Source: Patescibacteria group bacterium (GTDB lineage Bacteria > Patescibacteriota > Patescibacteriia > JACQRZ01). Taken from it: a stretch of DNA of 64,000 bases. Positions 1-64,000 of the stretch are shown one piece after another. The stretch is taken from NCBI GenBank assembly GCA_038065255.1, contig JBBTRI010000006.1, positions 73,240 through 137,239 on the forward strand. Direction: 5' to 3'. The stretch's first letter is position 1, and every line of letters starts with the position of its first letter. A program made the translations under genes and the position numbers. The notes beneath the pieces were generated by a model. It was not told where the DNA came from. It saw only the letters and a list, made by a program, of their open reading frames with translations, and did not search any database.

Positions 1-1
1 G

Positions 2-334
2 GTCACCAAGCGTTCTTTGAAACGCCGCCACCATATTCATATATGGGAAACTCCCTACAGTATTGATGGTGCGCGGGAGGTATGGGTTGGCGCTGTTCAT
101 TTTGACGAACGTATTAAACTGAAATCACGCATTCTTATCCCAGTTCACGCAATTGATCCGGATATCGATAGTGAGCGCGAGGCATTGCGCCAGGACTTTC
201 GCGCGCATGGCGTAAGTGCATCAGATGAAGAATTCCACATGGTGCAGCCTGCAAGCGGCAAAACGCTTGTCGGTGATGAATTTTTTACTGATGGAAAGGC
301 TGTTATAATCTATCTCGAACCAAATCGTTTTTAA
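2..334 (+). CDS. Partial CDS (5' end outside window); C-terminal fragment of an LssY_C-like domain protein
   Basis: Reading frame is open to window start (no stop upstream of annotated TTG at 17); motifs HIHIW...DG..WVGAVHFD and HAIDPDIDSERE resemble the LssY C-terminal domain family; stop TAA 332-334 shares a TTAA with convergent gene. Confidence 0.4.
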   Translation, partial: VTKRSLKRRHHIHIWETPYSIDGAREVWVGAVHFDERIKLKSRILIPVHAIDPDIDSEREALRQDFRAHGVSASDEEFHMVQPASGKTLVGDEFFTDGKAVIIYLEPNRF

Positions 335-3000
335 CGTTTCGCAAGCTGTCGAATGACAATAGGAATATATTGATCGTTATTCGTACTTTCGACTGCAAGT
401 TTTGTGACAATATGCACGGTGTAATGCCATGTTTCATTTTGCATGGGCGGGTTATCAAGAAATGATTTCTGGTTCAATGGAAGCCCCGAGGCTACTTGGC
501 GCCCAAGTTGCCCCTTTGCAAGCGAACGGTAGACAGAAACGGATTTTGCCGAGGTGAAATATGACGGAATATTCCATTGGACAAGATTTGAATACCCCTG
601 ACTTATAACTCGGATATTCTGCGGACCCAGTGCGGGAGCTGGAGAAATGGTAAGTGTCCAGGGAAATCCTTCGGATTCAAACCCACTGTCTTTTGCTACA
701 TTCACAAGCGTATAGGTATACGGTGTGAAAGGTTCGACATTGTTGTCATACCAACGAGTGGTTGTATTTTTGAACTCCGCGACAGAAATCCCTTTTGTAT
801 AGGGAACTGTTGATCGGTAAATGCGCGTGAGTAATTTTTTGTTGCCGGAATTTTTCCATGAGATTTTGACAGAATTGCCGGTACCTGTTTCAGATACATA
901 TACACCCGATGGTTCTGGAATGCCGGATGTATTTTTTATCAGTATATCTTGATGGGCAGGAGCTGGAGAAATGGGAAAATATCCCAATGATGCAATGTGT
1001 GTAGCGGGTACGGTAGTGATTTTTTGCGCTAACGTTGCGAATGTTCCTTTTTGTTCCAAGATGAGCCCTGCGTTATCAACAGCAGCCACTTTATAATAGT
1101 AGGTAGTCGATGGTTTGAGACCGTGGAGTTTGAATTGTCCTCCGAATTTTTTATCGTTATCTTCAAGAAGAATGTAGGGTCCTCCTTCTTGCGGCGCATA
1201 CATTATTTTCGCTGATGCAATTTTGGTCGTTCCCCAGTTTACTTCCGCGTAGGTTTCTTCTATTTTTGCAGGACCATAGGAATAAAAGTAAAATACTTGT
1301 TCATAGGGCTTGATCTCTATTGGAGGGGATGGCTGCTTTCCTTCGCGGACAGTGATAGAAGATTCAAAGCCGTTTGCGTCGGATGCCGCAATGTCATAGT
1401 AATAGGTTCTGCCTCCGTTCAGAGCCGTATCCGTATAATTGTTTCCTTTCACATTTTTTGCAATGAGCGTAGATACGCCCCGGTCTGTATCTGTGCGATA
1501 CACATTAAATGAAATGAATGCCACATTCACCGGTTCATCCCAGGAAAGTATGAGTGATGAGGTGAGCTTGGGATCGGCAACTCGCAGATTGCGCGGAGCT
1601 GACGCGAGCGTGAGCTTGGCAAACGAGCGGGAAAGAATCCGCTTTCCCAAAACAGGAATGCGCGGCTCGTCACTTGCTTCATTGACGTTCGTAAGGATGA
1701 TATCTTTTGTTTCTTTGACAAGCGGAAAATTCCACTTCAAAAAACTCTGGGAAAAATCAATGCGGGAAAAAGAACTGAGCAGATATACGAAGTAATTTGC
1801 TTTTTGGTATTTCAGGTCAAGCGTCAGGACAGTCGGGTCCTGGTGCCAGCTAGCCGGCTGTTCAACGACATACGGATAAGTGTTGTATGCGCGGAATGTC
1901 TTGCGCAATCCATCGTAGTACGAGAAGAGCATTTTTTGATTATTGGCTTCGCGTGCTGTCTGGGCAATCATGGCATTGAAAATCTCGCTGCGCTGTACCG
2001 TAGGCAAATTAGAAGAGGGGACTATTGTCGTGCCGACGGGGATGGTGAGCGAGGATGAGGGGACATTCAATGTGGAAAAAGGAATGGCAAAGAGTGTGTC
2101 AAAGTTGTCTTTGCGCGATATATACTCTTGGAGCGCTTTGTCATACTTGATGGTGGCGTACTGATCGAGCGTCGTGAAGAAGTCAAAACAGAGCCGCCCT
2201 TTGCCTTGCTTGGCGCACCATTCGTCGGAATAGAATTTTTCCATCACGTTGTTGACTTGTGAGTAGAGAACCACGCCATATAAGCCTTGTATCTCGGCAA
2301 AGCTGTCCGGAAGCGCGCTATCCCAGATATATCCGTCGGCTGTGCCACCTTGGGAAGGAGTGAATACGCGACCCATCTGTCGCAGAATATCCGCTGAGAG
2401 AGGCGCTCGGGGATCTTGTGCTATGAATGGAAAGGTAGTTTCAAAAAAATCATTACGGATATAGACGGCATTGCCAATGGCATACATAGGTACATCCTGG
2501 ATAAGTCTCCCATTGGGGCATGCACCGCTAGCGCCTGGCGCGCAGCGCTCCTCGATGATGAGTTCATGCTCCGGCCGTTCATAGCCCGTGAAATCTTTGA
2601 TGATCTCATATGCGAGCTGGTATTTCTGCAAATAAGGGCGCATGTCAAATGCAAGCTGCATATCGGCAACAGGAGTTTTGGGTGTGGTGACTTTCGTTGC
2701 AAGTCGAGCCGCATCCTGAGGGTGGAGACGCCAGCGGATATTACCGCAGGTGATTGATCCACTTGATGCAAACTCTTCAGCTGATGCATTGCAGTATTGC
2801 TGAGCGTCAACAGGGGTTGAATACAAAAATGATCCAATAAGGATTGTTGATAAGCCTATTCCCACTCCGACTATGTATTTCAGGGAGGCAATTAGACGAT
2901 TTTTTGTTGTATTCATAATGAAAATTAGAAGTAAAAGATTAATACAATTATAGCACAAAAATGCCATTTTGTCAATGCCAGCTTGTGTTGGCTTGGGCAT
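331..3000 (-). CDS. Secreted/cell-surface protein, unknown N-terminal ~480-aa domain plus four C-terminal fibronectin type III-like repeats
   Basis: 889-aa ORF; N-terminal hydrophobic signal/anchor (alternative start MNTTKNRL near 2916); four ~90-aa repeats with FN3 hallmarks (W..P....Y.VYR....NG.Y.Y...A.D..G.ES) in the C-terminal half (approx 331-1600). Confidence 0.6.
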   Translation of the reverse strand: MPKPTQAGIDKMAFLCYNCINLLLLIFIMNTTKNRLIASLKYIVGVGIGLSTILIGSFLYSTPVDAQQYCNASAEEFASSGSITCGNIRWRLHPQDAARLATKVTTPKTPVADMQLAFDMRPYLQKYQLAYEIIKDFTGYERPEHELIIEERCAPGASGACPNGRLIQDVPMYAIGNAVYIRNDFFETTFPFIAQDPRAPLSADILRQMGRVFTPSQGGTADGYIWDSALPDSFAEIQGLYGVVLYSQVNNVMEKFYSDEWCAKQGKGRLCFDFFTTLDQYATIKYDKALQEYISRKDNFDTLFAIPFSTLNVPSSSLTIPVGTTIVPSSNLPTVQRSEIFNAMIAQTAREANNQKMLFSYYDGLRKTFRAYNTYPYVVEQPASWHQDPTVLTLDLKYQKANYFVYLLSSFSRIDFSQSFLKWNFPLVKETKDIILTNVNEASDEPRIPVLGKRILSRSFAKLTLASAPRNLRVADPKLTSSLILSWDEPVNVAFISFNVYRTDTDRGVSTLIAKNVKGNNYTDTALNGGRTYYYDIAASDANGFESSITVREGKQPSPPIEIKPYEQVFYFYSYGPAKIEETYAEVNWGTTKIASAKIMYAPQEGGPYILLEDNDKKFGGQFKLHGLKPSTTYYYKVAAVDNAGLILEQKGTFATLAQKITTVPATHIASLGYFPISPAPAHQDILIKNTSGIPEPSGVYVSETGTGNSVKISWKNSGNKKLLTRIYRSTVPYTKGISVAEFKNTTTRWYDNNVEPFTPYTYTLVNVAKDSGFESEGFPWTLTISPAPALGPQNIRVISQGYSNLVQWNIPSYFTSAKSVSVYRSLAKGQLGRQVASGLPLNQKSFLDNPPMQNETWHYTVHIVTKLAVESTNNDQYIPIVIRQLAKR

Positions 3001-3041
3001 TTGCTATGCTTAAATAGCGATTTTATTATTTTTTATCAGAT

Positions 3042-3647
3042 ATGATTGAAGTTGAGAAAAAATTCCTTCTCAGTGATGAGGAGCGAGAACGGCTCTTGGA
3101 AGGAGCTGAGCTCGAAAGCGAGAGGACATTTACGGACACCTACTACGATACGAGCGATTATGCATTAACAACCAAAGATACGTGGTTTCGATTTCGGGAC
3201 GGTAAGTGTGAGCTCAAGGTACCACGAAAAATGGATGATTATGATGAGCGCGCAATTGATCAATATGATGAGCTTCTGACTGAGCAAGAAATACGGCAGT
3301 ATCTTAGCTTGCCTGCACACAAAACATTTAAAGAAGACTTGGAGTACTCAGGCTATCGGTCGATTGGGACTATCACGACACATCGTAAGGCCTGGCGCAA
3401 GGAAGGTTTCGGAATTGATATTGATTATACGGATACCGGCTATTCAGTTGGAGAGATCGAGTTGCTGGTTGAAGATTCAGAAGGCCTTGAAGAAGCATCA
3501 CGTAAAATTGTTGTATTTGCACAAAAGCATCAACTCACACTCACTCCTGTGCGCGGGAAGTTTGCAGAGCATATTCGCGTGCATAATCCTGAACACTTTC
3601 AATTACTCATTGATGTTGGAGTATTTCCGGCTTCACTCAAAGATTGA
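3042..3647 (+). CDS. CYTH-domain protein (triphosphate tunnel metalloenzyme; class IV adenylate cyclase/thiamine triphosphatase family)
   Basis: N-terminal EVEKKFLL (EXEXK motif of CYTH), acidic beta-strand patches typical of triphosphate tunnel enzymes; 201 aa. Confidence 0.7.
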   Translation: MIEVEKKFLLSDEERERLLEGAELESERTFTDTYYDTSDYALTTKDTWFRFRDGKCELKVPRKMDDYDERAIDQYDELLTEQEIRQYLSLPAHKTFKEDLEYSGYRSIGTITTHRKAWRKEGFGIDIDYTDTGYSVGEIELLVEDSEGLEEASRKIVVFAQKHQLTLTPVRGKFAEHIRVHNPEHFQLLIDVGVFPASLKD

Positions 3648-3652
3648 TATGT

Positions 3653-3676
3653 AAAAAAACCTCTCTAGATGAGAGG
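3653..3676 (-). terminator. Rho-independent terminator for minus-strand transcript (hairpin CCTCTC-tagat-GAGAGG followed by U7 on minus strand)
   Basis: 6-bp GC-rich stem 3660-3665/3671-3676 with A-run 3653-3659 on + strand (U-run in minus-strand RNA); overlaps stop of 3665..4123 ORF. Confidence 0.45.
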
Positions 3677-4123
3677 TCGGGAAGGGAAGTGCGCAAGGCG
3701 GATACGCCACTGCGGTACGCCTTGTTCAGCGCATTCACGTCCTAATACAACAAGAGTAGATCTGAATTTTTTGGGCATAGTAGCAGCATGCTCTGCAAGC
3801 TCTCTACCAAGAGTGGGATCCATGGTTCCAATATGCCTCATGCCGATTGTTATCAGGCGATTAGTGCGGCGTTGCCATTGGATGTGTACACTCAGGGCAA
3901 GAATAGGGCGTACTTGTTGATCGGTAAGTCCTTTTTTGAGAAAGGAATGTTTTAAAACAAAGAACAATGCATCGCAGCTTGTTGCAAAAGCGGTATACCA
4001 TGTGTCTTTCAGCTTGAAGTAGTGAGCCGGATCACCAAGTTTTTCAGGAATCTCCAAATGATTATCTCGCATGGTACGTCGACTGCAGTGATGCCATGCG
4101 GATAATGCTATCGCCGGAAACAT
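3665..4123 (-). CDS. Hypothetical protein (152 aa)
   Basis: Only sizeable ORF filling the 3.65-4.2 kb gap between convergent/divergent neighbours; minus-strand terminator hairpin at its 3' end supports transcription; no recognisable motif. Confidence 0.4.
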   Translation of the reverse strand: MFPAIALSAWHHCSRRTMRDNHLEIPEKLGDPAHYFKLKDTWYTAFATSCDALFFVLKHSFLKKGLTDQQVRPILALSVHIQWQRRTNRLITIGMRHIGTMDPTLGRELAEHAATMPKKFRSTLVVLGRECAEQGVPQWRIRLAHFPSRPLI

Positions 4124-4204
4124 TTTTTGTAAAGATGCACCCCGCGCATAAGCGCTGTTTTTTTATTTGACTGCAGCATGAGTTTTTTATAGAGTAGAGG
4201 TACT

Positions 4205-5977
4205 ATGGGAGTAAACGTCATGCAGAACTTTACCGAAAGTGAGGAAGCACTCATACGTGCCTTTATTTTCACCAACCCCGGAGGAGATATTAGTTTTGTG
4301 TATCCGCAATCGCTGATTGCGGGAGAAGAACTCTCGCCATTGATGTCTGCTTATTCGCGTACCCATGTGCCTATGCAGGAGCGCGTATTGCAGTTCCTTG
4401 ATAAAGAAAAAACCGAGCAGACACGGGCAATGCTCCCGCATATCAAACCACTCATGGAGATTTTCAGAAATCCGGATGGCAGTCTCGCTCTTTCACGCCG
4501 CACGACCAATTTCAATGAAGAGTTTGTTCTGCTTCATGGCCACAGTTCGATTAAAGAAGAAACGAGCATCTTTGGCCACGTAGAGAATGTCTCAGATATT
4601 ACCATGAAAAAAATTACCGGGCATCCTCTCTGCAGACCGCAAGTGAAATCCACGCGCTACCTTTCCTATAAGAGTGCGCTTGATCTTGCACTTGAGGATG
4701 TAGATATCGTGTCGTTGCCGAATGCTGAAAAATTCATCGAATATCTTGCCTTCATGAATCGCCGCTATCTCGAAGTATCTGATCAGCTTACAGATTTTGT
4801 CGAACAACATCCCGATACCACTCTTGTCGTGCAGTACCTTTCAATGCCGGAGCAAGTAGAGAAGGCGACGGAAAAACGATTCGCGCGGCAAAAGAAAGGG
4901 GATCTGAATTATACTCCATCAACCGAAGAATGGGGCCGTGAGCGCGAGAAGGTCATAAAAAGCCTTGATCCCCAAGTAGTTAGAAAAGATATCGCGAAAT
5001 TTGTTTTAGACTCTTCGCGCGTATATCTGACTGCTGCCAATCGCACATCGCTTGGATTCTCTGTTGATGCACGGACACTCGAAGAAATTATCAGCGGACT
5101 CATCTCAAGTCCACGGCAGGAAGATCGTATGTTGGGCGCAAAACTCTGGGAAGAAGCTAAAAAAATCGCGCCGACGCTTTTGGGTGAACGCAGTCATGTC
5201 CGCGTGAGTCCATGGATGGTTCACAACGAAGATGTGCTGCGATCGACTATTGGAGATCTTCTTAAAGATGTTTTGGCTCATAATAGAGGAGGGAGATTTA
5301 TAAATTTGATTACTCCGCAAAAGATGAATATGTATTCGGATCGTTATAACGCTGCGCTTGTGGCGTTTGTTTATTCAGATGCTTCTCTGGAAGATATCTA
5401 TGAAGCGCTGACCGACAAAACGGCATCCGATATTCTGGAGAAAGCGCATGAGATGCGTGGAAGCTACGATATCTTACACCCTTCCATTTCTCACGGAGGT
5501 TTGATTGTCGAAATGGTTAGCGCCTACCATGGCTATCGTGATATGTATCGCCATCGGAGAGGCTCGCGTTCCGTACAACTTCTAACGACGCGTTTGGGAT
5601 TTGAAACACCTGAACTCCTCGTGCTTGCTGGCGTTGCCGATGACTATGAACGCGATATGAAGCACGCGAGCACACTCTATGAAGAAGCGCGTGCTGTCAG
5701 TGTCCATACGGCCGAAAAGCTTGTTCCCTTCGGCGCACTGTGTCGCGCGTTGCATTCCTGGCAGCCGGATCAGATTGGGTATGTGGGTCGCCTTCGTAGC
5801 TTTGCAGTAACCGGCAATATGTCGTACGTCAACCTGACGCGTGAACTGATTGCTGAAGTGGCAAAAATTATGCCGCAAACCGCGTCGTATTTTCGTTACG
5901 ATACGAGCGAGTATCCTGCGCATCTCTGGAAGGCGGGGTATGGATGGTATGATGCCGAGAGGAGGGGGAAAGTATGA
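4205..5977 (+). CDS. Hypothetical 590-aa protein; weak ThyX-like signatures (N-terminal LSPLMSAYSRT resembling ThyX LS..RAARVS, and later RHR motif) - unassigned
   Basis: Long ORF preceded by GAGGT SD-like and TTGACT/TATAGA promoter-like (4170-4200); stop overlaps next start (ATGA at 5974-5977); RHRRGSRS does not satisfy strict ThyX RHR-X7-S so not called. Confidence 0.6.
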   Translation: MGVNVMQNFTESEEALIRAFIFTNPGGDISFVYPQSLIAGEELSPLMSAYSRTHVPMQERVLQFLDKEKTEQTRAMLPHIKPLMEIFRNPDGSLALSRRTTNFNEEFVLLHGHSSIKEETSIFGHVENVSDITMKKITGHPLCRPQVKSTRYLSYKSALDLALEDVDIVSLPNAEKFIEYLAFMNRRYLEVSDQLTDFVEQHPDTTLVVQYLSMPEQVEKATEKRFARQKKGDLNYTPSTEEWGREREKVIKSLDPQVVRKDIAKFVLDSSRVYLTAANRTSLGFSVDARTLEEIISGLISSPRQEDRMLGAKLWEEAKKIAPTLLGERSHVRVSPWMVHNEDVLRSTIGDLLKDVLAHNRGGRFINLITPQKMNMYSDRYNAALVAFVYSDASLEDIYEALTDKTASDILEKAHEMRGSYDILHPSISHGGLIVEMVSAYHGYRDMYRHRRGSRSVQLLTTRLGFETPELLVLAGVADDYERDMKHASTLYEEARAVSVHTAEKLVPFGALCRALHSWQPDQIGYVGRLRSFAVTGNMSYVNLTRELIAEVAKIMPQTASYFRYDTSEYPAHLWKAGYGWYDAERRGKV

Positions 5978-6639
5978 GTATAGAGGTTGTACGCACCTAT
6001 GATTTTACCGAACTGGAACGCAAACTTCGCTCGGTTCCTTTGATGAAAAAAGACGAACAGGGAAGCGAAATCTTCCCGTATCGGCACGCTGACATCCGTT
6101 TGCGGGAATTTCATGTCGGAGAAGTTAATCCTCCGACTTTTTATTTGTTGAAAAAAAACAATGAGTTTCAACAATCGCTTCGTCGCACACTTTGTGAACA
6201 GGGATATGATTCACTTCGTCTGACGGCACAAGCGGCCTCACTTGAACTGTTCAACACAGAGACCAATGAATACTGGACACTTATTCCTCCAATCATTGAA
6301 TCGACAGTGCGGACCATCCGCTATGTACCATTTGGTGATGAAATTGATTACGGACATGCGCCGACCACCGTTACTATCCAGCTTATTTGCGACGGAGCGC
6401 ATCGTGTTGCCATGCTGCGAGAGACAGGCGGAATGTTTGCGGGAATTAGTATTGTCGGATCCAACCCTCGGCATTCCTACTATGCGCATCCCAACGGATG
6501 GGATCAGGTCAGAGAAGTTGATGAAGTGCCCACAACACCGGAAGAAAAAAAATACTACCGATTCAAGGATTGCTATGCACTCTACAGAAACTTTGAGGAT
6601 ATCGGATGCGGCAAACCTCGGGGGTTCGGAGGGTCCTGA
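5974..6639 (+). CDS. Hypothetical protein, possible ParB/sulfiredoxin-like fold (LICDGAHRVAM)
   Basis: 221-aa ORF translationally coupled to upstream gene (ATGA overlap); DGxHR motif reminiscent of ParB/Srx nuclease-like domain. Confidence 0.5.
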   Translation: MSIEVVRTYDFTELERKLRSVPLMKKDEQGSEIFPYRHADIRLREFHVGEVNPPTFYLLKKNNEFQQSLRRTLCEQGYDSLRLTAQAASLELFNTETNEYWTLIPPIIESTVRTIRYVPFGDEIDYGHAPTTVTIQLICDGAHRVAMLRETGGMFAGISIVGSNPRHSYYAHPNGWDQVREVDEVPTTPEEKKYYRFKDCYALYRNFEDIGCGKPRGFGGS

Positions 6640-6649
6640 TCAACATACT

Positions 6650-7912
6650 ATGGCAAAAATTATTCAAATTGTAGGAACGTCCGGCAGTGGGAAATCGACT
6701 GTAGAGGAAAAACTTCGCGAGAAATTAACGGTCGACGGATATATTGTGGAAACGATCATCGAGCCGGGGCCGTTGAATACATTGGCGAAATCCTATCGTT
6801 TGCGACCTGACAAAAATCCTTGGATGGAGACAGCATTGTTTAGTGTTGATCGTTTTATGACCTATACGGAACGAGTGCTGCCAAGAATGCATGAGAAAAA
6901 TCTTATCTTTCTTTCGGTACGCGGGATCTATGATACTATTGTGTATCAGGGATTACGGGGAGGCATCGATATCGAAATGATTAAAAAAATGAATGATGCA
7001 ATTCTTTTTCCCGATCTGACGCTAGCACTTGTAGTTGAAGGGAGTATTGGATTCGAACGTGCGCTTGAACGAAAAAAGGAAACAGGAGAAGAGTTGAGCA
7101 GTAATGAAACGCCAGAAAAAATAGATTTACTTGGCAGTGCCTACAAACGATTGCCTGAATTATTCCCAAATCAATGCATCAACATTATTGATACGTCATA
7201 TCTGACAAAAGAGCAGACTGTCACTATCTGCTACGATCAGATTTGGTCGCTCTTATCATCGCGACCCGCGAACGAAAAACAAAAAATTCTTTCAATTGGT
7301 TTTGATTTGGATAACACGTTGTATAAACCGAACGCAGCAAATAACGAGCGCATTCGCGCCTGTGCATGCCGCCTTGCAAGCGAACAGGTGGGGAGGCCCT
7401 ATGAAGAATTTCGAGCTGCTTTCGATGGGCTGTATGCTAAACTTCAAAGCTGCCGCCAGACGCTCGGCGCACTCGGCGCAACAGATCTGGATGATATTAT
7501 GCAGCAAGCTTTAGAAAAAGGCGTGGATCTTTCTTTTTTAGAAAAAGACCCGCGTCTCAACGGCATCCTCCATGGATTGAAAAAGAACTATTCACTTTTT
7601 CTTATTACGACCAATTCTGAGTCAATGTCATTAAAAAAACTTGAAGCCATCGGTATTGATGTTGATCTTTTTCATCCAAGAATTTATGAGCTTGATCACG
7701 CGCCGCTTACGCGCAAAGATGGTTCGGCGTTCCGCCACGTTTCTAAAGCGCTTGGGATTGATCTTTCCCGTATGCTGTTTGTCGGCGATAGAGCGCAAAC
7801 AGATATTCTTCCTGCAAAAGAGCTTGGCATGGCAACGGCAATCGTGAATGCGCAATCGGTCCATGCGGATTACCAGCTCGATGAGATTTATCAGCTGGAG
7901 GAAGTGTTGTAA
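6650..7912 (+). CDS. Fusion protein: N-terminal thymidylate-kinase-like P-loop dNMP kinase + C-terminal HAD-superfamily hydrolase
   Basis: Start chosen at ATG 6650 (MAKIIQIVGTSGSGKST Walker A) 10 nt after upstream stop; DRF..Y.....AYQG-like segment typical of Tmk; C-terminal IGFDLDNTLY (HAD motif I DxDxT) and VGDRAQTDI (motif IV). ORF-track N-extension 6242 overlaps previous gene in another frame and is rejected. Confidence 0.65.
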   Translation: MAKIIQIVGTSGSGKSTVEEKLREKLTVDGYIVETIIEPGPLNTLAKSYRLRPDKNPWMETALFSVDRFMTYTERVLPRMHEKNLIFLSVRGIYDTIVYQGLRGGIDIEMIKKMNDAILFPDLTLALVVEGSIGFERALERKKETGEELSSNETPEKIDLLGSAYKRLPELFPNQCINIIDTSYLTKEQTVTICYDQIWSLLSSRPANEKQKILSIGFDLDNTLYKPNAANNERIRACACRLASEQVGRPYEEFRAAFDGLYAKLQSCRQTLGALGATDLDDIMQQALEKGVDLSFLEKDPRLNGILHGLKKNYSLFLITTNSESMSLKKLEAIGIDVDLFHPRIYELDHAPLTRKDGSAFRHVSKALGIDLSRMLFVGDRAQTDILPAKELGMATAIVNAQSVHADYQLDEIYQLEEVL

Positions 7913-7990
7913 AAGAAGGAGCCAGATTGAATGTGTCAACAGGGGCATCCCTTCCATTTTTTATATCTAATGGTACACTGAAATTATTCT

Positions 7991-8980
7991 ATGAATTATA
8001 TAGTTACAGGCGGAGCCGGGTTTATCGGGAGTCACATGGTGGATCTTCTGATTAAAGAAGGGCACACTGTCATTGTGGTGGATAATTTATCCAGCGGACA
8101 CAGAGAAAATTTGGAACACCACGGGAATAATCAGCAGCTGATAACCTATCGGCGAAGTGTGTGCGACGGACTCGAAGATATTTTTGAGCATTTCACACCG
8201 ATTGCGGGGATTATCCATTTTGCCGGAGTTCCTGGCGTGCAGCTTTCCATTCAACATCCCGAAACAACCCATCATTTTAATCTCAATGGCACACTGAATT
8301 TGCTGGAAACAGCGCGGCGATTTGGCGTGAAGCGTATCATCTACTCGTCAAGCGCCGCTGTGTATGGCGACCAAGATGTGATGCCTCTGCGCGAAGATGT
8401 GCATCCGCATCCACTTTCGCCCTATGCGCTCCATAAGTTTACTGGCGAAGAATATTGCAGGCTCTATCAAAAGCTCTATGGGCTTGAAACGGTTGCATTA
8501 CGGTATATGAATGTGTTTGGTTCGCGACAGGATCCGGCCGGACCCTATGCTTCGGCAATCCCACGCTTTATCAATCTGCTCTTGCGTGGAGTGCCGCCTC
8601 GCATCAACGGCGATGGTGAACAGACGCGAGATTTTATCCACGTCGAGGATGTTGTTCGTGCAGTGAAGAGTGCGTTGATGTTAGATAACCAATCTATTTT
8701 TGGCCAGGCATTCAATATTGGGTCGGGAATGAGTATCTCGGTGAACGAAGTTGTGCGTCACATCGGTCGCATTGCAGAACAGGAGGTGCGTTCTGAGTAT
8801 GCCCCATCAGTTGTGGAGATTCGCCATTCATGCGCGGATATTTCAAAGGCAAAGGAATTGCTTGGGTGGGAGCCGCAAAAGAATTTGATAGATGGCTTGC
8901 ATGAAACATACCGCCATATGAAAAAGAGCGAAGAAATCATTCCGAGCGAGCCATATGCAATCGGATCACATTTGAGATAA
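7991..8980 (+). CDS. NAD-dependent epimerase/dehydratase (extended SDR; UDP-sugar 4-epimerase/GalE-WbpP-like)
   Basis: N-terminal Rossmann motif TGGAGFIGSH, catalytic YALHK (YxxxK), GDGEQTRDFIHVEDV segment typical of GalE-family. Confidence 0.8.
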   Translation: MNYIVTGGAGFIGSHMVDLLIKEGHTVIVVDNLSSGHRENLEHHGNNQQLITYRRSVCDGLEDIFEHFTPIAGIIHFAGVPGVQLSIQHPETTHHFNLNGTLNLLETARRFGVKRIIYSSSAAVYGDQDVMPLREDVHPHPLSPYALHKFTGEEYCRLYQKLYGLETVALRYMNVFGSRQDPAGPYASAIPRFINLLLRGVPPRINGDGEQTRDFIHVEDVVRAVKSALMLDNQSIFGQAFNIGSGMSISVNEVVRHIGRIAEQEVRSEYAPSVVEIRHSCADISKAKELLGWEPQKNLIDGLHETYRHMKKSEEIIPSEPYAIGSHLR

Positions 8981-8991
8981 TTTTCAGGATA

Positions 8992-10728
8992 ATGAATTCC
9001 ATTAATGAACATATCGCAGCGATTTTTGATGAGCTGGCAGTATTGTTTGAGATGGATGGCATTGCGTTTAAGCCTCGGGCATACGAAAAGGCTGCCGAAG
9101 AAATTCGTAACTACCCTGAGAGCCTAGATGTGGTCTATGGGCACAAAGGAAGGAAGGGGCTCGATGAGATTCCCGGGGTTGGAATTGGAATGGCAGAAAA
9201 AATCGAGGAATTTTTCAAAACAAAACACATAGGAGAATACAAGCAATATAAGAAAAAATACCCTATTTGCATTTCTGAACTGCGGTCAGTGGAAGGTGTG
9301 GGGCCGAAACATATTTTGTTAATGTATAAAAAACTCGGCATTGCATCCCTTTGCGATCTTGAACGAGCGATTAGACGACATGAGTTGAGAAACCTGCCTG
9401 GTTTTGGTGAAAAAACGGAAAAACGTATTGCCGAATCAATCTCCTTTCTTTCCAAAGACAGAGGAAGGCGCTTGTTAGGTCATGTACTGCCATTAGCTGA
9501 GCACATAGAGCTCTATTTGCAAGGCTTGCCGGGTGTGAAACATGCGGCAGTTGCCGGATCTATCCGCCGCCGACAGGAAACCATCGGTGATATTGATATA
9601 CTTGTATCAACATCACATCCATCCATGGCACTGGATGCATTTGTTGGTATGAGCGAGGTTGTTTCGGTTGTATCAAGAGGAGAGAAAAAAGCGCATGTGC
9701 GCCTTACCAATGGAATGAATGCGGATTTGTTAGTGGTTGATGATAAAATTTTTGGCGCAGCGTTGCAGTATTTTACTGGCGATAAGCAGCATAATATTCT
9801 TGTGCGCGAACGCGCGTCTAAGCAGGGAATGAAATTGAATGAATATGGACTTTGGAAGGAAAAAAAACGATTGGTTGCAAGGACGGAAAAAGATATCTAC
9901 CGAGCGCTTGGCATGGACTATATCGAACCGGAACTGCGCACTGCAAGCAGTGAACTACAAGCGGCACTAGCGAAAAAATTGCCGCACCTCGTGCCGTATG
10001 GATCCGTGCGCGGAGATCTTCAAACACAAACGGGTTGGACCGACGGATCGGCATCAATCCATGAAATGGCGCAAGCTGCGCTTGACTTGGGTCGTGAATA
10101 TATCGCCGTTACCGATCATACGAAAGCGCTAGCCATGACTGGCGGTCTTAATGAAATAGGATTGGCGCGCCAGGGCAGAGAAATCGATAAAGAAAATATC
10201 TTTTTCAAACAAAAAGGCATTCGCATTCTCAAAAGCGCAGAAGTGAATATTCTCAAAGACGGTTCACTCGATATTACTGATACCGCATTGAAGAAGTTGG
10301 ATGTTGTCGGCATCGCCGTGCACTCGCATTTCAAGCTTTCCCGTTCAGCTATGACCGAGAGGGTTATTCGTGCTATAAAAAATCGGAATGTTGATATTCT
10401 ATTTCATCCCACGGGGCGGCTTATCAATAAACGCCCAGGCTATGAAATCGATATGGAAAAAGTCATACGTGCTGCAAAGGAGTATCATGTTGCGCTTGAG
10501 ATCAATGCCTATCCGGAGAGGAGTGACTTGCGTGATGAGCATGTGCGTCTCGCAGTGAAGCTTGGCGCAAAGATGGTAATTAATAGTGATGCGCATGCAC
10601 CGGAGCATTTGAAATACATTCCTCTTGGCGAAGCGATTGCCCGCCGAGGTTGGGCGGAGAGCAAAGATATCCTTAACACTCAGCCTCTCAAAAAATGCCT
10701 ATCGTATTTTAGAAAATACCGTAGATAG
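8992..10728 (+). CDS. polX: DNA polymerase X family protein with C-terminal PHP phosphoesterase domain
   Basis: HhH motifs (GVGIGMAEKI, GVGPKHILL, GFGEKTEKRI), Pol-beta-like nucleotidyltransferase GDIDILV, C-terminal PHP motifs (AVTDHT, HSHF, INSDAHAPEH); 578 aa. Confidence 0.85.
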   Translation: MNSINEHIAAIFDELAVLFEMDGIAFKPRAYEKAAEEIRNYPESLDVVYGHKGRKGLDEIPGVGIGMAEKIEEFFKTKHIGEYKQYKKKYPICISELRSVEGVGPKHILLMYKKLGIASLCDLERAIRRHELRNLPGFGEKTEKRIAESISFLSKDRGRRLLGHVLPLAEHIELYLQGLPGVKHAAVAGSIRRRQETIGDIDILVSTSHPSMALDAFVGMSEVVSVVSRGEKKAHVRLTNGMNADLLVVDDKIFGAALQYFTGDKQHNILVRERASKQGMKLNEYGLWKEKKRLVARTEKDIYRALGMDYIEPELRTASSELQAALAKKLPHLVPYGSVRGDLQTQTGWTDGSASIHEMAQAALDLGREYIAVTDHTKALAMTGGLNEIGLARQGREIDKENIFFKQKGIRILKSAEVNILKDGSLDITDTALKKLDVVGIAVHSHFKLSRSAMTERVIRAIKNRNVDILFHPTGRLINKRPGYEIDMEKVIRAAKEYHVALEINAYPERSDLRDEHVRLAVKLGAKMVINSDAHAPEHLKYIPLGEAIARRGWAESKDILNTQPLKKCLSYFRKYRR

Positions 10729-10732
10729 GGTA

Positions 10733-10761
10733 TTGACTTTTCTGTTTTATTAGATTAAAAC
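10733..10761 (+). promoter_or_regulatory. Promoter-like element TTGACT-N17-TAAAAC preceded by bulged hairpin 10698-10729
   Basis: -35 TTGACT 10733-10738, 17-nt spacer, TAAAAC 10756-10761; same architecture and similar downstream leader as 12437..12465. Confidence 0.4.
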
Positions 10762-10793
10762 AGATGCATGACCAGTCGTTCTTTTAACATACC

Positions 10794-12395
10794 ATGAAGC
10801 AGTGGATTTCGAACGCATACCTTTGCCATATGGATACGCCGATCGACTATGACGACATCATATTTCTGCCCCATGAATTGTATCAACCGAAAACACTCAA
10901 TCACGAAATGAGAAGAGCATATCGGAATGAGAGGTTAAAAAAGATCATTCCGCGAAGTTGGACATTGGATTGGCAGCATGAAGCCGAAGAAAAGCATCTT
11001 GCTCATCATCGAGTATCTGGCACGCTTATGCGTAATACGAGCTTTTTAAATGAATTACGAGCGGAGTATGCAGGTTTCAGAAGACAGATGCATGCTGAGC
11101 CCTCCTGGATCAATACATTGCCAAAAAAGATACGGGGAGACATACGCAGATATTGGCATGCAGTGGAATACGAAGACCCGGAATGCATTGTCCCGTTTAT
11201 GCCGTTCTCTGATGTGCGATACCTTGTGCGGGAAGGTGGCATCTGCACGCATGCAATCCGTTCATGTGCTCTCTACCGTCTTGGCCATATCAGACAACTC
11301 GGTAATTTACACGATCCGATTGTATTCGAAGAAGGATTTGCGGCACTGGGACAGCGCTTCGGACATACGCGCTACCAGCATGTGCATGATGTATCCGCAT
11401 TGATAACCCTCATGGGATTAAATAACGGCATTGAGCATCGTTTGTTGTCGCACCTGCGCATTTCTGCGCTTATTCACGATGGGCTCACACCCGCTCATGG
11501 GGATGGCACAAAAGCGATTGACCCCGAAAGATTTGATGAAGATGCGTTTATTGCGGCACTTCTTACTGGTGCGGAGTGGGAGGAGTTCAGGGACAGGTAT
11601 GGCATTTCAAAAAGCCTCTTGGTTGATATTGTACAGCATCGCCATAACCTTGGCGTGATGCTCGACTATGCCGATCGCATTGCCTATGTATCACGCGATC
11701 TGGAAGCGTATTTGATGAGGTATCATAAGTACTTGCGTGTCAACAAATCTCGCGATTATCAGATGCTTTTGGAGATTGTGAAGCGTGATCCGCAGGTATG
11801 TTCGCTCTGGGACACGATTCGTCTCGATGCAAGTGGTGCCGTGTATTGCGATAATCCTGAAAAACTTGAGCAGTTTCTCCGGGTGCGCATTTTAATGTTT
11901 CGTGCACTGTACTACAATCCTCATGCACGATTCATGGAGTACTTTGTCAGTCGAGCCATTACAGGAGTATTGTATAAAAAAGGACTTCTGACTCATGAAG
12001 CGCTATTGAGGATGGGAGATTTTGAGCTTGATGGGATCATCGGTAATGTTCTTAATGACCCCTACACTATGGCATTTCCCAGTGATTTTGGTGAAGCACA
12101 TCTCAAGCGTTTTGCGAACCGTGAAGAAGCGGCATGTTTTGAAGCTGATCTCAAACGGCAGGGGATTATAATCACGCTTCTTGATGATGTTGACCGCAAG
12201 ATAAGGTCTGGGACGAAATACAGAGTCAAAAATGCCCGTGGCGATATCGCGGCATTCCACACTCTCTATTCCCATCAGGCGGCAGCTCTTGAGCGCCTCT
12301 GCATCATTCCCAATCCATTTGCAGTTTATTGGATTGAGAACAATGCAGTTACCGAGCGCGTACAGGGATTACTGGAAGATCCAGTAGCGCCATAA
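10794..12395 (+). CDS. HD-domain metal-dependent phosphohydrolase (dGTPase/SAMHD1-like motif arrangement), paralog 1
   Basis: HTRYQHVHDV ... ALIHDGLTPAHGDGTK ... DYADRIAYVSRD (H...HD...H...D pattern); 533 aa; ~40% identical patches to neighbouring gene 12492..14075. Confidence 0.65.
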   Translation: MKQWISNAYLCHMDTPIDYDDIIFLPHELYQPKTLNHEMRRAYRNERLKKIIPRSWTLDWQHEAEEKHLAHHRVSGTLMRNTSFLNELRAEYAGFRRQMHAEPSWINTLPKKIRGDIRRYWHAVEYEDPECIVPFMPFSDVRYLVREGGICTHAIRSCALYRLGHIRQLGNLHDPIVFEEGFAALGQRFGHTRYQHVHDVSALITLMGLNNGIEHRLLSHLRISALIHDGLTPAHGDGTKAIDPERFDEDAFIAALLTGAEWEEFRDRYGISKSLLVDIVQHRHNLGVMLDYADRIAYVSRDLEAYLMRYHKYLRVNKSRDYQMLLEIVKRDPQVCSLWDTIRLDASGAVYCDNPEKLEQFLRVRILMFRALYYNPHARFMEYFVSRAITGVLYKKGLLTHEALLRMGDFELDGIIGNVLNDPYTMAFPSDFGEAHLKRFANREEAACFEADLKRQGIIITLLDDVDRKIRSGTKYRVKNARGDIAAFHTLYSHQAAALERLCIIPNPFAVYWIENNAVTERVQGLLEDPVAP

Positions 12396-12430
12396 CCGAC
12401 CAATAATGTAAAGGGTCGGTTTTTCTTTTT
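12396..12430 (+). terminator. Rho-independent terminator (ACCGACC-loop-GGTCGGT + T-run)
   Basis: 7-bp stem 12396-12402/12414-12420 followed by TTTTTCTTTTTT. Confidence 0.6.
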
Positions 12431-12436
12431 TAAGTA

Positions 12437-12465
12437 TTGACAACTACATCAAAATAGACTAAAAC
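12437..12465 (+). promoter_or_regulatory. Promoter-like element TTGACA-N17-TAAAAC
   Basis: -35 TTGACA 12437-12442, TAAAAC 12460-12465; downstream leader shares catga..gt.gttctttt.aaca with leader of paralog 1. Confidence 0.4.
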
Positions 12466-12491
12466 GATCACATGATTGTTCTTTTGAAAAC

Positions 12492-14075
12492 ATGAAAAAA
12501 GGATATCTTGGAAAATTTTTACGAGATATAGAAGATGACTGGTATGTCGATGACATAGTTTTTTTGCCCGTTCCGCTTCGCAGCGATCTTGAGGTAGAAC
12601 ATGTAGTGCATCAATTCATGATGCAGGACGTTTTTTACGCGAAGGTGCGTCTGTGGAGTAATGACGCTGACTATTTCAATACTCAGAACGCAAAGCACGT
12701 ACTGCAGTCTATCCGATTTGAATATGATGTATATTGTAATAATTACCACGGAGAGCCTGAGTGGATCCCGAGTGCACCACAGCGGTTGAGAGCGGATCTT
12801 CGTTCTAATCGGCGACCCTGCTGGATTGATGAAAATCAGGATATTACTCTTGCGCCATTCCGCTTGCCATATTCAAGTATCCACTACTGTATTAAAGATA
12901 GAGGACTCGCGCATGATATTGAGCGCGCATGCAACCTATGGCGCATAACCGACGTGCGTCAACTTGGGAATCTAAGCGATCCGACCATAGAACAGGGAAG
13001 CCATATTCATCGCTGCGAATTGCGTCATCGCCATACACGCTACATGCATGTTATGGATGTGCATGTAATGCTGTTGTTGATTGCAAAAAACAACGGGATT
13101 TCAGAGAGAGATATTCTCCATTTACGCATTGCTGGCATATTGCATGATGCGCTTACTCCAGCGCATGGGGACACAACAAAACTTGTTGACCCTGAAGCAT
13201 TTGATGAAGATGCCAATGTGAGAACGCTTTTTGTCAGTCAAGAGTGGAAAAATGTTAGAGAAGCCTACAGTCTAGATGAAGATCTTATTGCAGACACCGT
13301 TCAGGGGAAGGGGTTGTTTGGAGAATTACTCGATATAGCAGATAAGCTGTGCTATGTTGCGCGGGACGCATGGGCATTTGTTGAGCGGTGTAGGTCGCTT
13401 CAAGATCACGAGTTGCCGGAAGGTGCGCGGACAATCCTCGGAATTCTTAAAGGATATCCCACTCTCTGTGATCTCTGGGAGACGGTCAGAATTGAACAGG
13501 ATCGACCAGTCTTTACTGATGGAGTTTGGCTTGGCGCATTCCTGCGCTTGCGCACACTTTTGTTTAAGTACTTCTATTTCTCGCCAAATGCACGGTATGT
13601 AGAATATGTCCTTGCGAAAGTTATGATCAATTATCTTTATCGCACGCAGAAATTGAATGCAAAAAAGTTATTGTCCATGAATGATGGTGATGTGGATCGC
13701 ATGATAGGCGAACTTGTAGGAACGCCATGGGTGATGCACCAGCCGGAATCAGTTGGACGTCCATTCAGTGAAGAGTTCAACACCCTTGCTGCCGCTCAAA
13801 AGCGCGAGAAGGAAATTATTGCATCTGGCAATCCACTGACACTCATTGAAGATCTCACTGGCAAATGCAAACCATCAACTAAGTTTCTCGTTTGGACAGA
13901 GGGGGGAAGTGTCGTGCCTTTTCAGGAAGCGCACCAAATGGCAGCAGAACTTATTCGCCAAACGGCAACTATTACGCCACCTATTCAATTGTACTATGTG
14001 CCCGATCCACATATGCGCCACGATACGCTTGTGAAGCTGTTAAAGCATCGCAAGAAGGAGTGCGGTATTTTCTAG
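12492..14075 (+). CDS. HD-domain metal-dependent phosphohydrolase, paralog 2
   Basis: HTRYMHVMDV ... ILHDALTPAHGDTTK...DPEAFDEDA ... LDIADKLCYVARD; 527 aa; N-terminal D.IVFLP motif also shared with paralog 1. Confidence 0.65.
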   Translation: MKKGYLGKFLRDIEDDWYVDDIVFLPVPLRSDLEVEHVVHQFMMQDVFYAKVRLWSNDADYFNTQNAKHVLQSIRFEYDVYCNNYHGEPEWIPSAPQRLRADLRSNRRPCWIDENQDITLAPFRLPYSSIHYCIKDRGLAHDIERACNLWRITDVRQLGNLSDPTIEQGSHIHRCELRHRHTRYMHVMDVHVMLLLIAKNNGISERDILHLRIAGILHDALTPAHGDTTKLVDPEAFDEDANVRTLFVSQEWKNVREAYSLDEDLIADTVQGKGLFGELLDIADKLCYVARDAWAFVERCRSLQDHELPEGARTILGILKGYPTLCDLWETVRIEQDRPVFTDGVWLGAFLRLRTLLFKYFYFSPNARYVEYVLAKVMINYLYRTQKLNAKKLLSMNDGDVDRMIGELVGTPWVMHQPESVGRPFSEEFNTLAAAQKREKEIIASGNPLTLIEDLTGKCKPSTKFLVWTEGGSVVPFQEAHQMAAELIRQTATITPPIQLYYVPDPHMRHDTLVKLLKHRKKECGIF

Positions 14076-14098
14076 ACTCGCAATGCGAGTCTTTTTTC
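14075..14098 (+). terminator. Rho-independent terminator (GACTCG-loop-CGAGTC + T6)
   Basis: Palindrome GACTCGCAATGCGAGTC immediately after stop 14073-14075, then TTTTTTCTT. Confidence 0.6.
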
Positions 14099-14148
14099 TT
14101 AAGCGCGGAATCTTGACTTTTGACACTTTTCGTGCTATCTTCTTTTTC

Positions 14149-14790
14149 ATGTACCTTCCATCATTCGTGACACCTGAGACTGTAGGGGGCGTCGGACTGG
14201 TAGCGCTTGGACTTTGGGGTGGCTGGCAACAATTCAAGCAAGCACAGATCATCTACAAAAAAGGGCATTGCAATGCCATATCAACCGAAGGCATGCTTAT
14301 TCAGCTTTTCATGGGATATGTCACTGTCGTTTACGGATCATTTATCGGAAGCATCCCCATGCTTGTTCATGGCGCTTCTCGCATACTCGGGCTCTATGTA
14401 ATTCTTCGAGGTATTAAGAAATACCGCGGATTCAGTCGGATGCATAGTGCATTGCGGATAGGTATGCACAGTATGATTCTTTCACTACTTTTACTGCCGT
14501 ACAAAGGACAGCTTTATCTTGCTTTTTCGATATTTGCGCTTTGGGGAAGCATTTCGCAAGTTATCGAATTGTGGAATGCAAAGCAGACTGGCGCTCTTGA
14601 TATACGGCTTCAGTGTGTGTATTTTATTAGTGCATCTTTTTGGTTGATCTATGGTCTTGGCATTCATGATACCTTCATTATCGCAATGAGTATGTGCTTC
14701 ATAGTTCTTTTGGTAATGATCATTGGGCTATGGTTTTTCTATTTTTTTCGGGAACGAAAAGTCGCAACCGTTTCCAGTACCTCGCCCTAG
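14149..14790 (+). CDS. Integral membrane protein (about 6 predicted TM helices), function unknown
   Basis: ORF-track start 14083 lies inside the upstream terminator hairpin; in-frame ATG at 14149 (MYLPSFV) chosen; highly hydrophobic segments throughout. Confidence 0.55.
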   Translation: MYLPSFVTPETVGGVGLVALGLWGGWQQFKQAQIIYKKGHCNAISTEGMLIQLFMGYVTVVYGSFIGSIPMLVHGASRILGLYVILRGIKKYRGFSRMHSALRIGMHSMILSLLLLPYKGQLYLAFSIFALWGSISQVIELWNAKQTGALDIRLQCVYFISASFWLIYGLGIHDTFIIAMSMCFIVLLVMIIGLWFFYFFRERKVATVSSTSP

Positions 14791-14812
14791 TAGCGAGGTT
14801 TTTTCTTTTTTT
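14780..14812 (+). terminator. Rho-independent terminator (CCTCGC-loop-GCGAGG + T-run)
   Basis: Stem 14780-14785/14793-14798, followed by TTTTTTCTTTTTTT. Confidence 0.6.
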
Positions 14813-14817
14813 AAGCA

Positions 14818-14845
14818 TTGACAATGAAGATAAATCATGTATAAT
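14818..14845 (+). promoter_or_regulatory. Sigma70-type promoter TTGACA-N16-TATAAT
   Basis: TTGACA 14818-14823, TATAAT 14840-14845; consensus in both boxes; overlaps ORF-track ATG 14837, so true start is likely a downstream Met. Confidence 0.55.
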
Positions 14846-14866
14846 GCCTCAGACTTGAATGACACA

Positions 14867-15403
14867 ATGTCAAATGATGTTGATCTACTGAATCACGTTC
14901 TTTTTATTCTAAAACGTGTTGCCGAACGGGGAGACCTGCTTGTCACTGAAATAGAAATGATTTCATGGCAGAATGAAACAAATGCCGATCTTCGCATGGC
15001 TCTGCACCGCAGATGCACACAGATGCTTGCAGAATTGTTGGCGAACCTTAAGATTCATTTGTTGGGAATTGCAAATCGCGCATTGCGACATGAGGTATCC
15101 AAGATGGTCGGAGAGTTATCCGATGCCGCGAAAGAAGTTCTTGATAATCAAGATGCCACAAGCGCTTCGCACAGATCTCTTTGGATACAAAAAGATTCGC
15201 AAAGGGATGCCCCCTATCGGATCGAAGAAATCATTCAGCATATCGAACGACATATCGAATTAAAAAGAACAGAAGTCATTCCGTGCCCCGAATGTGGCGA
15301 GAAAATGGAACGTTCAGAAGATAGATATACCTGTAGGAAGTGCGGCGGATCTTACGAATACCAACATTGCCCCCACTGCAAGAAAATCATTCGACCCTCC
15401 TGA
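14867..15403 (+). CDS. Hypothetical protein with C-terminal zinc-ribbon (CPEC...CRKC...CPHC)
   Basis: ORF 14837..15403; first ATG overlaps the -10 box so second in-frame Met (MSNDVDLL, 14867) preferred; three CxxC pairs in last 40 aa. Confidence 0.5.
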   Translation: MSNDVDLLNHVLFILKRVAERGDLLVTEIEMISWQNETNADLRMALHRRCTQMLAELLANLKIHLLGIANRALRHEVSKMVGELSDAAKEVLDNQDATSASHRSLWIQKDSQRDAPYRIEEIIQHIERHIELKRTEVIPCPECGEKMERSEDRYTCRKCGGSYEYQHCPHCKKIIRPS

Positions 15404-15419
15404 AGGGTCTTTTTTATTT
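15393..15419 (+). terminator. Rho-independent terminator (GACCCT-loop-AGGGTC + T6)
   Basis: Stem 15393-15398/15405-15410 then TTTTTTATTT; overlaps stop 15401-15403. Confidence 0.6.
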
Positions 15420-15555
15420 GACTGGTTTTTTTGATATGCTATTCTAGTAATGTATGAATATTAAACATAGCTCAAGTTTCTTTTTTGGTTTTTTTGCAAC
15501 CCTGCAGAGAGTGGCGGCTGTTTGATGTCATACATACGATTCAAAACGAACATCA

Positions 15556-15585
15556 CCCCGCCTCCAAGCGGGGTTTTTCTTTTTC
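15556..15585 (+). terminator. Terminator/attenuator-like hairpin (CCCCGC-ctccaa-GCGGGG + T5CT5) in leader of ATP-grasp gene
   Basis: GC stem followed by U-run 15574-15585, 75 nt upstream of ATG 15659; two further hairpins follow (15597-15625, 15628-15643). Confidence 0.45.
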
Positions 15586-15658
15586 GCATCTGATATGGAA
15601 ATCGTTCCGTAAAACGATTTCTCCATCGGCTTCGAAGAAGCCAACCGTTCTTTACAAG

Positions 15659-16960
15659 ATGAAGCAAATGAATACAAATGCTGTTTATATTCACAATGCA
15701 ATGCAAGCGTTGGAAGGATTCACATTTCCCGGTATAGAGGACTATGCATCACGCGCTCTTACAAATCAGGGAGGGATTGCGATCATTGCAAAATCCCCGC
15801 ATATGTCGGAAGAATCAATTCGAACGATCCTGGAATACTATTCATCAATCGGCCTTGGTGTGGATGGAGTGCTATGCCTTCCGGTAGGCGAGGATGGCGA
15901 TCTGTATCCGGGCTTACAGAGTGAAAATGCTTGTAAAGCAATCAATAGCTTTATTGATGAGGGATATAGAATTCAGTTTTTCAATACTCGTGCAGGGATG
16001 GAGGAAGAGGTGATTCGTAAGCTTGGGCTTGATTGGAATAAGAATACAATATCAATCCCCTCGAAACTTGCTGATCTTGGGAATAATAAGGCGCACGTGC
16101 GACGTGTTGCCCAAGATCTGAAGCTTGGCACCCTTTTTCCTCAGCACAGAATTGTTTCCGGATTTCCTGATCTTGTGCGCGCATTTCATGCCATGCGGTC
16201 TGAATATGGGGAAGTAGTTATCAAGCTTCCTGCATGGGCATCGGGTCTGGGAATGGCATTTGGCAATTCCAATGATGTACTCGCAGGCTTTGTGTATGAT
16301 CATAGTAATCGCCTGAACAATGTCATTGTTGAGCGCTCGCTTGGTGCCCACCATGTTTCTATGACTATCGTGAAGCGGTTTGTCGATGGACAAGAAGTTG
16401 ATTCTTGGATCACCAATCAGGATTGTCTTCAACGTGATGGCGCTGTTTCTCATGTTGGTTCCGTTTTGGGCGAACTGCCTTTTGTGACAAGCGAGGATGC
16501 CGCATGGATGCAGTCTGCTACAGCACCGCTATATAAGCATTTCTTGGCTAAGCACCCAACGCTCACAGGAGTGATCAACTGGGACTGTATCAAGGGTGAG
16601 AGCGGTGAGCGCTATGTGCTCGAAGGAAATTTCCGCGTAACATTCTCTACTTATATTCGGTCGATCCAGCTGTCGCTTGCGCATACGCAGAAAAGCCTGC
16701 CGGGTTCTGTGACGTGTATTGTGCAGAAAGTTCATCCGCGAAAAGAAATCACATCATTTGCCCATCTGAAACACGCGCTAGGCACGGCACTGCTTCAAGA
16801 CGCAATGTCTGCCGGTGTCATCCCTATCGTTCTTCCATGTCTTACCCGCAACGGCTATTGCTATTTTGTTGCAGTGGGAGATTCATATGCAGATGCGCTC
16901 TGTGCTCTTGAAGAGTCATTGGAGCGCACATGTAGCCAGAAACGCCTCGTAGTTAGCTAG
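15659..16960 (+). CDS. ATP-grasp family ligase (substrate unknown)
   Basis: Start at ATG 15659 (MKQMNTNAV), because the TTG-initiated N-extension from 15485 runs through a terminator-like hairpin; C-terminal VLEGNFRV matches ATP-grasp E-x-N-x-R Mg-binding motif; 433 aa. Confidence 0.5.
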   Translation: MKQMNTNAVYIHNAMQALEGFTFPGIEDYASRALTNQGGIAIIAKSPHMSEESIRTILEYYSSIGLGVDGVLCLPVGEDGDLYPGLQSENACKAINSFIDEGYRIQFFNTRAGMEEEVIRKLGLDWNKNTISIPSKLADLGNNKAHVRRVAQDLKLGTLFPQHRIVSGFPDLVRAFHAMRSEYGEVVIKLPAWASGLGMAFGNSNDVLAGFVYDHSNRLNNVIVERSLGAHHVSMTIVKRFVDGQEVDSWITNQDCLQRDGAVSHVGSVLGELPFVTSEDAAWMQSATAPLYKHFLAKHPTLTGVINWDCIKGESGERYVLEGNFRVTFSTYIRSIQLSLAHTQKSLPGSVTCIVQKVHPRKEITSFAHLKHALGTALLQDAMSAGVIPIVLPCLTRNGYCYFVAVGDSYADALCALEESLERTCSQKRLVVS

Positions 16961-16978
16961 AGCGTTCTGGCTTTTTAT
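16935..16978 (+). terminator. Terminator hairpin overlapping stop (CCAGAAACG...CGTTCTGG + CTTTTTATTT)
   Basis: Imperfect 8-9 bp stem with 17-nt loop and downstream T-run; followed by TTGACA/TATATC promoter-like 17003-17035. Confidence 0.4.
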
Positions 16979-17046
16979 TTAGGCGAACAGGTAGGAGATT
17001 GACATTCTTTTTCACACGTGATATATCTATGGCATTGTAACTTGAC

Positions 17047-18621
17047 ATGAAAACGATGAGCGATATCGCACGCCGACTCTCGAGGATCAAGCGAATCAAA
17101 ATTACGCCCGATCTTTCGTCATTGAGTGAAAATGCACTCCTTGCGCTTACGTATTGCGTTCAAGCGGCAAGACTTATCACAACCGTTTATCGCAAGCAGG
17201 CGTGGAACGATGATACTGGACTTGCTCTTAAGATGAGTAAGAGGCAGGACGAAGAAGGTAAGCAGATATTTGATTACATGTGTGTTCAGGGAGACCCATG
17301 GGATAGCGGTGATGGTTTTGCGCCGTTTGTTCCTGACTACGATGTAGCTCGTCCACTCGGCGGAGCGCTGTATCCATCTGGACTTACCAAAGCAGGCTGG
17401 GAAGTCCATCTTACCGAGCATCCGGAAGATCAAGAAGCCTTTGAAGATCCAAATACCGTTATTCGCCGACTTAACGACAGGCTCATTGCTATTCCCTATA
17501 GTAATGCCTACCTTAAGGATCTCAAAGATGCTGCTCAACGGCTTGATATGGCATCTGACCTCCTTGATGATGGACCGCTCAAAGAGTATCTCGAATTGCG
17601 TTCGAAGGAACTTATTTCGAATACGTACTGGGATGGCGACATAGCATGGGTGCATACCACAGGCCTGCCATTCGAGATCAACATTGGTCCCTATGAAGTG
17701 CACCGGGATTTGCTTCTGGGTCTGAAGGCAGCATTCCAGGCGTTTATCGGTATCAGGGACGAGGAGTCCACTCGTGACTTCGAAGGCTTTGTGCCACATG
17801 CGCTTGCGTTTGACCAACAACTCGCCCAGTCACACGGCTTTACACCTCGCGGAACATCGATCCCGATGGTTGTAGTGCATGATGTGTATCGTGGAGGAGT
17901 GCTTGCGTTTGGACGTCAGTTTACCGCACAGAATCTTCCGAATGACCGACGCATCCACAAGTTGGTGGGTTCGAGGAAGGTGTTCTCTCGCTTCATGCTC
18001 GATGCAAAGCCGGAGTACATACTACAGCCGATTGCACAACGTATTTTTACCGGAGACAATACCCCGTATTGTACGCCTCGAGCATTCCGCTTGTTTGTGG
18101 GTGCACATGAGATTGCGCACGGCATGGGACCTACGGAAGTTGCCGGCGAACAAGAACACGTGGAAGTGCGTTCGCGCCTCAAGGACTACCACACGATCAT
18201 CGAAGAAGCCAAAGCAGATGCGCTTGGCATAGCTCTTTTGGCATACTGCCGGGATTGCGGATATATCACCGAAGAAGAACTGCGCGATGTCGTATGGACG
18301 CTCTACTCACTCTATTTCAGTGAATTCAAGAGAGGGTTCAAAGGACATGGCGGCGGTAATCTTATTCAGTATAATTGGTTGAGCGAGCGCGGAGCATTCC
18401 AGTTTTCGAGTACTGACGGGACGCTTGACGTAGATGTTGACGCGACGATTGAAGCTCTCAAGGAACTTGCAGATGTGTTCATGGAGATTCAGTCAGGTGG
18501 GAGTAGGAATCGTGCCGCAGACTTTATTGAGGTTTATAGCTCTGTACCGGTCGAGATTCCAGAAATGCTCAAATTGATCGAAGATGTCCCGCTGGACGTT
18601 CATCCGACATTTATCGTTTAA
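17047..18621 (+). CDS. Zinc metallopeptidase, M49 (dipeptidyl-peptidase III)-like
   Basis: HEIAH (HExxH) followed ~35 aa later by EEAKAD (EExxA[DE] second zinc-ligand motif of M49); 524 aa. Confidence 0.45.
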   Translation: MKTMSDIARRLSRIKRIKITPDLSSLSENALLALTYCVQAARLITTVYRKQAWNDDTGLALKMSKRQDEEGKQIFDYMCVQGDPWDSGDGFAPFVPDYDVARPLGGALYPSGLTKAGWEVHLTEHPEDQEAFEDPNTVIRRLNDRLIAIPYSNAYLKDLKDAAQRLDMASDLLDDGPLKEYLELRSKELISNTYWDGDIAWVHTTGLPFEINIGPYEVHRDLLLGLKAAFQAFIGIRDEESTRDFEGFVPHALAFDQQLAQSHGFTPRGTSIPMVVVHDVYRGGVLAFGRQFTAQNLPNDRRIHKLVGSRKVFSRFMLDAKPEYILQPIAQRIFTGDNTPYCTPRAFRLFVGAHEIAHGMGPTEVAGEQEHVEVRSRLKDYHTIIEEAKADALGIALLAYCRDCGYITEEELRDVVWTLYSLYFSEFKRGFKGHGGGNLIQYNWLSERGAFQFSSTDGTLDVDVDATIEALKELADVFMEIQSGGSRNRAADFIEVYSSVPVEIPEMLKLIEDVPLDVHPTFIV

Positions 18622-18642
18622 GACCCCACGGGGTCTTTTTTT
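18622..18642 (+). terminator. Rho-independent terminator (GACCC-cacg-GGGTC + T7)
   Basis: Immediately after stop 18619-18621. Confidence 0.6.
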
Positions 18643-18649
18643 ATACTTT

Positions 18650-18700
18650 ACATACTATGGCAAACTATGCTATAGTATGTCATAATCATATTATTCCTAT
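18650..18700 (+). promoter_or_regulatory. Toxin-antitoxin promoter/operator region with inverted repeat CATACTATGG-N9-CTATAGTATG and TATACT/TATAGT -10-like boxes
   Basis: 8/10 inverted repeat centred ~18665, typical of RHH-antitoxin autoregulated operators. Confidence 0.4.
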
Positions 18701-18702
18701 AT

Positions 18703-18942
18703 ATGCCAAATTATAACATCTCTCTTAATAAAGGACTCGCTCAGATTGTTACTACCGAGATACGGAAGAAAAAATATGCGAACAGGAGTGAATTTTTTCG
18801 TGATCTTATTCGGCGTCGCTATGTATTACGCGAATCAGATGTTGTGATAGATAATATTTTGCCATCGGATCCGGACTATACGCTCGTTCGAAAACGTAAA
18901 AAGAATGCTTCATTTGCTCTTCTTGCAAGCCTCCGGAATTAG
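18703..18942 (+). CDS. Ribbon-helix-helix antitoxin (ParD/RelB-like)
   Basis: 79 aa; NRSEFFRDLIRR RHH signature; directly upstream (3-nt gap) of RelE/ParE toxin. Confidence 0.7.
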   Translation: MPNYNISLNKGLAQIVTTEIRKKKYANRSEFFRDLIRRRYVLRESDVVIDNILPSDPDYTLVRKRKKNASFALLASLRN

Positions 18943-18945
18943 CAT

Positions 18946-19200
18946 ATGTATCTTGTACGTATTGAGCGTCGAGCAGTAAGGGAATTTAAAAAGATTGATG
19001 TTTCTCAACAAAGTATAATTTTAGAAAAAATCTCAAGTATTCTTTCGCTATGTCCATTTCCAAGAGGAGGAAATCCAAAACGACTTAGTGGAACTCAGGC
19101 CTTTCGTTTGCGCATAGGTGATTACAGAGTGCTCTATACCGTCGAAGGGCATTCTGTTTTTATTTATGCAATTCGCCACCGAAAAGATACCTATAGATAG
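18946..19200 (+). CDS. RelE/ParE-family toxin
   Basis: 84 aa; RLRIGDYRVLYTVEG...VFIYAIRHRKDTY matches RelE/ParE core. Confidence 0.8.
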   Translation: MYLVRIERRAVREFKKIDVSQQSIILEKISSILSLCPFPRGGNPKRLSGTQAFRLRIGDYRVLYTVEGHSVFIYAIRHRKDTYR

Positions 19201-19207
19201 TGGTGGA

Positions 19208-19918
19208 ATGTATTCTATGAAGCTCAAAGCAAATCTCCATTTTCATACCCGAGAGGATCCGCAGGATAGCATTCCCTATACGCTTCACGAGGGAATTGAT
19301 GAGGCGGCGCGCCTGCATTTTGATGTACTTGCGCTTACGCTTCATAATAGGTTTGGGTATACAAAAGATGCTGCAGAGTATGCGCGTGAGCGTGGCATTC
19401 TTTTGATCCCGGGGATTGAGAAAACAATTCATGGACGGCATGTCGTATTGTTGAATTGCGATTCCGATGCCGAATCAATTGTCTCTTTTGAAGCCCTCGC
19501 CGAATATCGGAAAAACCATCCTGATTGTTTTGTGCTAGCGCCGCATCCGTACTATGCCGTTTTTTCACTAAAGGAAAAACTTGAACAGTATAGTGATTTG
19601 TTTGATGCTGTAGAATGGAGCTGGTATTATTCCTCATGGTTTCACAGTGCAAACGATTCAGCGCGCGAGTTTGCTAAAAACCATACCAAACCATTTATTG
19701 CAACGTCGGATACGCACAGGCTTCGTTATTTGAATCGATCATACGCCATGATTGATGCTGAATCAAAAGATACTCTGAATATCATCAGTGCACTGCGGCG
19801 TGGCATGTTTGAGAATATATCACGGCCATCTTCCCTCCTCGTAGAAATAATTGCGCATCAACTTTGGATGACAGCAAATGATGAAATTATGCGATTGCTT
19901 GGTAAGAAATGCTTATGA
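19208..19918 (+). CDS. PHP-domain (polymerase/histidinol-phosphatase-like) metal-dependent phosphoesterase
   Basis: LHFHTRED (HxH), later HPYY and DTH motifs; start set at ATG 19208 just after toxin stop rather than overlapping ORF-track start 19118. Confidence 0.6.
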   Translation: MYSMKLKANLHFHTREDPQDSIPYTLHEGIDEAARLHFDVLALTLHNRFGYTKDAAEYARERGILLIPGIEKTIHGRHVVLLNCDSDAESIVSFEALAEYRKNHPDCFVLAPHPYYAVFSLKEKLEQYSDLFDAVEWSWYYSSWFHSANDSAREFAKNHTKPFIATSDTHRLRYLNRSYAMIDAESKDTLNIISALRRGMFENISRPSSLLVEIIAHQLWMTANDEIMRLLGKKCL

Positions 19919-19955
19919 CGCGTCCTTTTAATGAAACATATGCAACTCCAGACTC

Positions 19956-20498
19956 TTGCCAGACAGATCTAAATATGAGATTCTTTCTCAGGTTTCCCTC
20001 AATCATGATTTCCTAGTATATATGGAAGCGTTAAAACAAGAGTATATAACAGTAACCTTAACGTCAGGACAGCTTGAAGATTTGGTGCGCTGTATGTATT
20101 TGGCGCAATGGATGATCAATGGCATCCATACCGAAGATGAGAAGAATAACCGCTATGAACAGCTTGAACAGTACGTGTATGCGCTTGCTAAGCGAGAGGG
20201 AGTGGGGGATATAATCGAGTTTCTTGAAGATCAGAAGAAATTTGCGCTTAAGGATGAATTTGTGGAAACAAACGATGTGGAACAATATCGGCGTAAATAT
20301 GATGATGAAATTTTTTGGAGTGAGCTTATTCAGCGATTAACTGTGCGCGACGTTGTTAATCAGTGGGGGCTCGAGTCGCTATCATCCGTTGGTACACGTG
20401 AAGAAGTGGAACGGCGGCAGCCGTTCTTGCGGAAGTACATTGAGGAGTTCGAAAAAAATGGCGTGCAAAACCTCGTAATAAAAGAGCCAGTGTTATGA
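19956..20498 (+). CDS. Hypothetical protein (acidic, helical)
   Basis: ORF-track start is TTG 19956; first in-frame ATG at 20022; no motif recognised. Confidence 0.4.
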   Translation: MPDRSKYEILSQVSLNHDFLVYMEALKQEYITVTLTSGQLEDLVRCMYLAQWMINGIHTEDEKNNRYEQLEQYVYALAKREGVGDIIEFLEDQKKFALKDEFVETNDVEQYRRKYDDEIFWSELIQRLTVRDVVNQWGLESLSSVGTREEVERRQPFLRKYIEEFEKNGVQNLVIKEPVL

Positions 20499-20505
20499 AA
20501 CTTAT

Positions 20506-21300
20506 ATGAGCCGGCTTATTGAATTTGAAAATCACAAAGGCGAAGTGCTGAGAGGTATTCTTGACGAAGCGGAAGGCGAACAGGCGATTGTTTTTGTGCA
20601 TGGTTTTGAACGCACAACAATCGAATCGAAATTCAAGCGCATTGTTGATGCGCTGCGGGGCGAGGTAACTCTTTTTCGGTTTGATTTTTCCGGCTGCGGG
20701 CTTTCCGATGGTACCTTTGAAGATCTGACTGTTGAAAAATTGTCCCAAGAGCTTGCATGTGCAGTCGGTGAACTCCACAAGCAGTGTCCCCATGTTCAGA
20801 GCATTTCGTTTGTCGGGTTTTCCTTGGGATGCTGCGTTATTACAAATTGTCTTTTGCGACATAGTATCAAGGCAAAAAAGCTTGTCTTTTTTGCCCCTGG
20901 CTTTAACCAGAAACAATTGTTGCGATATTTTTTTACCAGGCAATGCAATCGGGATAAGAATGTCACCTGGGAAAACTATCAGAAGTATTTTGACGAAAAT
21001 GCATTTCAGCAGAATATCTTGCTTTCAAAACACTTAATGAAAGAGCACTATCTTTCGAACACCTACTTTATCGAGAATGCCGAGAAAGATTATCAGAGTG
21101 ATTTCATATCTCTTGGAATCGATCCTGCCAATGTTTTGATACTCCAAGGTGTTGTTGACGATAAAGTCCCACCTTCGAGCAATGCGGAAAGTTACAAGGC
21201 ATACAACCCGTTGTTTGTGGATGGAGGGGATCACGATCTTCAACGCCCTGATATGGTTGAGCAGTATGCTCCTCAACTCATTTCATTTCTCACTACATAG
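20506..21300 (+). CDS. Alpha/beta-fold hydrolase
   Basis: VHGFE oxyanion region, GFSLG nucleophile elbow (GxSxG), C-terminal Asp/His; 264 aa. Confidence 0.7.
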   Translation: MSRLIEFENHKGEVLRGILDEAEGEQAIVFVHGFERTTIESKFKRIVDALRGEVTLFRFDFSGCGLSDGTFEDLTVEKLSQELACAVGELHKQCPHVQSISFVGFSLGCCVITNCLLRHSIKAKKLVFFAPGFNQKQLLRYFFTRQCNRDKNVTWENYQKYFDENAFQQNILLSKHLMKEHYLSNTYFIENAEKDYQSDFISLGIDPANVLILQGVVDDKVPPSSNAESYKAYNPLFVDGGDHDLQRPDMVEQYAPQLISFLTT

Positions 21301-21306
21301 CGCACA

Positions 21307-21789
21307 ATGATTGCAGTTCTCCACAATATTCGCAGTATCCATAATGTCGGTTCGATTTTTCGAACTGCCGATGCTGTCGGTATTGCAAAGCTTTTTTTGT
21401 GCGGCATAACGCCTGCGCCAATTGACGACTATGGACGGCAACGAAGCGCTCTATTGAAAGTGTCGCTAGGCGCCGAGCAAAGTGTCTACTGGGAATCGGC
21501 GTCGTCAACTCTTGATGTTCTCATGGATCTTCGTACACAGGGGTATATTCTCTGCGCTTTAGAGCAAGCGCCGTCATCTATTTCGCTCTACTCGTATCCT
21601 TTCGCTGTGGATATACTTGATCGGTTGGCAATCATTGTGGGTAATGAAATCGACGGATTACCGCAGGATGTCATGCAGTTAGCTGACGCGATTGTCCACA
21701 TTCCTATGTATGGAAATAAGGAATCACTCAATGTGTCAGTTGCTTTTGGTATTTGTGTCTATTCGATCCTTGAGCGAACAAAAAAATGA
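21307..21789 (+). CDS. SpoU/TrmH-class (SPOUT) RNA 2'-O-methyltransferase, TrmL-sized
   Basis: HNIRSIHNVGSIFRTADAVG (motif 1), IVGNEIDGL (motif 2), ESLNVSVAFGICVY (motif 3); 160 aa. Confidence 0.75.
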   Translation: MIAVLHNIRSIHNVGSIFRTADAVGIAKLFLCGITPAPIDDYGRQRSALLKVSLGAEQSVYWESASSTLDVLMDLRTQGYILCALEQAPSSISLYSYPFAVDILDRLAIIVGNEIDGLPQDVMQLADAIVHIPMYGNKESLNVSVAFGICVYSILERTKK

Positions 21790-21888
21790 ACCACCGCTAG
21801 TTTGCTCATGAGTTGAAAAGGAGAGCTCAACATGATATACTTACCTTAATTGATTGGATGCCCTTTCACACATAGGTAAGACTGGTCT

Positions 21889-22461
21889 ATGGATATATCT
21901 TCTGACACTGGCCTCATTGAGGCTGCGAAGAACAATCCGGAGCATTTTGGACTTCTCTATGAAAAATATAGCGAGAAGGTGTTCAATTTTTTCTATTTTC
22001 ATGTCAATTTCCGCCGTGACGTAGCTGAAGATCTCCGGCAGGAAACATTTTTAAAAGCATTCACCAAAATCTCACAGTTTTCATTTACAAACAATACATC
22101 GTCATACCTCACCTATCTTTTGACGATTGCCCACAATCTACTGGTAAATTATTACCGCGATTGCGAAAAGACTATTTCACTTGATGAGAGGCCGGAATTA
22201 GTGGAAGGTGTCACAATGTCACTGGAAGCACATCTCGATATTGAAGTGATCAAAAAAGTAGTTCATGAACTTCCTTTGTATGAAAAGGAAATTTTCTTGT
22301 TGCGATATGAGATCCAGCTATCGATCACAGAAATTGCTCAAGCAATCCAGAAGACGGAAAATGCCGTTAAACTCATGCTTTCCCGTGCTCGCAAGAAGCT
22401 TGCACAGCACCCCTCACTTAAAGATATGGTCGTTTTGCAGCATGGATATAATCATTCGTAA
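21889..22461 (+). CDS. RNA polymerase sigma factor, ECF (sigma-70 regions 2 and 4) subfamily
   Basis: Region 2 (FYFHVNFRRDVAEDLRQETFLKAF) and region 4 HTH (LSITEIAQAIQKTENAVKLMLSRARKKL). Confidence 0.8.
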   Translation: MDISSDTGLIEAAKNNPEHFGLLYEKYSEKVFNFFYFHVNFRRDVAEDLRQETFLKAFTKISQFSFTNNTSSYLTYLLTIAHNLLVNYYRDCEKTISLDERPELVEGVTMSLEAHLDIEVIKKVVHELPLYEKEIFLLRYEIQLSITEIAQAIQKTENAVKLMLSRARKKLAQHPSLKDMVVLQHGYNHS

Positions 22462-22482
22462 CGAGCATGTATCATGCTTCAT

Positions 22483-22515
22483 TGACAGTGTTGGTGATTC
22501 ACTAAATACCTCAGG
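22483..22515 (+). promoter_or_regulatory. Promoter-like TTGACA-N15-TAAATA following hairpin GAGCATG-tat-CATGCTT
   Basis: Same hairpin-then-TTGACA architecture seen at other intergenic regions; would drive transcript through 22520-22975. Confidence 0.3.
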
Positions 22516-22670
22516 CGATTGATGACACGTTTTTGTTCGCGAGGTGTTACATAGAGTATTAGAAGGCGTTAGGCGGCAAGGAGGTCGACCTCGCTGGCAA
22601 ACCTAATCGGCAGTTCATTCATAACTTAATTCATAACTATAAGTGTTAGTCACTAGAAGGAGTTTCGAAT

Positions 22671-22772
22671 ATGACCACCATCATTGCGTTCAGTCATTTA
22701 TATGAAAGGGCGTATGAATCAGTTGCAATGCTGCTCCGGCAACGTATTCGATCAGATTATGATGACAATTAG
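22671..22772 (+). CDS. Candidate small ORF (33 aa, MTTIIAFSHLYERAYESVAMLLRQRIRSDYDDN) with canonical SD
   Basis: AAGGAG 8 nt upstream of ATG 22671; overlaps a 84-aa ORF (22684..22938) in another frame that ends exactly at terminator 22938-22975; which, if either, is translated is unresolved. Confidence 0.25.
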   Translation: MTTIIAFSHLYERAYESVAMLLRQRIRSDYDDN

Positions 22773-22937
22773 GTATAGGAAATACCACAATCCTTTCATG
22801 GTTTCTTACAATTCGACGCCAGTATCAAAACTTCTTCAAGAAGTTATTCTATGCCCCCTATCAGGGCATACCACGCGAGCACAGCATTGCTCGATGCCGC
22901 ATGATAAAGCGCGGCAGATTCTAAGACAAGAGACATA

Positions 22938-22975
22938 ATCCCGTTATCAACACCCATGGATAACGGGATTTGTCT
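22938..22975 (+). terminator. Rho-independent terminator (ATCCCGTTATC-loop-GATAACGGGAT + T-rich)
   Basis: Perfect 11-bp inverted repeat with 10-nt loop, followed by TTTGTCTATTTAT. Confidence 0.6.
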
Positions 22976-23012
22976 ATTTATGATAGGATATTCGTATATT
23001 CCATGACGTTGT

Positions 23013-24914
23013 ATGAACACCTTTTTTCAAAAAAGCAGTATAGGCATCCTTGTGTGCGCACTCTGCTGGAGCGGTGTGCAGAGTACGGATGCACAAACAG
23101 CGTTTCATTTTTCATCTTCCAAACAAACGGTCAGAGAGCTTCGCGAAACTACCGTACTGCGGTGGGATGCAACAGCGCTTGATGCTGATTATTGCGAGGC
23201 TTCCGGATTTTGGAAAGGAAAGAAAGCTTTGCGTGGGACTCAAGAGGTGAGGCCATGGCTTGACGGGAATTATTATGCGCTCAAGTGCGTTCCCAAAGAT
23301 TCGAATAAAAAACCCGTTACTCTTACTGTGACCATAGATGTTGACAAAGATGTCTTGCCGGAGTATGGAGGATTTCCTGCGATCGATTTTTCCGCAGACA
23401 GCCTTATAATCGAAGAAGGCGGAAGTGCAAAGCTCACGTGGGATGCTCAGGGTGCTGATTATTGCTATGGATATCACAGTACGGCACCAGGTTCGCAAGG
23501 GGATATCAGAGACGAATGGAGCGAAGCGAATGGTCTTGATCCAAAAGGGTCAATAATTATCCATCCACGCGCATCAGGAAGGTACCAGATATCGTGTACC
23601 CTAAAAACCAAATCAACAAACTATTCAAACAGCGAAAGTATCTCTATAACTGTAGGACCGAAGAAACCGACAATTGTTCTTACCGCAAGCAAGCAGTCAG
23701 TAGAGCGAGGGTCGTCTGTTGATCTTTCATGGAACGCACCGGGAGCGCAGAAGTGCTATTCGCTTGCGTATATTCCAAATAAAGACGGATATTTTGCGCA
23801 AGTGGATTTTACGAGTTCTTGGTATAGCCAAAGCCTGCCCATTCAGGGATCAATCACGCTTACGCCATTGTTTTCCACGCAATACTATTTGAATTGTACC
23901 TGGAAAGATGGCGAGCGGGGGAGTACCGCGTCTCAGCGCGCTGTTGCAAAAGTTGCTGTAACAAACTACGGCAGAGATCTCACACCTCCTGCAATACCCA
24001 TTCATACGCCGACCATCATGTCATTTTTTACCGAGCCGATATCTGTTTTTGCCGGAGAAAAAGTATTTGCTGCATGGAAGGCGTTTGATGCTGAACGTTG
24101 TTCATTTGTATCCTATGCCCTAAACAGCTTGGGTGGTGATGATGTCAAAAAGCAACTTCCAATTGAAGGGTCGGGTTCATTTACTCCTCTGAAAAGCGGC
24201 AGATATGGAATTTCATGCACGGCAGAAACCTATGTGCGCGATGAATTGGGCTTAGATTTTGCCACAACAGCCCGCGATGAAGAATGGGAGGATATTGTTG
24301 TCATAACCCCTGAAGACCTTAAGAAAAAACGTGAGGAGCAGGCAAAAGCTTTAACAATCACCTTTTCAACAGACAAGGAAATTGTTGCAAAGGGTAAGAC
24401 TGCATATTTCACATGGGATGCGGTGAATGCAACATCCTGTGTGGCAAAGGGGCCGGCATGGTGGAAGAGCGGAAGGGCATCACGAGGCAGTTTCGAAATC
24501 AAACCCGAGTATACTGCGAAGCACCAACTTGAATGTATCAATGACACAGTTTCCCCTCCTATTAAACGAGTTGCTGAACTTGCAATTACTGTTGTACCCG
24601 CTAATGCTCCGTCGTGGCTTCTTACGAATCCTACACAAAAACCATTTATCGAATTTAAGGTAGACAAAACCACTGTTGAAAAAAAGAAAGCTGTCACATT
24701 CTCGTGGATTGCTTCCTATGCGGAAAGCTGCCGAGGTGAAGGGGCTGCAGCCGGATGGAAAGGAAAGAAAAAACCAACAGGAAGCCACATCCTTTATCTT
24801 CAAGCTGATTACGAAGTTACGCAGCCGTATAGGCTTATTTGCTCCAATAGAAACGGAACAGTTACCTCGCAGGATATTCGCCTATCATTTGCAAAAAAGG
24901 CGAAAAAGAAATAA
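23013..24914 (+). CDS. Secreted protein with six ~100-aa repeats each carrying a conserved Trp and Cys pair (Ig-like/disulfide repeats)
   Basis: Signal peptide MNTFFQKSSIGILVCALCWSGVQSTDAQ; repeats with W[DN]A..A..C ... C[TS/IN] spacing (LTWDAQGADYCYG, LSWNAPGAQKCYS, FTWDAVNATSCVA, FSWIASYAESCRG); K-rich C-terminus. Confidence 0.7.
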   Translation: MNTFFQKSSIGILVCALCWSGVQSTDAQTAFHFSSSKQTVRELRETTVLRWDATALDADYCEASGFWKGKKALRGTQEVRPWLDGNYYALKCVPKDSNKKPVTLTVTIDVDKDVLPEYGGFPAIDFSADSLIIEEGGSAKLTWDAQGADYCYGYHSTAPGSQGDIRDEWSEANGLDPKGSIIIHPRASGRYQISCTLKTKSTNYSNSESISITVGPKKPTIVLTASKQSVERGSSVDLSWNAPGAQKCYSLAYIPNKDGYFAQVDFTSSWYSQSLPIQGSITLTPLFSTQYYLNCTWKDGERGSTASQRAVAKVAVTNYGRDLTPPAIPIHTPTIMSFFTEPISVFAGEKVFAAWKAFDAERCSFVSYALNSLGGDDVKKQLPIEGSGSFTPLKSGRYGISCTAETYVRDELGLDFATTARDEEWEDIVVITPEDLKKKREEQAKALTITFSTDKEIVAKGKTAYFTWDAVNATSCVAKGPAWWKSGRASRGSFEIKPEYTAKHQLECINDTVSPPIKRVAELAITVVPANAPSWLLTNPTQKPFIEFKVDKTTVEKKKAVTFSWIASYAESCRGEGAAAGWKGKKKPTGSHILYLQADYEVTQPYRLICSNRNGTVTSQDIRLSFAKKAKKK

Positions 24915-24971
24915 AGCACCTTGACATACTGGCGGAATGCCATACACTGGCACCGTGAGATTATTGTACCT

Positions 24972-25523
24972 ATGAAAATCAATACAACATCAATTCCTGA
25001 CCTTCTCTATATCACCGATATCCCAATCTTTTCTGATGAGCGAGGAAGTTTCCGAACGCCATTCAGAATAGATATGGGTACCTATCCTCAACTTGCATGG
25101 CTTGAGACTAAGCAGTGGAATATCTCTGAAAATGAGCGGGGAGCGACACGCGGCATTCATGCGGAACCCTGGAATAAGTTTGTGCATGTGATTACCGGCA
25201 AAGCCTTTGCCGCTATTGTCGACCTTACTTTTGGTGAAGCCCCTCGACGTATAGAAATATTCGAGCTGGATGCAACATGTGCATTATATATTCCCAAAGG
25301 TTGCGGTAATTCATTCCAAGCTCTTGACTTCACCATTTATGCGTATTTGACGAGTGAGCTATGGCAGGCCGGAGAAAAATACTTAGCCGTGTCGCTCGAT
25401 GATCCAGAATTGGCGATAGACTGGCCGATTAAGGATCCCGAACGGATCATAAGCGATAAAGATCGTGCGCTTCCAACATGCGTTGAAGTGTTTGGTGAAA
25501 AAATGGTTGTTGGCTATGATTGA
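24972..25523 (+). CDS. rmlC: dTDP-4-dehydrorhamnose 3,5-epimerase (cupin, RmlC)
   Basis: IFSDERGSF, HAEPWNKFVHVITG, LYIPKGCGNSFQAL motifs of RmlC; ORF-track start 24921 is TTG, ATG 24972 chosen; TTGACA-like box at 24921. Confidence 0.8.
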   Translation: MKINTTSIPDLLYITDIPIFSDERGSFRTPFRIDMGTYPQLAWLETKQWNISENERGATRGIHAEPWNKFVHVITGKAFAAIVDLTFGEAPRRIEIFELDATCALYIPKGCGNSFQALDFTIYAYLTSELWQAGEKYLAVSLDDPELAIDWPIKDPERIISDKDRALPTCVEVFGEKMVVGYD

Positions 25524-26400
25524 TACTTCGCGCATTCTTATTACCGGTGCTTCAGGGCAGCTCGGAAGGGCGTTTAGCGTGCTTCTTGGCGATGCCATGT
25601 TCACCTCGCGCCTTGAACTCGATTGTTCATGGGATACTTGCAAAATTATCTCGGCACTCGAAGTTCTTCAGCCTGCTGCAATTCTTCACACTGCTGCGTA
25701 TACCAATGTTGATGGCGCAGAATCTGACCCCGCAATGGCACTGAGAGTAAACGGATACGCAACGGGAGCATTGGTGGAGTATTGCCGCTCAACTGGCATT
25801 CCGATCGTGTATTTTTCCACCGATTATGTTTTGAATTCCAAGTCGATTGAGGGGCATACCGAGAGCGAAGTTCCAAATCCTCAATCTGTGTACGGAGTAT
25901 CGAAATATGTGGGGGAATTGTATGTGGGAACCTATTCAAGAGGAACAACTATTCGCTTGAGTGGCGTATTTGGGGAAGGAGCTAATTTTGTCAACACACT
26001 ACTGCGACTTTCTGAATCGCTCAACATCATACCCGTGGTATGCGATCAGGTGATGCGACCTACCTATGCGCCGGATGCAGTACAGGCAACACTGCAGCTT
26101 CTTGAACAGCATTGGAGTAATGGAGAATGGCGTCTGCCGCCAATAATTCATATGCAAAACAGCGGACCTGCTGAGAGCTGGGCGCAGTATGCGCAGCAAA
26201 TCTTTTTTCTTGCAGGAAAAAAAACGCGTGTGCAGGAGATCATGTTTGAGCACTATGCGAAAAACAGACTTCCAAAGAAAACTGCCCCACGCCCCTCGGA
26301 TTCGATACTTGATTGCACACTCCTCGAGAGTCTTGGTGTAGATATGTCAAACTGGACAGAATCACTCAAGTCTTTCGTCGAAAATCGTCCCCGAACATGA
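25516..26400 (+). CDS. rmlD: dTDP-4-dehydrorhamnose reductase (RmlD)
   Basis: ILITGASGQLGRAF Rossmann, YGVSKYVGE (YxxxK); start ATG 25516 overlaps rmlC stop by 8 nt (ORF-track GTG 25465 extension rejected). Confidence 0.75.
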   Translation: MIDTSRILITGASGQLGRAFSVLLGDAMFTSRLELDCSWDTCKIISALEVLQPAAILHTAAYTNVDGAESDPAMALRVNGYATGALVEYCRSTGIPIVYFSTDYVLNSKSIEGHTESEVPNPQSVYGVSKYVGELYVGTYSRGTTIRLSGVFGEGANFVNTLLRLSESLNIIPVVCDQVMRPTYAPDAVQATLQLLEQHWSNGEWRLPPIIHMQNSGPAESWAQYAQQIFFLAGKKTRVQEIMFEHYAKNRLPKKTAPRPSDSILDCTLLESLGVDMSNWTESLKSFVENRPRT

Positions 26401-26416
26401 ACGGGGATATTTTTTT
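26388..26416 (+). terminator. Rho-independent terminator (CCCCG-loop-CGGGG + T9)
   Basis: Hairpin spanning rmlD stop followed by TTTTTTTTT 26407-26415. Confidence 0.5.
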
Positions 26417-26434
26417 TGTGATATAGTATGAGAT

Positions 26435-26701
26435 ATGAAGATCTGCTTCAAAGAACGAGTACTTACTGTTGTGCGCGGCATCACACCGGGCCATGTCATG
26501 ACCTATCAACACGTTGCGCAACGTGCGGGTAGTTCCCGGGCAGCCCGCGCCGTTGGGACGATCATGCGTGGCAATCATGATGAAAGTGTGCCGTGCCATC
26601 GTGTTATTCGATCGGATGGAACACTTGGCGGGTATAACGGCGGAGGAACAGAAAAGAAAAAAGAACTCTTAAAACGAGAAGGCTATTATTCGCATGTATG
26701 A
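26435..26701 (+). CDS. MGMT-family protein: methylated-DNA-[protein]-cysteine S-methyltransferase DNA-binding/active-site domain only
   Basis: 88 aa; VPCHRVI active-site motif (PCHR) with Cys retained, preceded by HTH-like helix; no N-terminal Ada/Ogt domain. Confidence 0.75.
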   Translation: MKICFKERVLTVVRGITPGHVMTYQHVAQRAGSSRAARAVGTIMRGNHDESVPCHRVIRSDGTLGGYNGGGTEKKKELLKREGYYSHV

Positions 26702-27615
26702 TTTCCTATAGGTATAGAAATATTAAAGATGAAGGTTTGCGGACACTCAAAGAATTTAAAATTGGTTCTTGGGTTAATGTTGAGAATCCATCCTTACAAG
26801 AAATTACAGCGCTTTCAAAACTCCTCGGACTTGAAGAAAGTTTGATTCATGATGCGCTTGATGTGTATGAAGCGCCACGCATTGAGGTGGAGCGGGGGAT
26901 TGTCTATGTGTTTACGCGGTATCCTGTTGTTGATACGACAAACACAGTAACGCTGCCGATTCTTATTGTTATCGGAGAACAGTTTTTCCTCACAGTCTGT
27001 ACGCAGGAGTGTTCGCTATTGGCACAGACTCGCGAAATGAAAAATGTGTTTTCAACGCAAAAAACAAAATTATTTTTACAAGTATTTTCTCAAATTACGA
27101 GTGCGTATACGACATACCTTCACCAGATGAACAAGAACATTCGTATGTCTATGCTCAAGCTCGAACGTATTACCAATAACGATATTGTTGAATTTGTCCG
27201 CTATGAAGGGATTTTAAGCGATTTTTTGTATTCTATGGAGCAGACGCATACCGTTCTCAAAAATGTGCTTTCCGGAAAGTTTCTGCCTCTCTATGACCAG
27301 GATGAGGATTTGGCGGAAGACATTGTGCTGAATTATGGGCAGCTCATGGAAATGTGCCGGTCGAATCTGAGAACAATCGCCAATATCCGTGCGGCGTATT
27401 CCACTATTACGACCAATACATTGAATCGCACCATGAAGCTTCTTACTTCACTTACGATACTTGTTACGATCCCGACAATGATTTCGAGTCTGTATGGCAT
27501 GAATGTGGCGCTGCCGGGAAGCGGCTCGTCAGTAGCATTTTATTGGATTATCGGATTCATCGTCGGCAGTGCCGGCGTTGTTACGCTTGTTTTCATGAAA
27601 AATAAATGGCTATGA
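26698..27615 (+). CDS. corA: CorA-family Mg2+/Co2+ transporter
   Basis: YGMNV (GMN motif) immediately before two C-terminal TM helices; ATGA overlap with upstream gene. Confidence 0.85.
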   Translation: MISYRYRNIKDEGLRTLKEFKIGSWVNVENPSLQEITALSKLLGLEESLIHDALDVYEAPRIEVERGIVYVFTRYPVVDTTNTVTLPILIVIGEQFFLTVCTQECSLLAQTREMKNVFSTQKTKLFLQVFSQITSAYTTYLHQMNKNIRMSMLKLERITNNDIVEFVRYEGILSDFLYSMEQTHTVLKNVLSGKFLPLYDQDEDLAEDIVLNYGQLMEMCRSNLRTIANIRAAYSTITTNTLNRTMKLLTSLTILVTIPTMISSLYGMNVALPGSGSSVAFYWIIGFIVGSAGVVTLVFMKNKWL

Positions 27616-28061
27616 GCTTACCAAAGGAACATTCATATGGTGTTGTTGCTGTGAAAATTGTGGCAGGCTGCGCGCAGTATCTTGTTGTGTTCCATCGAAG
27701 CGGACACTGGGGATTGCCCAAGGGACACATGCAAGAGGGCGAAACTGAAGTTCAAACGGCACTGAGAGAATTACAAGAAGAAGGAGGCGTAAGCGTATGC
27801 GATATTCTGCCGGGCGTATCGTTCAATGAACAGTATCACTGCACCTATGGCGGTATTGAATATGATAAAACCGTTACCTATTTTCTTGGAATAGTGCGCC
27901 ACGAGATGGAAGAATATACGGATCCGGATGGTGACATTATTGAGCGCGCATGGCTTGCCTATGAAGATGCTTTGGAACGATTGACATACTCGCAAAAAAA
28001 AGAAATACTCATCGAGGCGAATGACTATCTTACCCTACACTCGCAGTGTTATAAAACATAA
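27606..28061 (+). CDS. NUDIX hydrolase
   Basis: Nudix box GHWGLPKGHMQEGETEVQTALRELQEEGGV (GX5EX7REUXEEXGU); start overlaps corA end by 10 nt. Confidence 0.85.
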   Translation: MAMSLPKEHSYGVVAVKIVAGCAQYLVVFHRSGHWGLPKGHMQEGETEVQTALRELQEEGGVSVCDILPGVSFNEQYHCTYGGIEYDKTVTYFLGIVRHEMEEYTDPDGDIIERAWLAYEDALERLTYSQKKEILIEANDYLTLHSQCYKT

Positions 28062-28201
28062 AACTCTTCGCTCCAGGTATCCATCTGTCGGGGCCGCAAT
28101 GTTCTTGCTAGATACATTGCTTAGATTCCTCGCCGCCACTCGTCAAAAACTCCTCCAGACGAACACCTGGGCGGAGTTTCATGTTCTAATTCGACAATAG
28201 T

Positions 28202-29206
28202 ATGCAAAAACTACGTCCGACCGTAAAGCGCGATTTAAGCCTTTTTTCTATTGAAGCATGGGAGAAGGGGTATCGGAAGTATTTACCAGATACTCTCGGT
28301 TGGGATTATCCGATTATTTTTCATTACGATGGGACAAGGGTGCACTTTTATCATACCGAGCAGGACTTTTCTCATTTTAAACACAGCATCACACAACGTC
28401 TTATAAATGACGATGCGCTTTTTGAGAAGCTCAATGAACAATTTAAAAAAAACATTTTCACACTTCGCGAGTTTTTGCATACTATCAGTGGCGAAAATCT
28501 ACAAGAAATTTCTGATCTCATAGGAACAATCATGGCGTTTTATATATTTGTTGTGAGTGATGCATTCGTTGCCACGCGCGCGAGCGCATGGGAGTCACGT
28601 ACGTTATCCGAGGGCATCCTGTATGATCTTGACGAGCATGTTGAACGGCATATGAAGCAAAGATTACGAGAAAAATGTTTTGGTGAAAGCGTATCACATG
28701 TCCTTCGCTTGTCGGACTATGAAGCTCTGATGAATGGCGAACAAAAAATTCTCGATAATATTTCACACCGTCTTGGCGGATATATTATACGTGATTCTGT
28801 ATTGAGCACCGATATTACATTTGAAACATTTTGCAGTAGGAGTGGATATGTTCTTCCAGAAATTGTAGTGAAAGCACCAGATTCGACTGAGCTTCGCGGC
28901 ACTGTGGCGTATCAGGGCACTGCAAGGGGTCGGGTGAAAATAGTCCACCGAAAAGAAGACCTTGCAACCATTAAAGAAGGAGATATTTTAGTTGCATGCA
29001 TGACAAATGCAACATATATTTTTGGTATGAAAATGGCCGGGGCGATTGTTACTGACGAAGGCGGTATCACCTGTCATGCTGCAATTATGGCGCGCGAGCT
29101 TGGCAAGCCGTGCATTACCGGAACACGAGAAGCAACCAAGAGATTAAAAGATGGCGATAGTGTAGTAGTGGACGCCTATCAAGGAATTGTGAAGATATGT
29201 AGTTGA
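28202..29206 (+). CDS. PEP-utilising-enzyme mobile (swivel phosphohistidine) domain protein with unknown N-terminal domain
   Basis: C-terminal GGITCHAAIMARELGKPCITG matches PEP-utilisers phosphohistidine motif (GG.TSHAAI.ARE.G.P.V.G) with Cys replacing Ser; N-terminal ~230 aa unassigned. Confidence 0.6.
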   Translation: MQKLRPTVKRDLSLFSIEAWEKGYRKYLPDTLGWDYPIIFHYDGTRVHFYHTEQDFSHFKHSITQRLINDDALFEKLNEQFKKNIFTLREFLHTISGENLQEISDLIGTIMAFYIFVVSDAFVATRASAWESRTLSEGILYDLDEHVERHMKQRLREKCFGESVSHVLRLSDYEALMNGEQKILDNISHRLGGYIIRDSVLSTDITFETFCSRSGYVLPEIVVKAPDSTELRGTVAYQGTARGRVKIVHRKEDLATIKEGDILVACMTNATYIFGMKMAGAIVTDEGGITCHAAIMARELGKPCITGTREATKRLKDGDSVVVDAYQGIVKICS

Positions 29207-29237
29207 CAATAGTGCGTACTCTGCGTATGATTTTCTG

Positions 29238-29825
29238 GTGACAGAACGTTCCTTGCCACAATTCATTACGTTTTCCGGCCCTTCCGGATCAGGTAAGTCT
29301 GCAACTGCACGGCATCTTATCACTGTTTGTCAAAGGATTGAACTTGCGCGTGGATACACAACGCGTATGCCACGCGAATATGAACGTAAACGGCCATTCA
29401 AGTACCGTGAATACCACCATGTTTCCCTTGAGAAATTTAATGAGCTGGAGCAGAGTGGCAAACTTGAGTGGAGTATCACATTGGAAAGCGGGCGCTATGC
29501 AACACCTCGAACGCTTTTTGAGAGAAACCGAGATACAACCCTTCTCTTTCTTGTTACTCCCGATGTTGTGCCTCGCATTCGCGACCTTTCAAAAGGACCC
29601 GTTGTATCATTCTACTTCTTTCCGCCACCAATGGAAGAAATAATACGGAGAATGAAAGCGCGCAGAGATACTGAAGATGAAATTGCCAAGCGAGTCGTCG
29701 ACAGCAGGTCTTCATCGTGGATCAGCCCCCTCAAAGATAGCAGCATTCAATGGGTGCCTATTATTACCGAGGATAGGTCGGTCGAGCAGACGATTCAAAT
29801 GATCAGAGACCACCTGGGAATATAA
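29238..29825 (+). CDS. Guanylate kinase-like P-loop kinase, divergent paralog
   Basis: GTG start; FSGPSGSGKS Walker A, TTRMPREYE (TTR.PR) NMP-binding region but GNxYGT replaced by ESGRYATP. Confidence 0.6.
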   Translation: MTERSLPQFITFSGPSGSGKSATARHLITVCQRIELARGYTTRMPREYERKRPFKYREYHHVSLEKFNELEQSGKLEWSITLESGRYATPRTLFERNRDTTLLFLVTPDVVPRIRDLSKGPVVSFYFFPPPMEEIIRRMKARRDTEDEIAKRVVDSRSSSWISPLKDSSIQWVPIITEDRSVEQTIQMIRDHLGI

Positions 29826-30079
29826 TGGAAGAGTGCTCCACATGCCAACATGCAATCTTATCTCAGGACGATTTTGGTTCAATTTTGAATCACGAACTTC
29901 ACTGCCCTGTGCGCCGCGGCGCTGATAGGCAACACCTAGACGGATTTAATGCGGGGTATATGGATCGGCTTAGAGAGCGGCATGTAGCGCAAGAACATCC
30001 AGTATATGAACTTGGCTGGCAGCAAGCAGACAGGTATTTGGCGCGCCTTGCTTTGGAACAACCATTTAAGCCATCATAA
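29825..30079 (+). CDS. Small hypothetical protein (84 aa, Cys/His-containing)
   Basis: ATG overlaps upstream TAA (TAATGG); ORF ends 4 nt before terminator 30084-30107. Confidence 0.4.
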   Translation: MEECSTCQHAILSQDDFGSILNHELHCPVRRGADRQHLDGFNAGYMDRLRERHVAQEHPVYELGWQQADRYLARLALEQPFKPS

Positions 30080-30083
30080 TTAT

Positions 30084-30107
30084 GTCCCACTCATAGGGAC
30101 TTTTTTT
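30084..30107 (+). terminator. Rho-independent terminator (GTCCC-loop-GGGAC + T7)
   Basis: Stem 30084-30088/30096-30100, T-run 30101-30107; followed by TTGACA 30114-30119. Confidence 0.6.
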
Positions 30108-30144
30108 ATACGTTTTGACAGAGAGGCGTTTCTAATGATAGATT

Positions 30145-30747
30145 ATGGTAACGAGTATGGTTCATAAATATACGGCAATAAAACTTATTACGTTTACCGG
30201 GGCATCGGGAGTGGGTAAGACTGTCATTGCCCGTACGCTTCTTGAGCGGTTTCCGCTGTTTGGATGGCTGGAAAGCATTACAACCAGAGAAATCCGGCCG
30301 ACGAATTTTCCAGACGAATATGTCCATGTGTCGCAGGGGGAATTTCTCCAGTGGGTTTCGGAAGAAAAATTTGTAGAATGGGTGCAGGTACACGGGAATG
30401 ATTATTACGGTACACTGAAAGGATCACTTGATCGAGTACTTACAGATCCCAAGCGCATTTATTTAAAAACTATCGATCCTGTCGGTTTGGCAAAAATCCA
30501 TGCCTATGCCCCGTCGGCATTGCTGCCTTTCTATGTTCTTGCCCCATCGGAAGACATCCTGCGGCAACGGCTAAGCGACCGAGGGGAGAGCGAAGAGACT
30601 GTTCAGAGGCGCTTGCATGATTGCGAGCGCTGGGATGCTGATGCGCGCCAATCAAAAATCCCGTATGTTTTTATTCAAAATGAAAAAACAATCGAAGATG
30701 TCATCGAGCATATTATTGATTTTTTGAGCGGGCGCGGTGTGATATAA
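30145..30747 (+). CDS. gmk: Guanylate kinase (canonical-looking paralog)
   Basis: FTGASGVGKT Walker A, ITTREIRP, EYVHVSQGEF, EWVQVHGNDYYGT (GN.YGT) typical of Gmk. Confidence 0.6.
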   Translation: MVTSMVHKYTAIKLITFTGASGVGKTVIARTLLERFPLFGWLESITTREIRPTNFPDEYVHVSQGEFLQWVSEEKFVEWVQVHGNDYYGTLKGSLDRVLTDPKRIYLKTIDPVGLAKIHAYAPSALLPFYVLAPSEDILRQRLSDRGESEETVQRRLHDCERWDADARQSKIPYVFIQNEKTIEDVIEHIIDFLSGRGVI

Positions 30748-30757
30748 TAGTATAGAT

Positions 30758-31483
30758 ATGGATCAATCTCAGCAGCAACAATCATCATTTAAGTCATTAT
30801 TCGTTTTTCTTATTGCAACCCTTGTTATTATTGGCATTGGGTATGGAGGGTATACTGTGTTTCTACGAAAGAACGATCGTAGCGGCATTCCTGGCGCAAA
30901 CAAGGAACAGCCTGCGAATACTCAAATAGTAAAACAAGAAACCCCTTCAATAAAAGTCATACAAAAGAAGCAGGATGAGAAAAATCAAAAAATTCAGCAA
31001 CAGAATGCCTTACCGGAGGAAGAGCAAGAAATTCCTGTGATCCCCCAGCCGATATTGAATCCGGAACGAGCGACAACGCCATCTCCAGTGCGGGGTGCTT
31101 CTGTTCCGACGCCAACACTGTATCCCATGACTATCAAAGCAACAGCCATATCTGTTGAGCTTGCTGAAACGCGTGATCAGCAGGAGCATGGCCTGGGCGG
31201 GCGCACGGGTCTTGCGGAGGATCGGGGCTTACTGTATATACTTCGAAAACCGGATTTTTATACATTCTGGATGAAGGATATGAAATTTCCCATTGATATC
31301 ATTTGGATTGATAAGGATCAAAAAGTCATTGATATTTCCCATAGCCTTACGCCCGATACATATCCTAGGATTTTCCAGCCGGTCCACCCGGCGCAGATCA
31401 TTCTCGAAGTCGCTTCGGGTTTTGCAAAAAAACACGACATTAAGATCGGCGACCCGGTATCCGTCCCCAAAATTCAACAATAG
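30758..31483 (+). CDS. DUF192 (COG1430) family protein, membrane-anchored
   Basis: N-terminal TM helix, Pro/Gln-rich linker, C-terminal GLGGR...FWMKDMKFPIDIIWID...AQIILEV...GD DUF192 signature. Confidence 0.75.
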   Translation: MDQSQQQQSSFKSLFVFLIATLVIIGIGYGGYTVFLRKNDRSGIPGANKEQPANTQIVKQETPSIKVIQKKQDEKNQKIQQQNALPEEEQEIPVIPQPILNPERATTPSPVRGASVPTPTLYPMTIKATAISVELAETRDQQEHGLGGRTGLAEDRGLLYILRKPDFYTFWMKDMKFPIDIIWIDKDQKVIDISHSLTPDTYPRIFQPVHPAQIILEVASGFAKKHDIKIGDPVSVPKIQQ

Positions 31484-31486
31484 AGT

Positions 31487-31816
31487 ATGACATTTGAAGA
31501 ATACCAGCGCGAATCACAGAAAACCGCAACGTATCCTGTTATTGGATTGCCGTTTGTCTATCCGACACTCGGGTTGGCAGGGGAGACCGGAGAAGTGGTG
31601 GAAAAAGTCAAAAAAATCTTTCGCGACAACAACAGCACCATCACCGAAGAGCAGACACAGGAACTAGTTAAAGAAATGGGTGATGTGCTTTGGTATTTGA
31701 CACAGCTTGCAACAACACTTGGTGTCTCTCTTGAAGATGTTGCGCGCATGAATATGGAAAAACTTCGTTCGCGCCTTGAACGTGACGCACTCCATGGAGA
31801 CGGCGACAACCGTTGA
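31487..31816 (+). CDS. MazG-like nucleoside triphosphate pyrophosphohydrolase domain protein
   Basis: LGLAGETGEVVEKVKK and EMGDVLWYLTQLA EExxE/D metal-binding helices of MazG/all-alpha NTP-PPase; 109 aa. Confidence 0.8.
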   Translation: MTFEEYQRESQKTATYPVIGLPFVYPTLGLAGETGEVVEKVKKIFRDNNSTITEEQTQELVKEMGDVLWYLTQLATTLGVSLEDVARMNMEKLRSRLERDALHGDGDNR

Positions 31817-31833
31817 CTGCAAAAAAAGACCGC

Positions 31834-31860
31834 ACGCATTGTTGGCATGCGGCGGTTCAG
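31834..31860 (-). terminator. Minus-strand rho-independent terminator (CCGCATGC-loop-GCGTGCGG then U7 in minus-strand RNA)
   Basis: A7 run 31827-31833 on + strand adjacent to GC-rich imperfect palindrome; lies just 3' of minus gene 31857..32405. Confidence 0.45.
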
Positions 31861-32405
31861 GGTACGCGGCGGCTGTCTTTGACAGCTTGCGCAGGTATGG
31901 AAAGTAAGGCAATGAGTCGATTGGTGCTTGCGCCCGGCAGGGAATAAATTGCCGGATCGTCCTGGAGCACATCCGACCAGCCTGCAAGCGCCAGGCGAGC
32001 TGTTTCATCGCGCGCAAAAAGCATTGTCTCTGCCACCTTGTTGGCAACTTTTTTTTGTGGGCGCACTGCGACAAGCTGGTCGATTTCCAGTTTGACATCG
32101 GGCAGTGCTGACTGGAGATGTGCAACAAGCTTGGAAATAACCGGGGGAAGCTCAACAACGAATTCCTCGATTGGATAGCTGTTCCAGTGGGCAGTTTTTG
32201 CACAAAACCCCAAGCTTTTTTGATAGAGTTTTTCAAAAAATGCTAGATCAGGATCGATGTGTCGTTCACCGCCAGCAATGCGGCACAGGATATCCATTTT
32301 TCGATTTACAGCTTCAACATCAGGAGGAATAATGCCGATTGTACGGAGGCGATTTCGTAAATCTGTTTTATGAGGTCTCTCTCGCGCCTTACTCATTGTC
32401 CTCAC
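31857..32405 (-). CDS. Hypothetical protein (182 aa)
   Basis: Only minus-strand ORF in region, bounded by its own terminator and divergent promoter region; no motif recognised. Confidence 0.5.
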   Translation of the reverse strand: MRTMSKARERPHKTDLRNRLRTIGIIPPDVEAVNRKMDILCRIAGGERHIDPDLAFFEKLYQKSLGFCAKTAHWNSYPIEEFVVELPPVISKLVAHLQSALPDVKLEIDQLVAVRPQKKVANKVAETMLFARDETARLALAGWSDVLQDDPAIYSLPGASTNRLIALLSIPAQAVKDSRRVP

Positions 32406-32469
32406 ATGAAAGGTTCATATAGATATCCTATCTTATCCAGCTCTAAATACAAGAAATGGGTCAAGGGGG

Positions 32470-33228
32470 TTGACAAAAAGCTTATACTATTCAATACTTG
32501 CAGAACACAGTGTTAAAATGAACCTTGAATTGTTTCATTACACTAGCGGTATTATTGGTGGGGCAGTAACGCTTCTTGGATTCATGTTCTATTGCTGGTA
32601 TTTGCTGACCGTGAGCCATGCCCGCCCGGCGCGCGTAGGTTGGATCATCTGGTCGATTGTCACCTTCCTTACCATGATCTTTCATGCATCGGCAAATAAT
32701 GCGGCATTCGATCCCTTTTCGTTCATTTCACAATTACCCACACTAACAACGCATACGCCGACCATGTTTTTCGCCATCGGTAATTTTGTTGGATGTACGG
32801 CTGTTGCGCTCCTAGCATTATGGAGGGGCAAGGGCGGATGGACAAGTATCGATAAGTTCTCGCTTGTAGGCGCGATTGTAAGTATTTTCCTTTGGCTTAT
32901 AAGCGGTTCAGGACTCCTAGCGCTTATCGTCAGTCTGTGCGCAGATTTCTGCGGTGCGATTCCCACTATCGAGCATGCTTCATGCGAACCGGGAGGAGAA
33001 TCAAGGCTGGCATGGGGCACTTTTGCAGTGGGAACAATCATTACAGGGGGGGGTATCGGTGCATTGACAATTGAAGAATGTGCCTTTCCGATGTACTTCC
33101 TATTTATAGACTGCTTCATAGTCTTTATCGTTCTTTTCCCCAACAGCAGACTAACACTCTGGACACGGAATAAGTATGAACAGTTCAAAAACTGGCATGA
33201 GCGAACATTTACTCCTCAGCCATTATGA
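32470..33228 (+). CDS. Integral membrane protein (multi-pass), unknown function
   Basis: Hydrophobic helices throughout; alternative start MNLELF at 32518; followed by terminator GATGTC-ttcg-GACATC + T-run (33229-33256). Confidence 0.55.
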   Translation: MTKSLYYSILAEHSVKMNLELFHYTSGIIGGAVTLLGFMFYCWYLLTVSHARPARVGWIIWSIVTFLTMIFHASANNAAFDPFSFISQLPTLTTHTPTMFFAIGNFVGCTAVALLALWRGKGGWTSIDKFSLVGAIVSIFLWLISGSGLLALIVSLCADFCGAIPTIEHASCEPGGESRLAWGTFAVGTIITGGGIGALTIEECAFPMYFLFIDCFIVFIVLFPNSRLTLWTRNKYEQFKNWHERTFTPQPL

Positions 33229-33279
33229 TGTCTTCGGACATCTTTTCTTTTTTATAATTACAAATATAATAAGAAGCAT

Positions 33280-34086
33280 ATGTGCCGACTTTTTGCATGT
33301 GCAGGACAGCTTTCCGAACAGGAGACAATCGCATCTCTGAAGGCTTTTCGCCGTATCGCTAAACTCGGTGTCATTCCTCCTGTGCCGAATATCAAGAGGG
33401 GACATACCGAGGGGTGGGGTTTGGTTGCCTACAAAAATGGCGAGATAGTGTATGAAAAAAAACGGAAAGCAGTTGCGTTTCGCGATCCGGAGTTTTTGTA
33501 TTCATTGCCGCGCTTGGGCAAACGCCTTCCTGATACTATCATCGCCCATGTGCGCAAAATGACGTATGGCATGGTTGCCTCTCGCAATAACCACCCGTTT
33601 GTATTTGGCCCCTACTCATTTGCACATAATGGGTCGGTTGACGGCACGGAAAGCATCCCGTTGAAGTCGTATTTTAAAGACAACATCAAAGGCACCACTG
33701 ATACGGAACGGTTTTTTTCCTACTTTCTTCAGTTGCTCTACGCACGCCCCAAGTGTACAACGGCTGATGTACAGGCATGTTTTAAAAAGCTTATAGAGTA
33801 TATCCACAAGCACCACTCGTATACGGCAATCAATATTGTATTGTCGAATAGTACGCATGTTTGGGCGTATCGGGATTATAACCCCGAAAATGAACTGGTG
33901 AAAAAATATAATCTCGGATCATATTTTACCCTCTACTATGCTTTACGAAGAAAAAAAACACTCTTTGTATCATCGGAAAAAATGGTTTTGCCTGGAGTAA
34001 AATGGCACCTATTGGAAAATAAACACGGGATTGAGTTCAATATCAAGACTCATGCGGTGAAGGCATTCGATTGGACATCATCATAG
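33280..34086 (+). CDS. Class II (Ntn) glutamine amidotransferase, YafJ-type
   Basis: MCRLFA N-terminal nucleophile Cys directly after Met; HTEGWGL, NHPF, HNGS segments of GATase_4/YafJ family. Confidence 0.7.
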   Translation: MCRLFACAGQLSEQETIASLKAFRRIAKLGVIPPVPNIKRGHTEGWGLVAYKNGEIVYEKKRKAVAFRDPEFLYSLPRLGKRLPDTIIAHVRKMTYGMVASRNNHPFVFGPYSFAHNGSVDGTESIPLKSYFKDNIKGTTDTERFFSYFLQLLYARPKCTTADVQACFKKLIEYIHKHHSYTAINIVLSNSTHVWAYRDYNPENELVKKYNLGSYFTLYYALRRKKTLFVSSEKMVLPGVKWHLLENKHGIEFNIKTHAVKAFDWTSS

Positions 34087-34138
34087 AAAAGTGGTATACT
34101 AGTAGTGAACGAAAGTAAACTTTCAAAAGGTTTTATTT

Positions 34139-35194
34139 ATGAATATGAAAACGAAAACAATAGTGTCCCTCTGTGTTTTGACTGCATTTGTTGGGACCGT
34201 AGGGCTTCTCCAGGTTCCATCGATAAGCGCAAGCAATGCAAAAAAACAAGCGATTCCAAAAACAGCTCCAAAGCAATCATCTGATGATCGGTTGGGCAGG
34301 CTCGAACAGCAGGTCGCTCTTCTGAACGAAAAACTTTCCCTTGCTCTGGAAAAGATAAAACTTCTTGAACTCACGCGGCCTGCGTCTGATGAAGCGCTTG
34401 GCAAACAACTCCTGGAAACAGAAAAAAAGCTCCAAGAACTCCAGTTTGGAGGTGCAGTGCGCGGCGTGCAAAAGTCGAGAGACGAACAACTGACAGAAGC
34501 TGTTGCAAAAGCAAGCCCTGCCGTGGTATCGATTGTCATTTCCAAAGACGTACCGCAGCTTGAGGTTGTGTACAGCAATCCGTTTGGCAATGACCCGTTT
34601 TTTAAAGATTTTAATATTCGAGTCCCCAGTTATCGACAAAAGGGAGTGAAACGCCAGAAGGTGGGAGCGGGGACTGGGTTTGTTGTTACTTCAAGCGGTT
34701 ATATTCTCACCAATAAGCACGTCGTTCTTGATGAGCAAGCGAGCTATACTGTTTTGCTGAATGACGGATCGCAAAAGGCCGGGAAAGTGGTCTATCGCGA
34801 TTCTGCTATGGATATCGCCCTTCTCAAGATCGAAGGCGCATCATATAAACATGTGGCATTGGGAAATTCGGATGTTCTCAAGCTCGGCCAGTCAGTCATT
34901 GCTATTGGTAATGCGCTTGGTGAGTATAATAATTCCGTATCGGTTGGTATTATCTCCGGACTCAACCGCAATCTCCAAGCCGGAGGAGGAGGTTTTGTCG
35001 AGCAGCTTAAAGGGGTCATTCAGACAGATGCGGCAATCAATCCCGGCAATTCAGGTGGGCCGCTGTTGGATATCAATGGGACCGTTATCGGAGTGAATGT
35101 GGCAACCGTTCAGGGTTCGAGTAATATCAGTTTTTCCATTCCGATTAATAAAGTCAAGGAAATTACGCATAGCTTTTTCGGGAAGGATCTCTAG
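34139..35194 (+). CDS. Trypsin-like serine protease, HtrA/DegP (S1C) family without PDZ domain
   Basis: Signal peptide, catalytic triad contexts (TNKHVV His, DIALLKI Asp, GNSGGPL Ser); extended -10 TGgTATACT upstream at ~34095. Confidence 0.85.
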   Translation: MNMKTKTIVSLCVLTAFVGTVGLLQVPSISASNAKKQAIPKTAPKQSSDDRLGRLEQQVALLNEKLSLALEKIKLLELTRPASDEALGKQLLETEKKLQELQFGGAVRGVQKSRDEQLTEAVAKASPAVVSIVISKDVPQLEVVYSNPFGNDPFFKDFNIRVPSYRQKGVKRQKVGAGTGFVVTSSGYILTNKHVVLDEQASYTVLLNDGSQKAGKVVYRDSAMDIALLKIEGASYKHVALGNSDVLKLGQSVIAIGNALGEYNNSVSVGIISGLNRNLQAGGGGFVEQLKGVIQTDAAINPGNSGGPLLDINGTVIGVNVATVQGSSNISFSIPINKVKEITHSFFGKDL

Positions 35195-35355
35195 AGCAAT
35201 TGATACATCATCCACTTCGGGTACCCGCCTGTCAGGCACGAATATTTTTCGGCTGAAAAATTTCTTCGGCTCCTGCCGTCGCAGTCCGCAGATCCTTCCA
35301 TGCAGATACCCTTGTGGATATGTATTGTTAACTTCTTTTGTGATAACATTTTTAC

Positions 35356-36069
35356 ATGAAATTCCATCGATTTATCATAAAAAATGCTGATTTTTCCCAA
35401 AGCCCTTTTTCACTTGCGGATACAGAGCTTATTCACCAAATACTTAATGTATTAAAGTTAGGGGTAGGGGAGGAATGCATGCTTTCGGACGGCGCGCGCA
35501 ATGATGTGCGGTGCCGCATTGTTTCTTTGTCCAAAAAAGAATGCGTGTGTGAAATTATTGAGAAGACCTATAATGCAAACGAAACCGGAACCCATGGAGT
35601 ACTGTATTGTTCGTTATTAAAAAAAGAATTGTTTGAATTGGTTGTTCAAAAGGCAACAGAAGTCGGTATTAGCGAGATAGTGCCTATCACGAGCAGGCGA
35701 ACGGTACGATTGGGCCTTCCAAGCGGCGATAGGCTGACACGCATTATGAAAGAAGCATCAGAGCAATCCGGCCGCGGTGTTGTTCCGATATTGTGCGACA
35801 CATACTCATTCGAAGATGCAATTCTGCGAGCTGCTGACTCGAATAACGTCACATTTTTTTACCACCCTGCGGGTGCGCTTTTTTCCGACTGGAAAAAAGA
35901 AAACATTATTCCAAAACAAGCGAATATATTCATTGGTCCCGAAGGCGGCTGGGATAATGACGAAATACATGCTGCCCAAGAAAAAAATTTTTCCATCATC
36001 AGCCTTGGCGCAACTATCTTGCGTGCTGAAACCGCCGCGATTATAGGTAGCTATCTGGCAATTCATTAA
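35356..36069 (+). CDS. rsmE: 16S rRNA (uracil1498-N3)-methyltransferase RsmE
   Basis: PUA-like N-terminus, C-terminal IGPEGGW...ISLGATILRAETA SPOUT knot motif diagnostic of RsmE; next gene starts 1 nt after stop. Confidence 0.8.
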   Translation: MKFHRFIIKNADFSQSPFSLADTELIHQILNVLKLGVGEECMLSDGARNDVRCRIVSLSKKECVCEIIEKTYNANETGTHGVLYCSLLKKELFELVVQKATEVGISEIVPITSRRTVRLGLPSGDRLTRIMKEASEQSGRGVVPILCDTYSFEDAILRAADSNNVTFFYHPAGALFSDWKKENIIPKQANIFIGPEGGWDNDEIHAAQEKNFSIISLGATILRAETAAIIGSYLAIH

Positions 36070-36291
36070 ATGAAAATAACCGTAACGGTAAAAACAAAGG
36101 CGCGCGTTGAATTGGTGAAACAAATAGATGACACGCACTATGCCGTGTCGGTAAAAACACCGCCGGTTGAGGGAAAGGCGAATGAAGCCGTTATCCGTGC
36201 ATTAGCAGGCTCTATTGGCATTGCGCAGTCTCGCATTACCCTTGTAAAAGGTCACACAGCGAAACAAAAAGTGTTTGATATTTTGATTTGA
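36070..36291 (+). CDS. DUF167/YggU (UPF0235) family protein
   Basis: 73 aa; PPVEGKANEAVIRALA...ITLVKGHTAKQK matches DUF167 signature. Confidence 0.75.
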   Translation: MKITVTVKTKARVELVKQIDDTHYAVSVKTPPVEGKANEAVIRALAGSIGIAQSRITLVKGHTAKQKVFDILI

Positions 36292-36353
36292 AGTATGAAA
36301 AAAATATGGTACGTTTAAGCATCAAAGAAAAAGTCTATTAGAGATTCTGACAT

Positions 36354-36914
36354 ATGCTTCTTATTATCAGCTGGATTACGTTTGGTTTGTTAACACTAGT
36401 GCTTATCGGCATGACGCTCTATGTGCTTGGCCTTCTCATAAGTCCCTTATTTGGAGCGCCATTTGTGCCAAGCAGAAAGGCTTCAGTGGAAGATATGCTG
36501 CGCTTGGCGAATATCAAGCCCGGGCAGCGCTCAGCCGATCTTGGCTCGGGCGATGGACGTATTGTATGCGCTTTTGCGTCGCAAGGCGCTGATGCCGTTG
36601 GATATGAGATCAACCCCATGCTTGCATGGTATTCGCGTCTGAAGATGGGTAGAAAACGTTTTAGCGGTTCTGCGCAGGCAATTATTGGCGATTTTATGCA
36701 GCATGACCTTTCCGGTTATGATGTCATTACAGCCTATCTTATGCCGGCGTTTATGGTAAAGCTGGAGCCCAAGCTCTTGCGCGAGCTCAAGCCGGGCAGC
36801 CGCGTTGTATCAAACAGTTTTATATTTCCACATTGGAAACCCATAGCTCACGAAGGGCATGTGTATGTCTACGAAAAGACCCTCGATCAAGAAGTTTCAA
36901 ACAGCAATTCTTAG
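36354..36914 (+). CDS. Class I SAM-dependent methyltransferase with N-terminal transmembrane anchor
   Basis: TM helix (aa 1-35), motif I DLGSGDGRIV, acidic residue motif II (GYEIN). Confidence 0.65.
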   Translation: MLLIISWITFGLLTLVLIGMTLYVLGLLISPLFGAPFVPSRKASVEDMLRLANIKPGQRSADLGSGDGRIVCAFASQGADAVGYEINPMLAWYSRLKMGRKRFSGSAQAIIGDFMQHDLSGYDVITAYLMPAFMVKLEPKLLRELKPGSRVVSNSFIFPHWKPIAHEGHVYVYEKTLDQEVSNSNS

Positions 36915-37707
36915 CTGGTACCAGAAAAACGGCCGGCATGGCTTACCATGGCGCGCAACGAGAGACCCCTATAGGATACTGGTTTCCGAAATCATGCTGC
37001 AACAGACGCAAGTAGACCGAGTTATAGAGAAATATACCGAATTTTTAGGCGCATTTCCTACGATCAAAAAACTTGCCAATGCACCCGTGCATGATCTTTT
37101 GCGTATATGGAAGGGGCTCGGATATAACCGCAGAGCGCTCAATGTGCAAAAATGTGTCCAAAAGATACTAAGCGAGTATAAAGGCTGCTTCCCTTCGAGC
37201 GTTGAAGATATCGAACAACTGCCGGGCGTAGGCCCCTATACTGCTCGGGCCGTGGCCACCTTTGCATTCAATCAGCCCCACGCGCTTATCGAGACCAATA
37301 TCAGACGTATTTTTATACACTTCTTTTTTTTGGATAGGGAAGGAGTTTCTGATGCTGAGATAATGCCGTTTGTCCAAAAAGCGCTATGGAAAAAAGACCC
37401 TCACGCATGGTATAGCGCATTGATGGATTATGGCGCTTTGGCAATGAAAGATGTTCCAAATCCAAATAAAAAAAGCAGGCACTACTCAAAGCAATCGCGA
37501 TTTGAAGGTTCCCGGCGGTATGCTCGGGCAAAAATACTGGATTACATTCTCCTACACGCAAAAGCATCATCGAGCGATTTAATACTGTTATGCAGGAGTA
37601 ACAACTATCTAAAATCGTTTGAAAGTACGATTTTGGACATTCTTAACACTCTTGTATCAGAAGGATTTATCATTCAAAAAGGCAGATATTGGCGAATTAA
37701 AAAATAA
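36859..37707 (+). CDS. HhH-GPD base-excision DNA glycosylase of MutY/EndoIII lineage, lacking Fe-S cluster cysteines
   Basis: WYQKNGRHGLPWR.TRDPYRILVSEIMLQQTQV (MutY N-term), helix-hairpin-helix LPGVGPYTARAV; no Cys-X6-C-X2-C-X5-C after MDYGALA; overlaps upstream gene by ~55 nt. Confidence 0.7.
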   Translation: MCMSTKRPSIKKFQTAILSWYQKNGRHGLPWRATRDPYRILVSEIMLQQTQVDRVIEKYTEFLGAFPTIKKLANAPVHDLLRIWKGLGYNRRALNVQKCVQKILSEYKGCFPSSVEDIEQLPGVGPYTARAVATFAFNQPHALIETNIRRIFIHFFFLDREGVSDAEIMPFVQKALWKKDPHAWYSALMDYGALAMKDVPNPNKKSRHYSKQSRFEGSRRYARAKILDYILLHAKASSSDLILLCRSNNYLKSFESTILDILNTLVSEGFIIQKGRYWRIKK

Positions 37708-37758
37708 CTCAAAACTTATCCACATTATGAGTGAATTATTCTTTCGCAAAAGGTGCTA

Positions 37759-37790
37759 AGATATATGCACCTAACTTTTTTAAAAGCTCT
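37759..37790 (+). terminator. Rho-independent terminator (AGGTGC-loop-GCACCT + AACTTTTTT)
   Basis: 6-bp stem with 10-nt AT loop then T-run, ~50 nt after glycosylase stop and directly before giant gene. Confidence 0.5.
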
Positions 37791-37798
37791 CTTTTTCT

Positions 37799-40700
37799 AT
37801 GAAGCACTATTTTAATCGTAGTTTTTCACCTATGAATGTTCGGATAACACTCAAGAAGTTTCTTACGCAAATAACGGCTGTTGCTGTTATTTTTTGGTCT
37901 TTAGGGCCGGCATCGTTTCTGAATCCGCTCTCTGCTGATGCTGCCGTATCGACGCTTACTGCTACAGCCATTGCAAGCAGAAATCAAGTATTAGGCACTT
38001 CTGCTCCGGCAACAGCTGTACTCGGATTGAACGCTGTTCAGAGCGCGGGCGAGCAACTATCACAGGTGGTTGTGTCAATTAATCCCACAGGCACTATTGC
38101 TCCATCGGATTTTGCAGCACTTGCTACGGATGCCACCTCCGGTGTTGCGCTGTACGCCGATAATGCCGGTGGCGGCACTCAAGGAGTATTTGATGCTACT
38201 GACACTGCTGTGCCACTTGCGGCTGCGCCCTCTTTTAATACTAATAGCCAATTGGTACGTTTGACACCAACCGCATTTTCTGCGACAGCTTCTACCGATA
38301 ATTCCTATGCATTGACAGATGGCGATGTTGTTTTTACTCGGACATCCACCGAACAGAGTTATGCATGGCACGTAGTAAAGGTTGGCAATGGCGGGACGGG
38401 CGGCATGACAAATCAAGCGGTTCGTTTTGAAAATACGGCAACCCTCCCTCTGATCGTTAATAGCGGAGTCCTTTCGAAATTTACTCCGGAAGCAACAGGG
38501 AACTTCACGATCAATGGTACGGCGAATACAACAGTATTTTCAAGCGGAGCAACTCCAGCCCTGTCAACCGGTGATATTGTCCTCTATTCAGGCGGTACGA
38601 CACTTTCCCGCTGGGGCATGGTGAGTGGTGCGTTTACAGCTACTAATGCTCCTGTTGACGGACAAAATTTGGCGAATGAGACCTATCGCATGAGTCGTGC
38701 TGCAGGCGTTACCGGCAGCTACTCAGTTGGGCCAAATGGAGCTGTTACGGTAACCGGCGCATTGAATACCGCACCTCTAACCGCTGGCGACATGGTGCTC
38801 TACCGAGATACGGCAACAACAAGCCAGGCGCAATGGGGTGTTGTGACAAATGCAACCCTTACGAGCGGCATCTTTGCAATAGATGGCGTACCCTTGGCGC
38901 CAGGGACAACAGCAACGCCAAAAGTCTATCAGATCACCAAGTTGAATGCCTACGTTAATGCAACAAAACTTTTAACAACAAATGCAGATACAAATGTAAC
39001 TGCAGGTACGGTTGCCTATACGCTTCTTACGTCAAATACCGACTTTAATGGTGCTGCCGTTGCGCGAAATACTGCCAACTGGCACGTTGTAACGACAGCC
39101 GGCAATACAGTAAACGGCGATGCAAATCTTCGATTGAAATTTAATAGCAGCACTTCTGTTCCGACATTTGGAAATCCCGCTCCGTTGCGCGTTACTTTGG
39201 CGGCAAATGCGCTTCAGGCGATACCGGCAAATGATACGGATGCAGACAAGGTGGGACCAGACTTTTTTGTGGTGGTAAAGGGCGCAGCAACACCAGTGGC
39301 AAATAATGGGTTTACTGCTTCGATTTCTTCAACCTATTTTAGCACCGCGATAGCCGCTATTCCGGCAGTGGTTACTCCAACCTATACATTCTCACCCACG
39401 CCTGTTACCACTTCGGCTCAAGCCGCCCAGCAACTAACTTCAAACACAACACTGTTACCTGCAAGCGAAACATTCTATGCGTTAAAACTCAACCTTTCCC
39501 AATCGAATCAACCCAATGTTCGTGCAATGCGCGTGGTGGTCAATCCGTCGGGGGCGGGGTCTATCAATGACTTGGCGCCAATTACTGATGATGCAACATC
39601 CGGCATTACCCTTCTTAAAGATGATAAATCAAACGGCATGGGAAGAGGTGCCCCGGATGCCACAGATACTTTTGTCGGCAATACATTTGATCTTGGCGGA
39701 CGTTCACAATTCAACAGCACTCAATTGGTCAAAGTAACTCCAAGCTTAACAGCGACTGACAATGGCAATGCTGCCGAGGGGATGCTTGCTGTTGTTGTTG
39801 GCGATGCGGTATTTGCGCGAGTTGGTGCCGGTTCGTATATGTGGCATATGGTGACAACTGCCGGTAATCTGTCTTCCGATGCTACTACCGAAGGCACGGC
39901 TGGTCTTGACGGTTTAAGTGCGGCAAATTCTCTTGTTGCCGCAGGCAGTCAAATGAATAAACTCAATCCCCAAAACGGTACGGGAACTCTTACGGTCGGT
40001 GGTGAGGTGAATCTTACAACGCTTAATTTTGCAGCAAATGATATCATTTTTTATCAGGGAGGTATGGGTGCTCCAAAGTGGGATATTGTTACCTCGGCAA
40101 CCGCGGCAGATATTGTAACGCTTGGCACTCCCCTCCAAAATGGAAACTATCGGGTAAGTAAGTTTACACCGGACGCAAATCGCACCGCCTATGGCATCGG
40201 CGATATTGTACTGTACCAGAACAATTCAACATTTGCCGGCGATACAAAATTCGCAATCATTACCGGTTTTGATCGCGATAATGCCGATGCGGTTATTGGC
40301 TATACGCTTTCTACCGGTGAGACTGTGCCACTTGCACGCCTTATCAAATTCACCGGCTTTGGCCAAGTAAGTAAGGATGTTGGTGCGACTGATTATGCAT
40401 TGATCGACGGTGATTTGGTTTTGGGTATGCCAACACTCAATCCTATGACATCAACAACCGATTGGCATGTTGTCACAACACCAAATGGCGGTGCGCTTGG
40501 CATGAACAATGCCATCCGCCTCAATGATATTGGCGCAGGGGAACCTCGCTTTAATGGCACTGTTGTTATGTTGACCCCGGGAGCTGTGAGTGCGGTATTA
40601 CCGGATGATGCAGGCAACAACGCGCAATCAGATTATTTCATCGGTGTTCGAACGTCGCGCATGGCGGCAAATGGCAATGCATTTACTGTTAGCATTCCTT

Positions 40701-43700
40701 CCGACTCGCTTGTTCTTAATCACTCCACACTTGGCACAACAACGCCACTTGCTACTCTTGCAACGTCTGTGGTGTTTACTGTTTCGACAACATCGTCGTT
40801 GACCACGAATGCTGCTGCAAATATTGCGGGTGGTCCTGCAACGATCAATGTCTCAAGCAATCCAACGGCAGTTTTTGGCTTGAATACTGTTTCCACCGGC
40901 GGCGAACTGGTCAGAAAAGTAGGTGTCACGGTCAATCCTGGCACCGGATTTATCATGAGCGAACTCAATGCACTGGGTACCAATGCGCAGTCCGGTATTG
41001 CTTTGTATGAAGATAATAAAGTTTCCGGCTCGAGCTTTGGTACGTTTAATGCCACTGATGATGCCGTAGTGGCACTTTCGTCAATTACATCCGTTCAGCA
41101 GGGTCCCCGCCTTACCACATTAGCCCCATCATCTCAAGCACTTGCAACAGCTGCAATGACGCTTACCGCAGGCGATGCTCTTTTTACCCACATCACCGGT
41201 AATGGCGCACCGACCAATACATATGGCTGGCACATGGTAACTACAAGCGGCACGGCAGCTACCGCACCTTCCGGAGACGGCGCTCTACGCCTCGACGGCG
41301 CAGGAGCGGCGCCAACGTTTGTCGGCGGTGCCCATGTATCGCGATTGAGTGCGAGAACAACCGGTTCCTATGTCATTAACGGCAGAACCAATACGATTCC
41401 TTCCGCATTGAAACTCGGAGATATTATCCTCTATCAGACAGGAACAACAGCAGCGCGTTGGGGTGTTGTATCTCAGAATTTTGATGCCGGTAATGCAGTC
41501 GTAGATGGCGTACAGTTGGCAAGCGGAACGTATCGCATCGGCAAATTCTCACCGCAATTTTCCCAAAGTACCGCACGCATTGGTTTTCAGCAAGGCAGCC
41601 AATACACGTCATTCTCAACTATTAATTGGACACAGATGCAGGCAGGCGATCTTGTGTTGTATCAAACAGGAACAGAGCCAGCGAAGTGGGGCATTGTCAC
41701 CAATGCGTCCACAACCGGAGGCACCTTTGCTATCAATGGCGCTCCGCTTACGGTGGGAAATGGCTACAACAAGACCTATCGGTTCTCGAAACTTGATTCC
41801 ACATTAACGCAAGCAGCTTTGGCATTTAGTGATGGTACGCAGACAACTGCAGGAACCCTCACCTTTGCGCTTGCAACATCGAATGCGCAAAGTCCTACAG
41901 CATTTGACTGGCATGCCATCACAACTGCCGGAGCTATCAATGGTTCAGCAATTCGTTTCGATGGCAATGGCGCCGCCGCCCCTCTCTATGGTACGAGGGT
42001 TACTATGATTCCGACTGAAGCAACCGCTCCATTTTTCCCAACTGATAACAATGTCAATAATGCAGGCAGCGATTTCTATGTTGTGGCGCGCACTTCCTCA
42101 ACGGCAGTGGCAAACGATAGCTTTTCTCTCACTATAGCCCCGGGAGATGTGGGTACCACGCTACATGAGCCGTTGGCAACACCCACACCGCAGACAAGCC
42201 CTGTATACACCGTATCTTCAGCGCCGGTAGCACCCCCGGCAGCGGTAGCGGCGACAGCAGCTATTCCCGTAGCGGATTTCCCTGTCGTTTTGAAAGGCAC
42301 CAGTGCATACTTGCCACTGTTTCGTGTTCGTTTTGGAACGAATGAGAATACCAAAAACTTTACCTCGGTAAAAGTACAACTCTCACCGCTTGGGGGTACG
42401 CCGACATGGACAACTGCGGCTATTACATCTTCGGATTTGGCTGATTTGGCAACCGATCCTTCCAGTGGCATTACTCTTTGGAAAGATGAAGGCGATTTGA
42501 ACTTCGATACCAATACTCCCGTTGCATTGGCTGCGAGCCCTTCCTATGCTGCTTCTGATCTGGCAACTGCAGGAGCTCGATCATTCACATTGACGCTTGC
42601 AACACCTCAAGCAATTGTATCCGGAGACGCATACTTTATTGCAGTAAGGACAAAAGCAGCTCCGCAAAATGGAAACACGTTTTCTGCCTTTCTATTACCC
42701 GCTGGTATTACTACAAGCGCCACATCTCCGACATTGAGCACAACGGTTCGTCGCGATGCAGTCATAGATAGCACAGTGCCCACCATACAATTAATCGTCG
42801 GTCAACCGGGCACAAATTCACTGGAAGTCACTTTTAGCGAATCAGTTCAAAAAGTGAATAATGGCCCGCTTTCCTTTGTAAGTTCGTCAGATCCGTTTAC
42901 CTTTGTCGACGGAGGCGGTACTGCTCAACAAATCACCAGTATTGAGCGTCGCTCAGATACCGTTTATACACTCACGATGAACGGCAATCTTACCGATGAA
43001 GATTTTGACGGCAGCCCGGCAACATTAGCCGCTACAGCAAATAAAATTTCAGATTTTGCGGGTAATGTCATGGGTACTACGGCATCGAATCTTGCCAATA
43101 CCATGCGAATCACAACTTCTACATTGCCAAATACAGCGGCGGGACAAGCGTATGGACCCGTGACGCTTCAGGCAACCGGAGGTACTCAACCGTACGGCTG
43201 GTCTCCTTTGGGAAGTGCTGATGCAACAACTCTTACAAACCTAGGGCTTACTCTTACGGCAAATACCGGTATTATTTCCGGTACGGTGCCGGCGCAGGCA
43301 TCAGGTTCGAATACCATTACCATTAAACTCCGCGATAAGGCATTTACGGCAACGGTTCTCACGGGCGCAGCAGGAGCAAATCCGTGGACATACCAACGAG
43401 GCGGTTATGTGCCGGCCGTGGGTGACGTTGTGTTTTATCGTAATGTTACCGATGCTCCAACGGCCATGAACTGGGGTATTGTGACAACTGCACCCACAGA
43501 TGCTACACGTACAAATCAAAACACCTTCCGTCTTAATGGCGCGCTCCTCCTTGCCCAAAAAACCTATCAGATGACGCAATTTAGAGGAGGTTCATCTCCT
43601 GAAACAAGTGCGATTGCAGCAAATGGTAATTTCGTCCAAGGACTTAACTTGCGTATTGGCGATCTGGTATTCTATCCAACCAATGCAGCCACAACAACGT

Positions 43701-46700
43701 ATGATTGGGGTATGGTATCAATTGCGGAAAATATTACCGCAAATAATCCGGCAACAATACTGCGTGTGAATGGCAGTGCATTGCCTGCGTATTCAGCAAC
43801 AGGACAAGTACATCTTGTTCGAGCAAGTAATCCTGGGTTCTATTCAGATACTGCTCTTGTAAGGGTGAATAACGGAGCAGTATGGACAATTGACGGTGGC
43901 GCATATACTCCATCAAGCGGTCAGCAAGTTATCTATCGAAATGTTACCGATGCCCCAACAGTCATTCTGCATGGGATTATTACTGCTGCTGCCAATACCA
44001 ACCAAGAAAATTTCAGAATCAATGGCCAGACGCTTCTTGCCACCAAGCAATACCAGATATCCAATCTCAGTACATTAAATTTCACTTCGCAATCAATAGT
44101 CGGCACCAACCAGTCAAATTTTGAACTCGTTGAACGTGATGGCGATATTATGTTCTTGCCAACGCAGAGCAATGGCACGGTGTACAATTGGGCGATGGTG
44201 ACCGGAGGCGATGCGACTATTCCTGCAAATACCAACATCACCGGTCTTAAGCTGAACGGCAGCGCGGTGGATATGGCATGGACCAATGAAGCAGGTGGAA
44301 ATCTTATTGCCAATGCATCCCCTCCTGCAACAAGCGTAACGCGAACATTTACGGTCAATACTCCAGGTGCTGGTGGGTTTATCGCAGGCATTGATCGAGT
44401 GGAACCAAATGTTGGTATCGTCAATACAGTGCGGGATGTGACAGTGACCGGCATAAGCACGTCATTTGCCGCAACTAGCAACATAGAATTGCTTGACGGA
44501 TCAAATAATGTCATTTCCACCGAAGGGGCTGCTTCGGCAACCAATATCCAGGTCTCACAAAAGGCATCAACAGGCGCAACCAACCTCTCATTCCGCCTTA
44601 CAATAGGAGCACAAGTACCTCAGGTTTCGTATCAGTTGCGCATCACTACCGGCAATCAGGTTGTATCAGGGCCAAATGCGTTTACGGTCAGTGCCGCAGT
44701 TGTCGGGCTGAACCCCCTATCACCGCCGAATAATGCGACAAATGTTCCAATCCCTCCGCAGTTCTCATTTTCTCCAAGTGCGGATCAGACTGTTCTGAGC
44801 TACCGTCTCATTGTCCATACGCGGAATGACTTTAATGACAGCATATCGGGTGGATATACTCTGTGGGATTATGCCTTCCCGAAGGTTGCTCCAAGCGGCA
44901 TTCCCGGTCATTGTTTTGTCGACCAGTGTTCCGTTCAATACGGGGAGTCGCGTTTCCGCAACATCCAAGCTGCAAATTTCGATCCAAGCAGTGCCAATAC
45001 ACCTTCACGCCCGGCCCCGCTAAGCCCCAATACCGTGTATTATTGGAAAATACTTGCGTATAAAATTGCCCATTCGGACGCAACCATAGGCGCATCGAGT
45101 GAGAATCTTGGCGATACCAACAGAGTGCCGGAATCCAAACCGGACGGCGGTATTGGCAGAGCATTTACGACGACAGCGACCATAGCTGACAATGAAGCTC
45201 CGGATATTCAGTTTGCAGCACCTCAAAAAGCAACCGCATCAGCCGATCTCAACATGTTTGCTCGCGTATTTGATCGTGTTGCCCGTCCCACCGGAACTCC
45301 GGCGCTTACAGCACGAGTCCTCTACTGTAATAACGCAGCAAACTGCACACCGACCACATCAGCAAATGCTACCCATGTTGGTTCGAATTACTTTAAGTTT
45401 ACTATTCCTGCAGCAACAGTTGGTGTAGCAACCACAGTGACGCGATTCTATATCGATGCAAGCGACGGTCCAAACACAACATCAACGGGCACTGCAGCAT
45501 CACCCCTGAGCGTGACTGCCGTTGCAGCCGGATCAGGAGTGATTAGCGGTACTGTGAAAAAAGCGGACGGCACCTGTGATGCGACCATTCGCCAGGCGAC
45601 TCTATTTATGGAAGGAACCGGTTTCAATGCCACAAGTTCCAATGATGCAGCATGTTCATTTGCTTTGAACGGTCTTACTGCAGGAGGTTCTGTGTGGGCT
45701 GTTAAAGAAGGGTTTGAGCCACAGCCATTCACTTTTTCGCTCGGTAAAACCGGTGCTGATATCCGTATGCCCTTTAACCAGGGAGGTGGATTCATTGGCG
45801 GAGGCGGTTCTACGGGCAATCCACGTGTCATGCATCACTTCCCCGGCCCGGACTCTCAGGCTCCATCCACTGCACCAATTGATATCTTCTTTGATCGTGA
45901 GATGGATTTCGGCACTATCAGCAGCACTAATATGACCGTAAATGAAGAATTAAACGGTGTTTTTACTGATATTACCAACCGTGGATCATGGACATATACC
46001 GATGCAGCCGATCCAAACAATTCTCTTGTCACCATGCATCGCGCAAATTGGACGCTTACCGGACAAAACACACTTGGTACGGGTAAGAAAATTGTTGTCG
46101 TACTATCAAGCGCCGTGAAAGCTCAAGGCGTATCCATTGAAACACCTGACAGCCATAGCTTCCAAAGTGTTAAAAAGTTTAGTTTCTTTACGAGTTCGTT
46201 TACCGCCAATCAGTGTGATTTTGCTGCCGGCACGTGCAATGGTACGGCAATTGCTCCCGACCTTATTCCACGCGTGATGAACTTCCCGCTTCCGCCTGAT
46301 ATTTTCAGAGTTCCAACCAACACGCCTCTCAGTGTGAATTTCAGCGTGGATATGAAAGATAACAGCGAAACGTATAACCTCATCAACTCCGTTCGTCTCT
46401 ATCAGATTATTAACGGACAGCCAAGCGATATTACATCAACGGCTATTCAGTCTGTTTCGCTAGACAGTACAAATAAAAAGCGCGCTCTCATCACGCTTAA
46501 AAACACCTTCAATAGCGGCGCTCTCGGTGTAAATACACAGTATGAGGTTAGAGTGCTCGCTGCCGCGACTGCGTTAAGCGGCTCAACAGTGGGACAGGAT
46601 TTCACCTCGCCGCGCTTTACAACCGGTACGGGTACAGATACGGGAGCCCCAACTATTGTCAATCCGGCAGCCGGTGCGCAGATGCAATTCTCGCCGTTCA

Positions 46701-49700
46701 TGCGAAAAATTGTCCTCTCATTTAACAAGCCCCTGCGGCAAGACAGCGTATCATCGAACACCATTAAACTTTTCCAGAGTGGTTCTACGTCTCCGGTAAG
46801 CGGTGTGTCAGTTCAATATGACAATACGTTAAATGTTGAACTTATTCTCTCAAACCCGCTTCTAGAGCAGACAAACTATGAAGTAAGGGCAACGGTAGGA
46901 TCAAGTGGTGTTGTCGGAGGCAATGGAGTGGCGCTCGTCGCAGAATCGCAAGGGGCAACCTATGTTTCACGCCAATTCACAACAACAGTCGTAACGGGAA
47001 CGATTGAAGCAGCTGCTCCTCGTATTGAATTCATGAATGCCGATGACAAAGAAATAGTCATAAAATTCAGCAAACCGATGAATACGGCAACAAGCGGAGA
47101 TGATCTTGCAAAGAGTGTTTTGAATAAGAATAACATTACACTCAAATATGGCGATAGCGAGCCCTTTCCGGGATTTCAGCCGGCCACACAGGGAACGGCA
47201 ATCACTCTTGCCAATGAAGCGAATGCAACCTTAAGCTTCACCTCGAATAATGAACTGAAGATTTCCAATTGGACCTCGGTTGCCGCAGCCACTATCCGCG
47301 ATAAGAAAGTCTATATTTCCTTTGCCACGACAGTGACGGATGTGAGAGATATGGCGATCGACACAAACGATATGGATCCTGACATGGCAGCTAAGTTTGG
47401 CGCGCTAATGGATGGGCAAACGGTATGTATGAAGGGTAATTCTCGTTGTCAGAGAGTTATGAATAATACGTTGACGGGTGGTGCGAATACGATTGGTGAA
47501 TATAAGGTTGATTTGGGTCTGCGCGGCCAGGGCGGACTAACAAGTATGAATATCAATATGGTCGGTAAAGCGATCGGTCATATAGGCCCGCCTGAAGTGA
47601 TAGCTCACAACCAGACCACAGGAGAGTTGAGCGGCTATATCATACGCGTTCCCCTCACTAGACAGATACCTACCGGTGGGGCGGTTCAACTTATCTTTCC
47701 TGAAGGGTTTGATGTGACAGGCGCGAAACAGCGTGCGAATCACCCAACCTGGCGAGATTTCAATCGCGATAATGCAGGGACTATCACATTCAGGTGTGGT
47801 GCGAGTGTTGCAAATACCACAAATTGCGCGGGCGGAGCAAATACGGATGATACGGGCACTGCCCAAGGAGGGCTTGCAGATGACGGTATCGTTGTTGTAA
47901 GTAAAACAACTGTAAAGGCATATTTAAGTGTTGTATTTCCACCGACTAATAGTACAAATCCGATAGATTTTATTGAGTTTGAACTTGAGGGCATTCGAAA
48001 TACTTCCAGCGCCCTAGATCACAGCTCTACAGACAATACTGTGAAAATAACGACACTTGCCGGCGGTGAACTTGAAAGTATCTCGCCAAGTCCGATCATT
48101 ATTCTTAAGCAGGCTGGAGCGCTGCAGATTACCGGAATGATCACCACTCCTGGGAATGCTGCGAATGGCACGGTAACGGTCTATTTGGAATCTGAGCAAG
48201 CCGGATTCAAGTCGGCAACCTCGACAAACTTCAGCGGCACAACCACAGCAACCTTTGCATTTACCGGTGTTCAGGCAAATACGTATTATTATGTTCGACT
48301 TGATCCAAGCGTAACGCTTGGCGGTAATGAATATTCCGGATCAGGGGTTCCACTCTTTGTGAATAACGCAAATGCAACTGCTGATTTACCGATGACCAAT
48401 ACAACGACAGCAGGTACCCTTGTGACGATAACCATTACCGGAGGCCCGGCGAATGAGTTATTGGATATCTTTGCCAACTCCATGCATGGGCAGAGGCGCC
48501 TGAAGCAAATGCAGCTTGGCGGTGATGGTACGAATGGTGCCGGAACACAAATACGGCTTTCGGATGATCAGTGGTTTATTGGTGTCGGACCACGAATTCC
48601 GTTTGGTCAATATTCGGGACCTCCGCCAAAAACGTCTTATCGGCCGCCGGCTCATATCAGTGTTAATGTTGATAGCGCACAGAATCCGGCGTGCAATCGT
48701 GAAGGCGGGGTTCAGAGCTGTACCGTTCCCTTTGCTCTGACGAATGCAACAAAGCAAATTAGAGGCAAGGTTGTTGACCCGAACAATGTAAGTAATGTTA
48801 TGGTTGGCGCGGAAGTAAAGGCATTTTCGCCGAGCGGTGAAGCGCGTGCGACTTCCGGAGCTGATGGATCATTTACATTGGATGTAACACCTGATTCATA
48901 TGACGTTAAAGCCTATGTTTTCGGCATGGAGCCGTCTATCCCGCGCAATGTCAACGTAACATCGGCGGTTACAGATTATCTTGTCATTGACGGCGCAGCG
49001 GCAGTGTCGGCGGTAACAGCTGCTACAACATTCATTCTCAAGCCGATTAAAGCAGGATTCAGCATCCAAGGAAAGATAACCGATTCAACCGGAAGCGTTA
49101 TGAAAGACACGGCTGTGTATGCATATAGAACAGACGGACCGGGGCATGCCAATGGCATGACCAATGCAAGCGGTGTTTATACTATCTATGTAGGTCCCGG
49201 AACATGGAACGTTGGTTCGGTTATCAATGGTTTTGGTAAGGTTCAAGAAATTACGGTTACGGTCACCAATGCGGACAAAACAAATCAGGATCTCTCGGCA
49301 TCGGGCGGTAACCGATCGTACAAAAAAGTATCCGGTCGTATTTATCAAGATACGAATGGGAACTTACAATATGATGCCAATGAAGGCTTGGCAAATACCA
49401 TGGTAAAGATCGTCGGTCCCGGTGGTTATTTCAATCGCGATGCGACCAAGTCTGATGGCACATACACTATTCAGGTTCCGACGGGCAGCGGTTATCGCGT
49501 TAAGGCGTTTTCTCCTGATCTCGGTGGAGAACTGCCACCACTTCCTCTATTCGATGTCAGTGATGATGTTCCGAATAAGGATTTCAGAATTGCAGCACTA
49601 CGTACTATAACATTCGTGTTCGCCGGCGGTACGGTGAGTGATGGGCGTATTGAACTGAAGACAGCGGGTAATATGATCGTGCCGATCCGTATCTTTAATG

Positions 49701-52270
49701 GTACGGTGCCCAAAGCCGCAGTTCCGAATGGGGATTATACTGTTGATGTAATGATGGGGAATGCTTCAGTTTCAGCGTCGAATATTGCCGCTACTGATGG
49801 GAATACCACCTATGTGGTTGCAGGCGGAGTTGGAACGCTTACAGTTACCGGCAATGAGAGTCTGACAATCACCTTACCGGCGCAACGGACAGTCAGTGGT
49901 ACGGTGCGTGATGCAAATAACCAAATTGTCGCCCAAGCCGGTGTGGAGATATTCAATGAGGCAACCCATGTATTCAATACAACATCAACAGCCGCAGATG
50001 GTACCTTTACTGTGCGCGTTCCCAATGTGTTACCAACCGAACCACCCTACATCTTGAATGTGTCAAAGTCGGGGTATCTGAATGCGTTTCAATCGATTGC
50101 CGTTACGGCGGCAATAGCTGATGTCGACCTTATAAATCTTGCATTGAGCATTCAAAAAGCGACACTTTCCATTTCCGGCAGAGTAAGGCTTGGGTCTGAT
50201 AGTGGAGCTAATGCTACAAAAGCAAGTGTATATGCTCGAAGACAAGGCGGTGGATCTGCACGAACAACGGCTGACGATCAAGGCAATTTCATATTGCCTG
50301 TGCAGGCCGGTTCTTGGGATGTTACCGCCAACTATGATGGTTACCAAGAAAAAGGATTTGCCCAAAACCCGGTTGTCGTGACTACTGTTGCAGTTGATGG
50401 AAAAAATATTGCTCTCACTGAAACCATAGCGACAAAGGCGCCGCTTTCGCAGACGGTGTCCTCAACGGTTGGAACAAATGTTGAAGATACCAATACCGGC
50501 ACAAGCTTGATCATCGGTGCAAATGTATTACCGACCAATACTTCAACAAATCTCCAAATTAAAGAAACGACGAACTTCAGCAGTACGGATACGGCAAAAG
50601 TGGTGGGAGGAGCAACGGAAATCACGGCTCAAGATACGAGCGGTTCGCCGGTAACTAAATTAACCGGTGCAGCAACAGTGCAACTGAAGCGCACTAAGGT
50701 GCAGCTTAATGCTTCAGCATCAGCAGCAGACTCATCAATCAATACTAAATCCGAAGTCAACAAGATGAGTATTTCGTTATTTGATGATACGCTCGGCCAA
50801 TGGACGTCATTACCTACGACGATTACATATAGGGATGCGAATAACAATCTTGTTTCAAATCCAAGCGAAGATCTATCTAATGTCGATAATGTGTTGCTTT
50901 CTGCCGAAACAACTCACTTTTCGCTCTATGCTCCGACGGTCAAGACAAATCCAACAGCTCCTTCAGCACCTGCAGGTTTAGCCGTGAGTAGTCCAACAGC
51001 ATCATCACTCACGCTCACATGGACGGCTGTTGCGGGCGCTACAGGGTATTCTGTTTACCGAGGCACATCGGCAAATGGAGAATTCCCACGTATCGGAGCG
51101 GATCCGACAGTTGGAAGCGGCACAACAACCTCATATGTAGATACCGGACTGGCAAATAATACCAGCTACTTCTACAAGATAACCGCGCATAATGCAAATG
51201 GTGAGTCGGAAGCGTCCGCAGCTGTAACCAATACTACAAGCACTGCAACGGCAGCATCTGCCGGATCATCCGGTGGAAGCGGCGGTACGGCAATCGTGGG
51301 TGGCACTGGCGGTAGCGCAACATCGACAACTACCACAGCGGCAGCAAAAGTAATCGTTGAACCGGTGAAGCAAACTCCTGCGCAAGCTGCGCCGCAGGCC
51401 GCTGGAGCAGTTCCAGCGCCTGCCGCACAGGCTCCAGTAGTAGTAGCGCCAAAGCCGGCTCCACAGGCTGCGCCAGTTGCTCAAGCACTCTCTGAAGTAA
51501 AAGCCCTCTCAACAATTACACGATCACTTGCAAAAGGTTCAAAAGGCGCTGATGTGAAGACGCTCCAGCAAGTACTGAAGGCCGAAGGTTTGTATAAGGG
51601 AGCGATCAATGGCGTTGTTGATGCAAAAACTCTCTCTGCCGTGAAGTCCTTCCAAGTTGCGCATAAGATCTCCAAACCGGGCCAGAAAGCATTTGGCAAT
51701 ATCGGTCCCGGAACGAGAGCCGCAGTCAATAAACTTGTTACGCAGGCAGTGAAGGCGCAAAAAGAAGCTATAAAAGCAAAAGCTTCTATACCTGCTCAAT
51801 GGGCTACTCCGGCTACCCCAGCAACTCCCGCTCAAAAACCAGCAAAAGCAAAACCGACCAAAGAAGAACAAGCTGCAATGAAGGCTGCTAAAGAAGCCGA
51901 AAAGAAAGAAGCATTGATGGCTGCAATAGAAAAAGCTTCAGAAGCTCTTGAAGAACGGTATGCTTCCGAAGATGGAGAGTTTGGTCTTATGAAGGGAGCA
52001 AAAACTGCAAAAAGTACGGCAGCAGCACAGAAGAAAGCCGACAAGCATGTAAAGAAACTTACTTCTGTCCTCGAGCCAAAAGCACTTAAGATGGCATTGA
52101 AAGATCTTCTCTTGAATCTTCCTGAGCCAATGAAAAAACTTGGCATGGACAAGTTTGCCCAAGTTCTCACGAAGACACGAAAAGTTCATGGAAATGCTAT
52201 TCCTCAAGATCCGCAAGGGTTTGCGGATTTTGTCCAGGAAGCAATGAATAGTGCAGTAGGAGTCAAGTAA
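37799..52270 (+). CDS. Giant (4823 aa) cell-surface protein: signal/anchor, >12 copies of a novel ~100-aa Thr/Ala/Gly-rich repeat, CarboxypepD_reg-like beta-sandwich repeats, FN3 domain, low-complexity linker, C-terminal peptidoglycan-binding domain and Lys/Ala-rich tail
   Basis: Uninterrupted 14.5 kb ORF; recurring motif GD[IVLM][IV][LF]Y...W[GD][IMV]V[TS] in aa ~180-2100; CarboxypepD_reg-like units (e.g. IRGKVVDPNN...ADGSFTL, VSGRIYQDTNGN...SDGTYTIQV) at ~48.7-50.4 kb; FN3 (PSAPAGLAV...YSVYRG...NTSYFYKITAHNANGES) ~50.95-51.25 kb; PG_binding_1-like (LAKGSKGADVKTLQQVLKAEGLYKGAINGVVDAKTLSAVKSFQ) ~51.52-51.67 kb. Confidence 0.85.
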   Translation: MKHYFNRSFSPMNVRITLKKFLTQITAVAVIFWSLGPASFLNPLSADAAVSTLTATAIASRNQVLGTSAPATAVLGLNAVQSAGEQLSQVVVSINPTGTIAPSDFAALATDATSGVALYADNAGGGTQGVFDATDTAVPLAAAPSFNTNSQLVRLTPTAFSATASTDNSYALTDGDVVFTRTSTEQSYAWHVVKVGNGGTGGMTNQAVRFENTATLPLIVNSGVLSKFTPEATGNFTINGTANTTVFSSGATPALSTGDIVLYSGGTTLSRWGMVSGAFTATNAPVDGQNLANETYRMSRAAGVTGSYSVGPNGAVTVTGALNTAPLTAGDMVLYRDTATTSQAQWGVVTNATLTSGIFAIDGVPLAPGTTATPKVYQITKLNAYVNATKLLTTNADTNVTAGTVAYTLLTSNTDFNGAAVARNTANWHVVTTAGNTVNGDANLRLKFNSSTSVPTFGNPAPLRVTLAANALQAIPANDTDADKVGPDFFVVVKGAATPVANNGFTASISSTYFSTAIAAIPAVVTPTYTFSPTPVTTSAQAAQQLTSNTTLLPASETFYALKLNLSQSNQPNVRAMRVVVNPSGAGSINDLAPITDDATSGITLLKDDKSNGMGRGAPDATDTFVGNTFDLGGRSQFNSTQLVKVTPSLTATDNGNAAEGMLAVVVGDAVFARVGAGSYMWHMVTTAGNLSSDATTEGTAGLDGLSAANSLVAAGSQMNKLNPQNGTGTLTVGGEVNLTTLNFAANDIIFYQGGMGAPKWDIVTSATAADIVTLGTPLQNGNYRVSKFTPDANRTAYGIGDIVLYQNNSTFAGDTKFAIITGFDRDNADAVIGYTLSTGETVPLARLIKFTGFGQVSKDVGATDYALIDGDLVLGMPTLNPMTSTTDWHVVTTPNGGALGMNNAIRLNDIGAGEPRFNGTVVMLTPGAVSAVLPDDAGNNAQSDYFIGVRTSRMAANGNAFTVSIPSDSLVLNHSTLGTTTPLATLATSVVFTVSTTSSLTTNAAANIAGGPATINVSSNPTAVFGLNTVSTGGELVRKVGVTVNPGTGFIMSELNALGTNAQSGIALYEDNKVSGSSFGTFNATDDAVVALSSITSVQQGPRLTTLAPSSQALATAAMTLTAGDALFTHITGNGAPTNTYGWHMVTTSGTAATAPSGDGALRLDGAGAAPTFVGGAHVSRLSARTTGSYVINGRTNTIPSALKLGDIILYQTGTTAARWGVVSQNFDAGNAVVDGVQLASGTYRIGKFSPQFSQSTARIGFQQGSQYTSFSTINWTQMQAGDLVLYQTGTEPAKWGIVTNASTTGGTFAINGAPLTVGNGYNKTYRFSKLDSTLTQAALAFSDGTQTTAGTLTFALATSNAQSPTAFDWHAITTAGAINGSAIRFDGNGAAAPLYGTRVTMIPTEATAPFFPTDNNVNNAGSDFYVVARTSSTAVANDSFSLTIAPGDVGTTLHEPLATPTPQTSPVYTVSSAPVAPPAAVAATAAIPVADFPVVLKGTSAYLPLFRVRFGTNENTKNFTSVKVQLSPLGGTPTWTTAAITSSDLADLATDPSSGITLWKDEGDLNFDTNTPVALAASPSYAASDLATAGARSFTLTLATPQAIVSGDAYFIAVRTKAAPQNGNTFSAFLLPAGITTSATSPTLSTTVRRDAVIDSTVPTIQLIVGQPGTNSLEVTFSESVQKVNNGPLSFVSSSDPFTFVDGGGTAQQITSIERRSDTVYTLTMNGNLTDEDFDGSPATLAATANKISDFAGNVMGTTASNLANTMRITTSTLPNTAAGQAYGPVTLQATGGTQPYGWSPLGSADATTLTNLGLTLTANTGIISGTVPAQASGSNTITIKLRDKAFTATVLTGAAGANPWTYQRGGYVPAVGDVVFYRNVTDAPTAMNWGIVTTAPTDATRTNQNTFRLNGALLLAQKTYQMTQFRGGSSPETSAIAANGNFVQGLNLRIGDLVFYPTNAATTTYDWGMVSIAENITANNPATILRVNGSALPAYSATGQVHLVRASNPGFYSDTALVRVNNGAVWTIDGGAYTPSSGQQVIYRNVTDAPTVILHGIITAAANTNQENFRINGQTLLATKQYQISNLSTLNFTSQSIVGTNQSNFELVERDGDIMFLPTQSNGTVYNWAMVTGGDATIPANTNITGLKLNGSAVDMAWTNEAGGNLIANASPPATSVTRTFTVNTPGAGGFIAGIDRVEPNVGIVNTVRDVTVTGISTSFAATSNIELLDGSNNVISTEGAASATNIQVSQKASTGATNLSFRLTIGAQVPQVSYQLRITTGNQVVSGPNAFTVSAAVVGLNPLSPPNNATNVPIPPQFSFSPSADQTVLSYRLIVHTRNDFNDSISGGYTLWDYAFPKVAPSGIPGHCFVDQCSVQYGESRFRNIQAANFDPSSANTPSRPAPLSPNTVYYWKILAYKIAHSDATIGASSENLGDTNRVPESKPDGGIGRAFTTTATIADNEAPDIQFAAPQKATASADLNMFARVFDRVARPTGTPALTARVLYCNNAANCTPTTSANATHVGSNYFKFTIPAATVGVATTVTRFYIDASDGPNTTSTGTAASPLSVTAVAAGSGVISGTVKKADGTCDATIRQATLFMEGTGFNATSSNDAACSFALNGLTAGGSVWAVKEGFEPQPFTFSLGKTGADIRMPFNQGGGFIGGGGSTGNPRVMHHFPGPDSQAPSTAPIDIFFDREMDFGTISSTNMTVNEELNGVFTDITNRGSWTYTDAADPNNSLVTMHRANWTLTGQNTLGTGKKIVVVLSSAVKAQGVSIETPDSHSFQSVKKFSFFTSSFTANQCDFAAGTCNGTAIAPDLIPRVMNFPLPPDIFRVPTNTPLSVNFSVDMKDNSETYNLINSVRLYQIINGQPSDITSTAIQSVSLDSTNKKRALITLKNTFNSGALGVNTQYEVRVLAAATALSGSTVGQDFTSPRFTTGTGTDTGAPTIVNPAAGAQMQFSPFMRKIVLSFNKPLRQDSVSSNTIKLFQSGSTSPVSGVSVQYDNTLNVELILSNPLLEQTNYEVRATVGSSGVVGGNGVALVAESQGATYVSRQFTTTVVTGTIEAAAPRIEFMNADDKEIVIKFSKPMNTATSGDDLAKSVLNKNNITLKYGDSEPFPGFQPATQGTAITLANEANATLSFTSNNELKISNWTSVAAATIRDKKVYISFATTVTDVRDMAIDTNDMDPDMAAKFGALMDGQTVCMKGNSRCQRVMNNTLTGGANTIGEYKVDLGLRGQGGLTSMNINMVGKAIGHIGPPEVIAHNQTTGELSGYIIRVPLTRQIPTGGAVQLIFPEGFDVTGAKQRANHPTWRDFNRDNAGTITFRCGASVANTTNCAGGANTDDTGTAQGGLADDGIVVVSKTTVKAYLSVVFPPTNSTNPIDFIEFELEGIRNTSSALDHSSTDNTVKITTLAGGELESISPSPIIILKQAGALQITGMITTPGNAANGTVTVYLESEQAGFKSATSTNFSGTTTATFAFTGVQANTYYYVRLDPSVTLGGNEYSGSGVPLFVNNANATADLPMTNTTTAGTLVTITITGGPANELLDIFANSMHGQRRLKQMQLGGDGTNGAGTQIRLSDDQWFIGVGPRIPFGQYSGPPPKTSYRPPAHISVNVDSAQNPACNREGGVQSCTVPFALTNATKQIRGKVVDPNNVSNVMVGAEVKAFSPSGEARATSGADGSFTLDVTPDSYDVKAYVFGMEPSIPRNVNVTSAVTDYLVIDGAAAVSAVTAATTFILKPIKAGFSIQGKITDSTGSVMKDTAVYAYRTDGPGHANGMTNASGVYTIYVGPGTWNVGSVINGFGKVQEITVTVTNADKTNQDLSASGGNRSYKKVSGRIYQDTNGNLQYDANEGLANTMVKIVGPGGYFNRDATKSDGTYTIQVPTGSGYRVKAFSPDLGGELPPLPLFDVSDDVPNKDFRIAALRTITFVFAGGTVSDGRIELKTAGNMIVPIRIFNGTVPKAAVPNGDYTVDVMMGNASVSASNIAATDGNTTYVVAGGVGTLTVTGNESLTITLPAQRTVSGTVRDANNQIVAQAGVEIFNEATHVFNTTSTAADGTFTVRVPNVLPTEPPYILNVSKSGYLNAFQSIAVTAAIADVDLINLALSIQKATLSISGRVRLGSDSGANATKASVYARRQGGGSARTTADDQGNFILPVQAGSWDVTANYDGYQEKGFAQNPVVVTTVAVDGKNIALTETIATKAPLSQTVSSTVGTNVEDTNTGTSLIIGANVLPTNTSTNLQIKETTNFSSTDTAKVVGGATEITAQDTSGSPVTKLTGAATVQLKRTKVQLNASASAADSSINTKSEVNKMSISLFDDTLGQWTSLPTTITYRDANNNLVSNPSEDLSNVDNVLLSAETTHFSLYAPTVKTNPTAPSAPAGLAVSSPTASSLTLTWTAVAGATGYSVYRGTSANGEFPRIGADPTVGSGTTTSYVDTGLANNTSYFYKITAHNANGESEASAAVTNTTSTATAASAGSSGGSGGTAIVGGTGGSATSTTTTAAAKVIVEPVKQTPAQAAPQAAGAVPAPAAQAPVVVAPKPAPQAAPVAQALSEVKALSTITRSLAKGSKGADVKTLQQVLKAEGLYKGAINGVVDAKTLSAVKSFQVAHKISKPGQKAFGNIGPGTRAAVNKLVTQAVKAQKEAIKAKASIPAQWATPATPATPAQKPAKAKPTKEEQAAMKAAKEAEKKEALMAAIEKASEALEERYASEDGEFGLMKGAKTAKSTAAAQKKADKHVKKLTSVLEPKALKMALKDLLLNLPEPMKKLGMDKFAQVLTKTRKVHGNAIPQDPQGFADFVQEAMNSAVGVK
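38300..44300 (+). repeat. Intragenic tandem protein-coding repeats within giant gene (GD-VLY...WGVVT unit, divergent copies)
   Basis: At least 13 recognisable copies of the motif in the translated product; copies are diverged at nucleotide level (not a simple satellite). Confidence 0.6.
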
Positions 52271-52303
52271 TCGCATAGTTTAATTGGCATAAAACAGGGG
52301 ATA

Positions 52304-52335
52304 ATAACAATCCCCTGTTTGTGGCATATAAATAG
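52304..52335 (+). terminator. Rho-independent terminator (ACAGGGGAT-loop-ATCCCCTGT + TTGTGG) after giant gene, followed by TATACT/TATAAT promoter-like boxes
   Basis: 9-bp stem with 8-nt loop 34 nt after stop; -10-like TATAAT at ~52353. Confidence 0.5.
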
Positions 52336-52370
52336 GTGTATACTAACACTATAATTTATAATTATTTTCT

Positions 52371-53792
52371 ATGACTTCACGTCTCATGCTCGTAGTAGCG
52401 TTGTTCGGTATTTTTGCAAGTGCTACAGTTACGTTTGCACAACTTCAACAACCTCAGGGAGGGCAACTTAATCAGCAACAGGGCGGACAACAGGGCCAAT
52501 ATCAGGGGCAAATGCCACCCAATCAACAACAGGGCATGATGGGACAGTACGGAGGCCAACAGGGTCAACAAGGACAGCAATACGGTGGGCAGCAGCAGGG
52601 TGGTCAGCAGGGACAGATGCCACCCGGAGGATTTGATCCAAATATGGATCCTTCCCGAAAAGGGCAGTACCAAGGGCAAATGCCTCCAGGAGGACAGGAT
52701 CCTAGAATGATGCAGGGAGGTGGACAAGATATGCAAGGAGGACAGTACGGAGGCAAACAGGGACAGCAAGGGCAGCAGTACGGTGGACAGCAACAGGGCG
52801 GTGGGCAGGGACAGATGCCGCCGGGAGGTCCGGGAATGATGCAGGGACCCGGTAAGGAATTTTTCTCTCGGATGGTCACAGAAATGAAAAGCAACATGAA
52901 GCCATTTGAAATGATGGTAAAGAATTTTGACAAGCAGATTACAAAAGTCCAGACATCGGTAAAAAAATGCGGCATTTCACCAAATTTTGAAGAAATGAAG
53001 ACTGCTGTTACTAATGCCAAAGATACTGTTGCTAAAGTAAAAAATTTAGATCCAAAGGCAGAAGATCTTGATTTCTCTCCTGAAGAAATTGGTGAAACTG
53101 CGCAGACTGTTTCCGAAAACCAGCGCCAACTCATGCAGTATGACCAATTCTGTCGTGGAATGACTCAGCGCGAAAAAGACCTCAAAGGCATCACTGGAAG
53201 GCTTGCAAAGATTGAGAGGAATATTCAAAAGGGTAAATTAGATTTGACTGATTCACTTAATGAGCAGAGAGCAGATCTAGCAACGCTACAAACATTGCTT
53301 AAAGACGCAAAGGATCAGGCATCGCAGGATATAGAAAAGGCGATGGATACTATTGATGATTTTGAGGATAAACGGAATGACGTATTTGACCGCGAACGTG
53401 CATTACAGATGGCTGCAAACTTTTCGAGGGAATTAAAAAATCTTGATCGTGATGCAAAACGCCTTGCAACAGATGTGAAAAATGAAAAAAGACGCGCTTT
53501 AAAAAAGAAACTTCCAAGCGAAGATTTAAGCGATTCGTATACCAAGTTTAACGATGACTATACCACGCTTAAGGGGCTTGCAGGCAAGAAGAATGTTGAT
53601 CCTGAAGATCTCATAGCTGCTATGGAGGATGTATTCGATGCGCGGCGCGATATAGATGAGGCGCTCAATCAGTTGCGTGAGGGCGGTTCGGGGAAAACGG
53701 AAGACGAATTTGCTTTGCCGCAGGGGTGGGATGATATAGCAAAATATTCCCATCAGGGCAGCCAGCAAGACCAGATGATGCAGGATCAATAA
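52371..53792 (+). CDS. Secreted protein with N-terminal Gln/Gly-rich low-complexity repeats and C-terminal coiled-coil/helical domain
   Basis: Signal peptide MTSRLMLVVALFGIFASATVTFAQ; two ~60-aa tandem repeats of QGQYQGQMPP..GGQQGQQGQQYGGQQQGG; charged helical K/E/D-rich C-terminal 300 aa. Confidence 0.7.
   Translation: MTSRLMLVVALFGIFASATVTFAQLQQPQGGQLNQQQGGQQGQYQGQMPPNQQQGMMGQYGGQQGQQGQQYGGQQQGGQQGQMPPGGFDPNMDPSRKGQYQGQMPPGGQDPRMMQGGGQDMQGGQYGGKQGQQGQQYGGQQQGGGQGQMPPGGPGMMQGPGKEFFSRMVTEMKSNMKPFEMMVKNFDKQITKVQTSVKKCGISPNFEEMKTAVTNAKDTVAKVKNLDPKAEDLDFSPEEIGETAQTVSENQRQLMQYDQFCRGMTQREKDLKGITGRLAKIERNIQKGKLDLTDSLNEQRADLATLQTLLKDAKDQASQDIEKAMDTIDDFEDKRNDVFDRERALQMAANFSRELKNLDRDAKRLATDVKNEKRRALKKKLPSEDLSDSYTKFNDDYTTLKGLAGKKNVDPEDLIAAMEDVFDARRDIDEALNQLREGGSGKTEDEFALPQGWDDIAKYSHQGSQQDQMMQDQ
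52470..52860 (+). repeat. Tandem repeat encoding QG-rich low-complexity region
   Basis: Repeated cagggacagcaagg/cagcagggtgg units; explains spurious antisense ORFs 52377..52793 and 52604..53134. Confidence 0.6.
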
Positions 53793-53810
53793 AAGAAAAA
53801 AGTATCCATA

Positions 53811-54863
53811 CTAAAAATACGCATATTGCCGCGCATAGCCGCGGCCTTTGTCGTATACTTCTTTGGTAATCAGCTTATCCCGATAAAGCGTTTCGAGGGC
53901 GCGTTCCATTGTTACCATGCCTTCTTCAGAACTTGTTTGAAGGACGGTATCAAGCTGTTCAAAATTTCCCGTGCGGATAATGTTTGCTACAGCGCTATTG
54001 TTGATAAGAATCTCCCGTGCGGCGATGCGGCCTTCAGGTATACAAGGTACAAGTTCTTGAAAGACGACTGCTCGTAGGTTTTCTGCGAGTTGGATTTTGA
54101 TCTGGCGCTGTTCATGCGGCTCAAAAATATCCACAATACGAAGCATCGTCGCTGGAGCGCTGGATGTATGGAGCGTTGAGAACACCAAGTGGCCGGTCTC
54201 AGCGATACGCAGTGTTTCCTGGATGGTTTCTTTGTCGCGCATTTCACCAACCATGATGATATTGGGGTCTTGGCGGAATACCGTGCGTAACGCCATACCG
54301 AAATTGGGGGAGTCAATGCCGACTTCACGCTGTTCAACGACGGATTTTTTGTGTTCAAAAACGTATTCAATCGGATCTTCAACAGTAATGATTTTGCAGT
54401 GCCGATCGATGTTGATGCGGTCGAGCATTGCCGCAAGTGTTGTGGACTTTCCGGATCCGGTAGGGCCGCAGACTAAAATAAGCCCGCTATTGAGCTGAGT
54501 AAGACTTTCTTCAAATTTGCCGAGACGTATTTTATCGAATGAAGGAATTTCCAATTTGATAATGCGTGCCGTAAGGGCAAGATGTTTGCGTTCAAAATGG
54601 ACATTCACGCGAATGCGCTGGTTCTTGCCGAAATCATGGGCAAAATCAGCATCAAATACTTCATTGAGTTGCGCCTTGGCGCGCGGTGTCAAAATCTCAT
54701 CAGTGAGTTCTTGAATGTCGTTATCGGTGAGTTTATAGTCATCAACGTCTTCAAGTCGACCGTGGATGCGCATTTGCGCGGGCTTGTCATAGATAAGATG
54801 GATGTCCGACGCTTCTTTCGCGTAGGCATCCTGGTACATTTCATAGAATGTTTTCATACACAC
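53811..54863 (-). CDS. pilT: Type IV pilus retraction ATPase PilT (twitching motility protein)
   Basis: Walker A GPTGSGKST, Asp box, Walker B IIMVGEMRD, His box HLVFSTLHT and AIRE(I) PilT motif; 350 aa. Confidence 0.85.
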   Translation of the reverse strand: MCMKTFYEMYQDAYAKEASDIHLIYDKPAQMRIHGRLEDVDDYKLTDNDIQELTDEILTPRAKAQLNEVFDADFAHDFGKNQRIRVNVHFERKHLALTARIIKLEIPSFDKIRLGKFEESLTQLNSGLILVCGPTGSGKSTTLAAMLDRINIDRHCKIITVEDPIEYVFEHKKSVVEQREVGIDSPNFGMALRTVFRQDPNIIMVGEMRDKETIQETLRIAETGHLVFSTLHTSSAPATMLRIVDIFEPHEQRQIKIQLAENLRAVVFQELVPCIPEGRIAAREILINNSAVANIIRTGNFEQLDTVLQTSSEEGMVTMERALETLYRDKLITKEVYDKGRGYARQYAYF

Positions 54864-54945
54864 CTATTCTACCATTTTTCACACAGGGATGATAGTTGAT
54901 ATTTCTTAACGAATCCGATACACTAGTACATATCTAAGTAATTCT

Positions 54946-55695
54946 ATGGCATTTCCCTATAAGCGAACGCTTTTTGACCCACAGTCGAAAGATCCCTATA
55001 AATTATCACGCTCAAAAATTGAGCTCTTTATACAGTGTCCCCACTGTTTTTATCTCGATCGCAGGTTGGGAGTTTCCCAACCGGCTGGTTTTCCATTCAA
55101 TTTAAACTCGGCCGTAGACCACCTTTTGAAAAAAGAATTCGATTATTATCGTGCGCTTGGACAGCGCCACCCCCTCATGGAACAGAATGATATCGATGCA
55201 CTACCGTTTGCCCATGAAGAGCTTGATACTTGGCGAGAGAATTTTAAAGGAGTACAACATCATCACGTGACAACTAATTTCATATTGACAGGCGCAGTTG
55301 ATGATCTCTGGATAGTGCCAAGCGGGGAGCTTATTGTTGTGGACTACAAGGCGACAAGTAAGAATAGCCAAGTGGGAATAGATGCCGAATGGCAGGGGGG
55401 GTACAAGCGTCAAATGGAGTTTTATCAATGGTTGTTACGCCAGAATGGTTTTGCCGTATCACCGACAGGGTATTTTGTCTACTGTAATGGCAGGAGAGAC
55501 CGTGATGGATTTAATGCCAAGCTTGATTTTGATATTTCCGTCATTCCATATACCGGCAGCGATGCATGGGTAGAGCCAACACTTCAACGCATTCGTAGTG
55601 CACTTCTGTCTGCCAAGCCCCCGACACCATCTGCACAGTGTGATTATTGTTCGTATCGTAAGAATGCCCACACAGCGCTTGGAGGTAGCGTATGA
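54946..55695 (+). CDS. PD-(D/E)XK nuclease superfamily protein, Cas4/RecB-nuclease-domain-like with Fe-S cysteines
   Basis: N-terminal CPHC, core GAVDDLW...ELIVVDYKATS (D...ExK), C-terminal CDYC - the four-Cys arrangement of Cas4/AddB-type nuclease domains; stop overlaps pheS start. Confidence 0.6.
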   Translation: MAFPYKRTLFDPQSKDPYKLSRSKIELFIQCPHCFYLDRRLGVSQPAGFPFNLNSAVDHLLKKEFDYYRALGQRHPLMEQNDIDALPFAHEELDTWRENFKGVQHHHVTTNFILTGAVDDLWIVPSGELIVVDYKATSKNSQVGIDAEWQGGYKRQMEFYQWLLRQNGFAVSPTGYFVYCNGRRDRDGFNAKLDFDISVIPYTGSDAWVEPTLQRIRSALLSAKPPTPSAQCDYCSYRKNAHTALGGSV

Positions 55696-56714
55696 ACGCG
55701 GCAATGATTGAAAAAATCAAGTCTGATGCGCTTAGCTCACTAGAACGTGCGGCAAGCACTGTGGAGCTTGAACAGCTTGAACTCACGCTGTTTGGCAGAA
55801 AAACAGGGACGATAACTGATTTATTGAAATCCATCAAGTCACTACCGGACGAAGAAAAAAAATCCATCGGACATCGAATAAACGAATTAAAAAACTCTCT
55901 TCTGCATGCGCTCGAGGAAAAAAAAGCAAGCCTTATTGAACGTAGCGAAGGCGAAACTCCCTTTGATGCTACAGAACCCTATATTGGAGAAAGGGCACGA
56001 GGGTCATTACACCCCATTACACATATTCAGCAAGAACTCGAGATGTTTTTTACCCAACTTGGCTTTTTGGTATTAGATGGGCCCGAGCTTGATTCAGAGT
56101 ACTATAATTTCGAATCGTTGAATATTCCAGCCGATCACCCTGCACGGGACATGCAAGATACGTTTTATATCAAAGATCACCCCGGTATGCTGATGCGCAC
56201 ACAGACTTCTGCCGTGCAGGTGCGGGCAATGCGTGAGTATGGTGCGCCGCTTTCAGCTATTGTTCCCGGGCGATGTTTTCGTAATGAAGCAACCGACGCG
56301 CGGCACGAACATACGTTTTATCAACTTGAAGGGTTTGTTGTGGGAAAGAAAATCACCTTTTCCCATCTCAAGGGCATTCTCGAAGCTGTGGCGCGTTACT
56401 TGTATGGACAAAAGACTGAACTTCGATTGCTCCCGAAATTCTATCCATTCGTGGAGCCGGGTGTGAGAGGGGAGGTAACGTGCATGCTGTGTTCGGGCAA
56501 GGGGTGCCGCGTATGCAAGCAGTCGGGGTTTTTGGAAATATTCGGCGCGGGCATGATCCATCCGAATGTTTTGCGTGAAGGAGGGTTGGATCCCGCGCAT
56601 ATTTCAGGACTTGCATTTGGTCTTGGCCTCACGCGCCTTGCAATGCTAAAATATGCCATTCCGGATGTGAGACTGCTGCAAAGCGGGAATCTTGATTTTT
56701 TGAAACAATTTTAA
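55692..56714 (+). CDS. pheS: Phenylalanine--tRNA ligase alpha subunit
   Basis: Class II aaRS motifs 2 and 3 (FRNEATDARHEHTFYQLEG; GAGMIHPNVL...GLAFGLGLTRLAM); 340 aa. Confidence 0.9.
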   Translation: MNAAMIEKIKSDALSSLERAASTVELEQLELTLFGRKTGTITDLLKSIKSLPDEEKKSIGHRINELKNSLLHALEEKKASLIERSEGETPFDATEPYIGERARGSLHPITHIQQELEMFFTQLGFLVLDGPELDSEYYNFESLNIPADHPARDMQDTFYIKDHPGMLMRTQTSAVQVRAMREYGAPLSAIVPGRCFRNEATDARHEHTFYQLEGFVVGKKITFSHLKGILEAVARYLYGQKTELRLLPKFYPFVEPGVRGEVTCMLCSGKGCRVCKQSGFLEIFGAGMIHPNVLREGGLDPAHISGLAFGLGLTRLAMLKYAIPDVRLLQSGNLDFLKQF

Positions 56715-56718
56715 TCCT

Positions 56719-59130
56719 ATGCTTCTTTCTAAAGAGTGGCTACAGGAATTTGTAGCACTACCAAAAAATCTTTCGGATGAGGAAATAGCTCGGCGGCTTT
56801 CACTCTGTACTGTTGAGGTAGAGCGGATACAGAAAGGCGCTTCACAGGACTGGAACGCTATTGTTATCGGAGAAATCGTTGAACTCAAACCCCATCCGAA
56901 TGCAGATCGATTGCGTCTTGTCATGACGCGCATTTCAGAAAAACAACAACCCCTTGTTATTGTGTGTGGCGGAAGTAATCTTAGCGTTGGAATGAAGGTT
57001 GTTGTAGCATTGCCCGGTAGTCATGTACGTTGGCACGGCGAGGGAGAGCCTGTTGAGCTCACATTGACTCAAATACGGGGCGTTACAAGCGAAGGCATGA
57101 TTTGTGCGGCAAGCGAGGTAGGATTGTCTGATCGGTATCCTGCAACGAGTGAACATGAAATTCTTGACCTTTCTTTTCTTTCGGTAAAGCCGGGAACACC
57201 ACTGACTGATGCGCTTGGAGCGGCGGATACCATTTTTGATGTGGATAATAAATCATTAAGCAACCGGCCGGATCTCTGGGGGCATCGCGGTATGGCGCGT
57301 GAATTGGGCGCTGTGTTGCAAGTACCTTTTTCTGATAAAAAAATTCCACTCATCAAATCCTCGTCACAGATTAAACTCAGCTGTACCGTAGAAGAGAAAA
57401 AATTGTGTACGAGGTACATGGCTGTAGTAATAGAGGGTGTGTCTACAATGTCCTCGCCTTCCTGGATGCAGCAACGTTTACGTTCATGCGGTGTGCGCCC
57501 CATCAATGCCATTGTCGATGTGACGAATTATGTAATGCTTGAATACGGACAACCGATGCATGCATTTGATTATGCTCGTATCAAAGAAAAGAATGGAGAT
57601 GTAAAACTGCACGTTCGCCGTGCAAAGAAGGGGGAATCTATCCGCGCGCTCGATGGAAAGGAGTATGTACTTTCGCCGGAAATGCTACTTATTGCAAAGA
57701 GTAGTGATGTATTGGCGATTGCGGGAATCATGGGTGGTGAGAAAAGCGGAATTGATGATTCGACAACAACCATCGTTCTCGAAGCAGCTCATTTTAATGC
57801 ATCTTCGATTCGAAAGACATCTTCAGCGATCAAGCTTGCTTCTGAAAGTTCGCGAAGATTTGAGAAGCATCTCGATCCGTTACTCACCGAAACAGCATTG
57901 CGTAGAGCGTGTGAGCTCTATTCCCTTTTGTTTCCTTCAAGCAAGGCTGTAAGTAAGGTGTGTGATACTTTTACACAAAAAGAAAAACCTCTTACCATCA
58001 CCCTCTCAGATGCTCTTATAGAATCAAAACTTGGAATGCGTATTCCACAGTCTAAAGCAGCAACACTGCTTAAGCGTCTGGGTTTTGGATTAACAAAGAA
58101 GGGGTTGGCGTATAGTGTGGTTGTTCCCAGTTTTCGAAAGAAAGATATTAGTATCCCCGAGGACGTCATTGAAGAAATTATTCGTCTGATAGGCTATGAC
58201 AGCATTCCGTCCGTAGTGCCGCCGTCGTATTCGCGGATGCCCAAAAACAATTCCTTTTCTTTATTTGTTACGGCGCTTAAGCAGCAGTTGAGTTCTGAGT
58301 ACCATTTTAATGAAGTGCATAACTACGCATTTGTCACTCCTTTTGTGCTTCGTGCCGGCGGGTATGTGCCCGAGGAACACATCACGCTCTCAAACCCTTA
58401 TTCTGATGAACGTCCCTATCTGTGTAAAAGCCTCATCCCAAATTTGTTGGAAGATATTGAAAAGAATCAGGAACGACATGAACGCATTGCATTATTCGAA
58501 ATTGCGAGAGTATTCACCGACGAATTGCAACAACCCTACCATTTATCATGCGTTCTTTCATTACCTCGCGATCCACAGGCATTTGCTTTTCTGAAGAGTG
58601 TCATTGTGTCGGTGCTGAGGTGTAGGGGATTTGATATTTCTCCACGTGTGTTGAGTGAACCCCTTGCTTGGTCATCGCACTTCCGAGGTGTTGGGCTGTA
58701 TTGTAATACGGCGCGCATTGGATCGATTGCTGTCGTAGACAAGTCAGTATGTGCAAAACTTGGCATTGAACGTGATGTTGTTGCTTGCGAAGTTGATTTG
58801 TCGCTTGTGCACTCCTTGCCGCGCCACGATCGTAGCATTCAACAGCCGCACGCATATCCTGCAGTACTGAGAGATGTGACATTTGTACTCGATGAGGGTG
58901 TACGCTATACGGATGTATCGGCAATGCTCACTTCCGCCCATCCTCTGATCGAGAGCGTAGAGCCATTTGATATTTATCGCGGTGAGCAAGTGGGAAGCGG
59001 TAAAAAAAGCTTTTCATTCCATATTACTTATCGTTCTTCGGCGCGCACTCTTGCTGCCGCAGAAGCGGACAAGGCCCATATCGAAGCTATTGCTCTTCTT
59101 GAAAAAAAATTCAATGCAGTACTGCGTTGA
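56719..59130 (+). CDS. pheT: Phenylalanine--tRNA ligase beta subunit
   Basis: tRNA-binding N-terminal domain, B3/B4, B5 and FDX-ACB domains in PheT order; 803 aa; 4 nt after pheS. Confidence 0.9.
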   Translation: MLLSKEWLQEFVALPKNLSDEEIARRLSLCTVEVERIQKGASQDWNAIVIGEIVELKPHPNADRLRLVMTRISEKQQPLVIVCGGSNLSVGMKVVVALPGSHVRWHGEGEPVELTLTQIRGVTSEGMICAASEVGLSDRYPATSEHEILDLSFLSVKPGTPLTDALGAADTIFDVDNKSLSNRPDLWGHRGMARELGAVLQVPFSDKKIPLIKSSSQIKLSCTVEEKKLCTRYMAVVIEGVSTMSSPSWMQQRLRSCGVRPINAIVDVTNYVMLEYGQPMHAFDYARIKEKNGDVKLHVRRAKKGESIRALDGKEYVLSPEMLLIAKSSDVLAIAGIMGGEKSGIDDSTTTIVLEAAHFNASSIRKTSSAIKLASESSRRFEKHLDPLLTETALRRACELYSLLFPSSKAVSKVCDTFTQKEKPLTITLSDALIESKLGMRIPQSKAATLLKRLGFGLTKKGLAYSVVVPSFRKKDISIPEDVIEEIIRLIGYDSIPSVVPPSYSRMPKNNSFSLFVTALKQQLSSEYHFNEVHNYAFVTPFVLRAGGYVPEEHITLSNPYSDERPYLCKSLIPNLLEDIEKNQERHERIALFEIARVFTDELQQPYHLSCVLSLPRDPQAFAFLKSVIVSVLRCRGFDISPRVLSEPLAWSSHFRGVGLYCNTARIGSIAVVDKSVCAKLGIERDVVACEVDLSLVHSLPRHDRSIQQPHAYPAVLRDVTFVLDEGVRYTDVSAMLTSAHPLIESVEPFDIYRGEQVGSGKKSFSFHITYRSSARTLAAAEADKAHIEAIALLEKKFNAVLR

Positions 59131-59148
59131 TAGTAACATTACCACTAT

Positions 59149-60468
59149 ATGCTAGATATCAAAAGTATTCGTGAAAACGCCCAGGAGCTTCAAATGGCAG
59201 CACGCAATAAGGGTATTGACCTTGATGTTTCCAAGCTTCTTGAACTTGACGAAAAACGCCGGCACTTGTTGGGTGAAATTGAATCTTTAAAAGCGCAAAA
59301 AAATGCAATTAATAAAGAAATTATTGGGGCATCTCAGGATGAAAAAAAAGCAATATTGATACGTGCACAGGGCATCAAAGAGCAGCTCGAACTGCTTGAT
59401 GGTGAGTATGCAATCACACATACTGCATTTGAAGAGCTCATGGTTCGCGTGCCTACGATTCCGTCTCCCGATACGCCGATTGGAAAATCGTCAGAAGATA
59501 ATGTTGAAGTGGAACGGCATGGAGAGCTGCCACAGTTTGATTTCGCTCCCAAGGATCATGTGCAGCTTGGTAAAGATCTTGGCATTCTCGATTTGGAACG
59601 CGGTGTGAAAGTGAGCGGTTTTCGTGGATACTATGTAAAAGGGGATGGCGTGCTGTTGATGATGGGGTTTATTATGTATGCCCTGCAGAAGCTTGCCGCA
59701 AAGGGATACCAATTGATGATTCCCCCGACAATTGCAAAAGAATTTGTATTATTTGGTAGCGGTTATTTTAAAGGCGGTACCTATGATGAAGACACAGATG
59801 AGATCTATGAGCTTGCTTCAGGAGAAAAAGACCGTGAAGGGAAACGCCAGCAAAAATTTCTTATCGGCACCGCAGAGCCATCACTATTGGCGTACCATGC
59901 GGATGAAGTGTTGAAAGAAAAAGATCTACCGCTTCGCTTTACGGGCTTTAGCCAGTGCTATCGCAGCGAGATCGGCAGTTATAGCAAGGACTTGAAAGGA
60001 ATCTATCGCGTCCATGAATTTATGAAAGTTGAGCAAGTCGTCCTCTGTAGGGCAGATATTGAAGAAAGCGACCGCATCCTTAATGAACTGGTCCAGAATG
60101 CAAAGGAGCTTCATGAAGATTTGAGATTGCCGTACCGACTACTGCAGATCTGTACCGGCGACATGGCTCCCGGCAAATACAAATCCTTTGATATCGAAGC
60201 ATGGATGCCGGGAAAAGGCTCGTATGGCGAGACTGGCACCGCATCAAATTTTGTGGATTGGCAGGCGCGCCGGCTGAACGTGAAATATACAACCAGTGAA
60301 GGCAAAAATGTGCCGGTATTCATGCTCAACAATACCGCACTTCCGACTCCGCGTATTTTTATATCCATTTTAGAAAATTACCAACAAAAAGACGGTAGTG
60401 TGAGAGTGCCTAAAGTATTAGTACCCTTTGTCGGTAAAGAAATAATACGACCAACTTCAGCTACATAG
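59149..60468 (+). CDS. serS: Serine--tRNA ligase
   Basis: N-terminal coiled-coil arm, class II core with FRSEIGSYSKDLKGIYRVHEF motif 2 and GSYGETGTASNFVDWQARR; 439 aa. Confidence 0.9.
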   Translation: MLDIKSIRENAQELQMAARNKGIDLDVSKLLELDEKRRHLLGEIESLKAQKNAINKEIIGASQDEKKAILIRAQGIKEQLELLDGEYAITHTAFEELMVRVPTIPSPDTPIGKSSEDNVEVERHGELPQFDFAPKDHVQLGKDLGILDLERGVKVSGFRGYYVKGDGVLLMMGFIMYALQKLAAKGYQLMIPPTIAKEFVLFGSGYFKGGTYDEDTDEIYELASGEKDREGKRQQKFLIGTAEPSLLAYHADEVLKEKDLPLRFTGFSQCYRSEIGSYSKDLKGIYRVHEFMKVEQVVLCRADIEESDRILNELVQNAKELHEDLRLPYRLLQICTGDMAPGKYKSFDIEAWMPGKGSYGETGTASNFVDWQARRLNVKYTTSEGKNVPVFMLNNTALPTPRIFISILENYQQKDGSVRVPKVLVPFVGKEIIRPTSAT

Positions 60469-60644
60469 ATATTCTTTCTCTATAACGCTTCCGCATTAGT
60501 GTACGAAGGACTTACGGGTCCCGGGTCGTTCGCATAACTCATCCTCGATTTTCTCGGATTCAAACAGACGCTCACTCCTTCCCGTAAGCACGCTTCATAC
60601 AGTCTAATGCTCTCGCTAGATATTCGAAAGAATATCTATATAGC
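60469..60644. repeat. Long imperfect inverted repeat / candidate structured ncRNA (~176 nt) between serS and ATP-grasp gene
   Basis: GATATTCTTTC (60469-60479) pairs with GAAAGAATATC (60634-60644); nested complementary blocks GCATTAG/CTAATGC and CTTACGGG/CCCGTAAG; central ~65-nt less-structured region. Confidence 0.45.
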
Positions 60645-60665
60645 TTAAAGTTCTTAAATCAGATT

Positions 60666-61673
60666 ATGAAATCTTCTTTTGTTACCCCTTTGTTTGAAAA
60701 ATTTGCCAAAGAGCAAGGCATAGAAATGCTTGTTGAGCCGATGTATCGCTTCGTTGCTCAGTTGGTGTTTCCTAGTGGAGATAGGCGCTATGTGAGTACG
60801 CATATTGATGGTGTAAATGGCGCTGGAGCAACCGAAATTGCCCGTGACAAAACCTATGCTTTATTTTTTTTGAAAACCATGGGTTATAGCGTTCCCGAAG
60901 GAAGAGCATTTTTTTCTCGTGCCTATGCCGATTATCTTGGAAGCGACCAAGATTCTCAAGCTGCGTGGAGCTATGCTCAACAGCTTGGTTTGCCGATTAT
61001 TCTTAAACCGAATAGCAAAAGCCAGGGGAGGGGAGTATGGAAAATTCACTCTAAGCAAGAATTTGACGCAAGTCTGCATGACCTCGACAAATGGGTAGAT
61101 ATTTATCGCATTGAACGCTACTGCACCGGGAGGGATTACCGTATGGTCATTTATAAAGGTGAGCTCATTTGTGCGTATAAACGCGTGCCGTTGAACGTTT
61201 GCGGTAATGGCAGGTCGAACATTCGAGAATTGCTACAAGAAAAAAAGATGTGCCTTGATCAATCTGGTCGGCAGTCAACACTCGATGTACACGATAGGCG
61301 CATTGCATGGTCGCTAAGTCGGAATATGCTTTCGTTCGATTCCATTCTTGAGGAGGGAAGAATGTTCTTGCTTCTTGGCAATGCAAATTCCTCAAGCGGC
61401 GGAGATATTCGCGACGTAACAGAAACTATTCATGAATCATTTGTTGCATGCGCAAAAAAGTGTGCACGCGATATGGGTCTTACGCTCTGCGGTTTGGATA
61501 TGCTTATTGATGGAGATGGTTCTTGCGTCGCTCCATCTACGATAATCGAAATAAACGCAGGGCCGGGATTGGCGAACTATGCATCATTGGGAGAGGTGCA
61601 GTATTCGCGCGTTGAAGCACTGTATCGAACGATTTTTGATTCGCTGATTCTTCCTACTACATCACCTCAATAA
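60666..61673 (+). CDS. ATP-grasp ligase (RimK/cyanophycin-synthetase/D-Ala-D-Ala-ligase-like)
   Basis: LGLPIILKPNSKSQGRGV (ATP-binding), C-terminal GLDMLID...IIEINAGPG (E-x-N motif); 335 aa; 3' end overlaps argS 3' end by 17 nt (convergent). Confidence 0.6.
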   Translation: MKSSFVTPLFEKFAKEQGIEMLVEPMYRFVAQLVFPSGDRRYVSTHIDGVNGAGATEIARDKTYALFFLKTMGYSVPEGRAFFSRAYADYLGSDQDSQAAWSYAQQLGLPIILKPNSKSQGRGVWKIHSKQEFDASLHDLDKWVDIYRIERYCTGRDYRMVIYKGELICAYKRVPLNVCGNGRSNIRELLQEKKMCLDQSGRQSTLDVHDRRIAWSLSRNMLSFDSILEEGRMFLLLGNANSSSGGDIRDVTETIHESFVACAKKCARDMGLTLCGLDMLIDGDGSCVAPSTIIEINAGPGLANYASLGEVQYSRVEALYRTIFDSLILPTTSPQ

Positions 61674-63312
61674 TCGGCATGCCAAGAAGTTCTATGCCTT
61701 TCCTGAGCGTTGCAGCAATTTCTTTGATAACGCAAAGGCGCATTGCTTGAATCGTAGCATTGCCTTGGATAACGCGATTATGCGTGTAATAGGTGTTTGT
61801 TTTCTTTGCCAATGTCATGAGGTATTTTGCCAGGATATCCGGCTTATTGGCAGCAATGACATCTTCAAGTACATCTCTAAAATGCGCCAGCTGGATAATC
61901 ACCGAATGTTCTTCATTTCCAAGTGCGGTTAGAAGCGATGCTGTTCGCTGTGGTTTAGGGGATGGTGCTTTTTGTAGAATGCTTTTGAGTCGTGTATAGG
62001 TATAGAGGATGTAGGGGCCTGTTTCTCCTTGAAAGTCAGTCATTTGGGCAATGTTAAACTCCACGGGGTGTTCACGGTCAGTTTTGAGATCATGAAATAT
62101 AATTGCACATAACGCAATTTTCTCTGCTATTTGCAGTTTATCTTTGAGTGTTGGATTCTTCTCCTTGATAACCTTCAATACAGCATTTCTGATTTCATCG
62201 ATTAAATCTTCCACAAACATAATGGTTCCTTTTCGTGTAGACATCTTCTTGCCATCGATTCGGTAAAGTCCATGAGAGACATGAACACAACGATCCGCCC
62301 ATGGTTTGCCCATAAGTTCCAGTAATGCAAAAAGCTGTTTGAAATGCAACTCCTGTTCTGCACCTACTTCATACAGCATTTTGCTAAAACGATAGGTTTC
62401 GTGCCGATAGAGTGCTGCAGCAATATCTCGTGTGAGGTAGAGTGAGGTACCATCGCTCTTACAGATAAGCCCCGGCGGCAATCCAAAGGCTGAAAGATCA
62501 ACGATATCTGCACCCTCTGATCGCTGTAAAAGCTTTTTCTTTTTCAAAAGCTTAATCACACTATCGAGCCGGGTGTTATAAAATGCTTCGCCATCATAGG
62601 AATCGAACGAACACCCAAGTCGAGCATAGAGTTGTTTGAAATCTTTGACGGAAAGCAAACGGAAAAGTTTCCAAAGTTTTGTCGCTTCCTTATCGCCGCC
62701 TTCAAGTTTTTTGAACCAGAGTCTGGCTTCGTCTAAGAGAAGGGGATGTTTCTCGCATTCCGCATGAAATTTTACATAGAGATCATAGAGTGTGCGAATG
62801 GGGTGTTTAGCAAGAGATCGTGGCCATTTTTTATATGCAACAATGAGCTTGCCAAATTGCGTCCCCCAATCACCAAGGTGATTGATGGCAATAGTTGTAT
62901 ATCCAAGTTCAGCATAGATTCGTTTTAATGATTCCCCGATAAAGGTACTGCGCAAATGCCCAACACCGAAAGGTTTTGCAATATTCGGCGAAGAATAATC
63001 GATGACAATGGATTTTTTGTTTTTTTTCTGTAGCGTCCTTTTGAGAATATCTTGAAAAAGCACATGGTGCTTTAGGTGAATATTAATATAGGGTCCCGCA
63101 GGCACGGATTTTTCAATAACTCCACTCTGCAGTTTCACTGCATATTCCGCAGCAATGTCTACCGGTGATTTGTGCAGCTCTTTTGCAAATGAAAAACAGG
63201 GAAGTGCGATATCTCCAAGATCATCCGAAGGAGGAAGTGCAAGCTGGATGGATGATGGATTAACTTTCAGTTTTTTTGCGATCAATGCAGTGAGAGTTTT
63301 TTTGAGAGTCAT
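61657..63312 (-). CDS. argS: Arginine--tRNA ligase
   Basis: N-terminal Arg_tRNA_synt_N domain, class I HIGH-equivalent PFGVGHLRS, KMSTR(KMSKS-like) motif, C-terminal DALR anticodon-binding; 551 aa. Confidence 0.9.
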   Translation of the reverse strand: MTLKKTLTALIAKKLKVNPSSIQLALPPSDDLGDIALPCFSFAKELHKSPVDIAAEYAVKLQSGVIEKSVPAGPYINIHLKHHVLFQDILKRTLQKKNKKSIVIDYSSPNIAKPFGVGHLRSTFIGESLKRIYAELGYTTIAINHLGDWGTQFGKLIVAYKKWPRSLAKHPIRTLYDLYVKFHAECEKHPLLLDEARLWFKKLEGGDKEATKLWKLFRLLSVKDFKQLYARLGCSFDSYDGEAFYNTRLDSVIKLLKKKKLLQRSEGADIVDLSAFGLPPGLICKSDGTSLYLTRDIAAALYRHETYRFSKMLYEVGAEQELHFKQLFALLELMGKPWADRCVHVSHGLYRIDGKKMSTRKGTIMFVEDLIDEIRNAVLKVIKEKNPTLKDKLQIAEKIALCAIIFHDLKTDREHPVEFNIAQMTDFQGETGPYILYTYTRLKSILQKAPSPKPQRTASLLTALGNEEHSVIIQLAHFRDVLEDVIAANKPDILAKYLMTLAKKTNTYYTHNRVIQGNATIQAMRLCVIKEIAATLRKGIELLGMPIIEVM

Positions 63313-63359
63313 AGTTCTATCTTACGAGCGGCACTAGTAGGTACGCCGCAGGCACATTT

Positions 63360-64000
63360 CTAAGTTCCACTCTGTAATGCGTAGAGCTGACCTAAATGAG
63401 AGTCCTTATTTTTAATCAAATTATTAAACGTACCCTCCTCAATTATACCCCCTTTTTCAAAAACTATCACCCGATCAGTATCTTTGAGGGTGGAAATGCG
63501 ATGAGCAACAATAATAAATGTTTTTTTATGGCCGAATGTAGAGAATAATTTATCCATAATTTTCTTTTCAGTTCTACTATCTAAAGAAGATGTTGCTTCA
63601 TCGAGAAGTAGTATTGGAGAATTTTTGCAAATTGCACGCGCGATGCCAAGTCTTTGCCTTTCACCGCCAGAGAGCGAATATCCCTTTTCGCCTGTCAAAG
63701 TGTCTAATCCCTCTGGTAATGTACTTATCATTTCCTGTAAACATGCCATATCTACTGCCGTGTTCAATAGCTCCGAATCTACCTCTCGCATAAGTGTGAT
63801 GTTCTCCCTTATGCTTAAATTAAATAACTCCGTCTCTTGCAGAACTATCGATATATTTTTTGTTATTTCTTCGTGGGCAATAGAGTAATAGTTTTTCTCG
63901 CCAACTTTAAATTCTCCATATTCTAATTCATATAGTCCCAAGAGAATTTTAACTAGTGTAGATTTGCCGCTACCGGATGATCCTGCTATCCCAAGTCTTT
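63360..64000 (-). CDS. ABC transporter ATP-binding domain (partial; N-terminal part beyond window end)
   Basis: Reverse-complement of 63942-64000 continues the frame through Walker A GSSGSGKST; signature LSGGERQR, Walker B ILLLDEATSSLD, H-loop IVAHR within 63360-63941. Confidence 0.85.
   Translation of the reverse strand, partial: RLGIAGSSGSGKSTLVKILLGLYELEYGEFKVGEKNYYSIAHEEITKNISIVLQETELFNLSIRENITLMREVDSELLNTAVDMACLQEMISTLPEGLDTLTGEKGYSLSGGERQRLGIARAICKNSPILLLDEATSSLDSRTEKKIMDKLFSTFGHKKTFIIVAHRISTLKDTDRVIVFEKGGIIEEGTFNNLIKNKDSHLGQLYALQSGT

Follow-up and report, generated by a model that had tools for sequence, protein, structure and literature searches.

Results and Discussion

Organization of the locus

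In the window, a 64,000-nucleotide stretch of DNA from a Patescibacteria group bacterium, three ORFs encoding proteins of 590, 221 and 420 residues follow one another closely and constitute a real three-gene operon, bracketed by promoter-like and terminator-like sites that are consensus matches only. The main features are as follows.

4167..4195, + strand: promoter-like, sigma-70-like site, TTGACT-17-TAGAGT, upstream of gene 1 (consensus scan)
4205..5977, + strand: gene 1, tandem two-domain ThyX (flavin-dependent thymidylate synthase-like), 590 aa (Pfam Thy1, AF2/Foldseek, relatives)
5974..6639, + strand: gene 2, ParB/Srx-fold protein, Pfam PF24392 'ParB CE domain', 221 aa (47.2 bits, cut-off 23)
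6650..7258, + strand: gene 3, N-terminal thymidylate kinase (Tmk) domain, residues ∼1-203 (Pfam Thymidylate_kin, 61.8 bits, cut-off 27)
7259..7912, + strand: gene 3, C-terminal HAD-IA phosphatase domain, residues ∼204-420, with DLDNT and GDRAQTD (Pfam)
7941..7960, + strand: terminator-like hairpin (7941-7953) followed by a T-run, after gene 3 (consensus match only)

The coupling of the three genes, proposed in the sequence-only reading of this region, is borne out when the junctions are read directly: the ATGA at 5974-5977 overlaps the stop codon of gene 1 with the start of gene 2, with a GGAGG-rich stretch immediately 5′, and the TGA that ends gene 2 (6637-6639) is separated by a 10-nt gap from the ATG of gene 3 at 6650. 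Gene 2 also shares sequence with a longer ORF that begins with TTG (6242-7912); the public record calls ATG 6650 as the start. The promoter-like site is a pattern match only, of a kind that does not exceed the shuffled expectation in this region. All of the motifs quoted earlier are present (in gene 3, GTSGSGKST at residues 9-17, VYQG at 98-101, DLDNT at 219-223 and GDRAQTD at 379-385; in gene 1, RHR at 449-451). A CYTH gene had also been placed immediately upstream. It lies at 3042-3647, with a minus-strand 152-aa ORF (3665-4123), which the public record lists as a gene, in between, and it is not a conserved member; one other locus only has a CYTH gene, ∼3.4 kb off.

A tandem ThyX with a split active-site motif

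Gene 1 is a ThyX of tandem two-domain form. Its resemblance to ThyX had been described as weak and vague; the ThyX fold stands but the weakness does not, as the protein scores 42.7 bits against Pfam Thy1 (cut-off 24.8), with residues 103-324 aligned to profile positions 41-191. A Foldseek search with the AF2 model (pLDDT 91.6, pTM 0.89), the comparison suggested at the outset, returned ThyX/FDTS enzymes or the ThyX homologue PolB for all of the top 50 PDB matches, and NCBI labels the product 'FAD-dependent thymidylate synthase'. The two domains and the motif halves that they carry are located as follows.

4205..5200, + strand: N-terminal ThyX domain, residues ∼1-332 (Pfam alignment, secondary structure, hhalign mapping)
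4649..4660, + strand: S-T-R-Y, residues 149-152, S-x-R-Y half of the ThyX motif, N-domain (invariant in alignment A3)
5201..5977, + strand: C-terminal ThyX domain, residues ∼333-590 (hhalign of N versus C; C-domains of relatives)
5549..5557, + strand: R-H-R, residues 449-451, RHR half of the ThyX motif, C-domain (alignment A3; census)

Profiles of the N- and C-domains from the broad alignment align with each other in hhalign (E 2.4e-5, probability 76%). Relatives of gene 1 show two Thy1 stretches, for some with the best match in the C-half; the C-domains of P0133 and P0107 match Pfam Thy1 directly and that of P0139 aligns to H. pylori and M. tuberculosis (Mtb) ThyX. The N-domain retains GHxSxxE (H111-E118), S149-T-R151-Y152 and R272, and at its RHR position reads G139-H-P, both RHR arginines being lost in the clade of gene 1. 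The C-domain retains R449-H-R451 together with R531 and has L-L-T-T at the S-x-R-Y position. The RHR is thus in the C-terminal domain and not in the N-terminal ThyX-like segment, and gene 1 fails the RHR-X7-S rule because the motif is split between the tandem domains. Canonical ThyX (PF02511; T. maritima TM0449, M. tuberculosis ThyX) has the same fold, in a Pfam family to which the N-domain belongs, and its GHxSxxE, S-x-R-Y, RHR and distal Arg are all kept in gene 1. However, canonical enzymes are homotetramers of ∼220-250 aa, whereas gene 1 comprises two fused domains in ∼590 aa, neither of which holds the full RHR-X7-S-x-R-Y, has a ∼100-aa helical insertion in the N-domain (residues ∼155-255) and scores 23.8 against the NCBIfam thyX equivalog (TIGR02170), under the cut-off of 87.9.

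The split is family-wide among tandem ThyX relatives. Alignment A3, consisting of 44 sequences that are 19-60% identical to the gene 1 protein, has S149, R151, Y152, R272, R449, R451 and R531 invariant and H450 nearly so. Among 193 family members 450 aa or longer, a census finds SxRY upstream and RHR more than 200 aa downstream in 177, and a contiguous RHR-x7/8-SxRY in none. Via P0139, S-T-R-Y of gene 1 aligns with S105-Q-R107-Y108 of Mtb ThyX, in whose structures Arg95 and Arg199 from one chain and Ser105, Arg107 and Tyr108 from another surround one dUMP (PMC6514825), the same partition as between the N- and C-domains of gene 1.

A protein lacking the contiguous motif, with a degenerate N-domain RHR, a score below the TIGR02170 cut-off and no HMMER matches between its family sequence profiles and solved ThyX chains, might be a dead ThyX-like scaffold, in which case the operon would be a salvage or regulatory module and not a de novo synthase. 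We consider this pseudoenzyme quite improbable, since the losses in the two domains complement each other exactly; together with residues that stay invariant down to 19% identity with gene 1, this points to purifying selection acting on a single composite site. The tandem family is, moreover, linked to folate-cycle genes, a distant member being located in a FolC-like/ThyX/DHFR/SHMT cluster, and one relative is a natural Tmk-tandem-ThyX fusion.

A family profile search for gene 1 yields 1,715 cluster representatives (50%-identity clusters), mostly of 470-620 aa, and such long forms are numerous in bacteria as well as archaea. Duplicated ThyX has been known since 2009, when Valas & Bourne noted domain-duplicated forms, as not characterised, in Chloroflexi and 'a few other species' (PMC3224940). 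The internal duplication, by which the Chloroflexi forms as described resemble gene 1, is common to both; the passages of that paper on duplicated ThyX do not describe a complementary split of the active-site motif, and the clade of gene 1 differs further in its GHP substitution and its linkage to ParB-CE, Tmk and HAD.

A kinase-phosphatase fusion

Gene 3 is a fusion of Tmk and HAD domains, as had been proposed. The family alignment shows that the kinase domain has the P-loop, EPG, F..DR and VYQG motifs in common with Tmk; by sequence, its best matches in the PDB are without exception Tmk (E 2.6e-13), not the shikimate or gluconate kinases that had been considered as possible relatives, and it matches phrog_761 thymidylate kinase. 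In the C-half Pfam Hydrolase, HAD_2 and Hydrolase_like all score above cut-off, and DxDxT and GDxxxD are shared with HAD-IA pyrimidine 5′-nucleotidases. Gene 3 differs from these enzymes in being fused, in a P-loop Ser at a position where canonical Tmk has Asp, and in that both halves fall under NCBIfam equivalog cut-offs (67.4 bits against 83.25 for the dTMP-kinase model TIGR00041; CTE7 and pyrimidine 5′-nucleotidase are the nearest models for HAD). The fusion is less distinctive than it had seemed, with Tmk and HAD found as separate adjacent genes in most relatives and fused in the window and some others.

A divergent ParB/Srx-fold protein

The assignment of gene 2 as ParB/Srx-like holds: the protein is a divergent member of this fold, as judged from Pfam PF24392, a DGxHR motif and weak fold matches. 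Two conserved elements stand out among its homologues.

6391..6405, + strand: D-G-A-H-R, residues 140-144, putative ParB/Srx-type nucleotide-phosphate-binding motif
6604..6621, + strand: G-C-G-K-P-R, residues 211-216, C-terminal tail motif with conserved cysteine

The first takes the form DG[AILM]HR, with D140, G141, H143 and R144 invariant among 18 homologues, and its position is one that we take, from what is known of the superfamily, to correspond to GERR of ParB and GGCHR of sulfiredoxin (Srx). In the tail G211, C212, G213, P215 and R216 are invariant, and the final residues are of low model confidence. The AF2 model (pLDDT 88.4) is largely beta-strand, and its best fold matches, all weak, are Atu1540, Noc, sulfiredoxin, pNOB8 ParB and viral ParB/Srx proteins, with E 0.05-0.3 for solved ParB, Noc and Srx structures. 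Normalised to the target, the TM-score is higher for sulfiredoxin (∼0.55) than for any other solved structure matched, and the position of G-x-H-R is shared, but the catalytic Cys of sulfiredoxin is replaced by Ala, Ile, Leu or Met in the gene 2 family, where the invariant Cys lies instead in the GCGKPR tail.

A further comparison is with ParB-CTPase fold proteins (PMC12704722; PMC13229309), which share with gene 2 a nucleotide-binding fold of ParB/Srx type and the lack of an evident DNA-binding domain. One of these, the ParB-like activator of phage thymine dioxygenases (PMC13229309), is, like gene 2, encoded beside a pyrimidine-C5-modifying enzyme with which it presumably works. There the partner is a DNA-level dioxygenase of a phage, whereas gene 2 is paired with a thymidylate synthase of the nucleotide level, within a cellular housekeeping operon, and the Pfam family of gene 2 differs from that of these proteins. 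The main text of the ParB-CTPase survey does not mention thymidylate, ThyX or DPANN.

Conservation, genomic context and origin

The gene set, whose conservation had been proposed as a check, is kept well beyond the window. The same order recurs at 42-74% protein identity in ∼20 independent genomes, which is far beyond chance, and ThyX, ParB-CE, Tmk and HAD occur together in 20 of 25 informative species-representative loci, from the tiny DPANN archaea. ParB-CE is directly 3′ of the tandem ThyX in 18 of the 25, with one gene between in a nineteenth and a divergent upstream position in a twentieth; it is not beside the tandem ThyX in the other 5. ParB-CE is also far less common overall (82 proteins in a word-indexed search of 90%-identity clusters, against 1,715 tandem ThyX as 50%-identity cluster representatives) and thus is not required for catalysis in general.

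Several distant ParB-CE loci have related neighbors: a dCMP deaminase (L035); a ThyA-like gene, HAD, dCMP deaminase, dUTPase and Thy1 following NrdR-NrdDG (L036); HAD (L037); and ThyA, DHFR and dCMP deaminase (L040). Three others (L038, L039, L041) appear unrelated to thymidylate. The independent associations with ThyA, dCMP deaminase, dUTPase and HAD genes, the adjacency in 20 of 25 loci and the overlap of the gene 2 start with the ThyX stop codon make it very improbable that gene 2 is an ordinary DNA-binding ParB, that is a partition or nucleoid protein or a nuclease, present in the operon by chance. The fold and a DGxHR motif resembling 'ParB-like nuclease' domains would be in keeping with such a protein, but neither Pfam nor the predicted structure revealed an HTH or other DNA-binding domain in its 221 largely beta-strand residues, and Pfam found no partition ATPase gene within the operon.

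The DPANN clusters are chromosomal and sit in housekeeping contexts, next to genes for ribosomal protein S10, aminoacyl-tRNA synthetases and sometimes NrdR-RNR. This bears on the possibility, raised in the sequence-only reading, of a phage-like cluster for thymidine hypermodification, or more broadly one making a non-canonical pyrimidine nucleotide (a 5-substituted dUMP or dCMP, subsequently phosphorylated, or a DNA-hypermodification precursor). Phage clusters for thymidine hypermodification do contain ParB-like partners of pyrimidine-C5-modifying enzymes (PMC13229309); some ThyX homologues have changed substrates, such as the UMP/dUMP methylase PolB, which is among the fold matches of gene 1; and the Tmk is atypical. 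A kinase paired with a phosphatase is odd for a simple pathway, and the P-loop Ser, along with a HAD that would oppose the kinase if acting on dTMP, makes a non-canonical product possible. We nevertheless find the idea unlikely. Pattern scans of the viral contigs in IMG/VR turned up nothing related to gene 1 or gene 2, both genes are without PHROG or PADLOC matches, and no conserved glycosyltransferase, aminotransferase or other decoration enzyme was found near the loci. In addition, the gene 1 family shows no variation in the residues by which solved ThyX enzymes contact dUMP, and distantly related tandem ThyX genes are clustered with DHFR, SHMT and a FolC-like gene.

Every one of the 27 species-representative loci carries an archaeal label, and the closest (70% identity) has an archaeal wyosine radical-SAM neighbor. 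The window itself carries bacterial markers (BipA and bacterial-type PheS/PheT). The cassette is probably native to DPANN archaea and probably reached this Patescibacterium by lateral transfer, in a direction that we infer from these labels, neighbors and markers.

Proposed function

Our preferred reading, to which we assign a probability of roughly 70%, is a housekeeping operon for dUMP→dTMP→dTDP with a putative nucleotide-binding accessory protein, acquired by the Patescibacterium from DPANN archaea. The fused ThyX pair of gene 1 is predicted to act as a flavin-dependent thymidylate synthase converting dUMP to dTMP. In the ordinary ThyX homotetramer, different chains contribute to each dUMP site. 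The gene 1 domains would be specialised, N providing the Ser-x-Arg-Tyr substrate loop and C the Arg-His-Arg and distal uracil-binding Arg, and only composite N+C sites should therefore be functional; the protein may then act as a dimer that mimics the tetramer, with two active sites and not four. The Tmk domain of gene 3 is predicted to convert dTMP to dTDP, and its HAD domain probably serves as a 5′-phosphatase of pyrimidine (deoxy)nucleotides, keeping the pool balanced or clean.

Gene 2 would be a nucleotide-binding ParB/Srx-fold protein working at the dUMP/dTMP node, either as an NTP-sensing partner or activator of the synthase or as an enzyme supplying or processing pyrimidine deoxynucleotides, for example by dCTP/dUTP hydrolysis or nucleoside phosphorylation. 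The neighbors of its distant homologues suggest that ParB-CE proteins work in pyrimidine deoxynucleotide metabolism, and their link to thymidylate synthesis appears not to have been described before.

Operon Organization

The three genes of the operon (4205-7912, plus strand) are arranged as follows, with the flanking promoter-like and terminator-like signals that bracket them resting on pattern matches only.

3042-3647, CYTH gene (Pfam CYTH)
3665-4123, minus strand, 152-aa ORF between the CYTH gene and the operon, a gene call in the public record without a family match
4167-4195, sigma-70-like site upstream of the operon (pattern match only)
4205-5977, plus strand, gene 1, 590-aa ORF
5974-6639, plus strand, gene 2, 221-aa ORF
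6650-7912, plus strand, gene 3, 420-aa ORF
7941-7953, terminator-like hairpin downstream of the operon (pattern match only)

Both the coordinates and the translational coupling that the sequence-only reading proposed for the three ORFs can be read directly from the DNA, with an ATGA stop/start overlap between genes 1 and 2 at 5974-5977, preceded by a GGAGG-rich stretch, and with 10 nt separating the TGA of gene 2 (6637-6639) from the ATG of gene 3 at 6650. The motifs quoted in that reading are all present in the genes, and its family assignments for genes 1-3 prove to be right. A GAGG is located six bases 5' of the first ATG of gene 1, and the GC content of the operon is unremarkable relative to the remaining window. 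The CYTH gene had been described as lying immediately upstream; the opposite-strand 152-aa ORF intervenes, however, and a CYTH gene is found nearby in only one other locus, so that we do not count it as a fourth member of the operon.

Several features elsewhere in the window are recorded here for completeness.

8992-10728, PolX-PHP gene preceding a pair of paralogues
10794-12395, plus strand, first of two adjacent paralogues of ~530 aa with a conserved H..HD-like core, e.g. ALIHDGLTPAHGDGTK; no Pfam match
12492-14075, plus strand, second paralogue; weak HD match of 17.9 bits, below cut-off
29238-29825, plus strand, guanylate-kinase-like gene, only marginally over the Pfam cut-off
30145-30747, plus strand, neighbouring guanylate-kinase-like gene
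37799-52270, plus strand, giant ORF of 4,823 aa in a region of raised GC (~0.49 vs 0.45 elsewhere)

The whole 64-kb window yielded neither tRNA genes nor, at the gathering threshold, any Rfam match.

Gene 1: A Tandem ThyX with a Divided Active-Site Motif

The product of gene 1 matches Pfam Thy1 (PF02511) over residues 103-324 with 42.7 bits (cut-off 24.8) and is already annotated by NCBI as 'FAD-dependent thymidylate synthase'. It scores below the NCBIfam TIGR02170 thyX equivalog cut-off (23.8 vs 87.9 bits), and HMMER searches of PDB sequences, using either the single sequence or a 27-sequence profile, gave no matches. When an AlphaFold2 model built on 27 homologues (pLDDT 91.6, pTM 0.89) was compared with the PDB by Foldseek, the top 50 matches were all ThyX/FDTS or the ThyX homologue PolB, and a lack of structural similarity to ThyX can therefore not be held against the assignment. 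Match probabilities are 0.98-1.0 (mostly 1.00) and target TM-scores 0.46-0.59, with E-values of only ~0.02-0.1; the two-domain query depresses the query-normalised TM-scores, and the fold assignment of each domain is indirect.

The secondary-structure order of residues 1-332 (N-domain) recurs in residues 333-590 (C-domain) of the model. Comparison of the two halves by hhalign gave no detectable similarity when only the close family was used, and it is only with a broader, 44-sequence alignment (members 19-60% identical to the window protein) that the similarity becomes significant, with N-domain residues 125-326 aligned to C-domain residues 434-560 at E 2.4e-5 and a probability of 76%. An exhaustive family profile search returned 1,715 cluster representatives at E<=0.001, mostly of 470-620 aa, and several of these relatives carry two Pfam Thy1 stretches, the one in the C-terminal half being the better of the two in some cases (P0133, P0107); the C-domain of gene 1 alone, unlike those of relatives, has no Pfam Thy1 match. 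The chlamydial ThyX, at ~530 aa, may be a characterised tandem form. A domain-duplicated ThyX in Chloroflexi was noted, as 'not characterized', in a 2009 paper (PMC3224940), and the duplication itself is therefore not new.

The sequence-only reading had remarked that gene 1 fails the RHR-X7-S rule. The contiguous motif RHR-X7(8)-S-x-R-Y is indeed absent from either domain, and the reason is that it is divided between them, the N-domain carrying GHP-X7-STRY and the C-domain RHR-X7-LLTT. Equivalent positions were obtained from the N- versus C-domain hhalign comparison together with an alignment of P0139, a relative from the profile search, to the solved M. tuberculosis (Mtb) and H. pylori ThyX enzymes.

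Equivalent positions in the two domains of the gene 1 product
N-domain G139-H-P; C-domain R449-H-R451
N-domain S149-T-R151-Y152; C-domain L459-L-T-T462
N-domain R272; C-domain E504
N-domain I300; C-domain R531

Each domain thus retains what the other has lost. A contiguous RHR-x7/8-SxRY occurs in none of the 193 family members that are 450 aa or longer, and in 177 of them an upstream SxRY is followed by RHR at a distance of more than 200 aa, making the split a property of the whole family. Residues S51, R52, S149, R151, Y152, R272, R445, D446, R449, R451, R531 and Y541 are invariant in the 44-sequence alignment.

In Mtb ThyX a single dUMP is contacted by Arg95 and Arg199 from one chain and by Arg87, Ser105, Arg107 and the lid residue Tyr108 from another (PMC6514825). 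Arg95 is the first Arg of RHR (R449 in gene 1), Arg199 the distal Arg that aligns with R531, and Ser105, Arg107 and Tyr108 form the SxRY loop, equivalent to S149, R151 and Y152. The gene 1 equivalents of these five contacts are all invariant and are predicted to be supplied by different domains; from these equivalences the C-domain would take the role of the first chain and the N-domain that of the second, with the reciprocal site predicted to be degenerate. The protein may then dimerise, two fused pairs together imitating the ThyX tetramer with two active sites rather than four. We found no description of such a complementary motif split in the literature.

Genuine thymidylate synthase function of the tandem family is argued for by gene context, fusion and annotation. 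The gene for a distant tandem ThyX from Nanoarchaeia (P0125) has a FolC-like gene on one side and DHFR plus SHMT on the other, a 741-aa protein from the family profile search (P0124) is a natural fusion of Tmk and tandem ThyX, and members in Woesearchaeota, Pacearchaeota, Armatimonadota and Myxococcota carry the NCBI label 'FAD-dependent thymidylate synthase'.

Gene 3: Thymidylate Kinase and HAD Phosphatase

The N-terminal 200 residues of gene 3 match Pfam Thymidylate_kin with 61.8 bits (cut-off 27) and the kinase domain matches the phrog_761 thymidylate kinase family; its TIGR00041 score is below the dTMP kinase equivalog cut-off (67.4 vs 83.25 bits). Among the 30 PDB sequence matches listed, the best 17, and 23 in all, are thymidylate kinases (best E 2.6e-13), the other seven falling on the HAD half. 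The best solved relatives are therefore all Tmk and the kinase does not group with unrelated P-loop kinases, an outcome that would have counted against the original assignment. The family alignment retains the G-x-S-G-x-G-K, EP, F..DR, R-G/S and YQ motifs, and the P-loop has a Ser at the position of the Asp of canonical Tmk.

A HAD-IA phosphatase makes up the C-terminal half. It carries DLDNT at 219-223 (motif I, DxDxT) and GDRAQTD at 379-385 (motif IV, GDxxxD), and PF00702, PF13419 and PF13242 all score above their cut-offs; the nearest NCBIfam models, CTE7 and pyrimidine 5'-nucleotidase, are both below cut-off. The fusion of the two domains that had been proposed is real in gene 3 and varies across the family: of the 27 species-representative loci, 13 encode Tmk and HAD as two neighbouring genes, in some cases with HAD first, and six others have a fused gene of ~385 aa.

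Gene 2: A ParB/Srx-Like Protein Linked to Thymidylate Synthesis

The product of gene 2 matches PF24392 ('ParB CE domain'; hence ParB-CE) with 47.2 bits (cut-off 23) over positions 1-93 of the 147 in the profile, distant bacterial members giving full-length matches of up to 250 bits. Positions invariant in 18 homologues include D140-G-x-H143-R144 (DGAHR, residues 140-144), Y170, P173, N174, W176, K192-K193, Y201, L203, Y204, R205 and the C-terminal G211-C-G-x-P-R216. We take DGAHR to be a phosphate-binding motif of the G-x-x-R type found in the superfamily (GERR in ParB, GGCHR in Srx, DGHHR in the nuclease type). The AlphaFold2 model is mainly beta-strand (pLDDT 88.4), and its top PDB and viral fold matches are only to ParB/Srx proteins, all of them weak (E 0.04-0.3), including Atu1540, Noc, sulfiredoxin, pNOB8 ParB and phage 'ParB/Sulfiredoxin' proteins; no PDB chain was matched by sequence. 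Partition ParB proteins have an HTH domain and a ParA partner, whereas Pfam finds no HTH in the 221-aa protein and no ParA-type gene within the operon. Sulfiredoxin has its catalytic Cys in GGCHR, a position occupied by Ala, Ile, Leu or Met in the gene 2 family. Lacking both the HTH and the catalytic Cys, the protein belongs neither with the partition ParBs nor with the sulfiredoxins. Literature searches for PF24392, 'ParB CE' and CT632 returned nothing relevant.

A count over 27 species-representative loci found in GTDB genomes shows how closely the ParB-CE gene keeps to the tandem ThyX gene.

Position of the ParB-CE gene relative to the tandem ThyX gene in the 27 loci
Directly after ThyX: 18/27
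After ThyX with one CARF/Csa3-like gene between: 1/27
Divergently upstream of ThyX: 1/27
Absent within 6 kb of ThyX: 5/27
Contig ending at the ThyX gene: 2/27

A number of variations on this layout were seen. In L005, a DPANN metagenomic locus outside the 27, ParB-CE paralogues at 5287-5937 and 7770-8423 flank the tandem ThyX, the upstream copy being more similar to the gene 2 protein of the window. A CARF/Csa3-like Rossmann protein is encoded within or beside the cassette in two DPANN loci (L005, 4498-5196; L013, 2620-3333), with matches to HFX_2341_N and Csa3_N and a weak C-terminal winged-helix match; a possible role is to sense nucleotides and control transcription of the operon. In a subclade of ~45% identity without an adjacent ParB-CE (L028, L029, L032) a small MTS-type methyltransferase gene on the minus strand is conserved, divergent and upstream of ThyX, and ~30 residues of the N-domain helical insertion of ThyX are missing.

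Remote ParB-CE homologues occur in the following loci.

L035 (deltaproteobacterium): ParB-CE overlapping the stop codon of a dCMP deaminase gene
L036 (archaeon), 1-10616: NrdR, NrdD, NrdG, two unknowns (one weakly ThyA-like), ParB-CE, HAD, dCMP deaminase, thioredoxin, dUTPase and a Thy1 protein of 441 aa with two Thy1 stretches
L037: HAD, then ParB-CE
L040: ParB-CE, a bona fide ThyA (194 bits), DHFR, HIT and dCMP deaminase

To judge by these gene neighborhoods, the remote homologues point independently to the same pyrimidine deoxynucleotide node. The contexts of three further remote homologues (L038, L039, L041) are uninformative or mobile/replication-like. Neighbours of ParB-CE at L035 (967-6606) include a patatin-like protein and a large N6/N4 methyltransferase along with the dCMP deaminase, and those at L041 (222-4106) a YAcAr/DprA-like protein and a clamp-loader-like AAA protein; given such conflict- or mobile-element-like contexts, the wider family may not be purely housekeeping. 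Proteins of 313-356 aa encoded next to distant ParB-CE genes were considered as a common partner and discarded, since they are mutually unrelated by BLASTP (one weakly ThyA-like, one patatin-like and one weakly GT2-like).

Because ParB-CE is associated with both of the unrelated types of thymidylate synthase, its role more probably concerns pyrimidine deoxynucleotide substrates or products, or their control, than flavin chemistry. A survey of the ParB-CTPase fold, whose main text makes no mention of thymidylate, ThyX or DPANN, presents the fold as an NTP-binding switch that is versatile and can be specific for CTP, ATP or GTP (PMC12704722); a phage thymine dioxygenase is activated by a ParB-like protein without a DNA-binding domain (PMC13229309). 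In one reading, which we hold to be less likely than not (probability roughly 0.35), thymidylate synthesis has in ParB-CE a dedicated component that had gone unrecognised. ParB-CE would then either dock on ThyX and ThyA alike, as an activator or a regulatory subunit that senses NTPs, or be an enzyme of a new kind with the ParB/Srx fold; hydrolysis of dCTP/dUTP and phosphorylation of deoxynucleosides are candidate activities by which it might feed the dUMP node. In this reading it accompanies a half-of-sites tandem ThyX in a cassette that has passed between DPANN archaea and CPR bacteria. Should ParB-CE instead bind nucleotides with no more than a loose tie to its neighbours, what is left is a correctly annotated ThyX-Tmk operon.

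Genomic Surroundings and Origin of the Cassette

DPANN cassettes sit in housekeeping surroundings, near genes for ribosomal protein S10, SerRS and CysRS in a Pacearchaeote and with NrdR and a class II RNR immediately downstream in a Woesearchaeote. The sequence-only reading had raised the possibility of a phage-type thymidine hypermodification cluster. Scanning IMG/VR with short peptide patterns, which distant viral relatives could escape, brought up no relative of either gene 1 or gene 2, and neither gene has a PHROG or PADLOC match; the lack of such matches argues against both a phage-style hypermodification module and a defence system, and with the housekeeping neighbours we set these interpretations aside.

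All 27 species-representative loci are labelled archaeal, and in the closest of them (70% identity) an archaeal-type wyosine radical-SAM gene adjoins the cassette. The window contig is bacterial, with BipA on the same contig and with bacterial-type PheS and PheT in the window, PheT having an FDX-ACB domain, and the genome is labelled Patescibacteria by NCBI. A chimeric contig is unlikely because the identical protein is recorded on 143-147 kb contigs from several public sources, and three such contigs were examined. The simplest reading of these sequences would be lateral acquisition of the cassette by the Patescibacterium from DPANN archaea, presumably in that direction. A bacterial host of an otherwise archaeal cassette provides a concrete case of exchange between two ultra-small radiations. 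We found nothing relevant in the literature on ThyX in DPANN.

Implications

Most likely, the genes assigned here form a dUMP->dTMP->dTDP operon. The assignments of gene 1 and gene 3, the latter a clear Tmk+HAD protein, are ordinary. Three points go beyond existing annotation: the complementary, family-wide division of the ThyX motif; a strong link of a ParB/Srx-like family to thymidylate synthesis, apparently not described before; and the inter-domain distribution of the cassette.

ThyX is an antibacterial drug target, and the tandem enzyme offers a defined system for asking what each chain contributes in ThyX. It is also a clean natural case in which a homo-oligomeric enzyme would have become a fused pseudo-oligomer with half of its sites lost in complementary fashion. 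The repeated association of a ParB/Srx-like protein with both types of thymidylate synthase and with dCMP deaminase suggests a further step or control point in pyrimidine deoxynucleotide metabolism and would add to the functions lately recognised for the ParB-CTPase fold; in either of the roles proposed, ParB-CE would bring the ParB fold into dNTP metabolism for the first time. Little is understood of how DPANN archaea and CPR bacteria, with their minimal genomes, come by DNA precursors, and the cassette appears to be the core dTMP/dTDP route of these organisms.

Follow-up and report, generated by a model that had tools for sequence, protein, structure and literature searches.

The window analysed here, a 64-kb stretch of DNA from a Patescibacteria MAG, carries an open reading frame (ORF) of 14.5 kb that encodes a single giant protein and contains no internal stop codon (Table 1). 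The protein is deposited at NCBI as MEK7648741.1, a 'carboxypeptidase regulatory-like domain-containing protein [Patescibacteria group bacterium]', with the start placed at M12 and hence a length of 4812 aa. At the DNA level, the ORF contains no tandem repeats and only one imperfect direct repeat of 32 nt, an identical protein is present on 3 public contigs, and the orthologue P0001, of 4,962 aa, is 60% identical to the giant protein and collinear with its aa 14-4821. On these observations, assembly collapse or expansion in the repetitive part was rejected, and the giant intact ORF of the original prediction is borne out, with the orthologue aligning end to end.

The gene is present in a single copy amid housekeeping genes, and neither of the two N-terminal domain types described below recurs elsewhere in the 64-kb window. 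No conserved partner genes were found beside it, and the corresponding Harrisonbacteria locus has different neighbours; on these grounds, an operon shared with the adjoining genes was rejected. It had been proposed that terminators flank the gene on both sides, of which the downstream one is the better supported. The stem-loop there is strong (-21.3 kcal/mol, z -4.9) and, although its U tract is weak, is likely an intrinsic terminator, but the upstream hairpin, with a 6-bp stem, a 10-nt loop and U6 (-9.2 kcal/mol, z -1.8), was not called in a scan for consensus terminators and is at best a marginal terminator of the preceding HhH-GPD gene.

Table 1. Features of the giant-protein gene and its flanks, with nucleotide positions given along the window
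Feature	Residues (aa)	Nucleotides	Strand	Remarks
Upstream hairpin		37751..37782	+	AGGTGC-N10-GCACCT then T6, 5' of the start codon
Whole ORF		37799..52270	+	4823 aa and stop codon
Sec-type signal peptide	1-47	37799..37939	+	Read from sequence; AxA-type site kept in homologues
Predicted mature N-terminus				Begins AVSTLTATAIASR (AVSTL...), directly after SADA
Super-module A	48-535	37940..39403	+	Base sandwich split by array A
Array A	163-472	38285..39214	+	Four units, within super-module A
Super-module B	536-1000	39404..40798	+	Base sandwich split by array B
Array B	656-937	39764..40609	+	Four units, within super-module B
Super-module C	1001-1478	40799..42232	+	Base sandwich split by array C
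Array C	1113-1416	41135..42046	+	Four units, within super-module C
Base domain D	1489-1657	42263..42769	+	Uninterrupted; modelled
Big_5-like (by eye) and He_PIG-like Ig region	1777-1852 (He_PIG-like)	42794..43384	+	Motifs read from sequence
Array E	1863-2185	43385..44353	+	Four units, outside any base domain
Central stalk	2186-3650	44354..48748	+	Two Big_5, weak Gmad2-like and DUF4369-like Ig matches, further beta-rich stretches
CarboxypepD_reg (transthyretin-like) region	3651-4190	48749..50368	+	Pfam
Domain ending ...THFSLYAP, without family	4191-4385	50369..50953	+	Motif comparison
Fibronectin type III domain	4389-4477	50963..51229	+	Pfam, PDB matches
Low-complexity linker	4478-4570	51230..51508	+	Gly/Ser/Thr-rich, then Pro/Ala/Gln-rich
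PG_binding_1 domain	4571-4650	51509..51748	+	Net charge +10
Lys/Ala/Glu-rich tail	4651-4823	51749..52267	+	Net charge +11; no Pfam match
Downstream stem-loop		52293..52321	+	ACAGGGGAT-N7-ATCCCCTGT, then TTGTGG

Repeat arrays and base domain

The first of the two N-terminal domain types is a repeat unit, predicted to fold into a small beta-barrel of about five strands. It occurs 16 times in the giant protein, as four arrays of four units spaced 54-87 aa apart. A profile HMM built from 113 units of other proteins, with the giant protein and its close orthologues left out, recovered 15 of the 16 units at 8.6-55.9 bits, against 6.6 bits for the best of 200 composition-preserving shuffles. The units thus recur as a family in a profile test, and the family is confirmed as real, beyond chance. 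In one unit, the degenerate B3, F replaces W. The original prediction, which spoke of more than 12 copies of a repeat of about 100 aa, was right about the family but overestimated the size of the unit and missed both the arrays of four and their nesting. The repeats do not form one tandem run, and three of the four arrays are nested in a second unannotated domain.

The units have no Pfam match above the curated cut-off and no NCBIfam match. A search of PDB sequences with the unit profile gave no significant match, and kinship to cupredoxins was rejected, the best hit being a laccase at E 0.022 that covers a single stretch at 11.9 bits. Searches for SH3-type families over 19 arrays returned only isolated sub-threshold matches (SH3_2 at E 0.0087, SH3_9 at E 0.022), and no significant profile places the units among the bacterial SH3-like families SH3b, SH3_3 and GW. 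An identity as NlpC/P60 peptidases was likewise rejected, the matches being sub-threshold, confined to 3 of the 19 arrays and limited to a GDxVxF...HVxI-like strand pattern. Array E is modelled as all-beta (pLDDT 67.4, pTM 0.63), with a pTM suggesting that its four barrels may pack as a single compact body, and the top Foldseek matches of an array are triple-Tudor proteins, at non-significant scores. In the predicted barrel of about five strands, the units may resemble the small barrels of SH3-like, Tudor-like and translation proteins, including the tandem Tudor proteins Spindlin and SETDB1, but they match none of these significantly in sequence or structure. Unlike Tudor assemblies, they are predicted to be extracellular, come as a fixed set of four and are inserted in loops of other domains. 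Across the family, exactly four units are present in 27 of the 44 arrays and never more than four, and in another lineage, that of the Harrisonbacteria relative, arrays lie inside a Big_5 domain. Both the four-unit maximum and the occurrence in Big_5 fit an independent functional cassette.

The second domain type, hereafter the base domain, is a beta-sandwich of about 155 aa, of which the giant protein has four. Three of them accommodate an array as a 270-310-aa insertion in a loop, forming super-modules of about 470 aa each, whereas the fourth, base domain D, is uninterrupted and was modelled as a beta-sandwich with pLDDT 85.5 and pTM 0.84. The super-modules share 29-37% identity with one another, as measured by segment-versus-segment BLAST; a self-BLAST of the whole protein gave the identity match only. 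The nearest folds of the base domain are N-terminal sandwiches of sialidases and domains of Gram-positive adhesins, and the best fold matches include accessory sandwiches of sialidases, beta-galactosidases and GH123 enzymes, as well as cohesin. Compared with the N-terminal beta-sandwich of bacteroidete sialidases (PDB 8gn6, 6mnj), however, sequence identity is only 10-13%, the base domain has no Pfam match, the sialidase catalytic domain is missing from the giant protein and the sandwich of the giant protein hosts the long loop insertion. 'Undescribed' is an apt term for both domains but not for the protein itself, which is deposited and has about 130 related clusters.

Predicted export signal, putative stalk and C-terminal end

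The N-terminus reads as a Sec-type signal peptide of the SPase I pattern, with a basic n-region (KK), the h-region ITAVAVIFWSL, a G/P break and a c-region with small residues at -1 and -3, which would place cleavage between SADA and AVS. The AxA-type site after the G/P break is conserved in every homologue inspected, and the strongly hydrophobic core extends over about 11 residues only, both of which favour a signal peptide that is probably cleaved. No N-terminal window of 19 residues reaches a Kyte-Doolittle value of 1.6, and no other membrane-anchor-like window of this length was found in the giant protein. In Pfam scans, all recognised domains are of extracellular type. The 14 cysteines all fall within the central stalk as 7 closely spaced pairs, 5 of which are kept in the orthologue. 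Collectively, the assignment of the giant protein as a secreted multidomain protein of a Patescibacteria MAG is supported.

Downstream of the super-modules, a Pfam scan of aa 1479-1838 at E<=0.1 found nothing, and the Ig region before array E resembles He_PIG (PF05345) below threshold, at 16.4 bits against 24. Further on, two Big_5 domains (PF13205; aa 2838-2942 and 2947-3039) score 36.0 and 35.4 bits on sub-sequences, against a cut-off of 23.6. CarboxypepD_reg (PF13620) matches at 99.5 bits against 32.3, over 4 stretches, with individual pieces at 65.2, 50.3 and 33.4 bits; copies lie at about aa 3653-3725, 4031-4105 and 4124-4189, a further stretch falls within aa 3509-3868, and a DUF1416-like match at aa 3755-3822 stays below threshold. 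The domain that follows ends in a motif whose equivalent, HFSDFAP, is found at the same position in the Harrisonbacteria and Doudnabacteria relatives and in P0010. The fn3 match (PF00041) reaches 33.9 bits against 25, and FN3 chains of the PDB match at E 8e-7. PG_binding_1 (PF01471) exceeds its cut-off of 23 bits both when the whole protein is scanned (30.4 bits) and when the scan is limited to the C-terminal 253 aa (38.5 bits), although the match covers profile positions 2-43 of 57 only. The tail is partly kept in the orthologue P0001 (...LPEPMKKLG...), and both it and PG_binding_1 are strongly positive, whereas the body of the protein has a net negative charge. The order proposed from the sequence, namely CarboxypepD_reg, FN3, linker, PG_binding_1 and Lys-rich tail, is correct, but no match supports the 'Cna-B-like' units that were proposed alongside.

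Other means of anchoring were considered and rejected. The sole LPxT[GAS] motif is internal (aa 1776) and there is no C-terminal hydrophobic window, as LPXTG sorting would have; GGxGxD motifs of the RTX/LapA type are absent, and a Sec-type signal is present at the N-terminus instead; and Pfam and NCBIfam scans at E<=1 found neither SLH nor another S-layer family. The predicted layout resembles that of non-covalently held wall proteins of Gram-positive bacteria (PG_binding_1, LysM, GW, SH3b), with an N-terminal signal, a C-terminal wall module and no LPXTG. Known cases of PF01471 are mostly wall hydrolases rather than giant fibrils, and here the domain is followed by a Lys-rich tail of about 170 aa without known family. 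C-terminal tethering to the wall is plausible.

Relatives and candidate role at the cell surface

The family is rare, with about 130 clusters among 1.84 billion in an exhaustive HMMER search, and its distribution is patchy even within Patescibacteria. All named relatives that bear arrays are Patescibacteria, and the base domain also occurs in P0011, a protein assigned by NCBI to Omnitrophota. When metagenomes were scanned with the module alignment, a single locus emerged, at 75% identity. Between the giant protein and its orthologue, identity is 68-71% in super-modules A-C, 54-58% in the stalk, 41% in the linker and 34% in the tail, such that conservation is highest in the N-terminal head and lowest in the linker and tail, and each super-module pairs one-to-one with its own counterpart. 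Five family members carry PG_binding_1 at this C-terminal position, among them P0001, Uhrbacteria P0002, P0010 and the Harrisonbacteria protein (twice, 85 bits). At the C-termini of distant proteins with the base domain, we found a dockerin (41.9 bits), an NCBI-named CFI-box-CTERM and a sub-threshold T9SS-like module.

With moderate confidence, we interpret the giant protein as a Sec-exported, fibrillar surface protein that is tethered non-covalently at its C-terminus and presents its N-terminal head as a host adhesin. The signal peptide would be removed after SADA. To judge by domain identity, position and charge, PG_binding_1 and the Lys-rich tail would hold the protein non-covalently in the peptidoglycan of its own cell, and the linker of about 93 aa, FN3, CarboxypepD_reg, Big_5 and the other Ig-like sandwiches would form a long stalk. 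The N-terminal part of about 2,140 aa, comprising the four CBM/Ig-like base sandwiches and the four arrays, would then be the distal head, which may bind a ligand carried by another cell or surface, with a glycopolymer of the host cell envelope as the likeliest candidate. By binding such a ligand, the protein would act as an adhesin. Given a tail apparently held in the wall and an outer end with two new domains, it is reasonable to regard the giant protein as a candidate for host attachment, as originally suggested. Against this reading, PG_binding_1 may just as well attach to peptidoglycan that belongs to another cell, and the neighbouring housekeeping genes offer no clue to function.

The same parts can be read in the opposite orientation, with an uncleaved N-terminal signal-anchor and with PG_binding_1 and the basic tail as a tip on the host wall. 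PG_binding_1 is best known from wall enzymes that bind their substrate peptidoglycan, with which a weak SleB-like NCBIfam match of the giant protein agrees; in addition, the h-region motif W[ST]LGP is unusually conserved for a signal peptide, and binding to the walls of prey has been proposed for giant proteins from other small bacteria of predatory or episymbiotic habit (bioRxiv 10.1101/2023.11.21.568195). We nevertheless consider this orientation unlikely: the hydrophobic core is short, no N-terminal 19-residue window reaches the Kyte-Doolittle value given above, a G/P-preceded AxA-type site follows it in every homologue, and the C-termini of distant homologues bear anchoring or sorting modules. 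Moreover, a specific tip should be well conserved, the opposite of what is seen in the linker and tail as compared with the head.

A structural role in place of adhesion, for instance in a lattice, would also agree with the strong conservation of the head. A peptidoglycan-tethered component that builds or spaces the outer layer and binds no partner cell, for example a coat of S-layer-like or fibrillar type, would account for the wall-binding module at the C-terminus, the many beta-sandwiches in series and a single-copy gene amid housekeeping genes, and lattice contacts would suit three individually maintained modules. Yet Pfam and NCBIfam gave no S-layer family, SLH included, 4,823 aa far exceeds the size of typical S-layer subunits, and a family so rare and so patchy in Patescibacteria is unlike a core envelope protein, all of which renders such a coat improbable. 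Very unlikely, in our view, is a secreted or surface-displayed scaffold that captures polysaccharides as nutrients through CBM-like base domains without cell-cell attachment. The enzyme-accessory and cohesin folds nearest to the base domain and the dockerin of some distant base-domain proteins agree with a scaffold of this sort, but no catalytic domain was detected in the 4,823 aa and no transporter or glycosidase genes adjoin the gene.

CPR/Patescibacteria encode many surface proteins (PMC5220378), and adhesins are needed for the epibiotic growth of Southlakia epibionticum, the sole genetically tractable epibiont (PMC10633639). The giant protein shares with these its phylum-level group, secretion and great size, Ig-like, FN3 or lectin-type sandwiches are common, and a role at the host interface has been proposed for both; however, the described proteins carry concanavalin/lectin, pectin lyase, beta-propeller, VCBS and sortase motifs instead (PMC5220378, PMC10633639), and neither the four-barrel arrays nor the base domain was found among them. 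Giant adhesins of cocci (Ebh, SasC, Bap, SdrD/FnBPA type) are similar in size class and in their beta-sandwich stalk, but they have LPXTG/sortase or C-terminal membrane anchors and many near-identical tandem repeats; the giant protein has neither, its repeats being 29-37% identical and kept one-to-one in the orthologue. Omnitrophota giant proteins, of 10-85 thousand aa and with enzymatic domains and SecA-like parts, have been linked to adhesion to prey and to the degradation of walls (bioRxiv 10.1101/2023.11.21.568195). They too are giant extracellular proteins of ultra-small, host-dependent bacteria, with CBM-like repeats and a proposed function in adhesion, whereas the protein described here has 4.8 thousand aa, no detected catalytic domain and a monoderm lineage as its source.

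Finally, the giant protein commits 14.5 kb of a presumably small genome to one gene product, in which a recognisable wall-anchoring end is joined to a strongly conserved head of two domain types outside the curated libraries. The database name covers only about a tenth of the protein, and the new domain map improves on it. Even if host binding proves wrong, the boundaries, alignments and models suffice to define two new domain families. Patescibacteria are nearly all uncultured, and how they find and hold their hosts is poorly understood. Should the head bind envelope polymers of a host, the array and the base domain would be searchable markers of attachment proteins across the radiation and defined targets for structural and binding studies. 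More tentatively, the four-barrel array, inserted in loops of the base domain here and of Big_5 in the Harrisonbacteria relative, may be a hitherto overlooked, self-contained ligand-recognition cassette with which Patescibacteria recognise a specific polymer of the host envelope, a possibility that we regard as doubtful at present. If it is correct, the three individually conserved copies and the fourth array would point to multivalent or multi-specific host recognition, and the cassette would give a sequence-based means of predicting which hosts uncultured CPR bacteria can use.

Integrity and setting of the giant gene

The giant protein is encoded by one reading frame that is open over its whole length and is the sole long ORF in its stretch. 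An identical 4,823-aa product is encoded on three contigs, e.g., CAYIQZ010000002.1 of GCA_964365725.1, and the orthologue P0001 (4,962 aa), which comes from an unrelated assembly, is 60% identical to it over a full-length alignment (aa 14-4821 versus 1-4870). No tandem DNA repeats were found in the gene, and its only direct repeat is imperfect and 32 nt long. Given the lack of tandem DNA repeats, the identical products and the collinear orthologue, a frameshift, collapse or expansion artefact is very unlikely, and the single 4,823-aa ORF of the original prediction stands, its repetitive part included. The corresponding NCBI entry, MEK7648741.1, places the start 11 codons downstream and is titled 'MAG: carboxypeptidase regulatory-like domain-containing protein [Patescibacteria group bacterium]'.

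Genes and sequence features of the window
Feature	Coordinates	Strand	Evidence
889-aa protein	331-3000	-	N-terminal hydrophobic segment; one FN3 (47.1 bits)
Three unusual nucleotide-metabolism/repair genes	4205-5977, 6242-7912, 8992-10728	+	
Paralogous pair, 533 and 527 aa	10794-12395, 12492-14075	+	32% identity over about 500 aa, E 5e-90
Giant protein	37799-52270	+	Open over 4,823 codons
Predicted signal peptide of giant protein	37799-37939		W[ST]LGP motif in hydrophobic core
Shift in G+C and GC skew	38000-46000		G+C 0.47-0.50 in giant gene, 0.43-0.47 in flanks
473-aa secreted Gln/Gly-rich coiled-coil-like protein	52371-53792	+	Gene immediately downstream of giant gene
T2SSE-family (PilB/PilT-like) ATPase	53811-54863	-	148 bits; ~1.5 kb downstream of giant gene

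The neighbouring genes include housekeeping ones, encoding an HtrA-like protease, RsmE, an HhH-GPD glycosylase, PheS and PheT. Two terminators had been proposed to bracket the giant gene; the downstream hairpin is strong, albeit with a poor U tract (-21.3 kcal/mol, z -4.9), whereas the upstream one is marginal (-9.2 kcal/mol, z -1.8), and a monocistronic unit is plausible. The 473-aa downstream protein, without a Pfam match, combines an N-terminal signal-like segment, ~150 aa of Gln/Gly/Met/Pro-rich low complexity and a long charged coiled-coil-like region, and may be a further envelope protein or a partner. The nearby ATPase is of the kind associated with type IV pili, which are the other means of attachment proposed for Patescibacteria. 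None of these neighbours, the ATPase and 473-aa genes included, is conserved at the Candidatus Harrisonbacteria locus described below.

Elsewhere in the window, the 889-aa protein is probably another surface protein, lacking both unit arrays and the base domain, and neither of the adjacent paralogues has a Pfam match. The three nucleotide-metabolism/repair genes encode a 590-aa ThyX-like protein that is far longer than usual, an apparent thymidylate kinase-HAD hydrolase fusion and a PolX-type polymerase (HHH_8 and DNA_pol_B_thumb domains). Over 38-46 kb, GC skew is negative, though the giant gene shares its strand with its neighbours; this and the G+C shift probably reflect the Thr/Ala/Gly/Asn-rich composition of the head rather than foreign origin.

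Architecture of the head

As predicted, Pfam recognises CarboxypepD_reg (four stretches, 99.5 bits), FN3 (33.9 bits) and PG_binding_1 (30.4 bits on the whole protein, 38.5 bits on the C-terminal 253 aa alone). Piecewise scanning adds two copies of Big_5, and matches to He_PIG, Gmad2 and DUF4369 are all sub-threshold. NCBIfam yields nothing specific beyond Pfam, and PDB sequence matches are confined to FN3 chains. Across the first ~2,200 residues, no match in these three libraries passes a curated cut-off.

Segment-against-segment BLAST divides this region into three super-modules of ~470 aa, A (aa 48-535), B (536-1000) and C (1001-1478), which are 29-37% identical to one another, and a separate, internally duplicated region of ~320 aa (aa 1863-2185). 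A small unit occurs 16 times within these regions, with the pattern GDxV[LF]Y, 10-14 residues, W[GH]xV[TS], a strand like F/LxIxG or RLDG and, often, YRxSKF. To avoid circularity, a unit HMM was trained exclusively on 113 units from other proteins; it recovers 15 of the 16 at 8.6-55.9 bits, against a best score of 6.6 bits among 200 shuffles of the same composition. The one missed, B3, is degenerate, with F replacing W. Thus, the undescribed repeat is real and, with 16 copies, agrees with the more than 12 proposed, but neighbouring units start 54-87 residues apart rather than ~100. An HMM of the uninterrupted base domain matches aa 1489-1657 (module D) in one piece and each of modules A-C as two halves flanking the array, which indicates that modules A-C are, by sequence, base domains, each carrying a four-unit array within a loop.

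The model of base domain D is a confident beta-sandwich (pLDDT 85.5, pTM 0.84, 41 aligned sequences); after the best match, its further fold matches are Ig-like domains of Gram-positive adhesins and pilins, cohesin and Calx-beta. The modelled likeness to CBM/Ig-like modules is one of fold, not of family membership. Array E, the four-unit array without a base domain, gives an all-beta model of moderate confidence (pLDDT 67.4, pTM 0.63, 19 arrays aligned). For this model, no Foldseek match fell below E 0.08, and the best-ranked, non-significant ones were triple-Tudor proteins; a 60-sequence unit profile found no significant match among PDB sequences, and neither search detected a solved counterpart of the four-barrel assembly. 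Against Pfam, the 19 arrays gave scattered sub-threshold matches (NlpC/P60 in three, SH3_2 and SH3_9 in one each). The most fitting description of the unit is a predicted SH3/Tudor-like small barrel whose family is undescribed.

The cassette and the base domain in other proteins

Searched exhaustively with the A/B/C profile, a set of 1.84 billion representative proteins yielded 130 clusters at E<=1e-3, 18 of them at E<=1e-30. The small unit is present in 32 of these proteins besides the giant protein. Arrays of exactly four units occur in 27 cases and longer ones never, while shorter arrays fall mostly in truncated fragments. Most other matches cover the array-flanking sequence only, i.e., the ~155-aa base domain, which is uninterrupted 72 times in the match set. 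In a Candidatus Harrisonbacteria MAG, a relative of 2,330 aa (JAHFLF010000004.1, L001:9044-16036) has its single base domain intact and its four-unit array flanked on either side by a partial Big_5 match, arguing that the array behaves as a cassette able to sit in different host sandwiches. The rest of this protein comprises five CarboxypepD_reg, FN3 and two PG_binding_1 domains. Two He_PIG/Big_9 surface-protein genes (L001:4499-6358 and 7329-8663) precede it, which suggests a surface-protein cluster. An array subgroup (the P0025 cluster, 787 aa, and similar) carries a conserved Cys after the GDxVF motif (GDIVFC...) and WH-type units exclusively. One member of that cluster, P0144, is on a 1.71-Mb contig, long for a CPR genome, so the cassette may also exist outside Patescibacteria.

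Relative to the orthologue, identity is 68-71% in modules A-C, 64-66% in base domain D and array E, 54-58% in the central stalk and CarboxypepD_reg region (69% in the block aa 2481-2837), 72% in FN3, 41% in the linker, 53% in PG_binding_1 and 34% in the tail. Modules A, B and C each pair with their own counterpart, indicating that the triplication is old and that each copy has been separately retained. Unlike many adhesins, in which near-identical repeats turn over fast, the giant protein has diverged, individually conserved modules, which points to a head under constrained function.

Export, proposed wall tether and possible host recognition

The N-terminus consists of a basic n-region, an ~11-residue core of strong hydrophobicity (ITAVAVIFWSL), a Gly/Pro break and SADA|AVS, a small-x-small site with an equivalent in every homologue inspected. 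Since no 19-residue N-terminal window reaches a Kyte-Doolittle mean of 1.6, a cleaved signal peptide, as originally proposed, fits better than a stable anchor. The signal core motif is kept across homologues P0001-P0015 (IFWSLGPA, VLWTLGPA, MLWSLGPA), which is unusual for a plain Sec signal and may mark a step dedicated to sorting or processing. The 14 cysteines are all in the central region, arranged as seven closely spaced pairs, five of which are conserved in the orthologue, fitting an extracytoplasmic protein. At the other end, FN3 is followed by a ~93-aa Gly/Ser then Pro/Ala/Gln linker, PG_binding_1 (net charge +10) and a 173-aa Lys/Ala/Glu tail (+11), the remainder of the protein being net negative; a sequence scan found no LPXTG, C-terminal hydrophobic segment or RTX motif. 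PG_binding_1 is equivalently placed in P0001, P0002 (Candidatus Uhrbacteria) and P0010 and occurs twice in the Harrisonbacteria protein. At the same end, distant base-domain proteins carry a dockerin (41.9 bits), CFI-box-CTERM (NCBI name) or a weak T9SS-like domain, one each.

That the giant protein is secreted is well supported. We somewhat favour a fibril that would be exported by Sec and held non-covalently in the cell's own wall by PG_binding_1 and the basic tail, with a stalk of sandwiches projecting a head, at the N-terminus, that combines four base domains with four four-barrel arrays. We infer this orientation, and with it the C-terminal tether of the original prediction, from comparative position, charge and signal-peptide features. 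The reverse arrangement, a PG-binding tip on the host wall, appears unlikely, as does a structural coat or S-layer-like role, and a scaffold for polysaccharide capture seems less probable still. For the wall-tethered fibril, host adhesion is an analogy. It draws on surface proteins of Patescibacteria and adhesins that a cultured epibiont needs (PMC5220378, PMC10633639), together with giant proteins of Omnitrophota (bioRxiv 10.1101/2023.11.21.568195).

Giant CPR surface proteins are already known as a kind, and this one was itself deposited. New are two domain families, defined here and lacking from Pfam, NCBIfam and PDB sequences, and the fixed four-barrel cassette with its insertion into loops of other domains. 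By analogy, the giant protein emerges as a concrete, testable candidate for host recognition.
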